The translations under genes and the position numbers were made by a program. This document shows, one piece after another, positions 1 to 64,000 of a stretch of DNA of 64,000 nucleotides; the stretch's first letter is position 1, and each line of letters opens with the position of its first letter. The notes under the pieces were generated by a model that saw only the letters and a list, made by a program, of their open reading frames with translations, was not told the origin of the DNA and made no database searches. The DNA comes from Candidatus Poribacteria bacterium. GTDB taxonomy: Bacteria > Poribacteria > WGA-4E > WGA-3G. The stretch is taken from the NCBI GenBank assembly GCA_963663765.2, contig CAXXUA010000003.1, forward strand, positions 192,001 to 256,000, in the 5' to 3' direction.

Positions 1-1859
1 CTGTCTCATTTTCCCCGATAGATGCTTCTCTCATAGCATGTATCAATGGAGGTGGGACCATAAATGTGTGGAACATAAACAACACTAAAAAACCAATAAG
101 AACTCTTAAACATCCTGGCGTATTTCCATTCTTCAGTTTCTCACCTACAGGTAAACTGATTGCCAGTGCTGGTTCTGGGAAACTCGTATTGTGGGACGTT
201 GCTTCAGGAAGCAAAATGAATACGCTTGAAAGTACGAATGATTTTGCTTTTTCTCCAGATGGAAATCAACTCGCTATAGTCCTAAATGGAGTGAAATTGT
301 TAGATATTCGTAATCCAAAGAAAATCACGCAAATAGCCACTCTATCTTTTGACGAGGCACATAAGGTGAAAGATAGGGCATGTGCAGTTGGCATTTCATC
401 CGATGGTAAATGGATTGCTACCGGATATTCGCACGGAACTATAAATGTATGGGATTTAAAGACCAGACAACTTGCCAAAACCTTAGAAACGCCGCTGGCG
501 GAGATGGAATACCTCAAGTTTTCACCAGACAACAAACTTTTAGCATGTGGAGGACCGCAGTTAATATTCAGAGACAATCAATACTGGCAAGGACCACGCC
601 CTTGGAACTGTATCATGTGGGAATTATCGAGTTGGAAACGGTACGGGGAGGTACAGCGCGGACATCTTGACAACCTTGCGTTTTCACCGGATGGGAAGAT
701 GTGTGCCTATGCAAATTCGTGGCCTGCTCTTAAGAACGGTGTTGAGATATGGAACGTTGAAAGCGGTGCGCCAATAGTTTCATTACCGATAGAAACACCT
801 ATTGTTGCGTTTTCACCGGATGGGAAGATGCTCGCTACTGGGAATGAAGATGGTATTGTTCAGTTGTGGGGACTGACATCTCAACATTTAGAACTTCCAA
901 AAACGGATTCCGATGTCGTACGAATAATTTACTTCCCAGATATAATTTACTTCTTAGATAAGGATAAAAAACTCCGACCAAACATTACCGCAAAAATAGA
1001 TAAGGCGATAAGAGCAGCACAAGACTACTACGCGGATGAGATGGAACGCCACGGATTCGGTAGAAAAACTTTTACGTATGAGACAGATGAAAATGGAAAA
1101 ACAAAGATATATCTGGGTACAAACAAACAAGTTGAACATGCTAATTTTTCAAAAGGTCTCTGGCTTGCAGTTTCAGACAAATTATTAGATACTCCCTTGC
1201 CAGTTATAGAATTACTCTATACTGACGATAATGAGAGATTTGAGTACGCCAGCAATGATAACTATTCTACTAAAGACAACATCCGGCACAACGTAATTAA
1301 AGGATACACTCATGCACAACTTATTTATACGTCCTTAAATGACCTCAAGCGGAAGCCTCTTGCGTATGTTCTTAGAGATAGCTTTGGTTTAACCTATACT
1401 CCTCTTCAGCATAAGCCAAACTTTTTGAAACGCCTCTTCAACAGAGTTAACGATAAGATGCCTTGGGGTAAAAGATGGGCAAAACTGTCCAAATGTGAAG
1501 CAGAATGGTTAGACAAGAGCCGCTTTTTCAATCCGAATCAACCTTTCTTTGACAATACCCCAAAGATGGAAATGCGTGTATCCCTTCCTAAAGCAAGTGG
1601 TCTGCGACACTTCATTTTTGAGGTTGCAGATGCGGATGGGATGCAACAAGCACAACTGCTTATACCGATAAATATGGATAGTCAAAGATGGATAAAGAGG
1701 TTTTACGAATGCCAAGCACTAAACGGCAAAGATAAAGCAACTATTACATTTGAAATATCTAATCCCGCAATAGAGACTGTTGTACTTCGGATGATTGACA
1801 TGCATGGAAATATCGCATCACGAGAATTCATGATTGAGAAAAAAACGGATGAAAAATAA
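1..1859 (+). CDS. WD40-repeat protein with C-terminal metallopeptidase-like domain, array copy 1 (5' truncated by window edge)
   Basis: Frame is open from position 3. WD40 motifs (FSPDGK...LWD) and the shared YADEMERHGFGRKTF and LSKCEAEWLDKSRFFNP blocks are present. Confidence 0.85.
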   Translation, partial: VSFSPIDASLIACINGGGTINVWNINNTKKPIRTLKHPGVFPFFSFSPTGKLIASAGSGKLVLWDVASGSKMNTLESTNDFAFSPDGNQLAIVLNGVKLLDIRNPKKITQIATLSFDEAHKVKDRACAVGISSDGKWIATGYSHGTINVWDLKTRQLAKTLETPLAEMEYLKFSPDNKLLACGGPQLIFRDNQYWQGPRPWNCIMWELSSWKRYGEVQRGHLDNLAFSPDGKMCAYANSWPALKNGVEIWNVESGAPIVSLPIETPIVAFSPDGKMLATGNEDGIVQLWGLTSQHLELPKTDSDVVRIIYFPDIIYFLDKDKKLRPNITAKIDKAIRAAQDYYADEMERHGFGRKTFTYETDENGKTKIYLGTNKQVEHANFSKGLWLAVSDKLLDTPLPVIELLYTDDNERFEYASNDNYSTKDNIRHNVIKGYTHAQLIYTSLNDLKRKPLAYVLRDSFGLTYTPLQHKPNFLKRLFNRVNDKMPWGKRWAKLSKCEAEWLDKSRFFNPNQPFFDNTPKMEMRVSLPKASGLRHFIFEVADADGMQQAQLLIPINMDSQRWIKRFYECQALNGKDKATITFEISNPAIETVVLRMIDMHGNIASREFMIEKKTDEK

Positions 1860-3834
1860 AAAAATATTACTCATACTTGTGGTTTTGGTTATAGCAGTTG
1901 TTGGTGTTGTAGTCTTTTTCATCACTCAACCACAGCACGAGGAATTGCTCCCACAATCATTCGCGGAGTTACCAACAAAACCTAAGCTCATTGCCGAATT
2001 TCATAATGGACCAAGTGTTTATTCTGTCGCGTTTTCTCCCGCAGATTCATCTCTGTTAGCGAGTATTGATCAAAATGGCACCATCAAGTTATGGGACATT
2101 AACAACACGATAGACCCTGTGAAAAAACTCAGTCACCCCGACTTTTTTCCCTCCATTGGTTTTTCACCTACAGGTAAGTTTCTCGTAAGTGCCAGTACGA
2201 CATTTGTATTATGGGATGTTGTTACTGGAATGAAATTATTCTCCCTTGGTGGAACAAGCGGTCAATTCGCATTTTCACCCGATGGGAACATTCTCGCGAT
2301 ACCAAAAACACATATTACACTTTGGGATATCCGTGATTCTGATAACATAAAAGATATAGGAATCTTACCTTACGAACCATCAGAGGGACTTCATAATTGG
2401 GGTGCGCGGGCAGTAGACTTTTCGCCAGATGGGAAATGGATTGCCGTCGCACATAATAACGGGACTGTGAACGTATGGGATTTCCAAAGTCAGCAAATTG
2501 TCAAGACTTTAAATACAAATTGGCGTGACATAGATTATCTGAAGTTTTCACCTAATAATAGATTCATGTGTGTAGGTGGTAGTGAAAATCAAAATGTCAG
2601 GACTAAAGGTTACATCATGTGGGAATTACCGAGTTGGCAACGTTACGGTGAGGTGCAGCGTGGAAACATTAATAATTTAGTCTTCTCTCCAAATGGAAAA
2701 GTGTGTGCTGGTGCAAATAATCATCCTTTTTCAGGTAGAGGCATTGAACTTTGGTCCGTTGAAAGTGGCGCACCAATCACCTTTTTACCGACACACGCGC
2801 GAGATGCGGCATTTTCAAAGGATGGGAATTACATTACCACCTGCCGAGACGATGGCACGATTCAACTGTGGGAGCTCACTTCACAGCACCAATCGTTAGC
2901 AACACTTCCTTCGGATGTTGTAAAGGTAATATACTTTCCGCCGAGAGATAAAGAACCTTACCCTAACATTACACAAAAAATAGATAAAACAATAAAAAAG
3001 GTTCAAGAGTTTTACGCAGATGAGATGGAACGCCACGGATTCGGCAGAAAAACATTTACGTTTGAAACAGATGAAAATGGAAAAGCCAAGGTTTATCTTG
3101 TCAAAAAAGGACAATCTGACGATTTTGTTTTGCCAAGCGATGCATGGATCGCTGTTATAGATGACATATCCGAGTTTTTATTCGCTATTCAGCTATTGAA
3201 TATAGCCGTTGGTCAGAAAAAAATATTTAGATACCCAAGAGTTGAAGATTATACTACTAAAGACAATATTTGGTTGGATGACATTGAAGGGGTTACGCCT
3301 GGAAATATTGTCTACACTACAACAAAAGAACTAAAACGTGAATCTGTTGCCTATACACTTAGGGATGCTTTCGGTATACCCAATCTTCCCACTCAGCATA
3401 AGCCAAACATTTTGAAACGCCTCTTCAACGGAGTTAACAATAAGATGCCTTGGGCGAAACTGTCCAAATGTGAAGCAGAATGGTTAGACAGGAATCGCTT
3501 TTTCAATCCGAATCAACCTTTCTTTGACAAAACCCCAAAGATGGATATGCGTGTATCAATCCCTAAAGACAGCAGTTTGCGAGACTTCATATTTGAGGTT
3601 GCAGATGAAGATGGCATGCACCAAGCACAACTGTTGATACCGATAGATATGGAACGTCAAAGGTGGAGAAAGAGGTTTTACGAATGTCAAGCACTAAACG
3701 GCAAAGATAAAGCAACTATTACGTTTGAAATATCTAATCCCGCAATAGAGACTGTTGTACTTCGGATGATTGATATGCATGGCAACATTGCATCTCGAGA
3801 ATTTATAATTGAGGAAAAAACGGATGAAAAATAA
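1849..3834 (+). CDS. Membrane-anchored WD40-repeat protein, array copy 2
   Basis: Start placed at MKNKKILL..., overlapping the previous stop (ATGAAAAATAA). N-terminal hydrophobic helix, WD40 repeats, shared C-terminal domain. Confidence 0.85.
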   Translation: MKNKKILLILVVLVIAVVGVVVFFITQPQHEELLPQSFAELPTKPKLIAEFHNGPSVYSVAFSPADSSLLASIDQNGTIKLWDINNTIDPVKKLSHPDFFPSIGFSPTGKFLVSASTTFVLWDVVTGMKLFSLGGTSGQFAFSPDGNILAIPKTHITLWDIRDSDNIKDIGILPYEPSEGLHNWGARAVDFSPDGKWIAVAHNNGTVNVWDFQSQQIVKTLNTNWRDIDYLKFSPNNRFMCVGGSENQNVRTKGYIMWELPSWQRYGEVQRGNINNLVFSPNGKVCAGANNHPFSGRGIELWSVESGAPITFLPTHARDAAFSKDGNYITTCRDDGTIQLWELTSQHQSLATLPSDVVKVIYFPPRDKEPYPNITQKIDKTIKKVQEFYADEMERHGFGRKTFTFETDENGKAKVYLVKKGQSDDFVLPSDAWIAVIDDISEFLFAIQLLNIAVGQKKIFRYPRVEDYTTKDNIWLDDIEGVTPGNIVYTTTKELKRESVAYTLRDAFGIPNLPTQHKPNILKRLFNGVNNKMPWAKLSKCEAEWLDRNRFFNPNQPFFDKTPKMDMRVSIPKDSSLRDFIFEVADEDGMHQAQLLIPIDMERQRWRKRFYECQALNGKDKATITFEISNPAIETVVLRMIDMHGNIASREFIIEEKTDEK

Positions 3835-5830
3835 AAAAATATTACCCTTACTCATGGTTTTGGTTATAGCAATTGTTGGTGTTGCAGTCTTTTTCATCTC
3901 TCGACCACAGCGAGAGGAATTGCTCCCACAAACATTCGCGGAGCTGCCAGAAAAACCTAAACTCATCGCGGAATTTCATCACGGTGCCACACTTGATACT
4001 GATGGGATTGCTCCAGGTACTCCAGAAGGTTTTTCTGTTGCAGACGCTAGACCGATTTATTCTGTTGCATTTTCCCCAGTAGATGCTTCTCTCGTAGCAA
4101 GTATCAATGGAGGTGGGACCATAAATGTGTGGAACATAAACAACACTAAAAAACCAATAAGAACTCTTAAACATCCTGGCGTATTTCCATTCTTCAGTTT
4201 CTCACCTACAGGTAAACTGATTGCCAGTGCTGGTTATGGGAAACTCGTATTGTGGGATGTCGCATCAGGAAAGAAAGTCAGTACCCTTGAGACATCTTCT
4301 AATCAATTCGCATTTTCACCCGATGGGAACATTCTCGCGATACCAAAAACACATATTACACTTTGGGATATCCGTGATTCAGATAACATAAAAGATATAG
4401 GATTCTTGCCTTACGAACCACCAGAAGGTCTGCATAATTGGGGTGCGCGGGCAGTAAACTTTTCGCCAGATGGGAAATGGATTGCCGTCGCACATAATAA
4501 CGGGACTGTGAACGTATGGGATTTCCAAAGAAACCAAATTGCCAAGACTTTGACAACGCCATTTATTAATATAGAATTCTTGAAGTTTTCGCCAAACACC
4601 AGATTCTTGTATGTAGGAGGTAAAGAGTGGAAAAATCACGGTTCTCAAGGCTACATAATGTGGGATTTATCAAACTGGCAACCCCACGGTGAGGTGTTAC
4701 GTGGAAACATTGATAATTTAGTGTTCTCCCCAAATGGAAAAGTGTGCGTCAGCGCGAATGACCAGTCTTTTTCAGGAAGAGGTGTTGAACTTTGGTCAGT
4801 GGAAAGTGGCACACCAATTACCTTTTTACCGACACAGGCGCGAGATGCCGCATTTTCAAAAGATGGGAACTACCTTGCCACTGGAGGACAGGAGGGTATT
4901 CTCCAACTGTGGGAATTTACTCCACAGCAATTAGAATTGTCTACTAACCAAAACGATGTCGTAAGACTAATGTTTTTGTTGCCCAAAGACAAAGATAACC
5001 CGGTAAACCTAATCGCAAAACTTGATAAATCTATAAGAGAAACACAAGATTTTTACGCGGATGAGATGGAACGCCACGGATTCGGCAGAAAAACATTTAC
5101 TTTTGAAACCGATGAAAATGGAAAAGCAAAGGTCTATCTTGTCAAAGAAGACAATACAAAGAATTATGAAATGATTAAGAACTTAGGCATAACAGGTTTT
5201 AATGAGACATTTCGGTACCCCACCCATGGTGGGCATACTGTCAAAAACAATATCTGGTTTGACGAAATTGAAGGAAGCACACCTGGCAGGATTGTATTTA
5301 TTTCTACTAAAGACCTCAATCGAAAATCTATTGCGTATGTCCTCAGGGATGCGTTCGGTTTACCTTATGATAAGCCTGAGTATGAACGCAATGTTTTCAA
5401 ACGTCTTTTTTTCCGTTTTAACGATAAGATGCCATGGGGAAAAAGGTGGGCAAAACTGTCTAAATGTGAGGCTGAATGGTTAGATAAGAGTCGTTTCTTT
5501 AACCCGAACCAACCCTTCTTTGACAAACGACCTGATATAAAAATAAACGTGTCTCCATCGGATGTCCTTAATACACGAAACTTTAAATTTGAGGTTTCGG
5601 ATCAGAATGGCATGCACCAAGCACAGTTGTTCGTACCGAGAGATATTAAAAATCAATGGAAGGTAGAAAAATTCTATGACTACCAATCAATAAACGGTAA
5701 AGATAAGACAACCGTTGTATTTGAAATATCTGATCCTGAAATAAAAAATGTTAAGCTTCGAATAATTGACATGCATGGAAACATTGCATCACGAATATTT
5801 AGAATTAAGGAAAAATCAGATGAAAAATAA
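3824..5830 (+). CDS. Membrane-anchored WD40-repeat protein, array copy 3
   Basis: Same architecture and 11-nt start/stop overlap as the other copies. Confidence 0.85.
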   Translation: MKNKKILPLLMVLVIAIVGVAVFFISRPQREELLPQTFAELPEKPKLIAEFHHGATLDTDGIAPGTPEGFSVADARPIYSVAFSPVDASLVASINGGGTINVWNINNTKKPIRTLKHPGVFPFFSFSPTGKLIASAGYGKLVLWDVASGKKVSTLETSSNQFAFSPDGNILAIPKTHITLWDIRDSDNIKDIGFLPYEPPEGLHNWGARAVNFSPDGKWIAVAHNNGTVNVWDFQRNQIAKTLTTPFINIEFLKFSPNTRFLYVGGKEWKNHGSQGYIMWDLSNWQPHGEVLRGNIDNLVFSPNGKVCVSANDQSFSGRGVELWSVESGTPITFLPTQARDAAFSKDGNYLATGGQEGILQLWEFTPQQLELSTNQNDVVRLMFLLPKDKDNPVNLIAKLDKSIRETQDFYADEMERHGFGRKTFTFETDENGKAKVYLVKEDNTKNYEMIKNLGITGFNETFRYPTHGGHTVKNNIWFDEIEGSTPGRIVFISTKDLNRKSIAYVLRDAFGLPYDKPEYERNVFKRLFFRFNDKMPWGKRWAKLSKCEAEWLDKSRFFNPNQPFFDKRPDIKINVSPSDVLNTRNFKFEVSDQNGMHQAQLFVPRDIKNQWKVEKFYDYQSINGKDKTTVVFEISDPEIKNVKLRIIDMHGNIASRIFRIKEKSDEK

Positions 5831-7838
5831 AAAAATATTACTCTTACTCATGGTTTTAGTTATAGCAGTTGTTGGTGTTGTAGTCTTTTTCATCTCTCGA
5901 CCACAGCACGAGGAATTGCTTCCACAGACATTCGCGGAATTACCTGAAAAGCCTAAACTCATCGCGACATTTCATCACGGTGCAACGCGTAATTCTGAAA
6001 CGGTTTACCCAGAAAATATTTCTCATGTTTCAGCTTTACAAATTTATTCAGTCGCATTTTCTCCAGTAGATTCCTCTCTGATAGCGAGTGTTAATGGAGC
6101 TGGTACCATAAAGTTATGGAACATAAACAATACCAAAGAATCTGTAAAGAGTTTAGGACATCCTGGAATATTTCCATACATAGGTTTTTCACCCAACGGA
6201 AAATTACTCGCTAGTGCTGGCTGGAAACTCATATTGTGGGATGTCGCATCAGGAAAGAAAGTCAGTACCCTTGAGACATCTTACGATCAATTCGCTTTTT
6301 CTCCAGATGGACAACAACTCGCAACGATTCCTAATAATGAAGTTAAACTCTGGGATATTCGCAATCCAAAGAAAGTCACACATATAGCTACACTACCTTT
6401 TGATGAGACACATAAAGGTAAAGGTTGGGCATGTGCGGTTGGCATTTCATCCGATGGTAAATGGATTGCTGTCGGATATTCCCAAGGAACTATAAACGTA
6501 TGGGATTTAAAGACCAGACAACTTGTCAAAACCTTAGAAACATCTTTTTATAATATGGATTATATAAAGTTTTCACCTAACAACAAATATATGGTTAGTG
6601 GTGGTCAGGAAGAGGACATGTACAGTACTGCAAATGGGAAGGGTTACATTATGTGGGAAACGCCAAGTTGGCAACGGAAGGGCGAGGTACTACGCGGACA
6701 TGTCGAAAATCTGGCATTCTCCCCCGACGGAAAAATGTGTGTGAGCGCGAATCTTTTTTATCTCTATGGAAGGGGCGTAGAAATCTGGTCAACTACGAAT
6801 GGTGCACCAATTGCTTCATTACCAACAGAGGCAACAGATGTTTCATTTTCACAAGATGGAACCCTTATCGTCACTGGAGGCAACGATGGTTTCGTCCGAG
6901 TATGGGAACTCACACAGTCACAATTAGATATAGATAAAATCCGTAACGATGTCGTGCGATTAGTATACTACCTGCCTAAAGATAAGAAACCTTCACCAAA
7001 CATTACACAAAAAATAGATAAAACCATAATAGAGGTCCAAAAGCACTACGCGGATGAAATGGAACGTCACGGATTCGGTATAAAAACATTTACGTTTGAA
7101 ACCGATGAAAATGGCAAAGCCAAAATATATCGCATAAAAGAAATACCAATCGAACCACATAATTTGCAGTTGAACGATCTCTGGCTTGTTTTTGTAGATG
7201 AAAAGAACGATATCCCTCATATTGATAACATAGTAAAACGCCTCAAATCAACTGGACGTAGTTATAGTCGTTTTGATAATCCATTTACGTTTCCTACAAG
7301 GTGGAAGGGTATTGATAATGACAAAATCAGGATGGGAAAAATTAAGGGAATCATAGGAGATGGCAGTTTTATCTATGCAAAAAAGAATGGCTTCGATTGG
7401 AAGTTAACAGCATATTCACTTAAGCGTCTGTTTAAGGTATTAGGTGAGCAACATAGTTTACATAAGTATGAGCGATATGAAGCAGAATGGCTGGATAAGA
7501 GTCGTTTCTTTAACCCAAACCAACCTTTCTTTGATAAACGACCAGAAATTGAGATGGACGTATTAAAAGCAGATACAGCCTCGCCACTTTTCCAATTTAC
7601 CATTGCTGATGAAGATGGAATACACCAACTCCAATTGTTTGTCCCTAAAGATACAGAAAGCTCAAGTCGATTCAACAAGATTCAAGGTTGTCAAGCACTT
7701 AACGGTGAGAAGAAAGCTAACGTTGAATTTGAAATATCCAACCCCAACATAAAAAATGGTGAAATTCGCATGATTGATATGCATGGAAATATCGCATCAC
7801 GGGAATTCTGGATTGAGGAAAAAACGGATGAAAAATAA
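5820..7838 (+). CDS. Membrane-anchored WD40-repeat protein, array copy 4
   Basis: Same architecture. Lacks the KRLF...MPWG segment seen in most copies. Confidence 0.85.
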   Translation: MKNKKILLLLMVLVIAVVGVVVFFISRPQHEELLPQTFAELPEKPKLIATFHHGATRNSETVYPENISHVSALQIYSVAFSPVDSSLIASVNGAGTIKLWNINNTKESVKSLGHPGIFPYIGFSPNGKLLASAGWKLILWDVASGKKVSTLETSYDQFAFSPDGQQLATIPNNEVKLWDIRNPKKVTHIATLPFDETHKGKGWACAVGISSDGKWIAVGYSQGTINVWDLKTRQLVKTLETSFYNMDYIKFSPNNKYMVSGGQEEDMYSTANGKGYIMWETPSWQRKGEVLRGHVENLAFSPDGKMCVSANLFYLYGRGVEIWSTTNGAPIASLPTEATDVSFSQDGTLIVTGGNDGFVRVWELTQSQLDIDKIRNDVVRLVYYLPKDKKPSPNITQKIDKTIIEVQKHYADEMERHGFGIKTFTFETDENGKAKIYRIKEIPIEPHNLQLNDLWLVFVDEKNDIPHIDNIVKRLKSTGRSYSRFDNPFTFPTRWKGIDNDKIRMGKIKGIIGDGSFIYAKKNGFDWKLTAYSLKRLFKVLGEQHSLHKYERYEAEWLDKSRFFNPNQPFFDKRPEIEMDVLKADTASPLFQFTIADEDGIHQLQLFVPKDTESSSRFNKIQGCQALNGEKKANVEFEISNPNIKNGEIRMIDMHGNIASREFWIEEKTDEK

Positions 7839-9960
7839 AAAAATATTACTCTTACTTGTGGTTTTGATTATAGCAGTAGTTGGTGTTGTAGTCTTTTTCA
7901 TCTCTCGTCCGCAACCTGAGGAATTGCTCCCACAAACATTCGCGGAGCTACCTGAAAAACCTAAACTCATCGCGGAATTTCATCACGGTGCCACACTTGA
8001 TTCTGATGGGATTGCTCCAGGTGCTCCAGAAGGTTTTTCTGTTGCAGACGCTAGACCGATTTATTCTGTTGCATTTTCCCCAGTAGATGCTTCTCTCGTA
8101 GCAAGTATCAATGGAGGCGGGTCCATAAATTTGTGGAACATAAACAACACAAAAAAACCAATAAGAACTCTTAAACATCCTGGAATATTTCAAAACATAA
8201 GTTTTTCACCCACAGGAGAACTACTTGCAAGTGCAGGTTCCGGAAAGTTAATATTTTGGGATGTTCCTTCAGGTAAGAAAGTCAGTACCCTTGAGAATGC
8301 TTCCATACAATTTGCTTTTTCACCAGATGGAAAACAACTTGCGACACTTCGTAGTAAAGAAAAAGGAATACATGAAGTGTTTGTGAAAATCTGGGATATC
8401 CAGAATCCAAAGAATATAAAAGAAATCGCATCCCTTTATAAATCACCTGAAGTAATAGGTTATGCATGTGCAGTTGACATTTCATCAGATGGTAAATGGA
8501 TTGCTGTTGGAGATGTCTACGGAACAATTAATGTATGGAACTTGCCTTCACAGCAGTTGGTAAAATCTATAGAAACACCTCTGTATTCAATGGATTATGT
8601 GAAATTTTCACCTAACAATAAATGTATGGTCGCAGGAGGCCGTGAGATGGGCATGTATAAATCTCTACGTATGAACGGATATATTATGTGGGAATTACCG
8701 AGTTGGCAACGCAAAGGCACGGTATTACGCGGATTTGATGAGAATTTGGTGTTCTCCCCGGATGGAAGAATGTGTGTGGGGTCTAATGATTATTATCGTT
8801 TTGGAAGAGGTGTAGAAATCTGGTCAACTGCTAATGGCGAACCAATTGCATCATTACAAATTGAAGCAATGGATGTTTCGTTCTCACAAGATGGAAAACT
8901 TCTCACCACTGGCAATAAAGATGGTATTGTACAGGTGTGGGAACTCACACAGTCGCAATTAGACATTGATAAAATCCGTAATGATGTTGTTCGATTAATT
9001 TACTACCTACCGAAAGATAAAGAACCCGCTCCAAACATTACACAAAAAATAGAGAAAACAATAAGAGAGGTTCAAAAGCACTACGCGGATGAGATGGAAC
9101 GGCACGGATTCGGCAGAAAAACATTTACGTTTGAAACTGATGAGAATGGAAAGGCGAAGATATACCGCATGACAGAAAATCAAGCCGAAAGACATGATTT
9201 GCAGTTGAATGATAACTGGCTTATTTTTGTTGACAAAAATAACGATCTCCAGTCTGTTCTTACTGATAACCTAACAAAACGGATTAAATCAGCTCTAACT
9301 GAACGTAGTATTCATCATTATAATGAAAATTTTGTATATCCTACAAGAAAAATGAATATGGCAAATGGCAAAATTTGGATGGGGTTTATTGAGGGATCCG
9401 TTGGAGATGGTGAGATTGTCTCTGCTACAAAGAAGGATTTTGATTGGAAGATAACAGCATACACACTTAAGCATTCGTTTGGGATAATTCATCAGAATCA
9501 TCGTTCGCTTGAGATTGAGCGAAACGGAGTTAAACGACTTTTCAAACGTATAAACAGAATGATGCCATGGGGTAAAGGTTGGGTGAAACTGTCCAAGTGT
9601 GAAGCAGAATGGTTGGATAAGAGTCGTTTCTTTAATCCGATTCACACTTACTTTGACAAACGACCAGAAATTGAGATCTCTGAATTAAAAATTGCTACTG
9701 ACTCGCTACATTTTCAATTTAACGCTGCAGATGAAGATGGAATACATCAACTCTTGCTGTTTGTACCTAAGGATATAGATAATCTATATCGGATAAACAA
9801 GCTTCATGGTTGTCAAACTCTAAACGGTCAAAAGAAGGGTACCGTTGAATTTGAAGTAGCCAATTCCAACATAAAAAAGGGTGAAATTCGCATGATTGAT
9901 ATGCATGGAAATATCGCATCACGAGAATTCTGGATTGAGGAAAAAACGGATGAAAAATAA
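7828..9960 (+). CDS. Membrane-anchored WD40-repeat protein, array copy 5
   Basis: Same architecture and overlap. Confidence 0.85.
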   Translation: MKNKKILLLLVVLIIAVVGVVVFFISRPQPEELLPQTFAELPEKPKLIAEFHHGATLDSDGIAPGAPEGFSVADARPIYSVAFSPVDASLVASINGGGSINLWNINNTKKPIRTLKHPGIFQNISFSPTGELLASAGSGKLIFWDVPSGKKVSTLENASIQFAFSPDGKQLATLRSKEKGIHEVFVKIWDIQNPKNIKEIASLYKSPEVIGYACAVDISSDGKWIAVGDVYGTINVWNLPSQQLVKSIETPLYSMDYVKFSPNNKCMVAGGREMGMYKSLRMNGYIMWELPSWQRKGTVLRGFDENLVFSPDGRMCVGSNDYYRFGRGVEIWSTANGEPIASLQIEAMDVSFSQDGKLLTTGNKDGIVQVWELTQSQLDIDKIRNDVVRLIYYLPKDKEPAPNITQKIEKTIREVQKHYADEMERHGFGRKTFTFETDENGKAKIYRMTENQAERHDLQLNDNWLIFVDKNNDLQSVLTDNLTKRIKSALTERSIHHYNENFVYPTRKMNMANGKIWMGFIEGSVGDGEIVSATKKDFDWKITAYTLKHSFGIIHQNHRSLEIERNGVKRLFKRINRMMPWGKGWVKLSKCEAEWLDKSRFFNPIHTYFDKRPEIEISELKIATDSLHFQFNAADEDGIHQLLLFVPKDIDNLYRINKLHGCQTLNGQKKGTVEFEVANSNIKKGEIRMIDMHGNIASREFWIEEKTDEK

Positions 9961-11962
9961 AAAAATATTACTCTTACTCATGGTTTTGGTTATAGCAGTT
10001 GTTGGTGTCGTAGTCTTTTTTATCTCTCGTCCACAATCTGAAGAATTGCTTCCACAGACATTCGCTGAGCTGCCAGAAAAACCTAAACTCATTGCGATAT
10101 TTAATCACGCATCAGAAATTGATGATGACGCAAATAAACCAATAGATTTATTTCTTAGAGAGGTTTATTCTGTTTCGTTTTCTCCAGTAGATGCTTCTCT
10201 CATAGCGAGTGTCAATGGAGCCGGTAAAATAAAGTTATGGAACACAAATAACTCAAAAGAACCTATAAATATTTTAGATCATCCCGATAAATACCCCTCC
10301 ATCGGTTTCTCACCCACAGGTAAATTTCTCGTGAGTGCTAAATGGAAACTGATATTATGGGATGTTGCATCCGGCAAAAAAGTCAGTACCCTTGATACAT
10401 CTTACAATCAATTCGCTTTCTCTCCAGATGGACAACAACTTGCAACAGTTCCATTTAATGAAGTTAAACTCTGGGATATACGAAATCCAAAGAATATTGT
10501 TGAAATAGCCACCCTACCTTATGACGAGGCACATAAGGTGAAAGGTTGGGCATGTGCAGTTGACATTTCGTCCGATGGTAAATGGATCGCGGCGGGATAT
10601 TCACAAGGAACTATAAACGTATGGGATTTAAGGACCAAACAACTTGTCAAAACTTTAGAAACATCTTTTTATGAAATGGATTATCTAAAGTTTTCACCTA
10701 ACAACAAATATATGGTTAGTGGTGGTCATAAACAGGACATGTATAGTACTGCAAATCCGAAGGGTTACATTATGTGGGAAACGCCAAGTTGGCAACAGAA
10801 GGGCGAGGTACTACGCGGACATGTCGAAAATCTGGCATTCTCCCCTGATGGAAAGATATGTGTCAGTTCTAATGATCAATATGTTTCAGGAAGAGGTGGC
10901 GTAGAACTCTGGTCAACAACCAACGGTGCACCTATAACCTCATTACCAATAGGAGCTCGTGATGCTGCTTTTTCTAAAGATGGAAATCTACTCGTTGTTG
11001 GAGAAATATATGGTGCAGTCAGATTGTGGAAACTTACCCCGAAACATTTTGATCTAACCACAACACCTTCCGATATTGTACGAATAATCTACTGTCTGGC
11101 AAAAGATAAAGAGCCCCCACCAAATATCGTAGACAAAATTGATCGAACAATTAGAGATGTTCAAGATTTCTACGCAGATGAGATGGAACGCCACGGATTC
11201 GGCAGAAAAACATTTAAGTTTGAAACAGATGAAAATGGAAAAGCCAAGGTTTATCTTCTCAAAGAAAGTCAAACTGAAAAGTTTGACTTGTCAAACGATT
11301 GTTGGCTTGCCATTGAAGATGACACATCAGGTGTTTTCTCAAATTTTTATAAATTAATAAAAAAAGCAGGTATTAATGAGACTTTTCAGTACCCAGACAG
11401 TAGAACCATAAGAAGCAAAAATATTGAAGGATTTACCCATGGGAAACTTGTTTATGCCTCAGTTAAAGACCTAAAACGGAAACCACTTGCGTATGCTCTC
11501 AGAAATGGTTTAGGTTTACCATATATTCCATATAGACCTCATTCAAGACTTCTAAAAGATTTTCATTTCCTTATGCGTGATGTGATGTCGTGGAGAAAAA
11601 AGAAAGCAAAATTGTCCAAATGTGAAGCAGAATGGTTGGATAAGAGTCGTCACTTTAATCCAAACCAACCTTTCTTTGACAAACACCCTAAGATTGAGAT
11701 AGATATATCAAAACGAGATGCTTCAGGCTCACGGATTTTCCAATTTACGCTTGAAGATGAAGATGGTATACATCAAGCACAGTTGTTTATACCTATAGAT
11801 CCTAAAATGCAACGAGGAGGAGGTAAGAAACTTCACAATTGTCAAGCACTAAACGGAAAAAAGAAAGCAACTATTACATTCAAAATATCTAATCTCACAA
11901 CAGGGACTATTGTACTTCGCATGATTGATATGCATGGAAATATTGCATCACGAGAATTCTAA
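9950..11962 (+). CDS. Membrane-anchored WD40-repeat protein, array copy 6 (stop 9 codons early)
   Basis: Same architecture. Ends REF* with the conserved IEEKTDEK* codons still present downstream. Confidence 0.85.
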   Translation: MKNKKILLLLMVLVIAVVGVVVFFISRPQSEELLPQTFAELPEKPKLIAIFNHASEIDDDANKPIDLFLREVYSVSFSPVDASLIASVNGAGKIKLWNTNNSKEPINILDHPDKYPSIGFSPTGKFLVSAKWKLILWDVASGKKVSTLDTSYNQFAFSPDGQQLATVPFNEVKLWDIRNPKNIVEIATLPYDEAHKVKGWACAVDISSDGKWIAAGYSQGTINVWDLRTKQLVKTLETSFYEMDYLKFSPNNKYMVSGGHKQDMYSTANPKGYIMWETPSWQQKGEVLRGHVENLAFSPDGKICVSSNDQYVSGRGGVELWSTTNGAPITSLPIGARDAAFSKDGNLLVVGEIYGAVRLWKLTPKHFDLTTTPSDIVRIIYCLAKDKEPPPNIVDKIDRTIRDVQDFYADEMERHGFGRKTFKFETDENGKAKVYLLKESQTEKFDLSNDCWLAIEDDTSGVFSNFYKLIKKAGINETFQYPDSRTIRSKNIEGFTHGKLVYASVKDLKRKPLAYALRNGLGLPYIPYRPHSRLLKDFHFLMRDVMSWRKKKAKLSKCEAEWLDKSRHFNPNQPFFDKHPKIEIDISKRDASGSRIFQFTLEDEDGIHQAQLFIPIDPKMQRGGGKKLHNCQALNGKKKATITFKISNLTTGTIVLRMIDMHGNIASREF

Positions 11963-11978
11963 ATTGAGGAAAAAACGG

Positions 11979-14066
11979 ATGAAAAATAAAAAAATATTAC
12001 TCTTACTCATGGTTTTGGTTATAACAGTGGTTGGTGTTGCAGTCTTTTTCATCTCTCGTCCGCACCATGAGGAATTGCTTCCACAGACATTCGCGGAGCT
12101 GCCTGAAAAGCCTAAACTCATCGCGGAATTTCATCACGGTGCAACGCGTAATTCTGCAGCGATTTACCCAGATCGTTTTTCTCATGATGTGGCTTTAGCA
12201 ATTTATTCAATCGCATTTTCTCCAGTAGATTTCTCTCTGATAGCAAGTGTTAATGGAGCTGGCACTATAAAATTATGGAACATAAACAATACCAAAGAAT
12301 CTGTAAAGATCTTAGGTCATCCTGGAATATTTCCAAACATAGATTTTTCACCCACAGGTGAACTACTTGCAAGTGCTGGCTATGAAACACTTACAATATG
12401 GGATGTTGACTCTGGGAAAAAAATAAAATCTCCAATAACTGTCAGACGGCAGGTCGCTTTTACACCAGATGGCAACCATTTAGTAACAGTTCATAAGGGA
12501 GTAAAACTGTGGGATATTCGAAATCCAAAGAAAATTACGCAAATAGCCACTCTACCTTTTGACGAGGCACATAAGGTGAAAGGTTCGGCATGTGCAGTTG
12601 ACATTTCATCCGACGGTAAATGGATTGCTGTCGGATATTCCCAAGGAACTATAAACGTATGGGATTTAAAGACCAAACAATTTGTCAAAACATTAGAAAC
12701 ATCTTTTTTCAATATGGATTATCTAAAGTTTTCACCTAACGACAAATATATGGTAGCAGGAGGACTTGATTCGGAAGGGTATAGCAATCATTCTGTAAAG
12801 GGGTACATCATGTGGGAATTGCCAAGTTGGCAACGTAAGGGTGAAGTGCTTCGGGGAAATGTTGAGAATTTAGTGTTTTCTCCAGATGGGAAGATATGTG
12901 CTAGTGCGAATGACTATTCTGGTTACGGAAGAGGAGTAGAAATTTGGTCAACTGTGGACGGTGCACCAATTACATCGTTAAAAACTGAGGCAAAAACTGT
13001 TTCGTTTTCACAAGATGGGAAGCTACTCGCAACTGGGGATAGGGATGGTATCGTTCGAATGTGGGAACTCACACATACACAAGTGGATTTAGCTAACGAC
13101 AAGAATAATCTCGTGAGATTAATATACTTCCTTCCAACAGGTAAAGAACCGTCTCCAAACATTACACAAAAAATAGATAATACAATTAGGAGGGTTCAAA
13201 AGCACTACGCTGATGAGATGGAACGGCACGGATTCAGCAGAAAAACATTTAGGTTTGAGACAGATGAAAATGGCAAAGCAAAGATATATCGCATGTATGA
13301 AAATCATTTCAATAATCATGATTTTCAGTTGAACGATAGATGGATTATTTTTGTAGATGAACATACCGATTTACAGTCTGGTGGAAAAAACTTGTTAAAA
13401 CTTTACAGATCAGTTCCATATACAAATCCTTTTCGTCTTTTTGAAAATTCATTTAAATATCCTAATAAGGAGATGCGTCAGATTAACGGTGTCTTAGGTA
13501 AAGGCAGGTTGGTCCGCGCAAAAAAGAAGGACTTTAATTGGAAATTGATAGCATACTCACTTAAGCATAAGTTTGACGTATTACATCGGGAACATCATTT
13601 ACCTAAGTATGAACCCAACGCTATTAAAAGGGTTTTCAAGGGTATTAACAAGATGATGCCATGGGGTGAAGATTGGGTGAAATTATCCAAATGTGAAGCA
13701 GAATGGCTGGATAAGAGTCGTTTCTTCAACCCAAACCAACCTTTCTTTGATAAACGACCAGATGTTGAAATGAACATAATAAAAACTGATACTGGTTCAC
13801 AAAAATTCCAGTTAACTGCATCTGATGATGATGGAATACATCAACTTCAACTGTTTGTCACTGAGAAATCAGAAAAACACTATAGGTTATACAAACTTCA
13901 AGGGTGTCAAGCACTAAACGGTAAAAGGAATGCAGACATTGAATTCGAAATATCTGATTCTAAAATAACAGGGGGTGAAATTCGAATGATGGACATGTAT
14001 GGAAACATTGCATCACGAGAATTCAATATTGAGGAGTTCACATCAGAACCAGATAAAGAACAGTAG
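11979..14066 (+). CDS. Membrane-anchored WD40-repeat protein, array copy 7 (last)
   Basis: Same architecture, with a distinct C-terminus FTSEPDKEQ. Confidence 0.85.
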   Translation: MKNKKILLLLMVLVITVVGVAVFFISRPHHEELLPQTFAELPEKPKLIAEFHHGATRNSAAIYPDRFSHDVALAIYSIAFSPVDFSLIASVNGAGTIKLWNINNTKESVKILGHPGIFPNIDFSPTGELLASAGYETLTIWDVDSGKKIKSPITVRRQVAFTPDGNHLVTVHKGVKLWDIRNPKKITQIATLPFDEAHKVKGSACAVDISSDGKWIAVGYSQGTINVWDLKTKQFVKTLETSFFNMDYLKFSPNDKYMVAGGLDSEGYSNHSVKGYIMWELPSWQRKGEVLRGNVENLVFSPDGKICASANDYSGYGRGVEIWSTVDGAPITSLKTEAKTVSFSQDGKLLATGDRDGIVRMWELTHTQVDLANDKNNLVRLIYFLPTGKEPSPNITQKIDNTIRRVQKHYADEMERHGFSRKTFRFETDENGKAKIYRMYENHFNNHDFQLNDRWIIFVDEHTDLQSGGKNLLKLYRSVPYTNPFRLFENSFKYPNKEMRQINGVLGKGRLVRAKKKDFNWKLIAYSLKHKFDVLHREHHLPKYEPNAIKRVFKGINKMMPWGEDWVKLSKCEAEWLDKSRFFNPNQPFFDKRPDVEMNIIKTDTGSQKFQLTASDDDGIHQLQLFVTEKSEKHYRLYKLQGCQALNGKRNADIEFEISDSKITGGEIRMMDMYGNIASREFNIEEFTSEPDKEQ

Positions 14067-14088
14067 AACACACAAGAAAGGAGAACAG

Positions 14089-14601
14089 ATGTCCAAAAAA
14101 GTAGCAATCTTCCCTGCAAGTTTTGACCCAATCACACTCGGTCATGTGGATTTGATTGATAGGGTCTGCAAACTTGACGTTTTTGATGAACTCATCGTCG
14201 TTATCGGTGTGAACCCAGCAAAACAGGAACGATTCACGATTGAAGAACGTATCCAGATGCTTGAAGAGGTTATCAAACCCTATCCGAAAGCCACTATTGA
14301 GGGAGATGCTGGGTTGATGGTGCATTATGCGCAAACACGCGGGGCATGTGTCATCATTCGCGGACTACGCGAAATCTCTGACTTTGAATGGGAATTCAAA
14401 ATGGCACGGATGAATCAGCAAATTGCACCAGAGATTGATACGCTCTTTATGGTCGCTAACAAACAATACGCACATATTAGCTCAACGCTTGTGATGGAGG
14501 TCGTTGAAATGGGACAGGGCAAGTTAAGTGAAGAGAAGTTGTTAGAAATGGTACCACCCGTTGTCGTTGAATTTATCAAGCAGAAGTTTCATGTGCAGTA
14601 A
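14089..14601 (+). CDS. coaD: Pantetheine-phosphate adenylyltransferase
   Basis: AIFPASFDPITLGH, IIRGLR..SDFEWE and ISST motifs. AAGGAG RBS before the ATG at 14089. Confidence 0.93.
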   Translation: MSKKVAIFPASFDPITLGHVDLIDRVCKLDVFDELIVVIGVNPAKQERFTIEERIQMLEEVIKPYPKATIEGDAGLMVHYAQTRGACVIIRGLREISDFEWEFKMARMNQQIAPEIDTLFMVANKQYAHISSTLVMEVVEMGQGKLSEEKLLEMVPPVVVEFIKQKFHVQ

Positions 14602-14640
14602 ATGTAGACACGGTTGAACAGCGTCTACAAAATTGGATAT

Positions 14641-17004
14641 TTAGAACCTATAGTCTAAACTAATACTTGTGTTGAATCCCGGGGAATTCACACCTGACCC
14701 GTGTACACGGTAGCGGCGATCAAATAGATTTTCAAATGCTAATGTCAAACGAGTGTACTCTTGAAGTTTTATTCCTGTCCGCACATTGAACGTCCACCAT
14801 CCAGGTGTGCCAGCATCCACTGCAGCACCGTTGCCACCAAATTCTACTTCCGCAGGATCACGCGTCGATCCTTGAATCCGTGGGTCACGAATGTCGCTTC
14901 GGTTCAATCGTCTTTGTTCTGCGGCAGCACGTACAAACAGTGTTATCCAATAGTTTGTTTTCACAGGTTCCCACTGAACACCTACAATCCCATTCAACGG
15001 AGGTTCTCTACGTGTCCTTGCTTCCCAAGGTTTCTCTGGATCTGGTTCTACACCGTTAATCAGCAATACCTCCCCACGCAGCAAGGCAGCATTTCCATAA
15101 ATTGACCACGCAGAATCAATCGGAATGAACCCAGCTAATTCAACACCTTGAAACTGTGCTTCATCAACATTGTCAAACACAAGCACATCAATCCCTTCGT
15201 ATTCATTGATAAGGTCTTGATGGAATTGCGGAATCTCACCATCTTCATAAGCCTCTTGAACAGTTCTTCGTGCAACTAAACCGTTCACCCGACTATGGAA
15301 TAACGTTAGTGTACCGCGAAAGTGTGAATGTCTAACCTTGAGTCCACCCTCAACAGTCCACGAAGTCTCTGGATCAAGGTCAGGACTGGGTGCGGTAACA
15401 CCTTCGTTAGTGACTTCAACTGCTGTCGTATCATTCAGCGAGGGTGCGCGAAACGCTGTACCGATATTACCAACAAGGTTCAACGAATCAGTCAAACCAA
15501 CAACAACCCCTGCACTTCCTGTCAAACTGCTGTCAAATTCGTTGAATTCTTCAAAATCTTCAGTGCGTATGGAAAGGTCCGCATTGGTCTGATAAAGTGT
15601 TGCGCGCCCACCGAGTGTCAATTCTACTCTATCATGTAAAGTAATTTCATCTTGTAGATACAGACTCGCATCCCAGAATTGTGAACCGTCGATAAAACGT
15701 CCAATATCTGTATTAACAGTTTCGTTCCCCAGCGCATCAGTTCGGACGGTATGACTCTGCAGTATATCCAAGTAGAATTCACCACCGCCGACAATACGTT
15801 GCCGAGGCAACACAGAACTAACCGCTTGTGCACTTACGCCGATAGTATTTACAGTATCGTTTCTATGTCTACGATTTTCCGAATCCTGCAGAACTTCGTT
15901 GCGTCCCTCTTCTTGTCTGTGATAAGAGGCAGTCATACGAAACTGGTCAATAGTATCACCATCAGGATTAGTCAGATAGTTGACATAAAAGAGGTCCCGA
16001 TTTTGCGGTTCAAAAAAGAATTCGTCAAACTCCTGTGGTGCAATTTTATCATAGCGAGGTGTCTGCGGTTGTCGCCACAACTGATAAGCCACACTAAGAG
16101 TGCTATTATCGTTGAGTAGATACGCAATTTTCGCATCGGCATCGTAGGCACGCCAACTCAATGGACCTTCATCATCAATCAGCCATTGATCCGGAATATC
16201 TTCCTGAATCAACCTATCAATCTCATTGTAGTTATAGAGATCCACATCAAACGGTTTTTCACTCACGATTTCATATTTCCGATTTTTGTAGTGTAGGTCA
16301 TATCCTCTTCCAGCATTTATATCGCCATAATGCCGCACACCGCCGCCGACACTGAATCCAAACTGCTTTTTGCTACCTGCAATCTCTAACCTACCGAGTC
16401 GTTCCTCTGTCGCAGTCGTGAAGCGAGAAAATAAACGTGGGTGAATCTCCCAGTTTTCTTGTAATGGGTTGAGCATTATGTCCTTCGTAAAGAAACTGAC
16501 AACTCCCCCCATCGCACCGCTTCCATACAACATAGAACTTGAACCGAGAAGCACCTCTGCGCGATCTATTATTTCTGGGGCGATGGTCGCTGTATACTGA
16601 TTCGGTCCGGATCGGAACGTTGAATTATTTAGTCGGACCCAGTCAACCTGTATCAACGTCTGGTAACCGGTTAGACTACGTAGCATCGGGGAACCTTGTC
16701 CGACTGTCGTCTCTTGTGCAATAACACCAACAACATCACGCAACAGGTTAGAACCGTGTTCTGCGTTTGACCGTTCAAGTTGCTTTAGATTTAGAACGCT
16801 GATAGCGTTTGGTGTTCTAAAAGTATCTTTTTCTACACGAGTGGCTGTCACTGTCACCTCTGGCAGTTCCACGACCTTTTCTTCACTGAGTTCCTGATTG
16901 TCAGTATGGTTATCCGCACACACAATCGCAATCCAGCTCGAAAATAAACCGAAACTTATAACCAAAAATAGATAAACAACTTTTTGCATTAAGATATTCT
17001 CCAT
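14641..17004 (-). CDS. TonB-dependent outer-membrane receptor
   Basis: Signal peptide, TonB box-like EVTVTATR, plug motif GSSSMLYGSGAMGGVV, C-terminal NLFDRRY...DYRF. Confidence 0.9.
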   Translation of the reverse strand: MENILMQKVVYLFLVISFGLFSSWIAIVCADNHTDNQELSEEKVVELPEVTVTATRVEKDTFRTPNAISVLNLKQLERSNAEHGSNLLRDVVGVIAQETTVGQGSPMLRSLTGYQTLIQVDWVRLNNSTFRSGPNQYTATIAPEIIDRAEVLLGSSSMLYGSGAMGGVVSFFTKDIMLNPLQENWEIHPRLFSRFTTATEERLGRLEIAGSKKQFGFSVGGGVRHYGDINAGRGYDLHYKNRKYEIVSEKPFDVDLYNYNEIDRLIQEDIPDQWLIDDEGPLSWRAYDADAKIAYLLNDNSTLSVAYQLWRQPQTPRYDKIAPQEFDEFFFEPQNRDLFYVNYLTNPDGDTIDQFRMTASYHRQEEGRNEVLQDSENRRHRNDTVNTIGVSAQAVSSVLPRQRIVGGGEFYLDILQSHTVRTDALGNETVNTDIGRFIDGSQFWDASLYLQDEITLHDRVELTLGGRATLYQTNADLSIRTEDFEEFNEFDSSLTGSAGVVVGLTDSLNLVGNIGTAFRAPSLNDTTAVEVTNEGVTAPSPDLDPETSWTVEGGLKVRHSHFRGTLTLFHSRVNGLVARRTVQEAYEDGEIPQFHQDLINEYEGIDVLVFDNVDEAQFQGVELAGFIPIDSAWSIYGNAALLRGEVLLINGVEPDPEKPWEARTRREPPLNGIVGVQWEPVKTNYWITLFVRAAAEQRRLNRSDIRDPRIQGSTRDPAEVEFGGNGAAVDAGTPGWWTFNVRTGIKLQEYTRLTLAFENLFDRRYRVHGSGVNSPGFNTSISLDYRF

Positions 17005-17075
17005 TAGGACGATAAGTCATGCATTTATTACAAGTGTCGGGAAAGGATAATATTCTATCCTATTTCACCATACTA

Positions 17076-17091
17076 TGCAAATTATATGCCA
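17076..17091 (-). promoter_or_regulatory. Putative sigma-54 (-24/-12) promoter for the TonB receptor gene
   Basis: Minus strand reads TGGCATATAATTTGCA, a GG-N10-GC match to the TGGCAC-N5-TTGCW consensus, about 70 bp upstream of the CDS. Confidence 0.65.
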
Positions 17092-17127
17092 ATAAAATCT
17101 GCAAAATGTTAGTGTTTTTCACACTTT

Positions 17128-17168
17128 CCTGTCATAATATAGACAGGACTGTTCAATTGTTGAACAGT
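17128..17168. promoter_or_regulatory. Two adjacent dyads, candidate activator or regulator binding sites
   Basis: CCTGTC-N8-GACAGG (TGT-N10-ACA) and ACTGTTCAA-TTG-TTGAACAGT. Confidence 0.45.
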
Positions 17169-17280
17169 AAGATATTTGGAACAGATAAATCCCTATCCGT
17201 TCAAACCGAAAAATTAATCACTTGCATTTTGTGATTGGTCGTGGTAACTTAAAACAAAAAGAATTGAATGAGGAACATTT

Positions 17281-18282
17281 ATGGCGAAACAGAAATTAAC
17301 ATTTGGATTTATCGGGTGTGGCGGAAATTCACGTGGACACGGACGTAGTGTCTCTGGTGTTGACAATGTAGAGATCGTGGCACTTGCAGACCCAAGCGAA
17401 AACGCGCTCAAAGCATTCAAGGAAACCGTCGGTTTAGACAATTCCATACCTACATACTCTGACCACGTTGAAATGTTAACCGAAGCAAAACCCGATGCTG
17501 TTGTCATCAGTTCACCGCACGGATTGCATTTCGATCATATCATGTCTGCACTTGATGCTGGCTGCCATGTGCATACCGAGAAACCGATGGTCTGCACGGT
17601 TGATCACGCAAAACAGGTAATAGCAAAAGTAGAAGAAACAGGTTTACATCTCATGATTGGCTACCAACGCCATTTGAGTCCTACCTATCAATACTGTCGT
17701 AATGTCGTCCAAAGTGGAGAACTTGGAAAAGTCAACTTTGTTGCTGCACATCAATCACAGAATTGGTATCGGAATCAGCAAGGTAAGTGGCGACAAGATC
17801 CATTCCTCGGCGGGGGTGGACAATTAAACGACTCTGGCAGCCATCTTATTGACATCCTCTTATGGGTGTTAGAAGCAAGTCCAGACACTGTCTATGCGAT
17901 GATAGACAACTTAGACATTGAGGTAGATGTACTCACTGCAATGTCCATCAAATTTGACACGGGTGCATTGTGCAATATCAGTATCGTTGGACACGCACAC
18001 GGTGGGGTTCAAGAAGACTTTTCCATCTGGATGGAGGACGGTGCACTATTTCTTCGCGCTGGAAAGTTGTACCGACAAGGAAAGGTTGGCAGACCGGAAC
18101 AGGTTGATGACGTTGAACTACCCAAAGGCGGAAACAAAGACGTTGCTTTTATTGAACTCATAAGGGGTGAACGAACAGAGAATCCAATCGGTGTTGAAAA
18201 CGGACTACGTGTCATTCAGTTAACAGAAGCTGCTTGGCAATCCGCTGACCTTGGAAGTCCTGTTAAAGTTGATCTCAGTTGA
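17281..18282 (+). CDS. Gfo/Idh/MocA family oxidoreductase
   Basis: GFIGCG Rossmann motif, EKPM motif, GGGQLNDSGSH. Confidence 0.9.
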   Translation: MAKQKLTFGFIGCGGNSRGHGRSVSGVDNVEIVALADPSENALKAFKETVGLDNSIPTYSDHVEMLTEAKPDAVVISSPHGLHFDHIMSALDAGCHVHTEKPMVCTVDHAKQVIAKVEETGLHLMIGYQRHLSPTYQYCRNVVQSGELGKVNFVAAHQSQNWYRNQQGKWRQDPFLGGGGQLNDSGSHLIDILLWVLEASPDTVYAMIDNLDIEVDVLTAMSIKFDTGALCNISIVGHAHGGVQEDFSIWMEDGALFLRAGKLYRQGKVGRPEQVDDVELPKGGNKDVAFIELIRGERTENPIGVENGLRVIQLTEAAWQSADLGSPVKVDLS

Positions 18283-18345
18283 ATTTATACCAAAGACAAC
18301 AAGCATCAATTTATAAGTTGAATCTGCAATCACTGGAGAATCCAA

Positions 18346-19119
18346 TTGCTTGATGTCCAAAACCTCTGCAAATCCATTGACAAACAGCCGTTTTTCACAG
18401 AACTCACGTTTCAGGTGGCAGCGGGACAATCGCTTATCTTACTCGGCAAAAACGGCGCGGGGAAAACACTTCTGCTAAACATCTTGGCAACCTTGGTTGA
18501 ACCGACATCAGGCTCTGTGCATATTGGTGGAATAGATGCATTCTCAAACTTGAAACAGGTACGACCACAAATCGGCTATATACCGATTGACTTTGAAGGA
18601 TACCCAGAGTTGTCTGTCGTTGACTATCTCAATTTTTTCGCTGCTGCATATAAATTAGAGAAACAGGAACGCACTGCGACAATTGATGCTGTGCTTGAAT
18701 TAATGGACATTCAGCATCTTAGGGACATCAGAATTGGTTCGTTGTCAACAGGCGAACGTCAACGTCTGTTATTTGCAAAAACCTTTCTTCACGAACCACT
18801 GCTGTGGTTGCTTGATGAACCGTTAGCACCACTTGACCCACGCGGGCAAATTGAGATGGTAGAATTGATCGGGGAACTTCAGGCAATGGGGAAAACGCTT
18901 GTCCTTGCAACTAATCGCTTGGAAGATGTGTATAAACTGTGTGATATGGGTTCAGGTAATTCACAAAAAAATAATCTCGTAGGAATTCTCAAAGATGGAC
19001 AGTTCGCTGTTTTGAATACTTTTACCCAGTTACAGCAAAATATAAAAGATTCAAAAAATTCAGAGGATATTCAATCAAACTGGCTTTTTGAACACTATAT
19101 GGAGGTTACAAAAACGTAA
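18346..19119 (+). CDS. ABC transporter ATP-binding protein
   Basis: Walker A GKNGAGKT, signature LSTGERQR, Walker B LLDEP. TTG start. Confidence 0.88.
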   Translation: MLDVQNLCKSIDKQPFFTELTFQVAAGQSLILLGKNGAGKTLLLNILATLVEPTSGSVHIGGIDAFSNLKQVRPQIGYIPIDFEGYPELSVVDYLNFFAAAYKLEKQERTATIDAVLELMDIQHLRDIRIGSLSTGERQRLLFAKTFLHEPLLWLLDEPLAPLDPRGQIEMVELIGELQAMGKTLVLATNRLEDVYKLCDMGSGNSQKNNLVGILKDGQFAVLNTFTQLQQNIKDSKNSEDIQSNWLFEHYMEVTKT

Positions 19120-19892
19120 TGTCAGAAATCGGTAATTTCTTTCAGGAGAACGGCTACTATTTTGCAAAGGGTGTTTATTCACCCGAAGCGGTCAAACTCA
19201 TGGAGCACGCATTTGATCGTGCTGTAGACCAGTTGGTAAAAAGCGATGAGAACATAAATGCACGCTGGGGTGGTAGTTTGATGGACGCTCTGGATGGAGG
19301 GGAATCTATTGTTATCCATACACACAATATACAAAGTTTTTCTGGTGTGTGGATGCAGGCATTTGTGCACGACAAGTTTCTTGACATCACAGAAGAGATC
19401 CTTGGACCAGATATTATGCTTCACCATTCCAAACTTTTCTGCAAACCACCAGAGAAAGGTTCACCCTTTCCGATGCATCAGGATTGGCAATACTTCCCAT
19501 CAGTCAAAGATACGATGATTGCCGCCATCATATATGTATCTGATGCAACAGATGAAATGGGATGTGTCCGTGTATATCCCGGTTCACACAAGGAACTCGG
19601 ACGAACTGATGGCATGATGGGTGGCGGACAGAACGAAGAAATGACAAAACGTTACCCAATTGAGAAAGCCACAGTGTTAGAAGCAGAAGCAGGAGATGTG
19701 CTTTTCTTTAGTTACTTCACACTACACGGTTCAATGCCGAACCGTTCTAACAAAACGCGCAAGAGTGTACTTGTCCAGATGCATGCAGGTGACGATCAGA
19801 TTGAGGGTGAAAATCGGCACACCAACGTGCAATTAGTACTTCGGGGTTGGAATCATTTCGCTACCCGTTCTTCTGTCGGTAGAATTAGATGA
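19119..19892 (+). CDS. Phytanoyl-CoA dioxygenase (PhyH) family Fe(II)/2OG dioxygenase
   Basis: MHQD (HxD) motif, PGSH, GDVLFF...LHGS.N.S...R. Confidence 0.9.
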   Translation: MSEIGNFFQENGYYFAKGVYSPEAVKLMEHAFDRAVDQLVKSDENINARWGGSLMDALDGGESIVIHTHNIQSFSGVWMQAFVHDKFLDITEEILGPDIMLHHSKLFCKPPEKGSPFPMHQDWQYFPSVKDTMIAAIIYVSDATDEMGCVRVYPGSHKELGRTDGMMGGGQNEEMTKRYPIEKATVLEAEAGDVLFFSYFTLHGSMPNRSNKTRKSVLVQMHAGDDQIEGENRHTNVQLVLRGWNHFATRSSVGRIR

Positions 19893-20127
19893 TAATCAAT
19901 AGTACTATTCACGATAGATGACCTATTATCGTTGTGGATAATTGTGGTATAAGAAATGTATAAAGTGTTATAATTTCTTGCATAGCGATTGACCTTTCAT
20001 AGGCATTATATGGCTTTTATTGCTTTAGATCATCTGACCAATTTACTCAACCATTTTTGGCGAAGGTATTGATACTGTACGAACATTTTTGAGGACGTTT
20101 GCAGGTGTCTTAACAACGGAGTTTAAT

Positions 20128-20439
20128 GTGAAAAAACAAACAATTCTCAGCAAAGAATCAATTAAGCAGAGTCTTGTGGACAATCAAAAGACCTTGCGAA
20201 AACACGGAGTCAAACGAATCGGCTTGTTCGGATCCTACGTACGCGGGACAGCATCCACCGAAAGCGACATTGATTTCATTGTTGAACTCGAAAGACTGAC
20301 CCTTCGCGACTACATGGGATTAGCTCTTTTTCTTGAAGACCTATTTAAGAAGGATGTTGACCTAATAACTACTACATCCATCAAACCGCGCCTAAAACCT
20401 TATATTGAAAAAGAGATAGAGTATGTCACGAATCTATAG
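20128..20439 (+). CDS. Minimal nucleotidyltransferase (MNT) antitoxin
   Basis: GLFGSYVRG...SDIDFIVE...LEDLFKKDVDL. Start uncertain (GTG 20128 or TTG 20089). Confidence 0.85.
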   Translation: MKKQTILSKESIKQSLVDNQKTLRKHGVKRIGLFGSYVRGTASTESDIDFIVELERLTLRDYMGLALFLEDLFKKDVDLITTTSIKPRLKPYIEKEIEYVTNL

Positions 20440-20748
20440 CAGGACTTACGCAAAAACTGTAGGCGTGCTTTGTAAGCGCGCTGGAAATCCATAAAAACGC
20501 TGATAATTGCATCATTTTCATCATAATTCTTGATTAAATCAAGAAAACTGCGTAAGTCCTGTATAGTTTATATCTGCCAGATGTAGTGGAGGCTGCTGAA
20601 CGTATTGCATCGTACGTTGCAAACGTTTCTCAAAGTGAATTTGAAATGGATCAGATCGGAAAGAAACTGACGCTCTTGAGAAACATGTAAATTGGTTACG
20701 AATTTCACCACGCGCTTCTCCGAAACTTACATAGAAACCCAAAATAGA
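20423..20748 (+). pseudogene. HEPN/DUF86 toxin pseudogene interrupted by a MITE
   Basis: Removing 20440-20566 restores MSRIYSLYLPDVVEAAERIASYVANVSQSEFEMDQ...LLRNM*IG, resembling a DUF86 N-terminus. It overlaps the MNT stop as expected for such pairs. Confidence 0.7.
20440..20561. mobile_element. 122-bp MITE with 13-bp TIRs and 5-bp target duplication
   Basis: CAGGACTTACGCA...TGCGTAAGTCCTG flanked by TATAG on both sides. Confidence 0.85.
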
Positions 20749-20853
20749 TATAGTAAATACGCATTTTCATGCCGTTAGGCTTTGATTCTATTGATGATTA
20801 TTAGGTTCAAAATCACACTGAGAAATACCAGTTATTTTATTAAGGAGAATTAG

Positions 20854-21861
20854 ATGATAAGAGTTGCAAAAATTAGTATGGCGCATGTCCACGCAGGTGG
20901 TTATGCAAGACAGATTCACGAAAACCCCGAAACCGAACTCGTCGCTGTTTGGGACGAAGAGGGCTTCGATCATGGTGGGGGCGGCAAAGCAGCTGCAGAA
21001 AAATATGAAGTACCGTTCTACACCGACCTTGATGAGATGTTAAGCCGTGATGATGTTGACGCAGTCGCTGTTGATGCTGTAACATCTGACCATCCGCGTG
21101 TGATAATCGCCGCCGCAGAGGCAGGCAAACATATCTTCACCGAAAAGGCATTGGCTATCACAGTCGCAGAATGCGATCCGATTATTGATGCAGTGGAAAA
21201 AGCAGGTATAAAGTTTATGATTTCGCTTCCTTCAAGAGCGAATTCTGAGATTCTGTTTGCGAAGAGGGCAATTGATGATGGACTACTCGGTGATATAACA
21301 TTCGGCAGAGGACGGATTGCACACTCCGCTGCTCTTGATAAATGGTTCGGTGGTACAAGTGCATGGTTTGCAGACCCTATCCGTGCGGGTGGTGGTGCGC
21401 TCTTTGACTTAGGTTGCCACCGCGTTGATGTTATACGTTGGCTAATGGGTGAACCCAAGAGTGCAATCGCAAAGATAAACAACTTCACTGGCAACTTCCC
21501 AATTGATGACAATAGCGTTTCTGTTGTGGAATTTGCAAACAAAGCACTCGGTGTGATTGATGTTGCATGGACGCACCGTTCCGGTCCGAATATGTTGGAG
21601 ATTTACGGCACTGAAGGTTCGTATGCTGCAGGACACGGTGAAATGCATTTTCAGACTCGAAAACTCTCTGATGAAGAAAAAGCGAAATACATTGCCGATG
21701 CACCCGCAGCACCACCTTCACCATTGCAACAGTGGATCAATGCAATCCTCCGCGATGAACCTATGACAATCACTTTCCAAGATGGACGTAATCTAACAGA
21801 ACTGATGCAGGCATTTTATATGTCCTCTGAACAGGGGAAGGCAATAGAATTCCCGCTTTAA
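20854..21861 (+). CDS. Gfo/Idh/MocA family oxidoreductase
   Basis: AGKHIFTEKA and GGGALFDLGCH motifs. Confidence 0.88.
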   Translation: MIRVAKISMAHVHAGGYARQIHENPETELVAVWDEEGFDHGGGGKAAAEKYEVPFYTDLDEMLSRDDVDAVAVDAVTSDHPRVIIAAAEAGKHIFTEKALAITVAECDPIIDAVEKAGIKFMISLPSRANSEILFAKRAIDDGLLGDITFGRGRIAHSAALDKWFGGTSAWFADPIRAGGGALFDLGCHRVDVIRWLMGEPKSAIAKINNFTGNFPIDDNSVSVVEFANKALGVIDVAWTHRSGPNMLEIYGTEGSYAAGHGEMHFQTRKLSDEEKAKYIADAPAAPPSPLQQWINAILRDEPMTITFQDGRNLTELMQAFYMSSEQGKAIEFPL

Positions 21862-22040
21862 AGTCATACTAAACTTACGTGATATACTTGGATGTGCAAA
21901 AAAGGTACTATTTCAGTATGTATATTGCGTATTACATCTGACTTCCTGATATTTTAGTTGAACTTTTCGTGACGCACCATGTCACACAAAAGGAAGAAGG
22001 TGGCAGTTAATTTAACAATCAATTTAGAAGAGTAGATGAT

Positions 22041-25000
22041 ATGAATTCTGTACAAACGAAATTAGATAAAGCTCGCGCTGAACTGCTTGACTTAACCTTG
22101 CGTAACCCATTGATCAACTATAAACTTCTCAAGGCGCGAGGCATTGAGATTGTTGATGAATCTCCATCAGATATTTATCAGATACTTGTTCAAAATAAGA
22201 AAACTATGTCTTTCCTGCCAAGAGATGAAGATGATAGTTCTTTTCTGTTTGAAGATGAAGCGGAACATGATCCTGAGCGGTATACCGATACCAAACTTCA
22301 GACAAACCATTTCTCCCCTGAACTTCAAAAGCGTTTACGGAATACCGAGTATACGGAGCGAACGGCAATTGAAGAACAGGGAGTAACTACCCTCTATCTT
22401 GCGCTTGGTATGCTTGAATGGTATGAATCTGAATCCAGTGAGATTTTACGTAGTGCTCCACTAATTATGATACCTGTGGTACTCAACCGAACGAGTGTAC
22501 GTGCTAATTTTCGAGTTCAGTACACAGACGAAGACATTGGAACGAATCTATCACTTCAAGAAAAACTGAAAGCTGAGTTCAGTATTCAATTACCAGATCT
22601 TCCCGATGTGGATGACCTTAATCAGTCCACCATTCTAAGATACTTTGAAGAAGTAAGTGAGGTAATTGTTAACCAAAAGCAATGGTCAGTAAATGATTTA
22701 AAAATTGCACTCGGTTTTTTCTCATTTGCCAAGTTTCTGATGTACTGCGATTTAGACGTTAACAATTGGCCCGATAATACTCTCTCCAAACACCCAATAT
22801 TAGATTCAGTGCTCGTAAACGGATTTCAAGAACCAGACTCATCCATTGAGGATAGTGAACCCAACCTTGACCTACACCTGACTCCCGAAAATACGCATCA
22901 CGTAGTTAATGCAGACAGTTCACAAGCATTGGCTATCCATGATGTAAGTGAAGGACGAAATCTCGTTATTCAAGGACCGCCCGGTACAGGTAAATCACAA
23001 ACTATTACTAATTTGATTGCTGCATCTATAATGGAAGGGAAACGTGTGCTTTTTGTTGCTGAGAAGATGGCAGCTTTAGAAGTAGTCAAGCGGAATTTGG
23101 ACAAAATTGGACTTGGCAATGCTTGTTTAGAACTACATAGTCATAAGATGAACAAAAAAGCCGTTGTTGATGAACTAAGACGTATTCTTGATACCAGTGA
23201 ACCAAAAATAACAGACCTAAAACAAAAACTCGAGAATCTTCTTGATGATCGCAACCGTTTGAATAGATACTGTGAAGCAGTCAACACCCCAATTGGCGAG
23301 AGTGGTATCACACCTTATCAGGCGTATGGAGAACTTTTAGCCACACAACGCCTCCTCTCAGGAAGGGAACTGCCGACTTTAGCATCAAAAGATTTTCAAC
23401 ATTCAACATCTGAATTTGAAAAAGGATTGGCACTTACTGAAGTATGCCAAACACTCCTTAAGCGGATGGGTATACCCAAAAAACATCCGTTTTGGGGAAG
23501 TCGTTGTAAGGTCTTTCTTCCTGCTGATAGAGTATCACTTAAACAAGCATCTGCGGAAGCACGAGAAAGAGTTACCGAAGTCAAGAATTCATCTGAACAA
23601 CTTGCACAGCACCTCAAACTTGTGCCACCGGATACTTGTGATGAGGTTGAAAATCTCATCCGCGCGGCGCGTCATGTTATAGATGCACCAGACTTATCAG
23701 GTGTTGCTGTGCAGTCAACCGAATGGGAAACGCATAGTAGTGATTTTGAAGTAGGCTTTAAGGCAGGAGAAAAGTTAGACGAACTCCATAAAATACATGA
23801 TGATATGCTGATACGTGAAGCATGGGGACAAAATGTTTTAGAGATGCGGCAAAAGCTTGCTGCTCATGGAGATAAGTGGTGGCGTATACTCTCGGGAAAC
23901 TATCGACAGGCACTTAATGAACTCAAAGGTTTATGCTCACAACCACAATTACTACCAAAAACACATCATTCCCGACTCCGTATCGTTGATGCAATTCTTG
24001 AAGTGCAAAGTGAATCGCCTCAACTTGAGCAGATACAAGAGATCGGTCAAGAATTATTTGGTTCACACTGGCAAGGGCAATCCTCGAATTGGGATCAACT
24101 ACGTGAGATCATCAAATATATGTCTGCAACGCACCAATCGGTAGCAAACAAAGAATTACCTGAAGCAGTAGTTACATATCTTGCGTCAAATCCGAATTTG
24201 GAAGAACTTAAGGAATCACTTGCAACCGTTGAAAAACTTTTTAGCAACTATCCACATCTTCTTCAATCGGTGATTGATAAAATCCAACTTGATGAAAAAG
24301 TGCGTTTTGGGTGTGATGATGGATTAAAACAACTTCCATTTACTGAACAGATAAAAATCTTTAGATGTTGGGAAACTAAACCGGGCTGTCTCCAAGATAT
24401 GGTTTCGTATAATCACCATGTTGAAGCGTTAACGGATAACGGTTTCATTGAAATTGTAAAGGTTGCAAATGAATGGTCAGAAGCGGGAGAATATCTATCA
24501 GATTTACTCAAACAGACGTGGCACAACGTAAAAATTGAGACAGTAATGACAGAACGACCAATTCTTGCGGGTTTTAGTAGTGAGACCCATCAGCATATTT
24601 TAGAAAGGTTCAAAGAGTTAGATCGCATCTCACTTGACTACAATAAGGTAAAAGTAGCATACCAACATTGGAAACATTTGCCACAGTATGAAGCGTCAAG
24701 TGGACAATTAGGATTACTCAGGCGTGAATTTCAAAAAAAGCGACGACATCTCCCAATTCGTCAACTTATGACTAAAGCAGGAAATGCAATACAAGCAATT
24801 AAGCCTGTATTTATGATGAGTCCGCTCTCCGTAGCAACATTTATACCACCGAAAAGTGTTGACTTCGACTTAGTGGTTTTTGACGAAGCCAGCCAAGTAA
24901 AACCTGTTGATGCTTTCGGATCAATTGTTCGAGGTAAACAAACAGTAGTAGTTGGTGATACTCAACAACTACCACCTACCTCTTTCTTTGATAAACACAT

Positions 25001-26780
25001 AGCTGAAGATGATGATGACACGGAAGAAAACGTAACAGCCGATACAGAGAGTATTCTTGGCTTGTTTAGTGCTCAGACCTCGCCAGAACGGATGTTACGA
25101 TGGCATTACCGTAGCAGACATCCTTCGTTGATTGCAGTATCAAACTTTTGCTTTTACGATAATAAACTTATAATCTTTCCAAGTCCTGATGCCGCAAGAG
25201 AAAAAGTCGGATTGGTGTATCATTACCTACCTGATACTGCTTATGACCGTGGAGGGAGTAGAAGCAACTTGAAAGAGGCAAAAATAGTTGCAAAAAAAGT
25301 CATGGAACACGCACGCTTACGACCCCATTTGACACTTGGTGTCGCGACTTTTAGTACAGCACAAATGCAAGCAATTCAAGATCAGCTTGAACTACTGCGC
25401 AGAGAAGATCTATCATGTGAGGAAACATTCTTCAATGCTCATCCTGAAGAACCATTTTTTGTTAAAAATTTAGAAAACGTTCAAGGGGATGAACGTGATA
25501 TTATTTTTATTAGCATTGGATACGGGCGAGATGCTAATGGAAAACTTACGATGAACTTCGGACCTCTCGGTAGAGATGGTGGAGAAAGACGATTGAACGT
25601 TTTGATTACGCGAGCACGGCAGCGTTGTGAAGTGTTTACTAATCTTACTGCTGATGATATTGACCTAAGTCGTACCAATGCCCGCGGTGTTGCAGTCTTA
25701 AAACGTTATCTGAAATATGCGCAGACAGACGAAATTGACATCCCAGAACTGATCGGCAAACTACCAGACTCTCCGTTTGAGGTAGAGGTTGCAGATGCAT
25801 TGCGGGGATGTGGCTATGAAATTGATCATCAGATTGGTTCTGCTGGTTATTTCATCGACCTTGCGGTTAAGGATCCTGAACGCCCAGGACGTTACTTATT
25901 AGGGATTGAGTGTGACGGAGCAACCTATCACAGTGCTCAATCTGCTCGCGATAGAGATCGAATTAGGCAGGAAGTACTTGAAGGATTGGGTTGGCGTATC
26001 CATCGTATTTGGAGTACCGATTGGTTTAGGTTTCCAGACCGTGAACTCAAAAAAGCAGCTGAAGCGATTGAAGCAGCTAAGGCACACATACCCTTCTCTA
26101 TTGGTAAAACTCCAGAAGTTAATAATCATGATTCCAATGAAGATAAGGAAGAATCAGAAACAGAGGTTGAGGCAATTGATGATCCAACCCCAGAACCGAA
26201 ACCCAATTCCCAAACAAAAAAGTATCAACTTGCAGAACTATCTATTTCTACCAATGGGCTTGATTTACATGCAGTTCCGTCACGCCTGATAGCAAACTGG
26301 ATTCAGCAAGTTGTTGAAATTGAGAGTCCAGTACACCTTAACGAAGTAGCAAAACGCATCACAAGTGCTGCCGGACTGAAGAAGGTTGGCAATCGCATCC
26401 AAAAAGCGGTTGAAAATGCTGCGAGGACAGCAACTCGTTCTGAAGGTATTCAGATCAAAGAGACATCTCTATATGAGACATTTCTCTATTGGACTGGACA
26501 AAAAGAGATCACTGTGCGAGATCGTAGTGAACTTCCAAATACTTCACGCAAGTTTAAACTTATTGCACCTGAAGAAATACAAGAGGCAATCAAGTTGTGT
26601 GTATCGGAATCTTGCGGCATTGAACAAGACGATTTACCTCACGCAACTTGTAGGTTATTTGGTTTTAAAAAGGTTAATTGGAACATGCAAGACGAAATTG
26701 AAGGCATAATTTATAAAATGATTGAAAGCGGTGAGTTAACGGATAAAGCTGGCTCGTTGGTACTTACTACAGTAAAATAG
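22041..26780 (+). CDS. DUF4011-SF1 helicase-Vsr-like nuclease-DUF3320 protein (Hhe-like anti-phage architecture)
   Basis: N-terminal LLDLTLRNPLIN, Walker A QGPPGTGKS, FDEASQ, VGDTQQLPP, ENVQGDERD, RLNVLITRAR, GIECDGATYH...GWRIHRIWS, C-terminal VVEIESPVH. Confidence 0.85.
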   Translation: MNSVQTKLDKARAELLDLTLRNPLINYKLLKARGIEIVDESPSDIYQILVQNKKTMSFLPRDEDDSSFLFEDEAEHDPERYTDTKLQTNHFSPELQKRLRNTEYTERTAIEEQGVTTLYLALGMLEWYESESSEILRSAPLIMIPVVLNRTSVRANFRVQYTDEDIGTNLSLQEKLKAEFSIQLPDLPDVDDLNQSTILRYFEEVSEVIVNQKQWSVNDLKIALGFFSFAKFLMYCDLDVNNWPDNTLSKHPILDSVLVNGFQEPDSSIEDSEPNLDLHLTPENTHHVVNADSSQALAIHDVSEGRNLVIQGPPGTGKSQTITNLIAASIMEGKRVLFVAEKMAALEVVKRNLDKIGLGNACLELHSHKMNKKAVVDELRRILDTSEPKITDLKQKLENLLDDRNRLNRYCEAVNTPIGESGITPYQAYGELLATQRLLSGRELPTLASKDFQHSTSEFEKGLALTEVCQTLLKRMGIPKKHPFWGSRCKVFLPADRVSLKQASAEARERVTEVKNSSEQLAQHLKLVPPDTCDEVENLIRAARHVIDAPDLSGVAVQSTEWETHSSDFEVGFKAGEKLDELHKIHDDMLIREAWGQNVLEMRQKLAAHGDKWWRILSGNYRQALNELKGLCSQPQLLPKTHHSRLRIVDAILEVQSESPQLEQIQEIGQELFGSHWQGQSSNWDQLREIIKYMSATHQSVANKELPEAVVTYLASNPNLEELKESLATVEKLFSNYPHLLQSVIDKIQLDEKVRFGCDDGLKQLPFTEQIKIFRCWETKPGCLQDMVSYNHHVEALTDNGFIEIVKVANEWSEAGEYLSDLLKQTWHNVKIETVMTERPILAGFSSETHQHILERFKELDRISLDYNKVKVAYQHWKHLPQYEASSGQLGLLRREFQKKRRHLPIRQLMTKAGNAIQAIKPVFMMSPLSVATFIPPKSVDFDLVVFDEASQVKPVDAFGSIVRGKQTVVVGDTQQLPPTSFFDKHIAEDDDDTEENVTADTESILGLFSAQTSPERMLRWHYRSRHPSLIAVSNFCFYDNKLIIFPSPDAAREKVGLVYHYLPDTAYDRGGSRSNLKEAKIVAKKVMEHARLRPHLTLGVATFSTAQMQAIQDQLELLRREDLSCEETFFNAHPEEPFFVKNLENVQGDERDIIFISIGYGRDANGKLTMNFGPLGRDGGERRLNVLITRARQRCEVFTNLTADDIDLSRTNARGVAVLKRYLKYAQTDEIDIPELIGKLPDSPFEVEVADALRGCGYEIDHQIGSAGYFIDLAVKDPERPGRYLLGIECDGATYHSAQSARDRDRIRQEVLEGLGWRIHRIWSTDWFRFPDRELKKAAEAIEAAKAHIPFSIGKTPEVNNHDSNEDKEESETEVEAIDDPTPEPKPNSQTKKYQLAELSISTNGLDLHAVPSRLIANWIQQVVEIESPVHLNEVAKRITSAAGLKKVGNRIQKAVENAARTATRSEGIQIKETSLYETFLYWTGQKEITVRDRSELPNTSRKFKLIAPEEIQEAIKLCVSESCGIEQDDLPHATCRLFGFKKVNWNMQDEIEGIIYKMIESGELTDKAGSLVLTTVK

Positions 26781-26958
26781 TAAACAAGATATTAGCATCT
26801 TTAGTAGAACGTGGTGAACTTGAAAAGCCAGATCGTGGTGAATATAGAATTGTTGAAGGAGGACTTTTACATCTTAACCTAAAACAACGTATTTCAGATA
26901 AAGAACTTAAGAAGAACAGTAGCAAACTTGCTGAGTAAAACAACAAAGGAAGCATATC

Positions 26959-29454
26959 ATGCAAGACTATCAACCAATCTCTCTCACAGAATTCTGTAAT
27001 GTCAACGCAGACATTATCGGACACAACGCCAATCCAACCTTAGGACCACAAACATTCCACGGACTCCCTTTCCACATCTCCCAAGGTGAAAAATGTTTTT
27101 TGGGATTTGGTGATGGAATCAATACAGAACCCATCCAAATACCAGTGAGTTCTGATCCGAAACGGATTATCGTAGCACATCGACTGCTTGAGTCCCGCAT
27201 CCATGAAGGTGAACCGATTGGAAAATTGATTGCAAACTATGTGGTCCAATATACCGATGGAATGTCAATGCGTGTTCCAATCCGTGAACGTTTTGAGATT
27301 GGAAGCGTGCCACAAGGTTGGGGACAACAGACTTTCATTGCTATACCCGATACAAAGGAAAGTTTGCATGCTCGCCATCAAGGGCCGTGGGGTTCCGCAG
27401 GAAATCGACAGACCGAAGCGATGCAATGTGTGCCACGCAACTACTACCTTTATATATGGAAGAAACCCAATCCTGATAAAGAAATTGCCTATATAGAAAT
27501 ACGACCACAAGAACGGAAGTTTATTGTCGCAGCAATCACGTTAGGATACATTGACGAGGATCCGATTCCGCGTCGTGCTAACCGTGAGGTAAAAATCACA
27601 CTCCCACAAGCAGAAGATGCTGACAAACCTTTTGACATGGAGGTTAACGTTGACCGTGGTACTGCGACCTATCCGTATCCGTTGCCAGAAAACTCAACCG
27701 ATGCGTTTATCAATGACGATTTTAAAGGATGGGGAGAATTCCAAAACAACAAAAGCAGTCCTGCATATACAGAGATATCCGCTACACCATCCGCAACCGT
27801 TGAAGTCAAAAATCAGGGTGAAACACTGGGTTCAGTCAACTGGGGAGAACTTCAAAAAAATGGTTCTGTTCAACCGAATGAACGGGTCAAGGTTGAAGTT
27901 ATTGATTCTGGCAGAAACTGGGTGCATACCACCGTGATTGACGAAGACACGAATAAACCTGTACCGTGCCGTATCCACTTCCGATCACCACACGGTGTGC
28001 CTTATGCACCACACGGACATCACGCACATGTCAACTCAAACATGGGCACATGGCACGTAGACATCGGGGGTGATGTGCGGTTAGGACAGATTAGTTATGC
28101 CTATATTGATGGCACTTGTCAAGGATGGTTACCGCGCGGAGACGTAATTGTTGATGTTGCTCGCGGCTTTGAATATACGCCATTGCGAACCACTGTGAAT
28201 ATAAAACCAGGTCAACGCGAATTGACACTACGAATAAAACGTTGGTGTGACATGAACTCCGAACGCTATTTTAGCGGAGATACCCATGTCCATTTCCTTT
28301 CAACACAAGGTGCACATACCGAAGCACAAGGTGAAGACCTCGGTGTTGTCAATCTACTCCTCTCCCAGTGGGGACATCTCTTTACGAATACAGAGGAGTT
28401 TATCGGAAGACCCACAGTGTCATCCGATGGACGTAGCATTGTCTATGCAACGCAGGAAAATAGACAGCATGTGCTTGGTCATCTCACGTTACTTGGCTTG
28501 AAAGAACAGGTGTCTCCGTGGTGTTCAGATGGACCAGGTGAAGCAGAACTCGGAGGAAACTTGGAAGTCACGCTGTCGCATTGGGCAGATGCGTGCCATG
28601 AACAAGGTGGCACTGTCGTCTTACCTCATATTCCAAATCCGAATTGCGAACCTGCAACCCTCATTGCAACTGGACGCGTTGATGCAGTTGAATATCTTAC
28701 CCACGCCATGTATGGACACATTGAATATTATCGTTATCTCAACTGTGGATATAAGCTGCCACTCGTCGGGGGTACAGACAAAATGACAGCAGATGTTCCT
28801 GTAGGTGTTTATCGCACTTATGTTCACATCCCCGATAACGAAGAATTCAACTATGATAACTGGTGCAAATATATGAGTGCGGGGAATACATTCCTCAGTG
28901 GAGGTCCGATGATTCGTCTCACCGTTGATGGACAACCCATCGGCAGCACGATCAACCTGCCCGGCAATGGCGGTACCGTTGAAGTTGAAGCATCCGCGGA
29001 TTCTATCTTCCCCATACATACCTTGCAGATTGTGCAAGCAGGACAAGTTGTCGCTACCACAGAGGAAAACAGTGGATCACATCAGTTACGTCTCAAAGCG
29101 AATCTGAAAGTGGATAAACATTCATGGATTGCGGCAAGGTGTGGTGGTCCGAACTATGCTCAAGCAGTTCCACATCACGATGGATGGCGGCGCGGTATCA
29201 TTGCACATACATCACCAGTTTACATCGCAGTCGGTGGTGAATGGTGGATGTTCGATCCCGAAACTGCAAACTATATGCTCACCTTGATTGAAGGCGGGTT
29301 GTCCTATATACAACAGTCGGCACGTCACTATGAACCCGGAACGACAACACATCATCACGGTGAAGATGACCATATAGAATATCTCTCTCGTCCATTCCAA
29401 GAGGCGCGAAAGGCAATCCACCAACGAATGCATCAATTGGGTATTCCACATTAA
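26959..29454 (+). CDS. CehA/McbA-family (PHP-like) metallohydrolase
   Basis: SGDTHVH, LGHLTLLG, VLPH, YLNCGYKLPLVGGTD, AHTSPVY. Confidence 0.75.
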   Translation: MQDYQPISLTEFCNVNADIIGHNANPTLGPQTFHGLPFHISQGEKCFLGFGDGINTEPIQIPVSSDPKRIIVAHRLLESRIHEGEPIGKLIANYVVQYTDGMSMRVPIRERFEIGSVPQGWGQQTFIAIPDTKESLHARHQGPWGSAGNRQTEAMQCVPRNYYLYIWKKPNPDKEIAYIEIRPQERKFIVAAITLGYIDEDPIPRRANREVKITLPQAEDADKPFDMEVNVDRGTATYPYPLPENSTDAFINDDFKGWGEFQNNKSSPAYTEISATPSATVEVKNQGETLGSVNWGELQKNGSVQPNERVKVEVIDSGRNWVHTTVIDEDTNKPVPCRIHFRSPHGVPYAPHGHHAHVNSNMGTWHVDIGGDVRLGQISYAYIDGTCQGWLPRGDVIVDVARGFEYTPLRTTVNIKPGQRELTLRIKRWCDMNSERYFSGDTHVHFLSTQGAHTEAQGEDLGVVNLLLSQWGHLFTNTEEFIGRPTVSSDGRSIVYATQENRQHVLGHLTLLGLKEQVSPWCSDGPGEAELGGNLEVTLSHWADACHEQGGTVVLPHIPNPNCEPATLIATGRVDAVEYLTHAMYGHIEYYRYLNCGYKLPLVGGTDKMTADVPVGVYRTYVHIPDNEEFNYDNWCKYMSAGNTFLSGGPMIRLTVDGQPIGSTINLPGNGGTVEVEASADSIFPIHTLQIVQAGQVVATTEENSGSHQLRLKANLKVDKHSWIAARCGGPNYAQAVPHHDGWRRGIIAHTSPVYIAVGGEWWMFDPETANYMLTLIEGGLSYIQQSARHYEPGTTTHHHGEDDHIEYLSRPFQEARKAIHQRMHQLGIPH

Positions 29455-29458
29455 CATA

Positions 29459-30094
29459 ATGAAAATGCATATTGAAAAAGTCACAGCATTCATTACTCAA
29501 GAACGCAATGGTGTAAAGGTGGTGCTTGTATTCAAACATCCAACTGCGGGTGTCCAAATCCCTGCGGGGTCTGTGGAAGTCGGTGAAGATCTTGAGACTG
29601 CAGTCTTACGCGAAACGTATGAAGAAACGGGACTGCAACAGGTAAAGATTGAAAAATACCTCGGTTGTTTTGAAAATGAGTTTGGCAAACAACAGCGAAT
29701 CATCACAAAAACAACTGAAGTCTATATCAAACCCGATATAAATGCAGTGCCTTACAAGAAAAAACTGACAAGAGGACTCACTGTTGATTACCATTCTACC
29801 CAAGAAGACTTCACACACATTTCGTATATTGAATATGTTTATGATGAATGTCACAAACCCATACATATTGACTATAACATTACCGGATGGGTGCCGAATA
29901 AAAGCATAAGTTCTCAGAAAAAGAGACATTTTTTCCACTTATCCACACCAGAGAAAACAGCGGATGCATGGAAATTGAAAAGTGATTTGGGGCATATTTT
30001 CCAACCTTTTTGGACTCCGCTTTCACCGAAACCTGATATTATACCACCACAAGATAGATGGTTGGATTTTGTCTACGAAAAACTGCTTAGATAG
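29459..30094 (+). CDS. NUDIX hydrolase
   Basis: Nudix box PAGSVEVGEDLETAVLRETYEETGL. Confidence 0.85.
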   Translation: MKMHIEKVTAFITQERNGVKVVLVFKHPTAGVQIPAGSVEVGEDLETAVLRETYEETGLQQVKIEKYLGCFENEFGKQQRIITKTTEVYIKPDINAVPYKKKLTRGLTVDYHSTQEDFTHISYIEYVYDECHKPIHIDYNITGWVPNKSISSQKKRHFFHLSTPEKTADAWKLKSDLGHIFQPFWTPLSPKPDIIPPQDRWLDFVYEKLLR

Positions 30095-30151
30095 TTCGGC
30101 TAAAAAAGTATCAATTGTTATCATAATACGACTACCAAAAAGGAGAAAAAG

Positions 30152-31252
30152 ATGTCAACGTATCGTGCGGGTGTCATCGGTTTAGGACGAATGGGAAGCA
30201 CCTTTGACGACGAAATTACACAGGGAGGTTCACTCTTTCTGCCTTACTGTCATGCGCCAAGTTATGTGTCATCACCCAAAACGGAATTGGTAGCGGGTGC
30301 TGACCTACATGCCGAACAAGCCTCAATCTTTGCAGAACGATGGGGACTCAGTTCGGAACATATTTATAGCGATTATCGTGAAATGCTTGCGAAGGAAAAT
30401 CTTGATTTGGTCAGTATTTGCACAACAGCACGGGTTCGGTCAACTATCGTGCAAGATGTTGCGAGTGCTGGTGTCAAGGGTATTTGGGCAGAAAAACCGA
30501 TTTCACTTAGCCTTGCAGAAGCAGATAAGATGTTGGATGTCTGCAGAGAAAACAATGTTGTCATCGCAATCAATTGTGCAAGACGATGGAATCCCTTCTT
30601 TAGTGAAGCGAAAAAACTAATTGATGAGGAGGAAATCGGAAATGTGCTGCAAGTAACTGTATATGCACAGTGTGGTCTCTCACATAATGGTAGCCATGCT
30701 ATTGATATTTTACGTTACATGGCGGGTGGTAATGTGGAGTGGGTTTTCGGTGAAATGCAATCTGACGCAGCTGCCGAAAGTGAAAACGACCTGATGGGAA
30801 ACGGTTATCTTGTTTTTGATAACGGTGTCCGTGCGTATCTCCGAAGCACGTCATGTGGAGCGGCACCCTGGGAAGTGGATGTTATCGGTACAAAAGGACG
30901 TATTCGTTCAATCAACAATGCCGAAACCTTTGAGTTGATCCGTATGCTTCCGGGTGGCAGACGTGGACGTGGTGTTCCTGCAAAATGTCCGTTCCCGTTA
31001 CCTGTGCGGATGCAAGGTATGGGATTGACCATCCTTGACGACATCATCAACGCTATTGAGAACGGAGGTTCACCTAAATGTTCCGGTGACGATGGACGCG
31101 CAGCGTTAGAGATTGCTATAGCATTGCGAGAATCGCATCGGCGCGGTGGTGTAAAGGTGAACTTACCGATTGAAGACCGGGAACTACGCATCCTTTCATC
31201 AGAGATTCGCGGTGACGAGACACCTGCGCGTGTAAGGCGGATGCGGGGTTGA
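30152..31252 (+). CDS. Gfo/Idh/MocA family oxidoreductase
   Basis: GVIGLGRMG, AEKPI and NGSHAID motifs. Confidence 0.88.
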   Translation: MSTYRAGVIGLGRMGSTFDDEITQGGSLFLPYCHAPSYVSSPKTELVAGADLHAEQASIFAERWGLSSEHIYSDYREMLAKENLDLVSICTTARVRSTIVQDVASAGVKGIWAEKPISLSLAEADKMLDVCRENNVVIAINCARRWNPFFSEAKKLIDEEEIGNVLQVTVYAQCGLSHNGSHAIDILRYMAGGNVEWVFGEMQSDAAAESENDLMGNGYLVFDNGVRAYLRSTSCGAAPWEVDVIGTKGRIRSINNAETFELIRMLPGGRRGRGVPAKCPFPLPVRMQGMGLTILDDIINAIENGGSPKCSGDDGRAALEIAIALRESHRRGGVKVNLPIEDRELRILSSEIRGDETPARVRRMRG

Positions 31253-31376
31253 AATAGTTTATATGTGCATTACACAAAATAAATATTTAATTTGAAAATA
31301 TAATTGGAAATATGGTATATTTACGGTAAGTCTTACTTTTCGTACTAAACTTTAAAGTGTCAAGAATAGAATAGTT

Positions 31377-34300
31377 ATGCGTATACAATTAATTCAACAA
31401 AAGGTTCCAATTGGAAGCCAAGTCACATTTACAATGAAAACTGGCGAGAAAATGTCAGGTTCGTTAACGGAACTTGGTAAAGATTATGTTGCATTAGATG
31501 TCCTAAATGGCCAAGCAATTTTGGATGTTAAAGAGATAGAGGGTATTCATCTAGGCATTTATGTTGATGAATCAGATAGTTCAGTTTCTTCTGTAATTTC
31601 ACTCACAACATCTGAGGATCCTGAAGATATTCCGTTACCAACTGAGGCTAATCCGAAACTTGGTGATAACCAAATTCTGTCAACACCTGATGGAATCGAA
31701 CCAGTCGTTGAACAGGAATCTCCCGATGTTGCTGCTGTATCAACTGAAGTTTTTAATTCTTCAGAGGACTCTTCGATCTCTGTTGAAGAACCTGAAAATT
31801 CAGATTCTATTGGTATACAAACTGACTTTGTTGATCCTGAAGAACAACTTGATGAAATTGAAAAACGGTTTAAGAACGAAATTGAATCTGCTAATATTGA
31901 ATTGCAACCTCCAGATTTTACTTTTCCAGCAGATGAATTGAAAGGTTGGCAAAATACAAGTATTGCTGGCAAATGGTTACAAATCAAGAATACGTTTAAG
32001 AACGCTGAAAGAATCAATGAATTAAGTACCAAATTTGGCAGAATCCAACCACTTCTTAGTGAACTCACCTCTTTAGTTAGACGTTTTCCGAATTCTCCAT
32101 CACTTAAACGTGTTACTGCATATTTTAACGCAGTATCAGATGATTGGCAAGAGGCAATTCAAATATATAAAGAAGTGGCGATTACTTCAAAAGATTTCAT
32201 TGACTGGTTTAATGTAGCGGTATCAGCGTTGAATTTGAATGAAGAAGAGTTCGCTTGTTATAGTTTAGAGAGATTCTTCAATGGTGTTTCTGTAATTGAT
32301 AAGCCGAATGCATGGTATATTTATGTCAATCTCGTAGAGAAATTCAACAATCTTTCTGCATTCCGTGATCTGTGTAAAATAGACGAAAACGATGTTGCTG
32401 AAAATGAAATTGAGATTTTATTGGACACGGCTATATATCTCTTTAAGAGGAAGGTTACCACAGAATTAGCAATAGAAATTGTACAAAAACGAATCAAAGG
32501 TGAACCCGCTGTATCTTTGTTAAAAGAAGTCTCTGCAAAACTTGGTGGTCAGTCCGTTGAATCTTTCCGTCAATTCTTGGAAGAATTCATGAACGAGAGG
32601 ATTGCTTCAGAAGAAAAAGACAACTCTATACATCTGGGATATTCTGAACCCTTTGGAAATACTAAAGCACCTACTCGCGATGTAACACTACAAAAACCTT
32701 ATTCACGACCAACAGTTAAACTTACAGGGGAAGAACTTTATAGAAAAGCACAGAGAGCCGATAAAATAGACAAAAACCTTGCGAAAGCAGAAAAACTTTT
32801 CCGAGAATGTATTCGTCAAAATATTCGGTATGACAGTGCAATTAAGGATTTAGCGATGGTGCTCGTGCGATTAGATCGTTCGTTGGAAGCCGTGGAACTT
32901 CTTGAAAAATATCGGCCAGATGTAGAAGATAAACAGTCTTTAGATAATACTCTCATAATGGTATATCCAACTGCGGATCAGTATGAGAAAGCAATTGATC
33001 TTCTTAACAATTCTCTTAAACTAACTTCAGAGAGAGAAAAAAGGGCGCATATACACTCGCAAATATCCAGTAATTACATTAAATTAGGAAATTATTCAAA
33101 TGCAGAAAAACAATTCCGAGAGGTGCTAAAGTTACGGCCTAACAATATCACCGTGCAACGGAACCTTGCACTTTGTCTCTCAAAACAAGACCGTTATACA
33201 GAAGCAGAAGAAATCTTAAACCGAATTCAAAATATCTCTCCTAATGCTAAAACTGCTGAATTATTGGAAGCAATTGAAAAGGCAAAAGCAACTGGAGAAT
33301 TTATTCTTGATGATGACAGTTTTATTCCGACACCTTCAGATTTTTCTGGTGAATTAAGCGAATTTGCACATTTCTTTCTGAAACGTTGTGAGTTTGAAGG
33401 TCTGGAATCCAACATAATTGCCCAAAGAGTGCAAGATGGAAAATATACGGGGTCGGAAAAAGACGTAAAACGCGATATTGATAGACTTAGAGTAGTCTCC
33501 AGCAAACTGGGTCCTAGTAGTCCACGAGAACGTAGTAACTATAATCTATCTGCAGCCAGAATCTATTTTGATATAAGAGATAATAGGGATTCTTTTTATC
33601 AAGACCTTTGCCGTAGTTTTGCTTCAAGAGGCGATGCTGCAGTGATTGAAAATAGGGATTTAGATGCTGCGAGGGGGTGGTATTGTGAAGCACTGACCGT
33701 TTACGATGGAGCCAGAATTCATCATGGAAATGATGAAATAGGTTCTCTTGTAAAAGATGCAGATGGCTCACTTGTCAGGTATCTCTATTCAATATTGGGG
33801 GCTGAACGTATACCACGACCACCTAAGATTCCATCTGTCAGTACAGCGGTATCAGATGTTATTTGTACTGAGAGTGAAAAAGTTTTCGATGCAATAGTTT
33901 ATTTAGTTTCACACAGTGGATATGCTTCTGAAAAAATTTTACGTTGTCTTTACGAAAACACATCCTTACGAAGTATAGCTCTAAAATATTTAGAAAAAAA
34001 AGTGTTAGATCATCATCTTCCTGTTAAAGGTCAGAGTGATTTCATTCAATTGTGGAACGATTTACGACACAATCAATTTGGCAAAGCACACAGTATTTCA
34101 AACGGTTTAAGGGTTTTACAGACTTTTGAAATCTCGGTAGCTTGGTTGGAAGATAACATTAAACACATAGAAAATATTCGCACTAACCTTTTCTTTGAAT
34201 TAGACAAACAGAGAATTGCAGAATTACGGAGAATATTTTATACTGCATTAGAACTTTGCCAACAGAAAGTGTTTGGAGAACAGGAGTATCGTTGTAAGTT

Positions 34301-36011
34301 ACTCGATCGTTTCTGTGAAGATCTACTCGGACAAATTGAAATGAATCCAACAAAGTTTTCAGTAGAAGATGTTTATCCACTTATTGATGTTATTCACCAG
34401 AAAGTTAAAGAACATCTAGAAGGACTCTACGAAACTTTGAAACCTCAATTGACATTAAGGTTAGCAGAAGGAAAGGAATCTTGTGTGCCAGTTGATAGGA
34501 GAATTGAGGTGCAAATTGTTGTGGAGAATGAAGAAGGACGAATGCCTGCTGATGCATTAAAATTAGTAGCTCAGGCGGATGAATCATTTTTTGAAGTAAC
34601 AGTGCCAGATGTTGAATTAGCAGAATCATTGCGCGGAGGTAAAGACGCTCAGACAATTCTAAAGGTTCCTTTGCGTTTAACAGATGCAGCTTTGCAATCA
34701 GAAGCATTCTCTCTACCTATTTACGCTGAGTACGGTATCCGTGGAGGAAAACGAGATAAAACTCCAGTTCAAAATCTCTCTGTCAGACTTAATTCAGAAG
34801 ATGCGTTTGAGAAAATTGCAAACCCTTATGCGCGTTTTGCTGAAGGAGGCGTTGTTGGGGATGCGGAGATGTTCTTTGGACGTGATGAGTTAATTCAAAA
34901 TATTTCAAAGTCCATTAAAGAATCTCATTTTCAAAGTAAGTCAGTTGTTGTATTTGGACAAAAACGATCTGGAAAATCCTCAGTTTTGTATCACCTAAAG
35001 AAATCACTTCAAGAAGATAAAAATTTGCTTATTCTTGATTTAGAAAACATTGCTGCAATTCTGGGAGAGAATTCTAATGTCTCACTCTTAACCCTGATTT
35101 TCAAGAACATTTTATCAGAATTGCAAGATGCTATCGAAGATCACATAGATAAAGGTTTTACACCTTTAGAAATTGCTATTCCTTCTGATATGGACTTCTA
35201 TTCACATCCTAACCCTCAGCAGTGTTTTGGAAGTATATTTAGGAGTTTCAGACGTGAGATTTCTAAACAGGAAGATTGGCGTGATGTCCGGGTTGTCCTA
35301 CTGATTGATGAATTTCAGTATATTTATTCTCGAATTGTTGATGGTAAGATTCCCGAATCGTTCATGCAAAGTTGGAAGGCTTTTTTGCAAGCAAACTATT
35401 TCCATACAGTTTTAGTAGGTCAGGATGTAATGCCAAAGTTTAAAGCACGTTTTCCTAACGAGTTTGGTACAACTCAAGATGAGCGGGTTACTTATCTGAA
35501 ACCAGACGATGCACGAAGACTTATTGACGAACCCATACGCATTGGTGGCAGACAGGGTGACAGTCGCTATCGTGAACAAGCAATTGAACGGATTTTGGAT
35601 CTCACTGCTGGCAGCCCGTTCTACATTCAAATTATTTGCAACCGTCTTGTTGAATACATGAACGTTAAACACGCTGGACTTGTAACAGAGGCAGACGTTG
35701 ACCAGGTTAAGAATGAATTGATACGCGATGTAAATGCGTTAGGTTTAGACAAATTTGATAATCTCATCAATTCAGGAGATACCTCACCAGATGCTATAAC
35801 AGATGAAGATGTCATAAAAGTCCTTAAGATAATTGCTGACAATAGTAGTAAAACAGATCCTTGTCCTCGTGATAAAATTGTTTGCCAAACAGGTTCACCA
35901 ATTGATACTATTCTGGATGATCTTGAGAAGCGAGATGTTGTTAAACGCCGCGATCAATCTTATCAAATTCAGGTGGGACTTTTCAGAGAGTGGCTGATTG
36001 AGAACGGTTAA
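31377..36011 (+). CDS. Large Sm-like/TPR/Ig-like/STAND-type P-loop NTPase protein
   Basis: TPR-like helices (e.g. YIKLGNYSNAEKQFREVLKLRPNN), NPY...FFGRDE, Walker A GQKRSGKSS, Walker B LLIDEFQ, TAGSPFYIQ, C-terminal wHTH-like LDDLEKRDVV...LFREWL. Confidence 0.75.
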   Translation: MRIQLIQQKVPIGSQVTFTMKTGEKMSGSLTELGKDYVALDVLNGQAILDVKEIEGIHLGIYVDESDSSVSSVISLTTSEDPEDIPLPTEANPKLGDNQILSTPDGIEPVVEQESPDVAAVSTEVFNSSEDSSISVEEPENSDSIGIQTDFVDPEEQLDEIEKRFKNEIESANIELQPPDFTFPADELKGWQNTSIAGKWLQIKNTFKNAERINELSTKFGRIQPLLSELTSLVRRFPNSPSLKRVTAYFNAVSDDWQEAIQIYKEVAITSKDFIDWFNVAVSALNLNEEEFACYSLERFFNGVSVIDKPNAWYIYVNLVEKFNNLSAFRDLCKIDENDVAENEIEILLDTAIYLFKRKVTTELAIEIVQKRIKGEPAVSLLKEVSAKLGGQSVESFRQFLEEFMNERIASEEKDNSIHLGYSEPFGNTKAPTRDVTLQKPYSRPTVKLTGEELYRKAQRADKIDKNLAKAEKLFRECIRQNIRYDSAIKDLAMVLVRLDRSLEAVELLEKYRPDVEDKQSLDNTLIMVYPTADQYEKAIDLLNNSLKLTSEREKRAHIHSQISSNYIKLGNYSNAEKQFREVLKLRPNNITVQRNLALCLSKQDRYTEAEEILNRIQNISPNAKTAELLEAIEKAKATGEFILDDDSFIPTPSDFSGELSEFAHFFLKRCEFEGLESNIIAQRVQDGKYTGSEKDVKRDIDRLRVVSSKLGPSSPRERSNYNLSAARIYFDIRDNRDSFYQDLCRSFASRGDAAVIENRDLDAARGWYCEALTVYDGARIHHGNDEIGSLVKDADGSLVRYLYSILGAERIPRPPKIPSVSTAVSDVICTESEKVFDAIVYLVSHSGYASEKILRCLYENTSLRSIALKYLEKKVLDHHLPVKGQSDFIQLWNDLRHNQFGKAHSISNGLRVLQTFEISVAWLEDNIKHIENIRTNLFFELDKQRIAELRRIFYTALELCQQKVFGEQEYRCKLLDRFCEDLLGQIEMNPTKFSVEDVYPLIDVIHQKVKEHLEGLYETLKPQLTLRLAEGKESCVPVDRRIEVQIVVENEEGRMPADALKLVAQADESFFEVTVPDVELAESLRGGKDAQTILKVPLRLTDAALQSEAFSLPIYAEYGIRGGKRDKTPVQNLSVRLNSEDAFEKIANPYARFAEGGVVGDAEMFFGRDELIQNISKSIKESHFQSKSVVVFGQKRSGKSSVLYHLKKSLQEDKNLLILDLENIAAILGENSNVSLLTLIFKNILSELQDAIEDHIDKGFTPLEIAIPSDMDFYSHPNPQQCFGSIFRSFRREISKQEDWRDVRVVLLIDEFQYIYSRIVDGKIPESFMQSWKAFLQANYFHTVLVGQDVMPKFKARFPNEFGTTQDERVTYLKPDDARRLIDEPIRIGGRQGDSRYREQAIERILDLTAGSPFYIQIICNRLVEYMNVKHAGLVTEADVDQVKNELIRDVNALGLDKFDNLINSGDTSPDAITDEDVIKVLKIIADNSSKTDPCPRDKIVCQTGSPIDTILDDLEKRDVVKRRDQSYQIQVGLFREWLIENG

Positions 36012-36021
36012 TGGAGAAGAT

Positions 36022-37527
36022 ATGAATTTTGAAAATCCTTTTGTAAATTATGGCAAAATTGTTCGTGGTGAACGTTTCATTGGACGTCATAAAATTCATA
36101 GTGTGATTGAAAACCGAATTATTTATCCTGTTAACCCTGGAAATTTAGCCATCATTGGTGTGCATCGCATTGGCAAAAGTAGTCTTGCTTACAAAACAAT
36201 CATTGAACAAAAAGAGAAACTAATTGCTAAGGGAATCCTGCCTATTTGGATTGGACTATCTTCCTACGATCAGTCATCAGAGTTTTTCAGTTCGCTGGTA
36301 GTTGAATGTGTCAATGAAATGGAAGATTTAGATTGGCTAACTGAGAAAATTCAACGTTTAGCTGATCGTGCATTAGAAGATGGTGCTACGTGGGACCGAA
36401 CAAGACGTTTTTTTAAAGAAGTGCAAAAAGCTGGATATGGTACACTTTTCATTCTGGATGAATTTGATCATGCTCGTTATATCTTCAAGGGTGAGACAGC
36501 ATTCCAACGTTTGCGAGAATTAGCCGATTATCCAGATTACCGTTTGTCGCTTGTGCTCACGTCCCGTCGTAGCATTAAGGATATTGAAACCGCGGCTGGT
36601 TCTTCATCTCCGTTTCATAACATTTTCCAAGTACAACGTTTAGCCATGTTCAATGATGATGACTTAGCAATCTACTTTTCCCGATTTTCAGATATGGGAA
36701 TATCTATATCTGATGAACAAAGACAACGGGTGTTGTTCTATTGTGGAGTTCACCCCTACTTGTTGGAAATGTTAGGTTGGGAAATCGTTGAGAGGTATCG
36801 TCAAAATCAAGAACAAGATGTTGATATCGATTTAGCAGCAGATACTATCCTACAGTCTATCTTTGGTCATTATGACGATATGATTCGGTTGCTGCGGGAG
36901 GAAGAAACCTTAAATAAACTTCTCCAGATTTTATTTGGTCCTGCCATTGATGTTACACCAACAGATGTAACAGAACTTGAAAACTACGGTTTGATTAAGT
37001 CAGTTAATGAATGTCCTTATATTGCATACTCAGAACACTTTCACGATTACCTAAAACTACATGAAAGTGCAACAGAATTTGTTGATGATTTACATTCTAT
37101 CTGGAGCAAAACTGAGAATGTGCTCCGCGAGGTAATCACAACAACCATGTTTGGTGTATTTGGAGATGATTGGATTGAAGAATTCGAGAAAACACGCCCT
37201 AATCTGAAACAGATTTTCGATAAATGTCGTCAAGCACAACAGAAGGAAGAAAAGTCATTTCCAGATCAAGCATCACAAAATCTAATTGATTATACCTATC
37301 CAGCAGATCTGTTTAGGATAATTCTTGGTAAAGGAATATGGGATCAGCATTTTCAAACAATCTTTGGTCAATATACGGGTTACTGGGACGAACGGGGTAA
37401 GTTTCTTGCGAAATGTAGAACTCCTTTGGATCACAACCGGGATAAAATACTTAAACCTCACCAACGAAAAATATTTGAAGCGTATTGTGATGAAATTCTG
37501 GGAGTGCTGTCTAATAGCATCCAGTGA
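36022..37527 (+). CDS. STAND-type ATPase with C-terminal Swt1-like HEPN domain
   Basis: NPF...FIGR, Walker A GVHRIGKSS, Walker B ILDEFD, GVHPYLL. C-terminal ENVLREVI...IDYTY...RTPLDH (Rx4H). GGAG RBS upstream. Confidence 0.75.
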   Translation: MNFENPFVNYGKIVRGERFIGRHKIHSVIENRIIYPVNPGNLAIIGVHRIGKSSLAYKTIIEQKEKLIAKGILPIWIGLSSYDQSSEFFSSLVVECVNEMEDLDWLTEKIQRLADRALEDGATWDRTRRFFKEVQKAGYGTLFILDEFDHARYIFKGETAFQRLRELADYPDYRLSLVLTSRRSIKDIETAAGSSSPFHNIFQVQRLAMFNDDDLAIYFSRFSDMGISISDEQRQRVLFYCGVHPYLLEMLGWEIVERYRQNQEQDVDIDLAADTILQSIFGHYDDMIRLLREEETLNKLLQILFGPAIDVTPTDVTELENYGLIKSVNECPYIAYSEHFHDYLKLHESATEFVDDLHSIWSKTENVLREVITTTMFGVFGDDWIEEFEKTRPNLKQIFDKCRQAQQKEEKSFPDQASQNLIDYTYPADLFRIILGKGIWDQHFQTIFGQYTGYWDERGKFLAKCRTPLDHNRDKILKPHQRKIFEAYCDEILGVLSNSIQ

Positions 37528-37584
37528 ACTCATCTGAAGCATCATTACACAAAAGTACTTTCATTTAAGACAGAAATGTAACGT

Positions 37585-39099
37585 TTATGCATACGCGAAG
37601 CGATCAACACGTTTTTCCAATGGCTCCATCTCCTCAAGAATGGCCCCTATGAGGTTTGCCTTATCAGCTGCATAAGCGGGATTATCCCAGTGGTTAACGC
37701 GTTCAGCAGGATCACTTTCCAAGTCGTAGAGTTCACCATACGGATGTCCGCAATACCATGTCAACTTCCGCGTGTCAGTCACAATGGTTTTAAGACGCAA
37801 ACCTTGTGGGTCGTCAACACATTCCACCAACAATGAATCTCTCACAGACTCTTGTTCTCCAGTAAGCATCGGCATTGCGTCCACACCATCAATATCGGAT
37901 GGGATCGGCAACCCGGCAGCAGCAAGAACAGTCGGGACAATATCAACATGACTGAAGAGAGCCTGTGAACGTTGTCCAGATGGAATAGCAGCAGGATACC
38001 GCATTAAAGTCGGCACGCGGACAAGTTGCTCATAATGGAAAGGTCCCTTCATCCAAAGTCCGTGGTCACCCAACAGTTCTCCGTGGTCTGTCGTAAACAG
38101 GACTAACGTATTATCGCGCATCCCTTGCGCATCAAGACATTCCAAAATGCGTCCCATCTGCTGATCAATAATCTTCACCATATTGTAATAATATGCTCTA
38201 CCGAGTCTCGCATCGTCCTCAGAGACTTTGCGAAAATCTGCACCGCCACCTTGTCCCGCCATCGCAAACTTGCCTTTTGTCTTTGAATTTCTAAGTTGAC
38301 CACACCGAGCTTCCATAAAGTGTGGAGGTTTGTCCTCCAACTCACCTTCAACAAAATCTGGCAGCAGTACTTCAGCAGGATTAACGCGTTCCTCAAATTC
38401 AGTTGGTACACAGTGTGGATGGTGCGGGTCTTGAAAACCGACTGACAACAAGAAAGGTTGATCAGCATCACGGTTTGTCAAAAAATCTATCGTTCGATCA
38501 GCAGTCCAAATACTGTTGTGGTATTTTAGGGGAATATCCCAATCGTGCGCGCCACCACCAAAACCTACTTTTGACAGACGTCTCGCTTTGCTGTAACTGG
38601 CAAAATCTTCTGCAGAAACCTGAGATTTCACCCACTCACCATAATGTCCGGCGATACCATACGTTGCATGACCGAGTGCTAATTCTATTGTCTCAAATCC
38701 GTAGTAAGGTCCGCAGAAATCTGGGTAACGATCCGTGTTGTTTCGCGTTTCCATTGATAGTTCTGGGGATGCACCAAAGGGTTGAAAATGAGCTTTACCA
38801 ATGTAGTGTGTGCGATATCCAGCTTCCGAGAGTCGGTTTGAGATCATCGGTTCATCTTCGGGGACATTCATACCAACATTCCATGCACCGTGCCGACTCA
38901 CATACTTACCAGAAAAGATTGAAGCACGGGCAGGAGTGCATACTGGATTTGTACAATACGCACGTTCAAAACAGACACCTTCAGCTGCAAATTTGTCTAA
39001 ATGCGGAGTATCTGTAAATGTTGAGCCGTAGCAGCTGAGACTATCCGTACGCTGCTGGTCGGTCGTAATAATGATTATATTCGGACGTTGTGTGTTCAT
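37585..39099 (-). CDS. Sulfatase (formylglycine-dependent)
   Basis: PNIIIITTDQQR, CTPAR (CxPxR), GKAH, TDHGE. Confidence 0.92.
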   Translation of the reverse strand: MNTQRPNIIIITTDQQRTDSLSCYGSTFTDTPHLDKFAAEGVCFERAYCTNPVCTPARASIFSGKYVSRHGAWNVGMNVPEDEPMISNRLSEAGYRTHYIGKAHFQPFGASPELSMETRNNTDRYPDFCGPYYGFETIELALGHATYGIAGHYGEWVKSQVSAEDFASYSKARRLSKVGFGGGAHDWDIPLKYHNSIWTADRTIDFLTNRDADQPFLLSVGFQDPHHPHCVPTEFEERVNPAEVLLPDFVEGELEDKPPHFMEARCGQLRNSKTKGKFAMAGQGGGADFRKVSEDDARLGRAYYYNMVKIIDQQMGRILECLDAQGMRDNTLVLFTTDHGELLGDHGLWMKGPFHYEQLVRVPTLMRYPAAIPSGQRSQALFSHVDIVPTVLAAAGLPIPSDIDGVDAMPMLTGEQESVRDSLLVECVDDPQGLRLKTIVTDTRKLTWYCGHPYGELYDLESDPAERVNHWDNPAYAADKANLIGAILEEMEPLEKRVDRFAYA

Positions 39100-39113
39100 A
39101 GATATTGACAGCC

Positions 39114-39713
39114 TTAATTTCCTTGTACTGCTTTGAAAACAGAATTCATTGCACCAAACAAGATAGGTAAATTTGCTAAAGTAAAGTTGGTTCGATTTCG
39201 TGTAAAGACATCACCAACAAGATTTCCAAATTGCCACATAATTCCATCGGTGACAATGCCATGCACAGGAAAATTTGTATTGTCATTTATTTTCTGTGCT
39301 GCGACTAACTCTGCCAAACACTGTCCCCATCCAAGTTCAAAGTCGTTCTTTTTCGCTTCAACCATCATTATCAATGGTGTTCCGACAACAGTGATACCCA
39401 ATTCAGACTTTGTGGCAATAAGATAATCTGGTGTTCCATTCAAAGTTTCATCATAAGTGATGGATTTCTTTACCCAAAGTCCGTAGTTTTCTGCATAATC
39501 TTTGTAGATCTCTCTTAAAATAGGAAATATGACCACTTCACATCTTGATCCTTCTGATGTAAAAAAATCAATGTGTTGTTGACTAAATTCAAGTTCTTTC
39601 AAAAAATGTTCTGAAGGAACTTTCGCCTCAGCTTTGAAAAAATCATTGTACGTGTATTTGATATTGAACTTTTCCTGAACTTCAGAAATTGTCTTGAAAT
39701 CACTAAATGCCAT
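39114..39713 (-). CDS. PD-(D/E)xK nuclease-like protein (HsdR N-terminal-like), paralog A
   Basis: GTPDY...VEAKK...GQCLAEL...GIVTDG..W.F. GGAGG RBS upstream. Confidence 0.6.
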   Translation of the reverse strand: MAFSDFKTISEVQEKFNIKYTYNDFFKAEAKVPSEHFLKELEFSQQHIDFFTSEGSRCEVVIFPILREIYKDYAENYGLWVKKSITYDETLNGTPDYLIATKSELGITVVGTPLIMMVEAKKNDFELGWGQCLAELVAAQKINDNTNFPVHGIVTDGIMWQFGNLVGDVFTRNRTNFTLANLPILFGAMNSVFKAVQGN

Positions 39714-39743
39714 GAGGACTACCTCCACACTTCCAATATGAAT

Positions 39744-39862
39744 TAGGTCTTACGCAAAAACGGTAAGCGCGCTTTGTCTGCTCGCTAAAAACTCAAGATA
39801 CTTCTAAGAATGGACTGTTTAGGCATATTTATTGAAAATCTGTGAAAATTGCGTCCATCCTA
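39744..39862. mobile_element. Degenerate copy of the 20440 MITE family
   Basis: TAGGTCTTACGCA...TGCGTCCATCCTA, with similar length and similar internal sequence (caaaaac.gta.gcg.gctttgt). Confidence 0.6.
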
Positions 39863-40056
39863 TTAATTTTCGCATTTAGTCGTTTTGGACTTAGAAACGG
39901 TGCGCGAGCACCTGACAGGTTATAGTGGGGTCTATATGAGCATGATAGAGGTTTTAGTTGCTATTGAAGCATGCTTGGAATAGTTCGCATCATTATACGG
40001 ATCAGATCACCACTATAATGTTGCGTATACACCTTTGTATGTAGCGGAGTCATGCT

Positions 40057-40250
40057 CTGACATACTCCCCAAGCTAAAGCATGGGGGTTCTTAGTTCTTA
40101 TATTGGAAACGGTTTGAGTTGTTTCCAAACGACTTTTCCTGCTTCCGTGTCTCGTGCCCTTTCCTGAACAGCGTTGGGTCTTATTTGCACTCCACAGGCG
40201 TGACTTTCGGTGTGTCCCACCGTAGTTGGTTTCAAGTTTATTGCAGCATT
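40057..40250 (-). ncRNA. Predicted TnpB omega/reRNA scaffold (5' boundary approximate)
   Basis: Inferred from the known TnpB architecture, in which the RNA overlaps the tnpB 3' end and the right-end hairpin. Confidence 0.45.
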
Positions 40251-41294
40251 GACATCTCTATCTATAGACATATCACATTGACTGCAGTGATACATTCTTT
40301 CTGAAAGTGTTAGGTCTTTCTTTTTGTGTCCACAACCGGAACAGGTTTTACTACTTGCAAAGAACATATCTGCTTCTTTGACAGGTATACCGTGCACTTC
40401 TGCTTTTGTCTTGAGTTTTAGCAGGAAACTGCCTAATGCTGTATCTGACAATGCTTTTGCGAGGTTTCTGTTCTTCAGCATATTAGTAACCTTGAGTGTC
40501 TCAATACCGATCGCAGATGCGAGGTTGACAATCTCTGTAGTTGCTTTATGATGTGCATCGTTTCGGATACAAGCGATACGATAGTAGATACGTTCTAACT
40601 TGTGTTTTTGTTTGAACCAGTTGTTAGACTTGAAAACTTTTCTACTTAATCTACGTTGTTCTCTTGCTAACTTCTTTTCATATCGTTTCAGGGGTCTTGG
40701 ATTATCATATTTCGTGCCATCACTCAATGTGGCAAGTGTGTTTATGCCTACATCTATACCAATCACAGGGTGCGTTGAGTTATCAACTGCTTCGGTGTCC
40801 TCTGTTTCTATGGTGATAGATACAAACCAACGATGTGCTGTCCTTGAGATCGTCACTTTCATAATCTTACCCACAAAACGCAATGATTCAAACATGCTAA
40901 TCCAACCAATCTTAGGAAGTTTGATACGCTTACCTTCAACTTCTACAGATTGATTATTTGTGGTGAATGCGTCCTTTTTGCCACGCTTCTTGAACTTCGG
41001 AAATCTCGCACGCTTACCAACCCAACTCGCAAGCGCAGCAGACAAGTTACCAAATATGCTTTTATTGGCTACAACCTGATCCATATCTTTAGTCCAAGCA
41101 TGTGCTTTCTTAGCAATATTAAATCGAGTGTTTAACTTCGCAGCGGATAAGAACTCATCATTTGCCAATGCAGACTTGAAATCTGCTAATGCATGATTAT
41201 ATGCAAATCTCGCATAGCCACACTGTTGTGCAAACCATTTTCGTTGATTGTTATTTGGATTCAATGCAATCTTATGTGTTTTTAGCATGATCAT
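40098..41294 (-). CDS. tnpB: RNA-guided endonuclease TnpB
   Basis: HTH (CGYARFAYN), FPKFKKRG, RuvC residues in GIDVG, IETL and DRDVNAAIN, zinc finger CSGC...CSQC. Appears intact. Confidence 0.93.
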   Translation of the reverse strand: MIMLKTHKIALNPNNNQRKWFAQQCGYARFAYNHALADFKSALANDEFLSAAKLNTRFNIAKKAHAWTKDMDQVVANKSIFGNLSAALASWVGKRARFPKFKKRGKKDAFTTNNQSVEVEGKRIKLPKIGWISMFESLRFVGKIMKVTISRTAHRWFVSITIETEDTEAVDNSTHPVIGIDVGINTLATLSDGTKYDNPRPLKRYEKKLAREQRRLSRKVFKSNNWFKQKHKLERIYYRIACIRNDAHHKATTEIVNLASAIGIETLKVTNMLKNRNLAKALSDTALGSFLLKLKTKAEVHGIPVKEADMFFASSKTCSGCGHKKKDLTLSERMYHCSQCDMSIDRDVNAAINLKPTTVGHTESHACGVQIRPNAVQERARDTEAGKVVWKQLKPFPI

Positions 41295-41581
41295 ATTCCA
41301 GTCCTATGAAGACGTCAGTTCCCTCTACTAAAGGTGTGTAGGTGTTAGTAGCACCTACACTGAACTGGTATAATGAGTATCTCATGTTTTAAACCAAAAA
41401 TCAAGTTTTTTCTTGACACAAGCACTTAGCACGACTACATCCCACTACCTAAAGGTAGGGGTTTTGTCGTGATTCTTGATAAATATAACTATAGGAAAGA
41501 CCACCAAGTCTTTTGGATGTCTATGTTTGAGGCTGTGGGATGCGAGACTGCATTATCCTAAGTCCAAAACGACTAACAGCC

Positions 41582-42181
41582 TTAATTTCCTTGTACTGCT
41601 TTGAAAACAGAATTCATTGCACCAAAAAGTATCGGAAGATTATCTACAGTATAATTCGTCATGTTTTGTATAAAAGTATCACCTACGAGCCTGCCAAATT
41701 CCCACATTTTTCCATCGGTTACAATACCGTAGACAGGAAATTCTGGATCGTCATTGATTTTTTGTGCTGCAACCATCTCTGCTAAGCATTGTCCCCATCC
41801 TTGTTCAAAATCGTTCTTTTTTGCTTCAACGAACATAATCAAAGGTGTTCCGACAACAGTTATTCCCAATTCAGATCGTGTAGCAATAAGATAGTCTGGT
41901 GTGCCGCTCAATGTTTCATCATATATAATAGATTTCTTTACCCAAAGTCCGTATTTTTCAGCATAATCCTTATATACCTCTTTTAAAATTGGAAATATAA
42001 CTACTTCAGATCTTGCACCTTCGGATGCAAAAACATCAATATATTTTCTGCTGAATTTAAGATCTTGTATAAATGTATCTGATGGTTTCTTTGCCTCAAC
42101 TTCGAAAAAGTCATTTGACGTATATCTGATGCTAAATTTTTCTTGAACTTCAGAAATAGTCTTGAAATCAATAAATGCCAT
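41582..42181 (-). CDS. PD-(D/E)xK nuclease-like protein, paralog B
   Basis: Clearly paralogous to 39114-39713, with identical C-terminus LFGAMNSVFKAVQGN. Confidence 0.6.
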   Translation of the reverse strand: MAFIDFKTISEVQEKFSIRYTSNDFFEVEAKKPSDTFIQDLKFSRKYIDVFASEGARSEVVIFPILKEVYKDYAEKYGLWVKKSIIYDETLSGTPDYLIATRSELGITVVGTPLIMFVEAKKNDFEQGWGQCLAEMVAAQKINDDPEFPVYGIVTDGKMWEFGRLVGDTFIQNMTNYTVDNLPILFGAMNSVFKAVQGN

Positions 42182-42208
42182 GAGGACTACCTCCACAATT
42201 TCAATTAA

Positions 42209-42296
42209 TACCAAATTAACATAAGTTGTATTGTTTGAGTGCCGAGAACATGGACGGGTACAGAGACCCGTCCCTACGATTTAGGTTAATTTGGTA
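42209..42296. mobile_element. 88-bp MITE containing a GTAG-type REP hairpin
   Basis: TACCAAATTAAC...GTTAATTTGGTA flanked by TAA. Internal GGACGGGT-acagag-ACCCGTCC-CTAC. Confidence 0.65.
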
Positions 42297-42321
42297 TAAC
42301 TTGTTTTCTGCAAAGCATAAA

Positions 42322-43143
42322 TTACGTACAAAAAGGTTTTAAATATGTAAAACTTTGTTCTGCAGCGTCTTCGGGTTCCATGATCTCTCGGAACGCTTGA
42401 TGTACCGTCACATATCCATCGTAAGCGATTGCTTCCAAACCGCGAAACACTAATGGAAAATCAATTCCACCCTCATCTTGCAACCGTATCGGATCGTGCG
42501 GGACTTCACCTTGTATCCATGTCAAAAGTCGTGTCTTCCCTTCCGGTCTACGTATGTGGTTCTGAAGATAGACATTGAACAGATATGGTGAAAAGCGTTT
42601 GAGAGTCTCAACGTCATACTTCTGCGCGCATAGATCGAGATTAGCAGGTTCATAGATAATACCAAAGTTCTTTCTGCCGACACGTTTTAGGACATCAATA
42701 GATCCCTCAACTGTTTCAAATAGACTCTGTGTATGCGATTGATGTGCAAGACAGATGCCACGTTCTGATGCTTCGTCAGATGCATGTTGTGCCCAAAGTA
42801 TATCTTCCTCAACCTTCATAGCGATCCGAATTAGTTCTGCCCCCAGCAGCTCCGTTAAATCAAGATATGGTGTAATATTGCGAAGTCCGTTCGGCCCTTC
42901 ATCGTTGTTGAGTGGGACAGGAAAATCACCGGTGACCATAGATATTTTTAGGTTGAGTGATTCTGCCTGTTTGCGTGCAGCGGTAATCTGCTCCAAAGGA
43001 GAATGGATGCCAACCTGCGAAGCACGCATACACATCGCCTCATAACCGAGGTTTGCTGCTAATTCTGTGAGTTGTGCAAATGTGTGTGTGGCATCTCTTT
43101 TTGATGCTGTCTCTGCAACGCGAACGGAAAGTGAGAGTTTCAT
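42322..43143 (-). CDS. Sugar phosphate isomerase/epimerase (xylose isomerase-like TIM barrel)
   Basis: AANLGYEA, NFGIIYEPAN, GGIDFPLVFRGLEAIAYDGYVTV. Confidence 0.8.
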   Translation of the reverse strand: MKLSLSVRVAETASKRDATHTFAQLTELAANLGYEAMCMRASQVGIHSPLEQITAARKQAESLNLKISMVTGDFPVPLNNDEGPNGLRNITPYLDLTELLGAELIRIAMKVEEDILWAQHASDEASERGICLAHQSHTQSLFETVEGSIDVLKRVGRKNFGIIYEPANLDLCAQKYDVETLKRFSPYLFNVYLQNHIRRPEGKTRLLTWIQGEVPHDPIRLQDEGGIDFPLVFRGLEAIAYDGYVTVHQAFREIMEPEDAAEQSFTYLKPFCT

Positions 43144-43295
43144 CTAATCCTTTTCTCCAAAGTTTGTCGTGAAAGTCTATATTATAACCCAAGTTGCAAC
43201 CTACTTCGGAATACTCTTATAGGAGGGGTTTCTAACCCCGATTTAGAACAAAAAACATTAATATTTGCGAAAAACCGTTGTTTTATTTGTAATAA

Positions 43296-43439
43296 CTAGT
43301 GCTTAGTCACGTGCTTATTGATGGGTCTAAAAAGAAGTCGGGAATCGGAGTTCCCTCCTACAATACACACAATACACAAGTCTTCTGTAGGAGCGATCTC
43401 CGAATCTCAACCTACAATAGTATGTTGACTCAACACTAG
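43296..43439. mobile_element. MITE with imperfect CTAGTG.. TIRs enclosing REP-like hairpins
   Basis: CTAGTGCTTAGTCA...TGACTCAACACTAG flanked by TAA. Internal GGGAATCGGAGTTCCCTCCTAC and GTAGGAGCGATC. Confidence 0.55.
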
Positions 43440-43853
43440 TAACTATCTGTTTGAAATTGTTTAGGTGGCAACTTTTGTGTATTTCTTGAGATTTCATAAG
43501 AATTTGCTACTATCAAAACCGTACCGTACGGTACGGTTTTTTCGGTTTGCGGTACGGTTTTGTAAACATGTAATGCGTCCAGTATCTATAAGGCTTTATC
43601 GTGGTTTTTGTAGTGTTTTTAATGTGAAATCATTTTCATTTTTTGGTACGGTTTTTACGGTTCGCGTTTTTATGTGTTTTGGTATTTGTTTTGCATAGTG
43701 TTTTTGTTGTGTGTTTTTCTTTTGTATATATTATATATGATTTTTTATGGTTTTTGTAGTTTTTCGGGTGTCTGTTTATTGGGATTTTCAATAAGTTTAA
43801 TGTGTATTTGGATTTACAGCAAAGTTTCTATTCAAAACTTTACACACCCTGTG

Positions 43854-44705
43854 TTATAGAAGTATATCAGTGATGGAAAGTACCATCAAAACCAAACTTA
43901 TCATACCGTTCAACGTGAAGAACGCGAGATTGACACGGGAAAGGTCATTTGGTTTGACAATAGCATGTTCATAAATGAAAATAAGGACGACAATTCCAAC
44001 ACCAATATAGTAAAAAAGTCCCAATTCCACAAGAAACGGTATACCGAATAGAAGTAAAACAGCGACCGCGTGAAACGCAGATGAAACCCATAATGCCCAA
44101 CGAATACCGAGCCGCGCTGGAATAGAACGCAGTCCATGTTTTCTGTCAAAGTTAACATCTTGACATGCATAGATGATGTCAAATCCTGCTGTCCAAAGCA
44201 ACACAACACAACAAAGTACTATGGGTGTCCAATTAAATCTACCTGTAATTGCTATCCACGCTCCAACGGGTGAGATGGATAGTGCCAATCCTAACCACAA
44301 ATGCGATAGTGCAGTGAACCGTTTCGAGTACGAATACCCCATGATGACAGCAAGTGCAACAGGTGACAAAGCAAAAGCAAGTGGGTTTAATCGCCACGCA
44401 GCGCATACTAACAAACCTGCAGATACAAGTGTAAAAAACCAAACTGCTCCTTTTGTGATTAAACCTGACGGGATGGCACGCATTGACGTTCGCGGATTTA
44501 CGCCATCAATTTCCGCATCAGCAAGACGATTGAACGCCATCGCACAACTACGCGCACCCATCATCGCAACAAGAATCCAACCGAGTTTGGGAAGCGGTGG
44601 AATCCCGTCCGATGCAATAAACGCACTCATGATCGCAAACGGAAGTGCAAAAACGGTATGTTCAAATTTGATCATCTCAAGAATGATTTTGAGTTTTCGC
44701 ATCAA
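43854..44705 (-). CDS. ubiA: UbiA-family prenyltransferase (MqnP-like)
   Basis: IKFEHTVFALPFA, NRLADAEID..NPRT, FDIIYACQD..FD, multiple TM helices. Confidence 0.85.
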   Translation of the reverse strand: MMRKLKIILEMIKFEHTVFALPFAIMSAFIASDGIPPLPKLGWILVAMMGARSCAMAFNRLADAEIDGVNPRTSMRAIPSGLITKGAVWFFTLVSAGLLVCAAWRLNPLAFALSPVALAVIMGYSYSKRFTALSHLWLGLALSISPVGAWIAITGRFNWTPIVLCCVVLLWTAGFDIIYACQDVNFDRKHGLRSIPARLGIRWALWVSSAFHAVAVLLLFGIPFLVELGLFYYIGVGIVVLIFIYEHAIVKPNDLSRVNLAFFTLNGMISLVLMVLSITDILL

Positions 44706-44709
44706 CTAC

Positions 44710-45300
44710 CTATTCTTTCCACCTTTGCGTCAATCCTGAATCTACATCAAACTGGTCCAAGATTTTCGTGACAACAAAGTTAATTTGGTCATCTACCGTT
44801 TTCGGATAATGATAAAACCCTGGCATTGCAGGTAGAACACACACACCTATCCGTGATAGTTTGAGCATGTTTTCAAGATGGATGGAACTGAGCGGGGTCT
44901 CACGTGGCACGATAACAAGTTTTCTACGTTCCTTGATACATACGTCTGCTGAACGTTGGATAAGGTTACGGGAAATACCCGATGCAATAGATGCAACAGT
45001 CCCCATACTACACGGCACAACAATCATACCCTCTGTCCGAAAAGAACCACTCGCTATTGCTGCGCCGATATCAGATTCATGATGGTAAATCACCTGTTCC
45101 GTGTCAATACCAATAAGCGATTCCAACTTGAAATTATCAATATCAACTTCAATCTGCAGTTCTTCCCACAGTGCCCGCGCGCCAGACTTAGAGATAGTCA
45201 GATGCACTTCAAAATCCCGTTGTTGTGTCAGAACTTCAAGCAACCGCACTCCATAAACGACTGCACTTGCACCTGTGATACCGACTATCAATCGCTTCAA
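44710..45300 (-). CDS. ubiX: Flavin prenyltransferase UbiX
   Basis: VGITGAS..YG, IASGS, PCSMGT, VPRETP, PAMPGFY. Confidence 0.92.
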   Translation of the reverse strand: MKRLIVGITGASAVVYGVRLLEVLTQQRDFEVHLTISKSGARALWEELQIEVDIDNFKLESLIGIDTEQVIYHHESDIGAAIASGSFRTEGMIVVPCSMGTVASIASGISRNLIQRSADVCIKERRKLVIVPRETPLSSIHLENMLKLSRIGVCVLPAMPGFYHYPKTVDDQINFVVTKILDQFDVDSGLTQRWKE

Positions 45301-46581
45301 TTAGTGTTTCTCCGATATAAACGGCAGAAGGTTGCCCGTTGTGTCAAATTCATAAGGAAGTGTCTTACCGACTACCTCAAGATTTGAATGTATTTGTGCA
45401 TCTTCAAGGAGTACCTCTGAAATATCCATTTCTGTCAATCTCAACGTGCTCTCAATGCGAATCACACGTGCATTCTCCGGTTTCGTCAGTCCAATGGTGT
45501 CAAGTGCAACTTCAATCGCTTCTCTGTCTGTATCGTAGTAGAAGGGGATCTTTGACTTCTGCGGACCAAGTGCGGTAATACCGTTCATATAGGTTGCATG
45601 TCGGTCAATCTGTTCAACGAGTCGCGTTGTTGTGAAATCTGCAAGACCAATTCCTGTTGCATTACCATCACTTTCTTCGGTGAGATCACGCACAAATATA
45701 CGTAGAATCGCAGGTTTGAGGGGTTCTGGTTCAAAATTCTGCATCATCCTACCGATAACATTGGTATCCATTCCTGTCCCACTGATGTTTTTCCCAACCC
45801 AGTCTACAATCAAGAGGTCAAGTTCATCAAATGGAAGCCGTCCCATCAAAGATTTTGACTCAACCAGCAGTTCGCGTTCGGTTTGCAGAAGTCGTGCAGC
45901 AGGCATTGCAACAACCTTCGCAGTGTCTTCATGAGCATTTTCTATCAGTCCTAAACCAAATGCAATCTTCCCTGAGTCAAGGATAAAACTCCCTGCTGCT
46001 GTAATAACATGTTCAAAACCGTATTGAAAGAAAGCACGGTGATAAAAGTTTGCCCCTTGCTGTTTACCGAGACCAATAACCATCATCTTCATCAATCCGC
46101 TTTCTATAGATCCGTTGAAATCCGTATGTGCTTTAATGCGGTTAAGTGGTACGACATGGTCAGCTTCTGCGGCATAACGATCCATGAAAACAGGTAGGTC
46201 GTCAGCTCCTGCTTGCGGTAAAGTGCCAAGTTTCACAACATCCATTGTCGCTTTGACAGGTGCGCCAACAGTTTCCTCCGTAATTCCGTAATGCTCCAGC
46301 ACGCTCCGCTGTCCTTCTGCTGTTGCCCCGCCGTGGCTGCCCATCGCTGGAACAACAAAAGGTTTCGCACCAATACCTTTGAGATAATCCACAGTCGCCT
46401 TAACTGCTGTTGCGACATTAGCAACTCCTCGACTCCCCGCAGTAATCGCAACAGTCTTACCGGGATGGACAATAGCTGCAGCATCAATCCTATCCAATTC
46501 TGCATGAATTGCTGCGGGCAGATCATTGAGAACCGGTGCGTCAAAATGCTGTCGGACTCGTGTCATTTTTGGAAGAGCCAT
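45301..46581 (-). CDS. LarA N-terminal-like (DUF2088/DUF362) protein
   Basis: AITAGSRG, PAMGSHGGAT, NRIKAHT, GKNISGTGMD. Confidence 0.75.
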   Translation of the reverse strand: MALPKMTRVRQHFDAPVLNDLPAAIHAELDRIDAAAIVHPGKTVAITAGSRGVANVATAVKATVDYLKGIGAKPFVVPAMGSHGGATAEGQRSVLEHYGITEETVGAPVKATMDVVKLGTLPQAGADDLPVFMDRYAAEADHVVPLNRIKAHTDFNGSIESGLMKMMVIGLGKQQGANFYHRAFFQYGFEHVITAAGSFILDSGKIAFGLGLIENAHEDTAKVVAMPAARLLQTERELLVESKSLMGRLPFDELDLLIVDWVGKNISGTGMDTNVIGRMMQNFEPEPLKPAILRIFVRDLTEESDGNATGIGLADFTTTRLVEQIDRHATYMNGITALGPQKSKIPFYYDTDREAIEVALDTIGLTKPENARVIRIESTLRLTEMDISEVLLEDAQIHSNLEVVGKTLPYEFDTTGNLLPFISEKH

Positions 46582-46742
46582 CTGTTTCTGTCCTTATTCT
46601 AATAAAATGTATTGTCTTACTCAAATCTACTCTTACGGGCAATTCTAACAGAAATAACACAGAAATGCAAGCAAATTAGAGATGAACCAGGGTTATTTAG
46701 TTTTAAGAATTATCAGTTGATGGGTCTTATCCTTGTAATCTT

Positions 46743-46767
46743 GGGAATGTCATAAGACATTCATACC
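46743..46767. repeat. Solitary copy of the GGGAAT..ATAA..ATTCATAC palindrome family
   Basis: GAATGTC-ATAA-GACATTC-ATACC, a compensatory variant of the 27-bp unit at 60644. Confidence 0.6.
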
Positions 46768-46960
46768 TTTGATGTGAACATCTGAGAATCCTGCAAATCT
46801 TGGTTCAGACATAATAAAAGACTTTACACCCCATAATTTTTTGACAAATTTACATTTTTATGTCATAATTCCACACCTTAGTATTAGAAAATATTGACAT
46901 CTGGTTTTCATTCAAACTATAAGGGTCTACATGCAAACACACCGAAAGGGAGGTTGAGTT

Positions 46961-48115
46961 ATGGACTCAGATAAATCAACGACAACAGAAACTTACCGTG
47001 CAACCGCATTCGCTGATTTCAATCCAGAACATGCAGCACCAGGTGCCACACCAGAACGTTTAGCACACTTGAAAGAACAAGGTTTTGTCATCATCAACGA
47101 CTTTGTTGACAATCCGTGGATACCGATACTACGTGAAGCGGGTAGAGGTGTTACAGAAGCATGTGCACCTGAAAACAAATATGATGTAATTGACTGTTCA
47201 AAAGGGTACGTCCACAGAACAGGACAAGACCAACCGTGGGCAATTCGAGGAATCATTCATCCAGCATTCGGTGAATCCAGTTTTGCTGAATTCCACGGTT
47301 CAACTGAATTCTTAGACTTCGTGGCATCCTGGTGCTACGGACTTCAACCTGAAGATCTAACATTCAGCGGTATGCTGCTGTGGGCAAATCCACGCACACA
47401 TGAAAACAAACTCGGTTGGCACAGAGACGTGACATGGTGGGGGACGGGGAAAAGTTACTTTGCACAAAGGGAAGTCCGGGGCGATGGTCCTGAAGCATAC
47501 TCTGAAGAGACTGAAAGTAAAATTTGGAAAGAAATCCAAGAAAGAAACGTTAAGAACATAGAAAAACGGAACGGTGTAAGTATGTTTTTAGCACTTGTTG
47601 ACGACGAATGCCATGAACTCATCCCCGGCAGCCATGACAGATGGCGCACTCCTTATGAGCACGATGTACTACTGCCTAAAGCAATGAAAGATCAAGGTGT
47701 GCCGCATACACCAAGCTGGAATGGCACAGACCCCTTACCCGGACAAGTCGCAATACGACTAAAAGCGGGTGAAGCACTCATCCGAAACGGTGCAACAATC
47801 CACACAGGACACACTGTACCTGAACGCGAACGCAACACACTGTCAATCGGTTGGTCAAAATGGGGAGGTGAATTCACTGGAGAACCTTCCGTTACAGATG
47901 TCCGACATGCATGGCAGCTGGATTCAGCAGTAAGGGACACACTACCCCATGAATGGATGAAAACCGCATGGGATCGCTGGACAGAAACTCAAAAACTCGG
48001 CGATACACTTGAAGATCGTTACGTAGGATTTGATATTAGACACATCAAATCTGGAATGGTGCTTGGGTGGCGCGGCGAATTAGAACAGAAAGCCGCTGCT
48101 GGTAAAGAAGTCTAA
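46961..48115 (+). CDS. PhyH-family dioxygenase
   Basis: EQGFVII, WHRD, IPGSH, LKAGEAL...IHTG...R. Confidence 0.75.
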   Translation: MDSDKSTTTETYRATAFADFNPEHAAPGATPERLAHLKEQGFVIINDFVDNPWIPILREAGRGVTEACAPENKYDVIDCSKGYVHRTGQDQPWAIRGIIHPAFGESSFAEFHGSTEFLDFVASWCYGLQPEDLTFSGMLLWANPRTHENKLGWHRDVTWWGTGKSYFAQREVRGDGPEAYSEETESKIWKEIQERNVKNIEKRNGVSMFLALVDDECHELIPGSHDRWRTPYEHDVLLPKAMKDQGVPHTPSWNGTDPLPGQVAIRLKAGEALIRNGATIHTGHTVPERERNTLSIGWSKWGGEFTGEPSVTDVRHAWQLDSAVRDTLPHEWMKTAWDRWTETQKLGDTLEDRYVGFDIRHIKSGMVLGWRGELEQKAAAGKEV

Positions 48116-49302
48116 TCTATCACCGATTCATAAACATCAACCAGTTTCTTCGCAATGTTGCGCCAATCGTAATCCTGTTCAACGCGCACACGACCACGCA
48201 GCCCTATTTTTTGACGTAACGAGATGTCTATTAGCAATCGGATGACCGCATCAGCAAACGCTTTCGGTTCATCAGCAATAAAAATATCTTCACCGTCTTG
48301 GAGTGCTAACCCCTCTGCACCCACGGTAGTGGACACAACCGCTTTCCCCATTGCTAACGCTTCAAGGATTTTGAGGCGCGTTCCACTTCCGATACGTAAT
48401 GGTACAACAAAAACTGTCGCCTCAGCAAAATAGGGTTTGATCTCAGGCACGCGTCCTGTGACCACAACACCTTCACGTTCAGCCAACTTTTGCACCCGTG
48501 CCGATGGTTTTCCACCAACAATAGAAAATCTGACATCCGACATACTCTTCTGAATTAACGGCAACACCTCTTCAGCAAAAAAGGCAACTGCGTCTTCGTT
48601 CGGATACCAATCCATACTGCCGATATAGATGAGGTGTGCGGAAGCCTCAACTTCAAAATCTGGAGAAAAATGCGTAACATCTACACCGTTCGGTACGACT
48701 TGGACAGCACCATCCTTGCAATACTTCTGAAAAACGGCAGCATCAATCTCAGACGTGCATGTAACCGCATCAAATTTCGGACTGAACACCCGCTCATAAC
48801 GTTGAAATGCAAGTTTCTGAGTCCAATACGCAAACTTGTAAAATAGATTCGTCGTTTCATCCTGTAGACGTTCCCAAATCGCAGAATCAACATTTTGTAA
48901 TGAAAGCACACTCGGAAGGTCGGTTTCTGTGTATAATTGTCCCGTGTGAAACATCTCATAGTGAACAAGGTCATAAGTTTCTGTTGACAACAATTCTTTG
49001 AATTTCTGCCTATATGCACCTACATTGTAACGGGCAACGGTGATGGGTTGTCTTTGGAAAAAAGCTGAAAGAAGTGTACTGAGTGATACGCGAGGTAACG
49101 AGGTGGTATTTGCTACAAGGTGTACGTTAATACCTAATTCCTGGAGATGTTCAATACTCTCAACATCTGTCGGCTGCGTCTCTAATGCAAGGAGGGACAC
49201 ATCGTTTTTTTCTGCAATCTGTTTGACGAGGTTATAGACGCGAATACGACCACCGTCTGTGAGAGGATAAGGCACGGTAGGCGAGAGGAAAAGTATCTTC
49301 AT
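48112..49302 (-). CDS. Glycosyltransferase family 4
   Basis: PNGVD, GSMDWYPN, GTRLKILEALAMGKAVVST. Confidence 0.9.
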   Translation of the reverse strand: MKILFLSPTVPYPLTDGGRIRVYNLVKQIAEKNDVSLLALETQPTDVESIEHLQELGINVHLVANTTSLPRVSLSTLLSAFFQRQPITVARYNVGAYRQKFKELLSTETYDLVHYEMFHTGQLYTETDLPSVLSLQNVDSAIWERLQDETTNLFYKFAYWTQKLAFQRYERVFSPKFDAVTCTSEIDAAVFQKYCKDGAVQVVPNGVDVTHFSPDFEVEASAHLIYIGSMDWYPNEDAVAFFAEEVLPLIQKSMSDVRFSIVGGKPSARVQKLAEREGVVVTGRVPEIKPYFAEATVFVVPLRIGSGTRLKILEALAMGKAVVSTTVGAEGLALQDGEDIFIADEPKAFADAVIRLLIDISLRQKIGLRGRVRVEQDYDWRNIAKKLVDVYESVID

Positions 49303-49343
49303 GTTTAGGGGAAATTATTTCCAATATTAAACTAACGGGATTA

Positions 49344-50399
49344 TCACTTACTTGTCAACCCATCAAAAAATACAACCAACTTGTCTTTAAGTTGCTGACG
49401 TGAACTGAGGGAATGTTGGGGCGGCGTGAAAACAGTACCACGTTCTCGTTGTACCCATCCTTTCATACTCCCCTTTGCGCGGATAAGCAGCCATTTGCTT
49501 TCAAGATCAACAAAAACTTTCAACCATCCGTTCTCATTTCGGATGATGTATTTTTGAGAACCGTCCACCACATTCCAACTATTATCTACCTCTATTGTCC
49601 TAAGTTTAGCATTTCGTGATAGCGGTATCTCCTGCAACGTGAAACTTTGCTTTATTTCTTCAGATATTGATCCTTCGTTCAATGCGTTCATAGATGTTAA
49701 ATCCACACTAAAAAGAGACATTACAATAGGATACTTAGATTGTTGAAATACATCCAGTTTTTTGGTGCCATTTCGAATTTCATAAGACTGCTGTGTTTTG
49801 TTGTCAGTAATCAACCACGATTTACCAATCTTTTCAATTGTAGATTGCAAATCTGTTGATAGTGTAATGCGTTTATTGTTAAATGCCTCACGTAAGTTTG
49901 GAAGATAGATATCAAGACTATCACCTGCCTTCTCAATCCTATAGGCAGCCCCAGTTCTATCGGAAAGAACCCAATCCTGACCGCTGATTAACACTTCCAG
50001 TTTATGTGCACCCGAACTAAAACTCACATTTACATCCGCATCAGCAAACATTTTTTGCCAGTTATATTTAGTCTTTAATTCTTTATCTATTAATTCGTCA
50101 CCGTAACGTGAACGCATACCTAACACAACACTAAACAATAATTTCTCTGATAACACACCATAGTTCAAGTTGCTAATATATTTTTGGTCTATACTGAAAA
50201 GATATACATCTTTGGTATAAAACTTCGGTTTTGAGTTGACCGTTGGTCTGCCACGCACTGATGTACGCGAACGCACCTGCAATTTCGGCGGTTCTGTCTC
50301 TGGAATTGGCGGTGCTTGAAAAATATAGACACAGAAGCAGGCACCTACAAAAACAAAAATGAGAAAAACTAAGCCAATGCTCTTAAATACTGATTTCAT
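49344..50399 (-). CDS. Hypothetical membrane-anchored protein
   Basis: N-terminal TM helix, internal repeats of W.(I/L).D....Y.I.N, C-terminal SH3-like WLLIR...KGWV. Confidence 0.6.
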   Translation of the reverse strand: MKSVFKSIGLVFLIFVFVGACFCVYIFQAPPIPETEPPKLQVRSRTSVRGRPTVNSKPKFYTKDVYLFSIDQKYISNLNYGVLSEKLLFSVVLGMRSRYGDELIDKELKTKYNWQKMFADADVNVSFSSGAHKLEVLISGQDWVLSDRTGAAYRIEKAGDSLDIYLPNLREAFNNKRITLSTDLQSTIEKIGKSWLITDNKTQQSYEIRNGTKKLDVFQQSKYPIVMSLFSVDLTSMNALNEGSISEEIKQSFTLQEIPLSRNAKLRTIEVDNSWNVVDGSQKYIIRNENGWLKVFVDLESKWLLIRAKGSMKGWVQRERGTVFTPPQHSLSSRQQLKDKLVVFFDGLTSK

Positions 50400-50502
50400 A
50401 ACAATATTTCACAAGAAAAAAAACAATTCCAATTTTAAGACAATCTCTGCTGTTTAATTATAATATTAAATCACAGGAATATGCAAGGAATATCTAAAGG
50501 GT

Positions 50503-51023
50503 TGGTGTGTAAAGTTTTTGCACAAACATCCCACTCTCCATTGTAGGACATGTCTCTGTGCCCCGCCGCAACTGATTAAATGAGAGATTGCGGACACAGA
50601 GCTCTAATGAGTTTTGACGTTCAAGTTGTGTATTCGTAGGGGCGTGGTTGCCACGCCCGATCTACGCAAACTTAAAAACCAAACGGGTTGGCCAACCCAA
50701 CCCCTACGAATTCAACTACCGAATTTGATTGTCAAACTTCATTAGGTATCAATATAAAGAAATATTGTTAATATTAACCATATTCTTCAGTCCCGTAGGG
50801 ACGATATGTTTATAGAAATACATATCCCCACGTCTTTTTAGTCCCGACAAATGCCATACGCGCATTTGGCGTTGATTTGGTAGGGACGATATGTTTATCC
50901 TTCTATGTCGTTCCTACGGAACTAAAGAGAGGGGATGTGATAACGTCTTTCTATAAACATTGCGTCCCTACGGGACTAAAGAGAACAAAAGTTAGTACCT
51001 CTGTGCAAAAACTTTACACACCA
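50503..51023. mobile_element. Composite MITE, copy 1 (GGTGTGTAAAGTTTTTGCACA TIRs) with nested element 50604-50745 and REP hairpins
   Basis: 22-bp perfect TIRs. Nested CTAATGAGTTTTGAC...GTCAAACTTCATTAG. About 270 bp are near-identical, in inverted orientation, to 60080-60350. Confidence 0.8.
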
Positions 51024-51189
51024 GATCCACAACACCGCTATTGTATCAAGTGAAACATTTATGGTAAAATATTGAAATGGTATACGTTTTTCTTGGGAAT
51101 GGAACTCAAAACCATCAACCTCTAATCTTGTAAATCTTATAATCTTGAAAATCCTGGTTCAGACAAATGACAAAATTCTAAACATTGAC

Positions 51190-52491
51190 ATGCATACACT
51201 AAACCCATTAGCAGCTGAATTAAATCAACAAATCCGCGACACTTCTCCAGAAGTTTACGCGCTTCTCTCCGATTTAGGTAAACAAATCTACCTACCAAGA
51301 GGCATCCTAAGTCAAAGTGCTGAGGCAAGCGAAAAAGCATCTCGTTATAATGCAACCCGCGCAGTAGCATTAGCAGAGAAACAAATAATGCATCTGGACG
51401 TTTCGCATCATTTCGTCCCTGAACTGACACCTGAAACCGTTTACAACTATCCACCAATACTCGGCAACACGAAACTACGCAACGCATGGCAAACACACAT
51501 CCAAAAAAACAACCCACTACTTGCAGAGACAACACTCTGCCTCCCGATTGTGACAAGTGGAATGACACACGGCTTCAGTCTACTTGCCGATCTATTTGTC
51601 AATCTCGGTGACACGCTTGTTCTACCAGATAAAACATGGGGAAATTACAAACTTATATTCCAAACAAAAGTAGGAGCAAATATCCAATCCTATCCATTCT
51701 TTGATAGTGGCAAATGTTTCAACATCAGTGGATTTAGTGATGCCCTTTCAAAACATACCGGGAACAAAATGCTAATTCTACTGAACTTTCCTCACAATCC
51801 GACTGGATACGCTATCACACATGCCGAAGCACAACAAATCAGGAATTCGCTGCTCATGTGTGCAAAAACCGGATGTCGTATCCTTGTGATGATTGATGAC
51901 GCTTATGCTGGCTTTTACTACGATGACGCAGTCATGCAAGAATCACTTTTCGGTATGTTAGTAGATAGTCACAAAAATATCATTGCAGTGAAAATAGATG
52001 GAGCAACAAAAGAAGAATACGCATGGGGTTTACGTGTAGGTTTTATGACTTTCGGGCTTGCAGAAAAGGTGATGAAAGGAATTGAGGAAAAGTTAAGCGG
52101 ACTCATCCGCGCAAATACCTCTGGCGCATCACAAATCTCTCAAACGCTAATACTTGAAGCAATGAATGCACCAGAATATACAGAACAAAAACAACAAAAC
52201 TATCAAATCCTTAAGAAAAGAGCATTGAAGGTAAAACAGGTTGCGACTGATAAAAAATATGCAAACCTGTGGGAAGTCTACCCAAACCATGCGGGTTACT
52301 TCACATGCCTATCCCTAAAATCAGGTAATGCTGAAGAAATCCGTAATATACTTCTTGACGAACACGGTATCGGCATAATCGCACTAAGTGAAAATGAATT
52401 ACGAATTGCATATTCCTGTCTCCAAGAATCCGAAATTGAAGACGTCTTCAAAAAAATCGCACAAGTTGCCAGAACTATTCAATTGTCGTAA
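51190..52491 (+). CDS. Aminotransferase class I/II
   Basis: LNFPHNPTGY, DDAY, KIDGATKEEYAWGLRVG (PLP lysine). Start may be upstream at 51145. Confidence 0.88.
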   Translation: MHTLNPLAAELNQQIRDTSPEVYALLSDLGKQIYLPRGILSQSAEASEKASRYNATRAVALAEKQIMHLDVSHHFVPELTPETVYNYPPILGNTKLRNAWQTHIQKNNPLLAETTLCLPIVTSGMTHGFSLLADLFVNLGDTLVLPDKTWGNYKLIFQTKVGANIQSYPFFDSGKCFNISGFSDALSKHTGNKMLILLNFPHNPTGYAITHAEAQQIRNSLLMCAKTGCRILVMIDDAYAGFYYDDAVMQESLFGMLVDSHKNIIAVKIDGATKEEYAWGLRVGFMTFGLAEKVMKGIEEKLSGLIRANTSGASQISQTLILEAMNAPEYTEQKQQNYQILKKRALKVKQVATDKKYANLWEVYPNHAGYFTCLSLKSGNAEEIRNILLDEHGIGIIALSENELRIAYSCLQESEIEDVFKKIAQVARTIQLS

Positions 52492-52553
52492 AGTGAAACA
52501 CGTAATGAATTAGTAAATTCAATACACAACATTACGCGCTTCACCAAAATGGA

Positions 52554-53141
52554 TTATTCCGTTAAGGTTATGACACCGCAACTAACTTGCGTGCCATCTG
52601 CTAAATCTCCAGATCCAATCTGTTCATGAATAACTAATACTTTACCGTTTATATCAGTTTCTGAATTGGTATCAAAAGTAAGGTCTACGAGATAACTACG
52701 GTTCCCGATCCCATTTACATCTGTTGTAAAAGAATAGGAATCAAAACCTTCAACATCCCAGATACTACCAGGAGTGTCGCAACTGTCCCCAGAATAGATA
52801 TATGCTGCGTACTTACGGTCAGGACCCGCATTCTGAATCTCAACATCAAAGTTCCGAATTATCGTGGATCCTATATCTTCAGTATCTGAATCTATATATT
52901 CCGTAAAAGTTGCTGTGCCAGTGATCCCACTTCCATTCTTTTCAGTGAGTGTTACTGTAATTGTCCTATTTTTAACAAGTATCGGTTCGGTAAATGCGTC
53001 GAGAAGTTCTGTTGTTGTCAAATTTTCGCAACCTGTGATGAAACATGCTGCGAGGATAAGAATAGTTAACATGCATAACTTATTATTTTTTAACGTAAAT
53101 ACGTTTGTTGCGTCAATAAAGGACGCTAAGTATTTGTACAT
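52554..53141 (-). CDS. Lipoprotein with Cu/Zn superoxide dismutase-like fold lacking most metal ligands
   Basis: Lipobox ITGC, GTATFTE, YAAYIY.GDSC, NGKVLVIH, QVSCGVI. Confidence 0.6.
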   Translation of the reverse strand: MYKYLASFIDATNVFTLKNNKLCMLTILILAACFITGCENLTTTELLDAFTEPILVKNRTITVTLTEKNGSGITGTATFTEYIDSDTEDIGSTIIRNFDVEIQNAGPDRKYAAYIYSGDSCDTPGSIWDVEGFDSYSFTTDVNGIGNRSYLVDLTFDTNSETDINGKVLVIHEQIGSGDLADGTQVSCGVITLTE

Positions 53142-53622
53142 TTTGAATATCCCCTTTCTTACGCCAGGATTTGGCGTGTTTGAATTAGTTTGTTTGCCAC
53201 TTAGATATCTTTATGGATTAAATAAAAGAGACATGCCTTTGAATGTGGTTCTCTAAATAAACGAATATCTGGTTAATGTCTGGTGCCCTATAAGTTTACG
53301 AACCGAAAAACATCAGGCATATCTCAAGTCCTCAAATAACGAGGACGCTCTTTGAATTGGACTTTTCATAAATCTAAAACGATTTGTTAACAATGTCAAA
53401 ACTTTAATTGACTTTTCCATAATATATAGGCGGAGGTTTCAAGTCTCCCCGCAAGACTTGAAACGTTATTTTGCTTTAGTTTCTTCTGTGGTGGATTCTT
53501 TCTCTACACGCTTCCACCTGTCGCGAGTCCTATGAGTCTTTGTTATATTTGGTTATATTTGTTGTAAAAGGTATGCAGCTTGTGGGTAAATACTGAATTC
53601 CAAAAACATGCTCAATGTTGAT

Positions 53623-56600
53623 TTATTGCTTGTTCAAATGCTTATATGATAAATCTCCAAGTCCGATAAGTTGTAATCCCCCGTTTTCAGTGCCGACATA
53701 AAGCGTTTGGCCAGCAACAGCGACAGAAGTAGCAGTGTCTGGAATTTCTGGTGTTATCCGTTCCCAAGTGTTATCTGCACTTGTTAATCGATAGACCCCA
53801 CCTTGCGTATTCTTTGAGGAACTCACAGCATATAAAGTCGTGTTATCCGTAGTAAAACGGTCGAATATCAGCTGTTGTCCATCTAAATCGGTGATAATGT
53901 TCCATTCCGTGCCATCATTTGAATGCAAAGCACCTTTGTCTGTTGCAATCAAAACGGCTTCGTCAGTGATGAATATCTGCTTGAAAGAGACAACAGATAT
54001 TGGTAGTAAGACAGTATTCCAATTGCGTCCTCTATCAACAGAGCATAGGAGAACTCCATCAGGTTTGCCCACGTAGACAGTATCACCAGAAACACCTAAC
54101 GTGAAACGATTTAATGAGGTTAAATTCGCAAGATCACGAGTATCTTTGATATTAGGATCATGCCAACCTGCTTCGTCATTTTCTCGGGAAAAGTGACGCA
54201 GTATTAGCAGCTTTCGTTGGTGTTCAACGAACAATGTGTTACCACTGATAGCAAATGTACCTAAGATATTTGCCCCCATCTTGAAGAATTTTGATTGCAA
54301 ATTACGAGTATTTTCTCCATCATTCTCTACAGATGTCTGGACTGCTTCCATAAATGTTGCTATAAGATTCGTTCCTCCAAGTGTAGGAACACCTTGAATT
54401 GGAATAAGCGTGTCATTTTGTGCGTCTAAACGGAAAAAGTTTGGTTGGAGTGCTATGAGTCCTTTCGCGTAAAGGTTTCCATCTGCTAATACTAACTGTT
54501 GTATTCTTGCAATACTCTGTATTCTTGATTTGTTCAGTGGCACCTTCTTGTTATAAAAAGTCATCGTCATATCATCTGAATTAACAGGAATTGCTTGCCA
54601 TGATTGTCCATTGTTGGTTGATGTCACAAGTTTCTTATTTGCTATTGCATAGATTTTATTATTAAAGGCGATTAGATTCTGTATTTTGCCACCCAATCCG
54701 GAATTAAATCTGTTCCATGTGTACCCATCATCAGTTGAACGGCGAATTCCGTTGCTATCGCCTGTGTAAAATTGATGGTTCATACTTGTAGATTGATCCT
54801 GATTAGCGGTTCCACTAGGACTTTTTACATTCAAAGCAGCAATAACACGTTGACCTGAAGGGTGGACTAAACGTGCGGCTTCATCAACAGGCATCCATGT
54901 GTTTCCTTCATCAGTTGACCGTAAAGTGTCTTGTCCGATTAACAACACCGTTTTTCCTGCAGCAGCAATCGTCAGTGTTGCACTACGCTGATTTTTTTCA
55001 AAACCATTTTTCGGTGTTATATCTGTCCACGAATAGCCTTTATCTATTGACCTAAAGACTGTCCATAACGGTTGTCCACTTAGTACTGTCTTTAGTGTTT
55101 CCATAATACTTATATCGGAGAGAATTCTAAGTCGTCCTGCTACAATATAAATACGGTGTCCTACCACTGCAATTGCGTGAATGGATTGGGATTCTGCTAC
55201 CGGTAATTGTTCCCAAACACCTGATTTATCAGGACTCTCTTCAAAATAAGGTTTCATGTTGATGCGGAAGAGTCCTTTATCAGTACCAGCAAATAGTACC
55301 TTTTCTGCGGAAGTTATCGTATATATTCTTCTGTCTGCCAAACCTTTGTTTAGCGATGACCAAGAAACACATCTGTCATCAGAGTAAAATATGCCTTGAA
55401 GGAGAGCGAGATAAATCGCAATGGAGTCTGCTGTGTTATCCTTTACGACTACACCAATGGCATGTCCTTTCGGATAAGTACCGAGTGGTGTCCAAGTTTT
55501 GCCTTTGTCTTCCGATGCGAGTATTTCATCATCAGTTACAATATAAAGGGTGTCATTGTGCTCTACCATCGGTGTTGTGTCCTCCGAGGTTGGGAGACTA
55601 TTATTAATTAAATCCCACTTTTGGTTTTCATCTGTCATTCGATACAACCCTATTTGAGTCAATGCATAAAGATCATTTGATTTAGTGGCAAATAGTGTAG
55701 GCACTTTTACAGACTCAGGACTGTCAAACTGAGTCCACCATTCCGTTGAGAGTTGCTCCGCTGTTTCAATGGTCTGGAAAATATTGGTAAGGTTTACGTT
55801 TTGAGAGGTATCCGTTTTCTCGCCAATTCCTTGATTGTTACTGGGAATATCAGTGTTCCCAAGTTGATTACGCTGTTCAGGTTTTATTTCCTGTTCAATA
55901 TTGGTAGGAGTTTCAACGATTTCGACCATTAACACTGATTCGGAATCAAGATCATAAGGTAGAAAAGAAAGAGAAAGGTGTTGTATTCCAATACCTATTA
56001 AAAAAAGAACTAAAATAGCAGAGGCAGCAGAAAGGACCCACGGCAATAAAGGTTTGCTGCCTGAAGGAACAACAGGATTGGTGCGTGATATTTCCTTCAT
56101 TATGTTCTCTGTCAATTGTGTTGGGAGTTGGAAGCTGCTAAGATTCTCTCTAATTGTCGCTTCTTCCTTCTTTAGGCGGTTGCGAGCGCGATTCAGTCGA
56201 CTTTTTACCGTATTCAAAGATACACCGATCATCTTACTAATCGTTTCACAGGTCATTTCTCCGAGATAATGGAGTGTCATGACCGTGCGTTCACTCTCAG
56301 GTAGTTTTTGGAGTAGTTTTTGGACAACTTCACGTAAGGTCTCAGTCGTTTCAATGTCGCGCTTTTCTACCATATACTGTGAATGTGACACTTGATCAAT
56401 CTCCGTTATATCTGTCGTTTCTATTGATTGTATTGGAAGCCGTTTCTTTCGGTACCAGTCAGTACATAGGTTAGACGCAATCACATATATCCAACCTGGA
56501 AACAAGTTGTGGTCTTTCAAAGTTCTAAGTCTTTCATAAGCTCTGAGAAAGGCATCTTGGGTAATTTCCTGTGCTATGTGAAAATCTCCAATTTTACGCC

Positions 56601-56706
56601 ATGCAAGCGCGTGAATCCCTTTTTGGTATTTTTCAACGAGCTCTGTAAATGCTGTTTGATCACCGTCTAATGTCCGCTGAATCAATTCAGAATCGTTATT
56701 ATGCAT
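53623..56706 (-). CDS. ECF sigma-70 factor fused to a TM helix and an Asp-box/BNR beta-propeller
   Basis: Sigma2 (AQEITQDAFLRAY...FPGW), sigma4 (LPESERTV...TVKSRLNRAR), TM segment, repeated S.D.G.TW motifs. Confidence 0.85.
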   Translation of the reverse strand: MHNNDSELIQRTLDGDQTAFTELVEKYQKGIHALAWRKIGDFHIAQEITQDAFLRAYERLRTLKDHNLFPGWIYVIASNLCTDWYRKKRLPIQSIETTDITEIDQVSHSQYMVEKRDIETTETLREVVQKLLQKLPESERTVMTLHYLGEMTCETISKMIGVSLNTVKSRLNRARNRLKKEEATIRENLSSFQLPTQLTENIMKEISRTNPVVPSGSKPLLPWVLSAASAILVLFLIGIGIQHLSLSFLPYDLDSESVLMVEIVETPTNIEQEIKPEQRNQLGNTDIPSNNQGIGEKTDTSQNVNLTNIFQTIETAEQLSTEWWTQFDSPESVKVPTLFATKSNDLYALTQIGLYRMTDENQKWDLINNSLPTSEDTTPMVEHNDTLYIVTDDEILASEDKGKTWTPLGTYPKGHAIGVVVKDNTADSIAIYLALLQGIFYSDDRCVSWSSLNKGLADRRIYTITSAEKVLFAGTDKGLFRINMKPYFEESPDKSGVWEQLPVAESQSIHAIAVVGHRIYIVAGRLRILSDISIMETLKTVLSGQPLWTVFRSIDKGYSWTDITPKNGFEKNQRSATLTIAAAGKTVLLIGQDTLRSTDEGNTWMPVDEAARLVHPSGQRVIAALNVKSPSGTANQDQSTSMNHQFYTGDSNGIRRSTDDGYTWNRFNSGLGGKIQNLIAFNNKIYAIANKKLVTSTNNGQSWQAIPVNSDDMTMTFYNKKVPLNKSRIQSIARIQQLVLADGNLYAKGLIALQPNFFRLDAQNDTLIPIQGVPTLGGTNLIATFMEAVQTSVENDGENTRNLQSKFFKMGANILGTFAISGNTLFVEHQRKLLILRHFSRENDEAGWHDPNIKDTRDLANLTSLNRFTLGVSGDTVYVGKPDGVLLCSVDRGRNWNTVLLPISVVSFKQIFITDEAVLIATDKGALHSNDGTEWNIITDLDGQQLIFDRFTTDNTTLYAVSSSKNTQGGVYRLTSADNTWERITPEIPDTATSVAVAGQTLYVGTENGGLQLIGLGDLSYKHLNKQ

Positions 56707-57165
56707 AAAATTTTCTCCAGAGTAGTACCACTACTTAACTTAAGTGACGAGATTAAAAATTAAAAAGGTTGCATTTTTTTAGAAAATAAACAGACTGCAC
56801 ACTTATGGAGTTGATTCATACACTTTCAACCTGCCAATCTTCTCCATTCCGAAAATAACGCCATACTTATGGGAAATCCTAATAAACAAACAGCAGAAAA
56901 CATCACATATCACATAACTATGATGTATAATATATCCCATGAAACACCAAACCAACATTCTACCATATATAAAAAGCCTAACGAAAAAAACCTCAAAAAA
57001 AGGTTAAATACGGGTAAATACGGGAGTCTGATTCTATAAACAGAGAAATTGTATATGAATCTAACTCGTATTCAGAATGTACCCAACTTCGTATTTAAGA
57101 CGTTAAAGTTAAGTAGTAAGTCTCACCTTAAAAATGTACACCCGAAAATAGATGGAGTTTATAAA

Positions 57166-59112
57166 ATGAAATTGAAAACTCTCGGCCTTATCAGTATTGT
57201 AGTCTTTATTTTAGGAAATATAGTGGTTGCAGAAGGATCATCCGGCATAGACAAACGAAATATCTTTGTCGGTGCAAGCGCACGAGCCGTCGGTATGGGA
57301 AGCGCATTTACCGCTGGACCCTCAGCAAATAACGGCTTTCTCTGGAATCCCTCCTCACTTGGGTTCATGAACGGATTGGAAGTGAACATGGGCGGTATTC
57401 CGTTTTCAGGTGATTCTTCAGGACCTGATCAGGCATTCTCATTAGCAGCAAGTCCAAACAGTCTCGGTATAATCAACAGAAATATCGGCAGTCTCTCTTT
57501 TGCATCTTGGTTCAATGGATGGAATAATAGCAATGACGAATCTACTCAGATTGTGCTCTTAGGATACGGTATCGCACTCGGAAAACATGCCTCCGCAGGT
57601 GCAAACTTACGATACTATCAAAACAACAAACCAACCAGAACCAACTATCTTTGGAGCGTTGATATCGGAATGCAGGCGACCTATCCACTTAAAAGGTTCG
57701 GGGATTCGGTCACATTGGGAATAAATCTATCGGAGTTAAGCAACGGAATACGCGATGCAGAAGGTGCGTTGATTAAACCTTTAGATGAAAGTATGCCGTT
57801 AACAACACGCTTCGGTTTGACATATCGTCCAGACAGTTCAACGCTATTATCCGCTGATATGGCTATCCGAGGAAAAAATGATGCGAGTTGGGGAGAAAGG
57901 TTACGCGTACATTTCGGTGTAGAACGATGGTTATTCCGAAAACACTTAGGTCTTCGCGTCGGATATACTGCACTTACTGCCTCTGAAAGATTTAGTGCAG
58001 GTCAATGGACACAAGGAATTAGCTTTCAGAACGCTACAGGACAGTTGGATTACGCCCATGTCAAAGGCGGCGATTTAGATCAAAGTCTACATTGGATTTC
58101 GGCGACTTTACGGTGGGGTGGGAAAAAGAAAGACTCCGCACATACTGAGAAAAAACCTTCTGTTACAGAGGTAAAGCACCAAGATGTTTCTAATACAAAC
58201 ACAACACCACCAATACTGATGCCAAAAACGCTGGATACGGAGACTGAAAATGTCGTTTCTTCTAGGGAATTACAACTTTCCGAAACAGCAATTTCTCCCA
58301 ACAGTGACGGCAATGCGGATACAACTACAATCCGCTTTCAAGTTAAAACAAATGAAAAATGGAAATTGACGCTCCACGATGCATATACAGAACAGGTCTG
58401 GGAAAAATCTGGGACAGGATCACCAACAGAAGGTGTTGTCTGGGATGGAAAAGGAAATGCCGATAAGGTGGTAACAGATGGAGATTATGTCGCACAATTG
58501 TATATCATAGACGAAAAAGGTACACCACATCTCAGAAGTAGTCAAAAAATCACTGTTGATCTGATTCCAGCAACATTAGAAATCTCTAAAAAATCAGACA
58601 CAAGTGTAGCAGTAAAAACTTGGGACATCAATTCCATTGCTGCTTGGAAACTGGAGATCTACGACGCGGCAAATAAACTGGTTGAAAAGAGTGAAGGAAA
58701 AGGTTCACCACCAGAAAACATCGTCCTGACGAAAATCCCGCAGTTGACATCAAAATCCTACAAATTTACCATAAGTGTTAGAGATATTGCAGGAAATCAG
58801 ACCGTTCAACAGGCACAATTACTGTTCGGTAGTGGACAACAAACCGTTAGTGGAACTGATACCACTGATAAACCCAAGTTAGTCCTTATGGTCGGATCAT
58901 TTACTGAGAGACGCAATGCGAACATGTTGGCTGATAACCTAAAACGCTTATATCCGAATGAGCAGGTAAAAATATACACGGTTTCAGTGAACGGGACAAC
59001 AATGCACCGGGTGACAATCGGGGAATTCACAGAACGATCAGAAGCGGCAGGACTCAAACAGCAAATTCAGGAGTCGCAAGGTGTTGAACCAATTTTGATT
59101 ACACCTCAATAG
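57166..59112 (+). CDS. PorV/PorQ-like outer-membrane barrel + FlgD-Ig-like domain + SPOR domain protein
   Basis: GASARAVGMGSAF...WNPSSL, ISPNSDGNAD...WDGK...DGDY, C-terminal VGSFTERRNA...HRVTIGEF. Confidence 0.7.
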   Translation: MKLKTLGLISIVVFILGNIVVAEGSSGIDKRNIFVGASARAVGMGSAFTAGPSANNGFLWNPSSLGFMNGLEVNMGGIPFSGDSSGPDQAFSLAASPNSLGIINRNIGSLSFASWFNGWNNSNDESTQIVLLGYGIALGKHASAGANLRYYQNNKPTRTNYLWSVDIGMQATYPLKRFGDSVTLGINLSELSNGIRDAEGALIKPLDESMPLTTRFGLTYRPDSSTLLSADMAIRGKNDASWGERLRVHFGVERWLFRKHLGLRVGYTALTASERFSAGQWTQGISFQNATGQLDYAHVKGGDLDQSLHWISATLRWGGKKKDSAHTEKKPSVTEVKHQDVSNTNTTPPILMPKTLDTETENVVSSRELQLSETAISPNSDGNADTTTIRFQVKTNEKWKLTLHDAYTEQVWEKSGTGSPTEGVVWDGKGNADKVVTDGDYVAQLYIIDEKGTPHLRSSQKITVDLIPATLEISKKSDTSVAVKTWDINSIAAWKLEIYDAANKLVEKSEGKGSPPENIVLTKIPQLTSKSYKFTISVRDIAGNQTVQQAQLLFGSGQQTVSGTDTTDKPKLVLMVGSFTERRNANMLADNLKRLYPNEQVKIYTVSVNGTTMHRVTIGEFTERSEAAGLKQQIQESQGVEPILITPQ

Positions 59113-59145
59113 ATGTCGCACCTTGATGATAGAGCTAACACGTTC

Positions 59146-59985
59146 TCACATTTTGTAGAAATCTAAACCGTTCTGGTACAAGAATTGGTTTTTCTCTGCA
59201 TCAGTTGCATCGTCAATAACCGAGAGTAATGCCTCAAACCACTGACAATATTTGGCAGCTAAGGTGCAGACAGGCCAATCGCTACCAAACATAAGGCGAT
59301 CATAACCAAAGACTTCTACAAGATGTAGAATGTAAGGCTTTAGTTCCTCTGCGGTCCACTCTTCACTGGCAGTTGTAACAATACCCGATACCTTACAGTA
59401 TACATTGTCAAACGTGGCGAGTTTACGCATGTAGGTTGCCCACGGTTCAAACGTTCCATCTTTTATATTCGGTCCGCCACAGTGGTTGACTGCATGACGA
59501 ACCTCAGGGGTCGCTTTCACCAATTCCACTGCAGCAGGAAGTTGATCGTCTTTCGCACAGAGATCGAAAGAGAGATTGTATTTCGTTAATAATTTCACAC
59601 CGTTTATAAGTTCGGGAGTAGCGTAAAACTGGTTGTCCGTGCGGTGCCATGCCATCCTACGAATACCCACAATGAGATCAAACCCCGCAAGTTTTTCCAG
59701 GACAACCTCAACGTTGGGCTTCTCCAGTGGTGCTGCGGCGACAATTGCACCGATCATTCCATCTGTTTCAGCAATATTTGTTAGCCATTCCACTTCTTGC
59801 ACAACATACGTCTCGGCAGGATCACCTTCCACGTGAACAGATTTGACGACATTTATGTCCCCGACAGCATCACGGTAATTCTGCGGTGTATATTTCTGTT
59901 GAAGTAGATCAAATCCCTCTAACCACGGATAGTCTAAAATAGAAGTATCCCACAGATGTTGGTGCGTATCAATTATTTTTTGCAT
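59146..59985 (-). CDS. Amidohydrolase family 2 (L-fuconolactonase-like)
   Basis: IDTHQHLW, NHCGGP, CKVSG, MFGSDWPV. AGGAGG RBS. Confidence 0.88.
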   Translation of the reverse strand: MQKIIDTHQHLWDTSILDYPWLEGFDLLQQKYTPQNYRDAVGDINVVKSVHVEGDPAETYVVQEVEWLTNIAETDGMIGAIVAAAPLEKPNVEVVLEKLAGFDLIVGIRRMAWHRTDNQFYATPELINGVKLLTKYNLSFDLCAKDDQLPAAVELVKATPEVRHAVNHCGGPNIKDGTFEPWATYMRKLATFDNVYCKVSGIVTTASEEWTAEELKPYILHLVEVFGYDRLMFGSDWPVCTLAAKYCQWFEALLSVIDDATDAEKNQFLYQNGLDFYKM

Positions 59986-60078
59986 GTGCCTCCTTTTTAA
60001 CTGGCAAAAAGACCTATTCACTTGATCATATAGTAACTTACAATATTGGACATCAGAAAAATAAAATCACTAAACAAA

Positions 60079-60876
60079 GGGTGTGTAAAGTTTTTGCACA
60101 GAGGTACTAACTTTTGTTCTCTTTAGTCCCGTAGGGACGCAATGTTTATAGAAAGACGTTATAACATCCCCTCTCTTTAGTTCCGTAGGAACGACATAGA
60201 AGGATAAACATATCGTCCCTACCAAATCAACGCCAAATGCGCGTATGGCATTTGGCGGGACTAAAAAGACGTGGGGATATGTATTTCTATAAACATATCG
60301 TCCCTACGGGACTGAAGAATATGGTTAGTATTAACAATATTTCTTTATATTGACAACACCTATGGGTCCTGTTCCCGCAATCTCTTATTTAATCAGTTGC
60401 GGCGGGGCACAGAGACCCCATAGGTGTCAACTTAAGGATTTTGACCTCTTGTGGGAGGGGTTTTCAACCCCGTCAGAAGCCAAACGCGCTTCTGACGTTG
60501 ATTTGGATTTTTTAGTGCATTTCCACTCAAATCGGGCTTACAAAGCCCTCCCACAAGAGAATATGCAAACACTTTTTTCTTAAATTGACACCTATGCGGC
60601 GGACACAGAGACCCGGGGAATGCCTAAATTGACATTCATACCCGGGGAATACCATAAGGTATTCATACCAGGGGAATACCATAAGGTATTCATACCAGGG
60701 GAATACCATAAGGTATTCATACCAGGGGAATACCATAAGGTATTCATACCAGGGGAATACCATAAGGTATTCATACCAGGGGAATACCATAAGGTATTCA
60801 TACCGTTGATTTCTTGATTACTTGATTTCGTCCTACAATGGAGAGTGGGATGCTTGTGCAAAAACTTTACACACCT
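60079..60876. mobile_element. Composite MITE, copy 2 (inverted relative to copy 1), with about 9-bp target duplication and nested element 60419-60596
   Basis: GGTGTGTAAAGTTTTTGCACA TIRs, CTAAACAAA on both flanks, nested CATAGGTGTCAA...TTGACACCTATG. Confidence 0.82.
60644..60804. repeat. 6 x 27-bp perfect tandem repeat, each unit a hairpin
   Basis: GGGGAATACCATAAGGTATTCATACCA x6 with no spacers. A degenerate unit precedes it at 60615-60643. Confidence 0.95.
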
Positions 60877-60955
60877 CTAAACAAAGATTGGTAATACCTA
60901 TGGTTTTATGTTAACATGCTACATAGAGAAATTCAACTATTGGAAAGTTCACTGA

Positions 60956-61735
60956 ATGTTAGTTAAACCTGCCTATTTTGCCCTATTTAAGTTAACTCTC
61001 CGTCAACTATTCTGGAGTCGACGAGGACTTCTAATCCTGATTGGTGGTCTTTTTCCGATTGCAATCGCTCTCGTGGTTCGATTCTATGCGCAAACATCGG
61101 GGTTAGTCAACAACTTTATCCCTCATCTGACGTTTTTTTATTATGGGTTTTTGACGAATTTATGTGCAATTTTTTACGGATCAGCAATCGTGTCTGATGA
61201 AATTGATGGTAGAGGACTAACATATCTTCAGATGCGTCCACTCCGAAAGTCATTGATATTACTTAGCAAATTCACCGCATATATGATCGGAACAATCGCC
61301 TTGATTGCTCTATCGCACTTGCTTCTAACAGCAATTATGGAAACGCATCCAAAATTAAGAGACCGAATGATAGTGTTTGGAATGAGTTTCTATTATATAG
61401 GCGCGTTATCGTTGGGAATGTTAGTTTATGGAACTTTTGCAATGCTATTGTCTGTTCGATTTAAGCATCCTGTTCTTTGGGGTTTGTTATTTGTGTTTGG
61501 TTGGGAAAGGATCACCTCAATCCCTCCAATGCCAAGTGGAATCAAACACATCTCATTATCACATTACTTGATGACACTGTTTCCAGATTTCAAATTACGG
61601 AGTGACATCCTTGATGATTTGTTAGGGAATACGCCGCCAGCCGCTTGGGTGGCAGCGTTAGTGATCTGCCTGCTAACAGCAAGCGCAATGTGGCTCGCTG
61701 TGCGAATCTTCAATGAAAGAGAGTATTTGATGTAG
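60956..61735 (+). CDS. ABC-2 type transporter permease
   Basis: About 6 TM helices and the SDEIDGRGLTYLQMRPLRKS...SKF motif. Confidence 0.8.
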   Translation: MLVKPAYFALFKLTLRQLFWSRRGLLILIGGLFPIAIALVVRFYAQTSGLVNNFIPHLTFFYYGFLTNLCAIFYGSAIVSDEIDGRGLTYLQMRPLRKSLILLSKFTAYMIGTIALIALSHLLLTAIMETHPKLRDRMIVFGMSFYYIGALSLGMLVYGTFAMLLSVRFKHPVLWGLLFVFGWERITSIPPMPSGIKHISLSHYLMTLFPDFKLRSDILDDLLGNTPPAAWVAALVICLLTASAMWLAVRIFNEREYLM

Positions 61736-61770
61736 AAGATTCACGCCATAGTCAAGGAAATATTAACGAA

Positions 61771-62967
61771 CTATGCAGATAATACATGTGCAGTTTCACG
61801 GGATACAATAAGTTCCTCATTAGTAGAAACTACAAGAATTTTCACACGGCTATTTTCCGCTGATAGGTCGGTTTCTCCAGTAGCATTCTCATTTTTTTCA
61901 GCATCTAAATGTATGCCACACCATTCAAGTCCATCGCAGATTTTAGCACGGGTCGTTGAACTTTTCTCTCCGATACCACCCGCAAAGGCGATGACATCAA
62001 CGCCACCAAGTGCAGCAATATAAGCACCGATATACTTCTTCACACCGTAAGTGTATGTCTCTAATGCTAAGCGAGCATTGTCGTTACCAGCATCAATCGC
62101 CGCTTCTACATCGCGCATGTCACCGCTGGTACCAGAGATGCCTTTTACACCCGACTCCTCAATCAGTTGCCGTCTAATCTCGTCGGTAGAGTAATCTTCT
62201 TTGTCCATCAGATACAAAACGGCAAACGCATCTAAATCTCCGCATCGAGTGGATTGGACCATACCGTATTGTGTTGACGCACCCATTGAGGTATCAATTG
62301 ATTTTCCGTCTTTGATGGCACATAAGGAGGAACTACCACCGAGATGACAAGAGATAATCCGAAGCCCTTCACTGTTTTCTCGGCTAAGCATCTGCGGCAC
62401 ACGTTCGGAAATATAACGATGTGACGCACCATGAAATCCGTATTTACGGATACCGTGTTGTTCTACCCAGAACCGTGGCACACCAAAGTCGTAGGCGTAA
62501 TCGGGAATTGTCTGGTGAAACCATGTCTCAAAAACAGCAACCAGCGGGGTGTTCGGAAGGAGTTCCTGAAACGCACGGATAGACGCAATATATGCAGGAT
62601 TGTGCATCGGGGCAAGGGGTGTGGATGCTTCCAATGCAGCTATAACGTCATCTGTAATCCGTGCTGAACGCCAATATCCTTTGGCAAGAATGGTTTTGAA
62701 ACCGACACCGTCCAATTGGTTCAGGTCTGTCAGGCAACCGACTTCGGGATCAGTGATGAGTTGCATCGCATGTGCAATCGCATCAATATGTGAGGAGGCA
62801 TCAATTTCACCTTGGCGGGACGGTTTACCCGGTACTGCATGTGTAAAAGCAGATGGTGAATTACCGATACGGTCTACCCCTCCCTTGACGAGGGAGGCAG
62901 TTTTTTCCATGTCTATGATCTGGTATTTGAACGAGGTGCTACCAACGTTTGCACAAAGTATACGCAT
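61771..62967 (-). CDS. ackA: Acetate/propionate kinase
   Basis: NVGSTSFK, PLAPMHN, YGFHGASH, CHLGGSSS, FAGGIGE, TNEEL. Confidence 0.9.
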   Translation of the reverse strand: MRILCANVGSTSFKYQIIDMEKTASLVKGGVDRIGNSPSAFTHAVPGKPSRQGEIDASSHIDAIAHAMQLITDPEVGCLTDLNQLDGVGFKTILAKGYWRSARITDDVIAALEASTPLAPMHNPAYIASIRAFQELLPNTPLVAVFETWFHQTIPDYAYDFGVPRFWVEQHGIRKYGFHGASHRYISERVPQMLSRENSEGLRIISCHLGGSSSLCAIKDGKSIDTSMGASTQYGMVQSTRCGDLDAFAVLYLMDKEDYSTDEIRRQLIEESGVKGISGTSGDMRDVEAAIDAGNDNARLALETYTYGVKKYIGAYIAALGGVDVIAFAGGIGEKSSTTRAKICDGLEWCGIHLDAEKNENATGETDLSAENSRVKILVVSTNEELIVSRETAHVLSA

Positions 62968-63018
62968 GGTGGTATTTATATCTATGAAGTCACTTGAATA
63001 TAAAAATAAAGTTCAGCG

Positions 63019-63777
63019 TTATATTCCAACCCCAGTATAAGCAAGAGGTAAATCATTCCAAAATTGCTCTTCTAACTTCCTTCCTTTTTGTCTTTTGTTT
63101 TGTCCACCCCATTGTTTAAAAAAGAAAGGTACTGAGGCTTGTTGACATTGGTCACGGATATCAGTTACCCATTCTTCTTGCATAGGTCGAGCCCCGGGGC
63201 CGGATTCACCTCCGACAATTACCCAATGTATATTTTCTAAATCAAGATTTCGGAGTTCACCTATAAGCGGTTCAAGAGACAAAAATTTGATGTGGGCATC
63301 TGTTTCTCGCAAATCGTCAATTCGAGATTTATAGTCTTGATTTTCAACACTAACTCCCATCCATACATTTTCTGGCCACTTTATTTTTGAATTGAATTCA
63401 ATCAACCGTTTTGATCGTTTTGTAAGTACTTGGAAGTGATGTTGAGTTGCATTACGCATTGTTTCAAAGACCTTTAGGATAAATTCTAATTTAACATCTT
63501 CATGAAATAAATCACTCATGGAATTGACAAAAATCAACTGAGGTTTTTTCCACTTCAAAGGCAAATCAAGTAATTCTTCAACAAGTCGAACCTTATTTGA
63601 CCATCTTGGACCTGTTTTTGTCATTTTCGCAAGACCTTCATAAGCAAGACCTTCTTTTGAAAACCGGGCAGCTATTCGTTCGGCATAACAAAACTTACAC
63701 CCCTCAGAAACACGAGTACAACCCCTTACAGGATTCCAAGTTGATTGTGTCCACTCAATTGCGGATTTAGTCGCCAT
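63019..63777 (-). CDS. DUF5131 (phage Gp37/Gp68-like) protein
   Basis: IEWT..TWNPVRGCTRVSEGCKFCYA, FVNSMSDLFH, VGGESGPGAR, FFFKQWG. Confidence 0.88.
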   Translation of the reverse strand: MATKSAIEWTQSTWNPVRGCTRVSEGCKFCYAERIAARFSKEGLAYEGLAKMTKTGPRWSNKVRLVEELLDLPLKWKKPQLIFVNSMSDLFHEDVKLEFILKVFETMRNATQHHFQVLTKRSKRLIEFNSKIKWPENVWMGVSVENQDYKSRIDDLRETDAHIKFLSLEPLIGELRNLDLENIHWVIVGGESGPGARPMQEEWVTDIRDQCQQASVPFFFKQWGGQNKRQKGRKLEEQFWNDLPLAYTGVGI

Positions 63778-63805
63778 TATTGTGGTTCCTCCTTAGATAG
63801 AAACA

Positions 63806-64000
63806 TTACTCGTCCCTAGTTGGAAATGTAACTTGAACATTATCGCCAAAAGTGTTTTCTTGTCGCTTATTTGCAGAGGGATCCGTTAAAATCTTTCCGT
63901 CATTTTCAAGTTTGATAAGTGCCTTTTTATAGTTCTTTTTAATATACGGTGTGTCAATGGTGTGCTGGTCGTAAATCTGCTGCATTGTCATGATCTTACC
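63806..64000 (-). CDS. C-terminal fragment of a probable three-Cys-motif partner protein (TcmP-like), truncated by window edge
   Basis: Lies immediately upstream of DUF5131 on the same strand, with a wHTH-like tail YKKALIKLENDGKI. The identity is inferred from the usual gene pairing. Confidence 0.5.
   Translation of the reverse strand, partial: GKIMTMQQIYDQHTIDTPYIKKNYKKALIKLENDGKILTDPSANKRQENTFGDNVQVTFPTRDE

What the first reader, a model, noticed from the sequence alone, without database searches (positions are those of the whole stretch)
31377..37527. Candidate undescribed two-gene immune module: Sm-like-TPR-Ig-STAND sensor paired with a STAND-Swt1/HEPN RNase effector
Seen: two co-oriented, AT-rich genes 10 bp apart, inserted between unrelated metabolic genes. 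Gene 1 (1544 aa) has a small N-terminal beta domain, an acidic disordered linker, extensive TPR-like helices, a beta-sandwich-like region (IEVQIVVENEEG...ILKVPLRL...LPIYAEY), and a C-terminal NTPase (GQKRSGKSS, IDEFQ, GSPF) plus wHTH. Gene 2 (501 aa) has a related NTPase (GVHRIGKSS, LDEFD, GVHP) and a C-terminal Swt1-like HEPN with an intact Rx4H (RTPLDH, 37417-37434). Established: STAND NTPases (Avs/NLR-like) sense phage through TPRs and oligomerise to activate effectors, and HEPN RNases need dimerisation. Unusual here: sensor and effector are on separate NTPases, and the sensor NTPase is C-terminal to the TPRs, the reverse of Avs. Inference: a paired sensor/helper NLR-like system in which hetero-oligomerisation unleashes RNA cleavage (abortive infection). 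I cannot exclude that it is already catalogued.
Basis: partly seen in the sequence, partly recalled or inferred. Interest (0 to 1): 0.82.

Follow-up and report, generated by a model that had tools for sequence, protein, structure and literature searches.

The report
Paired ATPase sensor and HEPN RNase
A sponge-symbiont bacterium carries a tightly linked gene pair, a giant repeat-rich ATPase and a smaller sister ATPase fused to an RNA-cutting domain, that travels between distant bacteria and looks like an untested antiviral "sensor plus executioner" system of a kind so far only predicted by computer.

Summary
Gene 1 (31377-36011, 1544 aa) and gene 2 (36022-37527, 501 aa) are real and 10 nt apart.

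- **Gene 1:** Sm-like N-terminal barrel, disordered linker, TPR-type solenoid, beta-sandwich, C-terminal nSTAND1-type NTPase with winged helix.
- **Gene 2:** a paralogous NTPase with winged helix, fused to a Swt1-like HEPN domain whose Rx4H motif is invariant.
- **Pairing:** 15 of 15 phylum genomes with a strong gene-2 match, and 47 of 48 assessable public loci, across Poribacteria, Latescibacterota, Chloroflexota, Cyanobacteria and others.
- **Accessory character:** found in 20 of 151 genomes of the phylum, and much more diverged than its core neighbours. The slot is empty in one same-genus genome and holds a restriction-modification gene in another.
- **Modularity:** relatives of gene 2 carry kinase, Schlafen or TIR domains in place of HEPN.
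- **Binding:** a complex model supports NTPase-NTPase contact (0.63 against 0.01 for the best control).

I read it as an uncharacterised conflict or abortive-infection system working through a hetero-oligomeric NTPase switch. That function is inferred, not shown.

The novelty is partial. Kaur et al. 2021 predicted a two-STAND operon with a HEPN effector (nSTAND2). Anantharaman et al. 2013 listed STAND-TPR-S1 with Swt1-like HEPN. This pair is not nSTAND2, keeps both NTPases intact, and matches no PADLOC system. Earlier scan notes describe similar HEPN-STAND cassettes on other DNA.

The parts
31292..31321 (+). Promoter-like site (TTGAAA, 18 nt, TG-TATATT) in the 124-bp AT-rich gap upstream of gene 1
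   Evidence: 10 of 12 matches. The number of such sites in the region (15) is not above the shuffles (18.6), so this is only a candidate.
31377..36011 (+). Gene 1: 1544-aa sensor/scaffold NTPase
31377..31556 (+). Gene 1 residues 1-60: small beta-barrel with Sm-like topology (helix 3-9, strands 15-20, 25-33, 37-42, 45-50, 54-59)
   Evidence: pLDDT 77-90. No Pfam hit even at E 10. The Atlas gave only weak leads to Hfq and RimP_C. The domain is kept in the short forms of gene 1.
31557..31832 (+). Gene 1 residues 61-152: acidic, disordered linker
   Evidence: pLDDT about 30. Least conserved segment, majority fraction 0.29.
31833..32618 (+). Gene 1 residues 153-414: helical repeat region
32727..33296 (+). 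Gene 1 residues 451-640: tetratricopeptide repeats
   Evidence: TPR_19 E 5.4e-14 and others; designed TPR proteins in the PDB.
33360..34436 (+). Gene 1 residues 662-1020: second helical solenoid with no family assignment
   Evidence: (no Pfam hit). Foldseek on the whole 1-1160 model returned only generic TPR scaffolds.
34449..34790 (+). Gene 1 residues 1025-1138: beta-rich (sandwich-like) domain just before the NTPase
   Evidence: eight strands, pLDDT 74-95. No Atlas lead.
34803..36008 (+). Gene 1 residues 1143-1544: nSTAND1-type P-loop NTPase, lid and winged helix. Walker A GQKRSGKSS is residues 1194-1202 (34956-34982), Walker B is D1311-E1312, and the GSPF motif is 1412-1415.
   Evidence: PF20703; invariant residues; homology to the gene 2 NTPase.
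36013..36016 (+). GGAG ribosome-binding site, 5 nt before the ATG of gene 2
36022..37527 (+). Gene 2: 501-aa NTPase-HEPN effector
36022..37071 (+). Gene 2 residues 1-350: AAA+/STAND-type NTPase, lid and winged helix. Walker A GVHRIGKSS is residues 46-54 (36157-36183), Walker B is D146-E147. The LRELADYPDY helix and GVHP are invariant.
   Evidence: and 32 (Foldseek top hits 2qen, ORC/Cdc6, 2fna, NRC2/3, Avs3, Apaf-1).
37087..37524 (+). Gene 2 residues 356-501: all-helical Swt1-like HEPN domain
   Evidence: own domain against PF18731, E 0.013; 15.4 bits, below the 27.5 cut-off; 33 of 47 homologues hit PF18731, best E 7.2e-11; helical.
37417..37434 (+). Rx4H catalytic motif RTPLDH (R466...H471)
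   Evidence: R466, P468 and H471 are invariant in 47 of 47 aligned homologues.

Best explanation
The two genes form one operon encoding an accessory, horizontally mobile conflict system, most likely antiviral abortive infection.

Gene 1 is the sensor or scaffold. It has an Sm-like barrel, a long TPR-type solenoid and a beta-sandwich, all placed in front of an active nSTAND1-type NTPase with a winged helix.

Gene 2 is the effector. It has a paralogous active NTPase with a winged helix, fused to a Swt1-like HEPN RNase.

The two NTPase modules bind each other head to tail, as AAA+/STAND protomers do. I infer that recognition of an invader molecule by the variable N-terminal region of gene 1 drives nucleotide-dependent hetero-oligomerisation. 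That would bring HEPN domains together and switch on RNA cleavage, arresting the infected cell.

Shown here: the architecture, paralogy, pairing, mobility, effector modularity and a predicted interface. Inferred: the trigger, RNase activity, cell arrest and the immune role.
For: **Pairing**
- All 15 phylum genomes with a strong gene 2 match (E below 1e-100, own genome included) have gene 1 directly upstream on the same strand.
- 47 of 48 public loci with enough upstream DNA also do.
- Divergence of the gene 1 NTPase and of gene 2 tracks across 43 loci (Spearman 0.83). Those loci are related, so this is descriptive only.

**Paralogy**
- hhalign aligns gene 2 residues 7-304 with gene 1 residues 1143-1481, probability 85.6%, E 5.6e-6.

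**Catalytic residues**
- Walker A and B are invariant in both proteins, and Rx4H is invariant in gene 2.

**HEPN family**
- 33 of 47 homologues hit PF18731.

**Binding**
- Complex model ipSAE 0.63 in three runs, against 0.01 for the best of three controls.
- That mark was reached by 58 of 80 solved complexes and 2 of 110 mismatched pairs.
- The runs share at least 91% of contacts, and the partner's pLDDT is at least 81.
- The interface joins the invariant 158-172 helix of gene 2 to the Walker A/B neighbourhood of gene 1.

**Accessory and mobile character**
- Gene 2 matches at E 0.001 or better in 20 of 151 genomes of the phylum, and in 5 of 37 other genomes of the genus.
- Poribacteria and Latescibacterota copies are 71% identical. 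Further copies occur in Chloroflexota, Cyanobacteria, Bacillota, Bacteroidota and others.
- In the same genus, gene 1 is about 60% identical while the adjacent oxidoreductase is 89-92% identical.
- One same-genus genome has the flanks adjacent without the pair. Another has an Eco57I-like R-M gene plus a transposase in the slot.

**Modularity**
- Among 30 relatives of the gene 2 NTPase with other C-termini, 5 carry Pkinase, 5 SLFN_AlbA_2, 3 CSD, 1 TIR and 1 EAD7.
- The N-terminal region of gene 1 varies from none (about 520-aa short forms) to CSD-containing long forms.
Against: - There is no experimental evidence of any kind for this family. Five literature searches found none.
- There is no significant match to any PADLOC defence model. 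The best hits are PDC-M34B at E 2.3e-6 on part of the HEPN domain, and P-loop-only hits at about 2e-4.
- The window's own HEPN domain scores below Pfam's cut-off, 15-16 bits against 27.5.
- The immediate neighbours in this window are metabolic genes.
- Among 68 neighbour ORFs of 14 other loci, PADLOC hits were scattered, with no control set. Island enrichment is therefore not demonstrated.
- No relative was found on viral contigs.
- The complex score may reflect likeness to solved AAA+ heteromers such as ORC and RFC, rather than a specific fit.
- The apparent gene decay in 4 of 15 genomes could be frameshift error in long-read assemblies.
Confidence: 0.62

Rival explanations
1. It is simply a member of the two-gene nSTAND2 counter-invader system already predicted by Kaur et al. 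2021, and so already described.
For: The gross design is the same: a mobile two-gene operon in which both products are STAND NTPases, one is fused to a HEPN RNase, and a hetero-multimer is predicted (PMC8195603, passages read). An earlier scan note on an orphan ATPase-HEPN gene named the same comparison.
Against: - PF20702 (nSTAND2) finds nothing in the whole genome at E up to 1.
- Gene 1 and its short forms hit nSTAND1 instead.
- Of 47 gene 2 homologues, 1 hits nSTAND1 and none hits nSTAND2.
- In the published system the effector-bearing NTPase has eroded NTP-binding motifs. Here Walker A and B are invariant.
- The paper's source data, which are supplements, could not be read.
Confidence: 0.08
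2. It is a toxin-antitoxin-like or addiction module. Gene 1 acts mainly as a stoichiometric inhibitor of a toxic HEPN RNase, and the pair persists as a selfish element without a dedicated immune role.
For: The genes are tightly coupled, with a toxin-type domain in the second one. The distribution is patchy and mobile. Binding is predicted.
Against: - A 1544-aa multi-domain protein with an intact NTPase and a variable repeat region is far more than an antitoxin needs.
- The predicted interface is NTPase to NTPase and does not cover the HEPN site.
- Swapping the effector for kinase, Schlafen or TIR fits STAND-type signalling better.
Confidence: 0.12
3. It is a cellular RNA-processing or stress-response regulator with no role in conflict with invaders.
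For: The Sm-like barrel, and the cold-shock domains in relatives, suggest RNA binding. There is no defence-database hit, and the neighbours here are metabolic.
Against: - Found in only 20 of 151 genomes of the phylum and 5 of 37 other genomes of the genus.
- It crosses phyla.
- It has diverged far more than the adjacent core genes.
- The slot shows presence/absence and replacement by R-M.
- The effector domain is swapped in relatives.
Confidence: 0.1

Closest known systems
Predicted two-gene nSTAND2 counter-invader system (Kaur, Iyer, Burroughs, Aravind 2021, eLife, PMC8195603, Fig. 6C; passages read)
   Same: A mobile two-gene operon. Both products have a STAND-type NTPase core. One is fused to a variable effector that is often a HEPN RNase. 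A hetero-multimer of the two NTPases is proposed.
   Different: The NTPase clade differs: Pfam gives nSTAND1, and nSTAND2 finds no match in the genome. Both NTPases keep invariant Walker A and B, whereas the published effector-bearing NTPase is eroded. Gene 1 also carries a large Sm-like, TPR and beta-sandwich region in front of its NTPase.
Swt1-like HEPN fusions 'STAND-ATPase, TPR, S1' listed by Anantharaman et al. 2013 (PMC3710099, Table 1; passages read)
   Same: The same set of domain types: Swt1-like HEPN with an active motif, a STAND ATPase, TPRs and a small nucleic-acid-binding barrel. Relatives here carry a cold-shock domain.
   Different: The paper lists them as architectures without describing a split two-NTPase operon. 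Whether the named examples (Npun_F6454, MED222_16016, Desac_1927) are homologues of this pair could not be tested, because no sequences or supplements were available.
Avs / AVAST antiviral STAND NTPases
   Same: STAND-type switch, a repeat sensor and a nuclease-type effector. Avs3, NRC2/3 and Apaf-1 appear among the Foldseek hits of gene 2.
   Different: As I recall it, Avs is a single polypeptide with an N-terminal effector, a central NTPase and a C-terminal sensor. Here the sensor is N-terminal, the effector sits on a second NTPase, and no PADLOC Avs model matches.
Plant sensor/helper NLR pairs (for example the NRC network); analogy only
   Same: Division of labour between a sensing NTPase and an executing NTPase. 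NRC2 and NRC3 structures are among the fold hits of gene 2.
   Different: No specific homology beyond the shared STAND/AAA+ fold. Plant helpers form membrane-active resistosomes and are not RNases (recalled).
PADLOC candidate PDC-M34 (component B)
   Same: Gene 2 residues 358-450 match the PDC-M34B model weakly, at E 2.3e-6. This is a related Swt1-type HEPN module.
   Different: Only part of the HEPN domain matches. The NTPases and gene 1 have no counterpart, so this is not the same system.

Membership tests
STAND / AAA+ NTPase, nSTAND1 clade (PF20703) | Match to the family model above its curated cut-off | tested here: met
   Gene 1 residues 1162-1404: E 4.1e-8, 33.7 bits against a cut-off of 27.1. 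Five short-form partners match at E 1.7e-9 to 5.2e-6. Gene 2 itself does not match; only 1 of its 47 homologues does.
STAND / AAA+ NTPase, nSTAND1 clade (PF20703) | Intact Walker A and Walker B | tested here: met
   Gene 1: G1194, Q1195, R1197, G1199, K1200, S1202, D1311 and E1312 are invariant in 47 sequences. Gene 2: G46, R49-S54 and D146-D149 are invariant in 47 sequences.
STAND / AAA+ NTPase, nSTAND1 clade (PF20703) | NTPase followed by a helical lid and winged helix, with a fold like ORC/Cdc6 or STAND | tested here: met
   Gene 2 model, pLDDT 79.3. Foldseek top hits are 2qen, ORC4/5, 2fna and Cdc6, followed by NRC2/3, Avs3 and Apaf-1, at E 1e-7 to 2e-4. The gene 1 NTPase was not folded; it is linked by hhalign only.
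HEPN superfamily, Swt1-like (PF18731) | Rx4-6H motif | tested here: met
   R466-T-P-L-D-H471. R466 and H471 are invariant in 47 of 47 sequences.
HEPN superfamily, Swt1-like (PF18731) | Match to the family model above its curated cut-off | tested here: inconclusive
   The window's copy scores 16.2 bits (E 0.013) as a domain alone and 15.4 bits in the genome search, against a cut-off of 27.5. 33 of 47 full-length homologues match at E 0.001 or better, best 7.2e-11.
HEPN superfamily, Swt1-like (PF18731) | All-alpha bundle with the motif just before the last helix | tested here: met
   The model has helices at 356-391, 393-412, 427-462 and 479-500, with the motif loop at 466-472. A domain-only fold search was not possible.
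Two-gene nSTAND2 system (Kaur et al. 2021) | Both NTPases belong to nSTAND2 (PF20702) | tested here: not met
   No PF20702 match anywhere in the genome at E up to 1. None of the 47 gene 2 homologues matches it.
Two-gene nSTAND2 system (Kaur et al. 2021) | The effector-bearing NTPase has eroded NTP-binding motifs | tested here: not met
   Walker A and B of gene 2 are invariant.
Two-gene nSTAND2 system (Kaur et al. 2021) | Conserved two-gene operon with a variable effector (HEPN or other) on one NTPase | tested here: met
   Pairing in 15 of 15 genomes and 47 of 48 loci. Effector swapping in relatives.
Avs / AVAST | Single polypeptide with N-terminal effector, central STAND and C-terminal sensor; match to Avs models | tested here: not met
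   The domain order is reversed and split over two genes. No Avs model appears among the PADLOC hits at E up to 0.1. The definition of Avs is recalled.
Sm-like (LSm/Hfq) fold | N-terminal helix followed by five bent strands; family model match | tested here: inconclusive
   The predicted topology fits: H3-9 and five strands at 15-59, pLDDT 77-90. There is no Pfam hit at E up to 10. Atlas similarity is only 0.77-0.80, a range that shuffled proteins reach about a third of the time.
Known defence systems (PADLOC-DB v2.0.0) | Significant full-length match of either protein to a system component | tested here: not met
   One search gave only partial, weak hits. DefenseFinder was not available.

The most novel reading that the evidence does not exclude
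This is a bacterial counterpart of sensor/helper NLR pairs. Two active, paralogous STAND-type NTPases form an obligate heteromeric switch. A modular sensor subunit (Sm-like or cold-shock RNA-binding barrel plus TPR solenoid) detects an invader RNA or protein. It then licenses, through a trans-acting contact at its nucleotide site, a dedicated executioner subunit whose effector (HEPN, kinase, Schlafen or TIR) is interchangeable. The family is spread across at least ten phyla, with many hosts filamentous or living in dense consortia.
Probability: 0.35. Interest if true: 0.75.

Novelty: new variant of a known kind. Interest (0 to 1): 0.55.

Why it matters
If the reading is right, this is a widespread and completely untested immune design. 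Sensing and killing are split between two sister ATPases that must assemble together.

That would make the logic of eukaryotic sensor/helper NLR pairs testable in a compact two-gene bacterial system. It would add an ATP-gated HEPN RNase to the list of abortive-infection effectors. It would also give a handle on antiviral defence in uncultured sponge symbionts.

The minimal short form, in which a barrel-plus-NTPase protein partners the NTPase-HEPN protein, offers a tractable construct for structural work.

Tried and rejected
- **Whole-region DNA search in the genus:** the machine gave no answer. I used a protein search instead.
- **PDB by sequence:** only TPR hits for gene 1 and nothing for gene 2 or its profile.
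- **Foldseek of gene 1 residues 1-1160:** only generic TPR scaffolds such as Ctr9, Ski3, Integrator and TTC7B, with TM 0.15 or lower. This gives no identity for the 662-1020 region or the beta domain.
- **Protein Atlas:** the N-terminal barrel gave weak leads only, and the beta domain gave none.
- **Fused forms:** the 'longer' search found one 1225-aa Beggiatoa protein with another N-terminal domain and no gene 1-gene 2 fusion. The tool itself calls this weak evidence.
- **Viral contigs:** no relative found with two peptide patterns.
- **Expression:** no RNA holder was listed. Contig laying showed no joint that skips the module.
- **Defence-island test:** I took 68 neighbour ORFs from 14 loci, three on each side where present. 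Five of the 19 chosen loci were dropped because my ORF picker lost gene 2. PADLOC hits were scattered (NERD+UvrD, Orf5, PDC-S07, PDC-M38A, HEC-06, AbiLi, mad2/3, AriA), each in one or two members. The output does not give the number of distinct proteins, and there was no control set, so I draw no enrichment claim.
- **Target-site duplication idea:** the 12-mer CATTACACAAAA flanks the module at 31268 and 37543. Its four other copies lie inside a paralogous gene family. It is absent from all the other loci fetched, which include related occupied loci and empty sites, so it stays unexplained.
- **L088:** the one locus without a recognisable gene 1 still has a 530-aa P-loop NTPase upstream, but similarity to gene 1 is marginal (E 0.005, probability 7%).

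Full report
**1. The observation**

The ORF list shows 31377-36011 (+, 1544 aa) and 35998-37527 (+). The second gene most likely starts at the ATG at 36022, giving 501 aa. That ATG lies 10 nt after the TAA of gene 1 and 5 nt after a GGAG.

GC is 0.36-0.39 over the pair, against 0.46-0.48 in the genes immediately on either side. More distant parts of the window are equally AT-rich, so composition alone says little. The neighbours are a NUDIX gene, a GFO/IDH/MocA oxidoreductase, a sulfatase and a TnpB. Contigs of three public DNA runs from two studies bridge both junctions.

**2. Anatomy of gene 1**

Pfam finds TPRs at about 450-640. It also finds the nSTAND1 NTPase (PF20703) at 1162-1404, above its cut-off, together with AAA_22 and AAA_16. 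Segments 1-68, 152-448 and 632-1168 have no significant family match even at E 10.

An AlphaFold2 model of residues 1-1160 was built from 103 sequences (pLDDT 80.1, pTM 0.56) and shows:
- a helix plus five strands in residues 3-59, which is the Sm-like topology;
- disordered stretches at 62-151 and 415-448;
- helical repeats at 154-414, 451-639 and 662-1020;
- an eight-strand beta domain at 1025-1138.

Foldseek returns only large TPR scaffolds at low TM. 'Sm-like' is supported by topology only, and 'Ig' is not established.

In 47 homologues the Walker A residues (G1194, Q1195, R1197, G1199, K1200, S1202), Walker B (D1311, E1312) and the S1413-P1414 motif are invariant. The linker and the 415-450 loop are the least conserved parts. 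The NTPase, lid and winged helix are the most conserved.

**3. Anatomy of gene 2**

Pfam sees only AAA_22 on the whole protein. The model (pLDDT 79.3) is an AAA+/STAND-type NTPase with lid and winged helix at 1-350, followed by an all-helical domain at 356-500. Its best fold matches are the archaeal ATPases 2qen and 2fna and ORC/Cdc6, followed by NRC2/3, Avs3 and Apaf-1.

The C-terminal domain alone matches HEPN_Swt1 weakly: E 0.013 and 16 bits, and 15.4 bits in a genome search, both below the 27.5 cut-off. However, 33 of 47 full-length homologues match it, with a best E of 7.2e-11.

In those 47 sequences the following are invariant:
- the Walker A run R49-S54 and the DEFD box;
- R182-R183, and the LRELADYPDY helix (F161...P171);
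- G242, H244 and P245;
- E365, L368 and R369;
- the HEPN motif residues R466, P468 and H471.

The HEPN reading is therefore well supported at family level.

**4. The two NTPases are paralogues and probably bind each other**

A profile-profile comparison aligns gene 2 residues 7-304 with gene 1 residues 1143-1481 (probability 85.6%, E 5.6e-6). The alignment includes a shared NPF/NPY...G..V...F.GR motif ahead of Walker A.

A complex model of gene 1 residues 1140-1544 with gene 2 scored ipSAE 0.63, 0.62 and 0.63, against 0.01 for the best of three controls. That mark was reached by 58 of 80 solved complexes and 2 of 110 mismatched pairs. The runs share at least 91% of contacts, and the partner's pLDDT is at least 81.

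The interface brings the invariant 158-172 helix and residues 184-186 and 195-208 of gene 2 against the Walker A/B neighbourhood of gene 1 (1196-1205, 1223-1231, 1312). This is the head-to-tail geometry of AAA+ and STAND oligomers. Because ORC, RFC and NLR assemblies have been solved, the pass may partly reflect likeness to them. It supports binding but does not show it.

**5. Pairing, distribution and mobility**

Gene 2 has about 1465 relatives at E 0.001 or better in the representative library, 287 of them at 1e-30 or better.

In 151 genomes of the phylum it matches in 20, and in the own genus in 5 of 37 others. All 15 genomes with a strong match have gene 1 immediately upstream on the same strand.

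In one-genome-per-species contigs, 52 loci were found:
- 14 titled Poribacteria;
- 6 Latescibacterota, up to 71% identical;
- 16 Chloroflexota;
- 3 Cyanobacteria;
- single Bacillota, Bacteroidota, Spirochaeta, Syntrophaceae, Parabeggiatoa, Vulcanimicrobiota and Nitrososphaerota-labelled MAGs, one record titled only 'Bacterium UASB270', and 5 unnamed records.

Of the 48 loci with enough upstream DNA, 47 have the gene 1 NTPase directly upstream. The exception has another P-loop NTPase in that position.

The N-terminal region of gene 1 is modular:
- Short forms of about 500-560 aa keep only the barrel and the NTPase (L043, L048, L049, L073).
- Other forms lack the first helical and TPR part, or have an unrelated long N-terminus (L080, L082, L090).
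- Some long forms carry a cold-shock domain just before the TPRs.

One genome (G107) has two diverged copies about 8 kb apart.

Gene 2 appears broken in 4 of the 15 genomes (G026, G027, G044, G081). Three of these are assemblies of one or two contigs. If they are long-read assemblies, as I assume, frameshift errors are a possible alternative to real decay.

**6. The slot**

The upstream oxidoreductase is a core gene, present in 39 of 40 genomes of the genus at 87-94% identity. In the four same-genus genomes that carry the pair at this site, the oxidoreductase is 89-92% identical, while gene 1 is about 60% and gene 2 is 68-86% identical.

I fetched the site from twelve same-genus genomes without the pair:
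- Six share another, apparently ancestral arrangement leading to pheT.
- One (G035) has the oxidoreductase followed directly by the genes that lie downstream of the pair in this window, which is an empty site.
- One (G069) has an Eco57I-like restriction-modification gene and a DDE transposase between the same flanks.
- One (G036) has Fic and another Eco57I-like gene.

The site is therefore a variable slot that holds defence-type cargo in other genomes.

**7. Effector swapping**

Thirty relatives match only the NTPase part of gene 2 and have extra length. At E 0.001 or better, 5 carry protein kinase domains, 5 Schlafen/AlbA_2, 3 cold-shock domains, 3 HEPN_Swt1, 1 TIR and 1 EAD7. Five hit nSTAND1 and one hits nSTAND2.

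**8. Mechanism**

Shown:
- two active-looking paralogous NTPases in a conserved operon;
- a variable repeat and barrel region on one of them;
- an intact HEPN motif on the other;
- a predicted NTPase-NTPase interface.

Inferred: the N-terminal region of gene 1 recognises an invader protein (through the TPR solenoid) or RNA (through the Sm-like or cold-shock barrels). Nucleotide-dependent hetero-oligomerisation follows. HEPN domains are brought together, since HEPN RNases act as dimers (established knowledge), and RNA cleavage arrests the cell.

Rival readings are membership of the published nSTAND2 system, a toxin-antitoxin-like selfish module, and a housekeeping RNA regulator. Each is given in its own section with evidence for and against.

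**9. Comparison with what is known**

Kaur et al. 2021 (PMC8195603; passages read) predicted a mobile two-gene operon in which both products are nSTAND2 NTPases. One of them has eroded motifs and is fused to GT4 or HEPN, and the authors proposed a toroidal hetero-multimer.

Anantharaman et al. 2013 (PMC3710099; passages read) listed Swt1-like HEPN with 'STAND-ATPase, TPR, S1'.

The present pair shares that design but fails two defining features of the nSTAND2 system: PF20702 gives no match, and the gene 2 motifs are intact. It also matches no PADLOC system, and NCBIfam gives nothing beyond weak P-loop and TPR hits.

The 2026 survey of STAND receptors (PMC13581612; passages read) showed no two-gene or paired STAND system in the passages I searched.

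Five literature searches found no experimental work on such a pair. The supplementary tables of the two Aravind-group papers could not be read and may list members.

Earlier notes of this scan describe other HEPN-plus-STAND cassettes on other DNA, and one 'orphaned ATPase-HEPN' gene whose family 'normally works as a pair with a giant sensor-like partner'. No look-alike was found by sequence.

**10. Verdict**

This is a real, conserved, mobile two-gene module and very probably a conflict system. It is a distinct variant of a kind already predicted in silico, it is untested, and it is a good candidate for experiment.

Noticed in passing
window 22041-26780 (+): A 1579-aa protein with DUF4011, SF1 helicase domains (AAA_11, AAA_12, AAA_30), the REase_MTES_1575 nuclease and DUF3320. 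This helicase-nuclease giant is of a type listed among conflict-system proteins by Anantharaman et al. 2013. It lies only 4.6 kb upstream of gene 1. No match to it was found in the three same-genus loci that include the NUDIX/oxidoreductase flank; those loci cover only 3-8 kb beyond that flank.
   Followed up: partly
window 26959-29454 (+): An 831-aa ORF with no family match apart from a marginal PD40 repeat. It sits between the helicase-nuclease and the core NUDIX gene. No match to it was found in the same-genus loci examined.
   Followed up: no
window 31268-31279 and 37543-37554: An exact 12-base direct repeat (CATTACACAAAA) brackets the two-gene module in its two intergenic regions. The window has 6 copies against 0.03 expected, but the other four lie inside a repeated coding sequence. 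The motif is absent from all the other loci fetched, which include related occupied loci and empty sites. It could be a target duplication or chance; this is unresolved.
   Followed up: partly
window 2897-3048, 6931-7082, 8966-9117, 13090-13241: Four copies of a conserved stretch, about 80-90% alike over 150 bases. This indicates a family of paralogous genes repeated in the first 14 kb of the window.
   Followed up: no
window 39114-39728 (-) and 41582-42214 (-), with TnpB at 40098-41294 (-): Two paralogous genes of about 205 aa with no Pfam match flank an IS605-type TnpB. In the empty-site genome G035 the two copies instead flank the sulfatase. This suggests rearrangement around the slot.
   Followed up: partly
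L030 (G107:C1:2098000-2117900): A second, diverged copy of the system lies about 8 kb from the first: a gene 2-like ORF at 42-44% identity, gene 1-like pieces, and an extra 411-aa NTPase-only ORF 66% identical to the gene 1 NTPase. This looks like a small cluster of paralogous systems.
   Followed up: partly
L016 (G098), L017 (G061), L018 (G136): HEPN-domain-only matches to gene 2: 60-63% identity in ORFs of 212 and 130 aa, and 37% identity at the end of a 737-aa ORF. The HEPN module therefore also occurs detached or on other proteins in the phylum.
   Followed up: no
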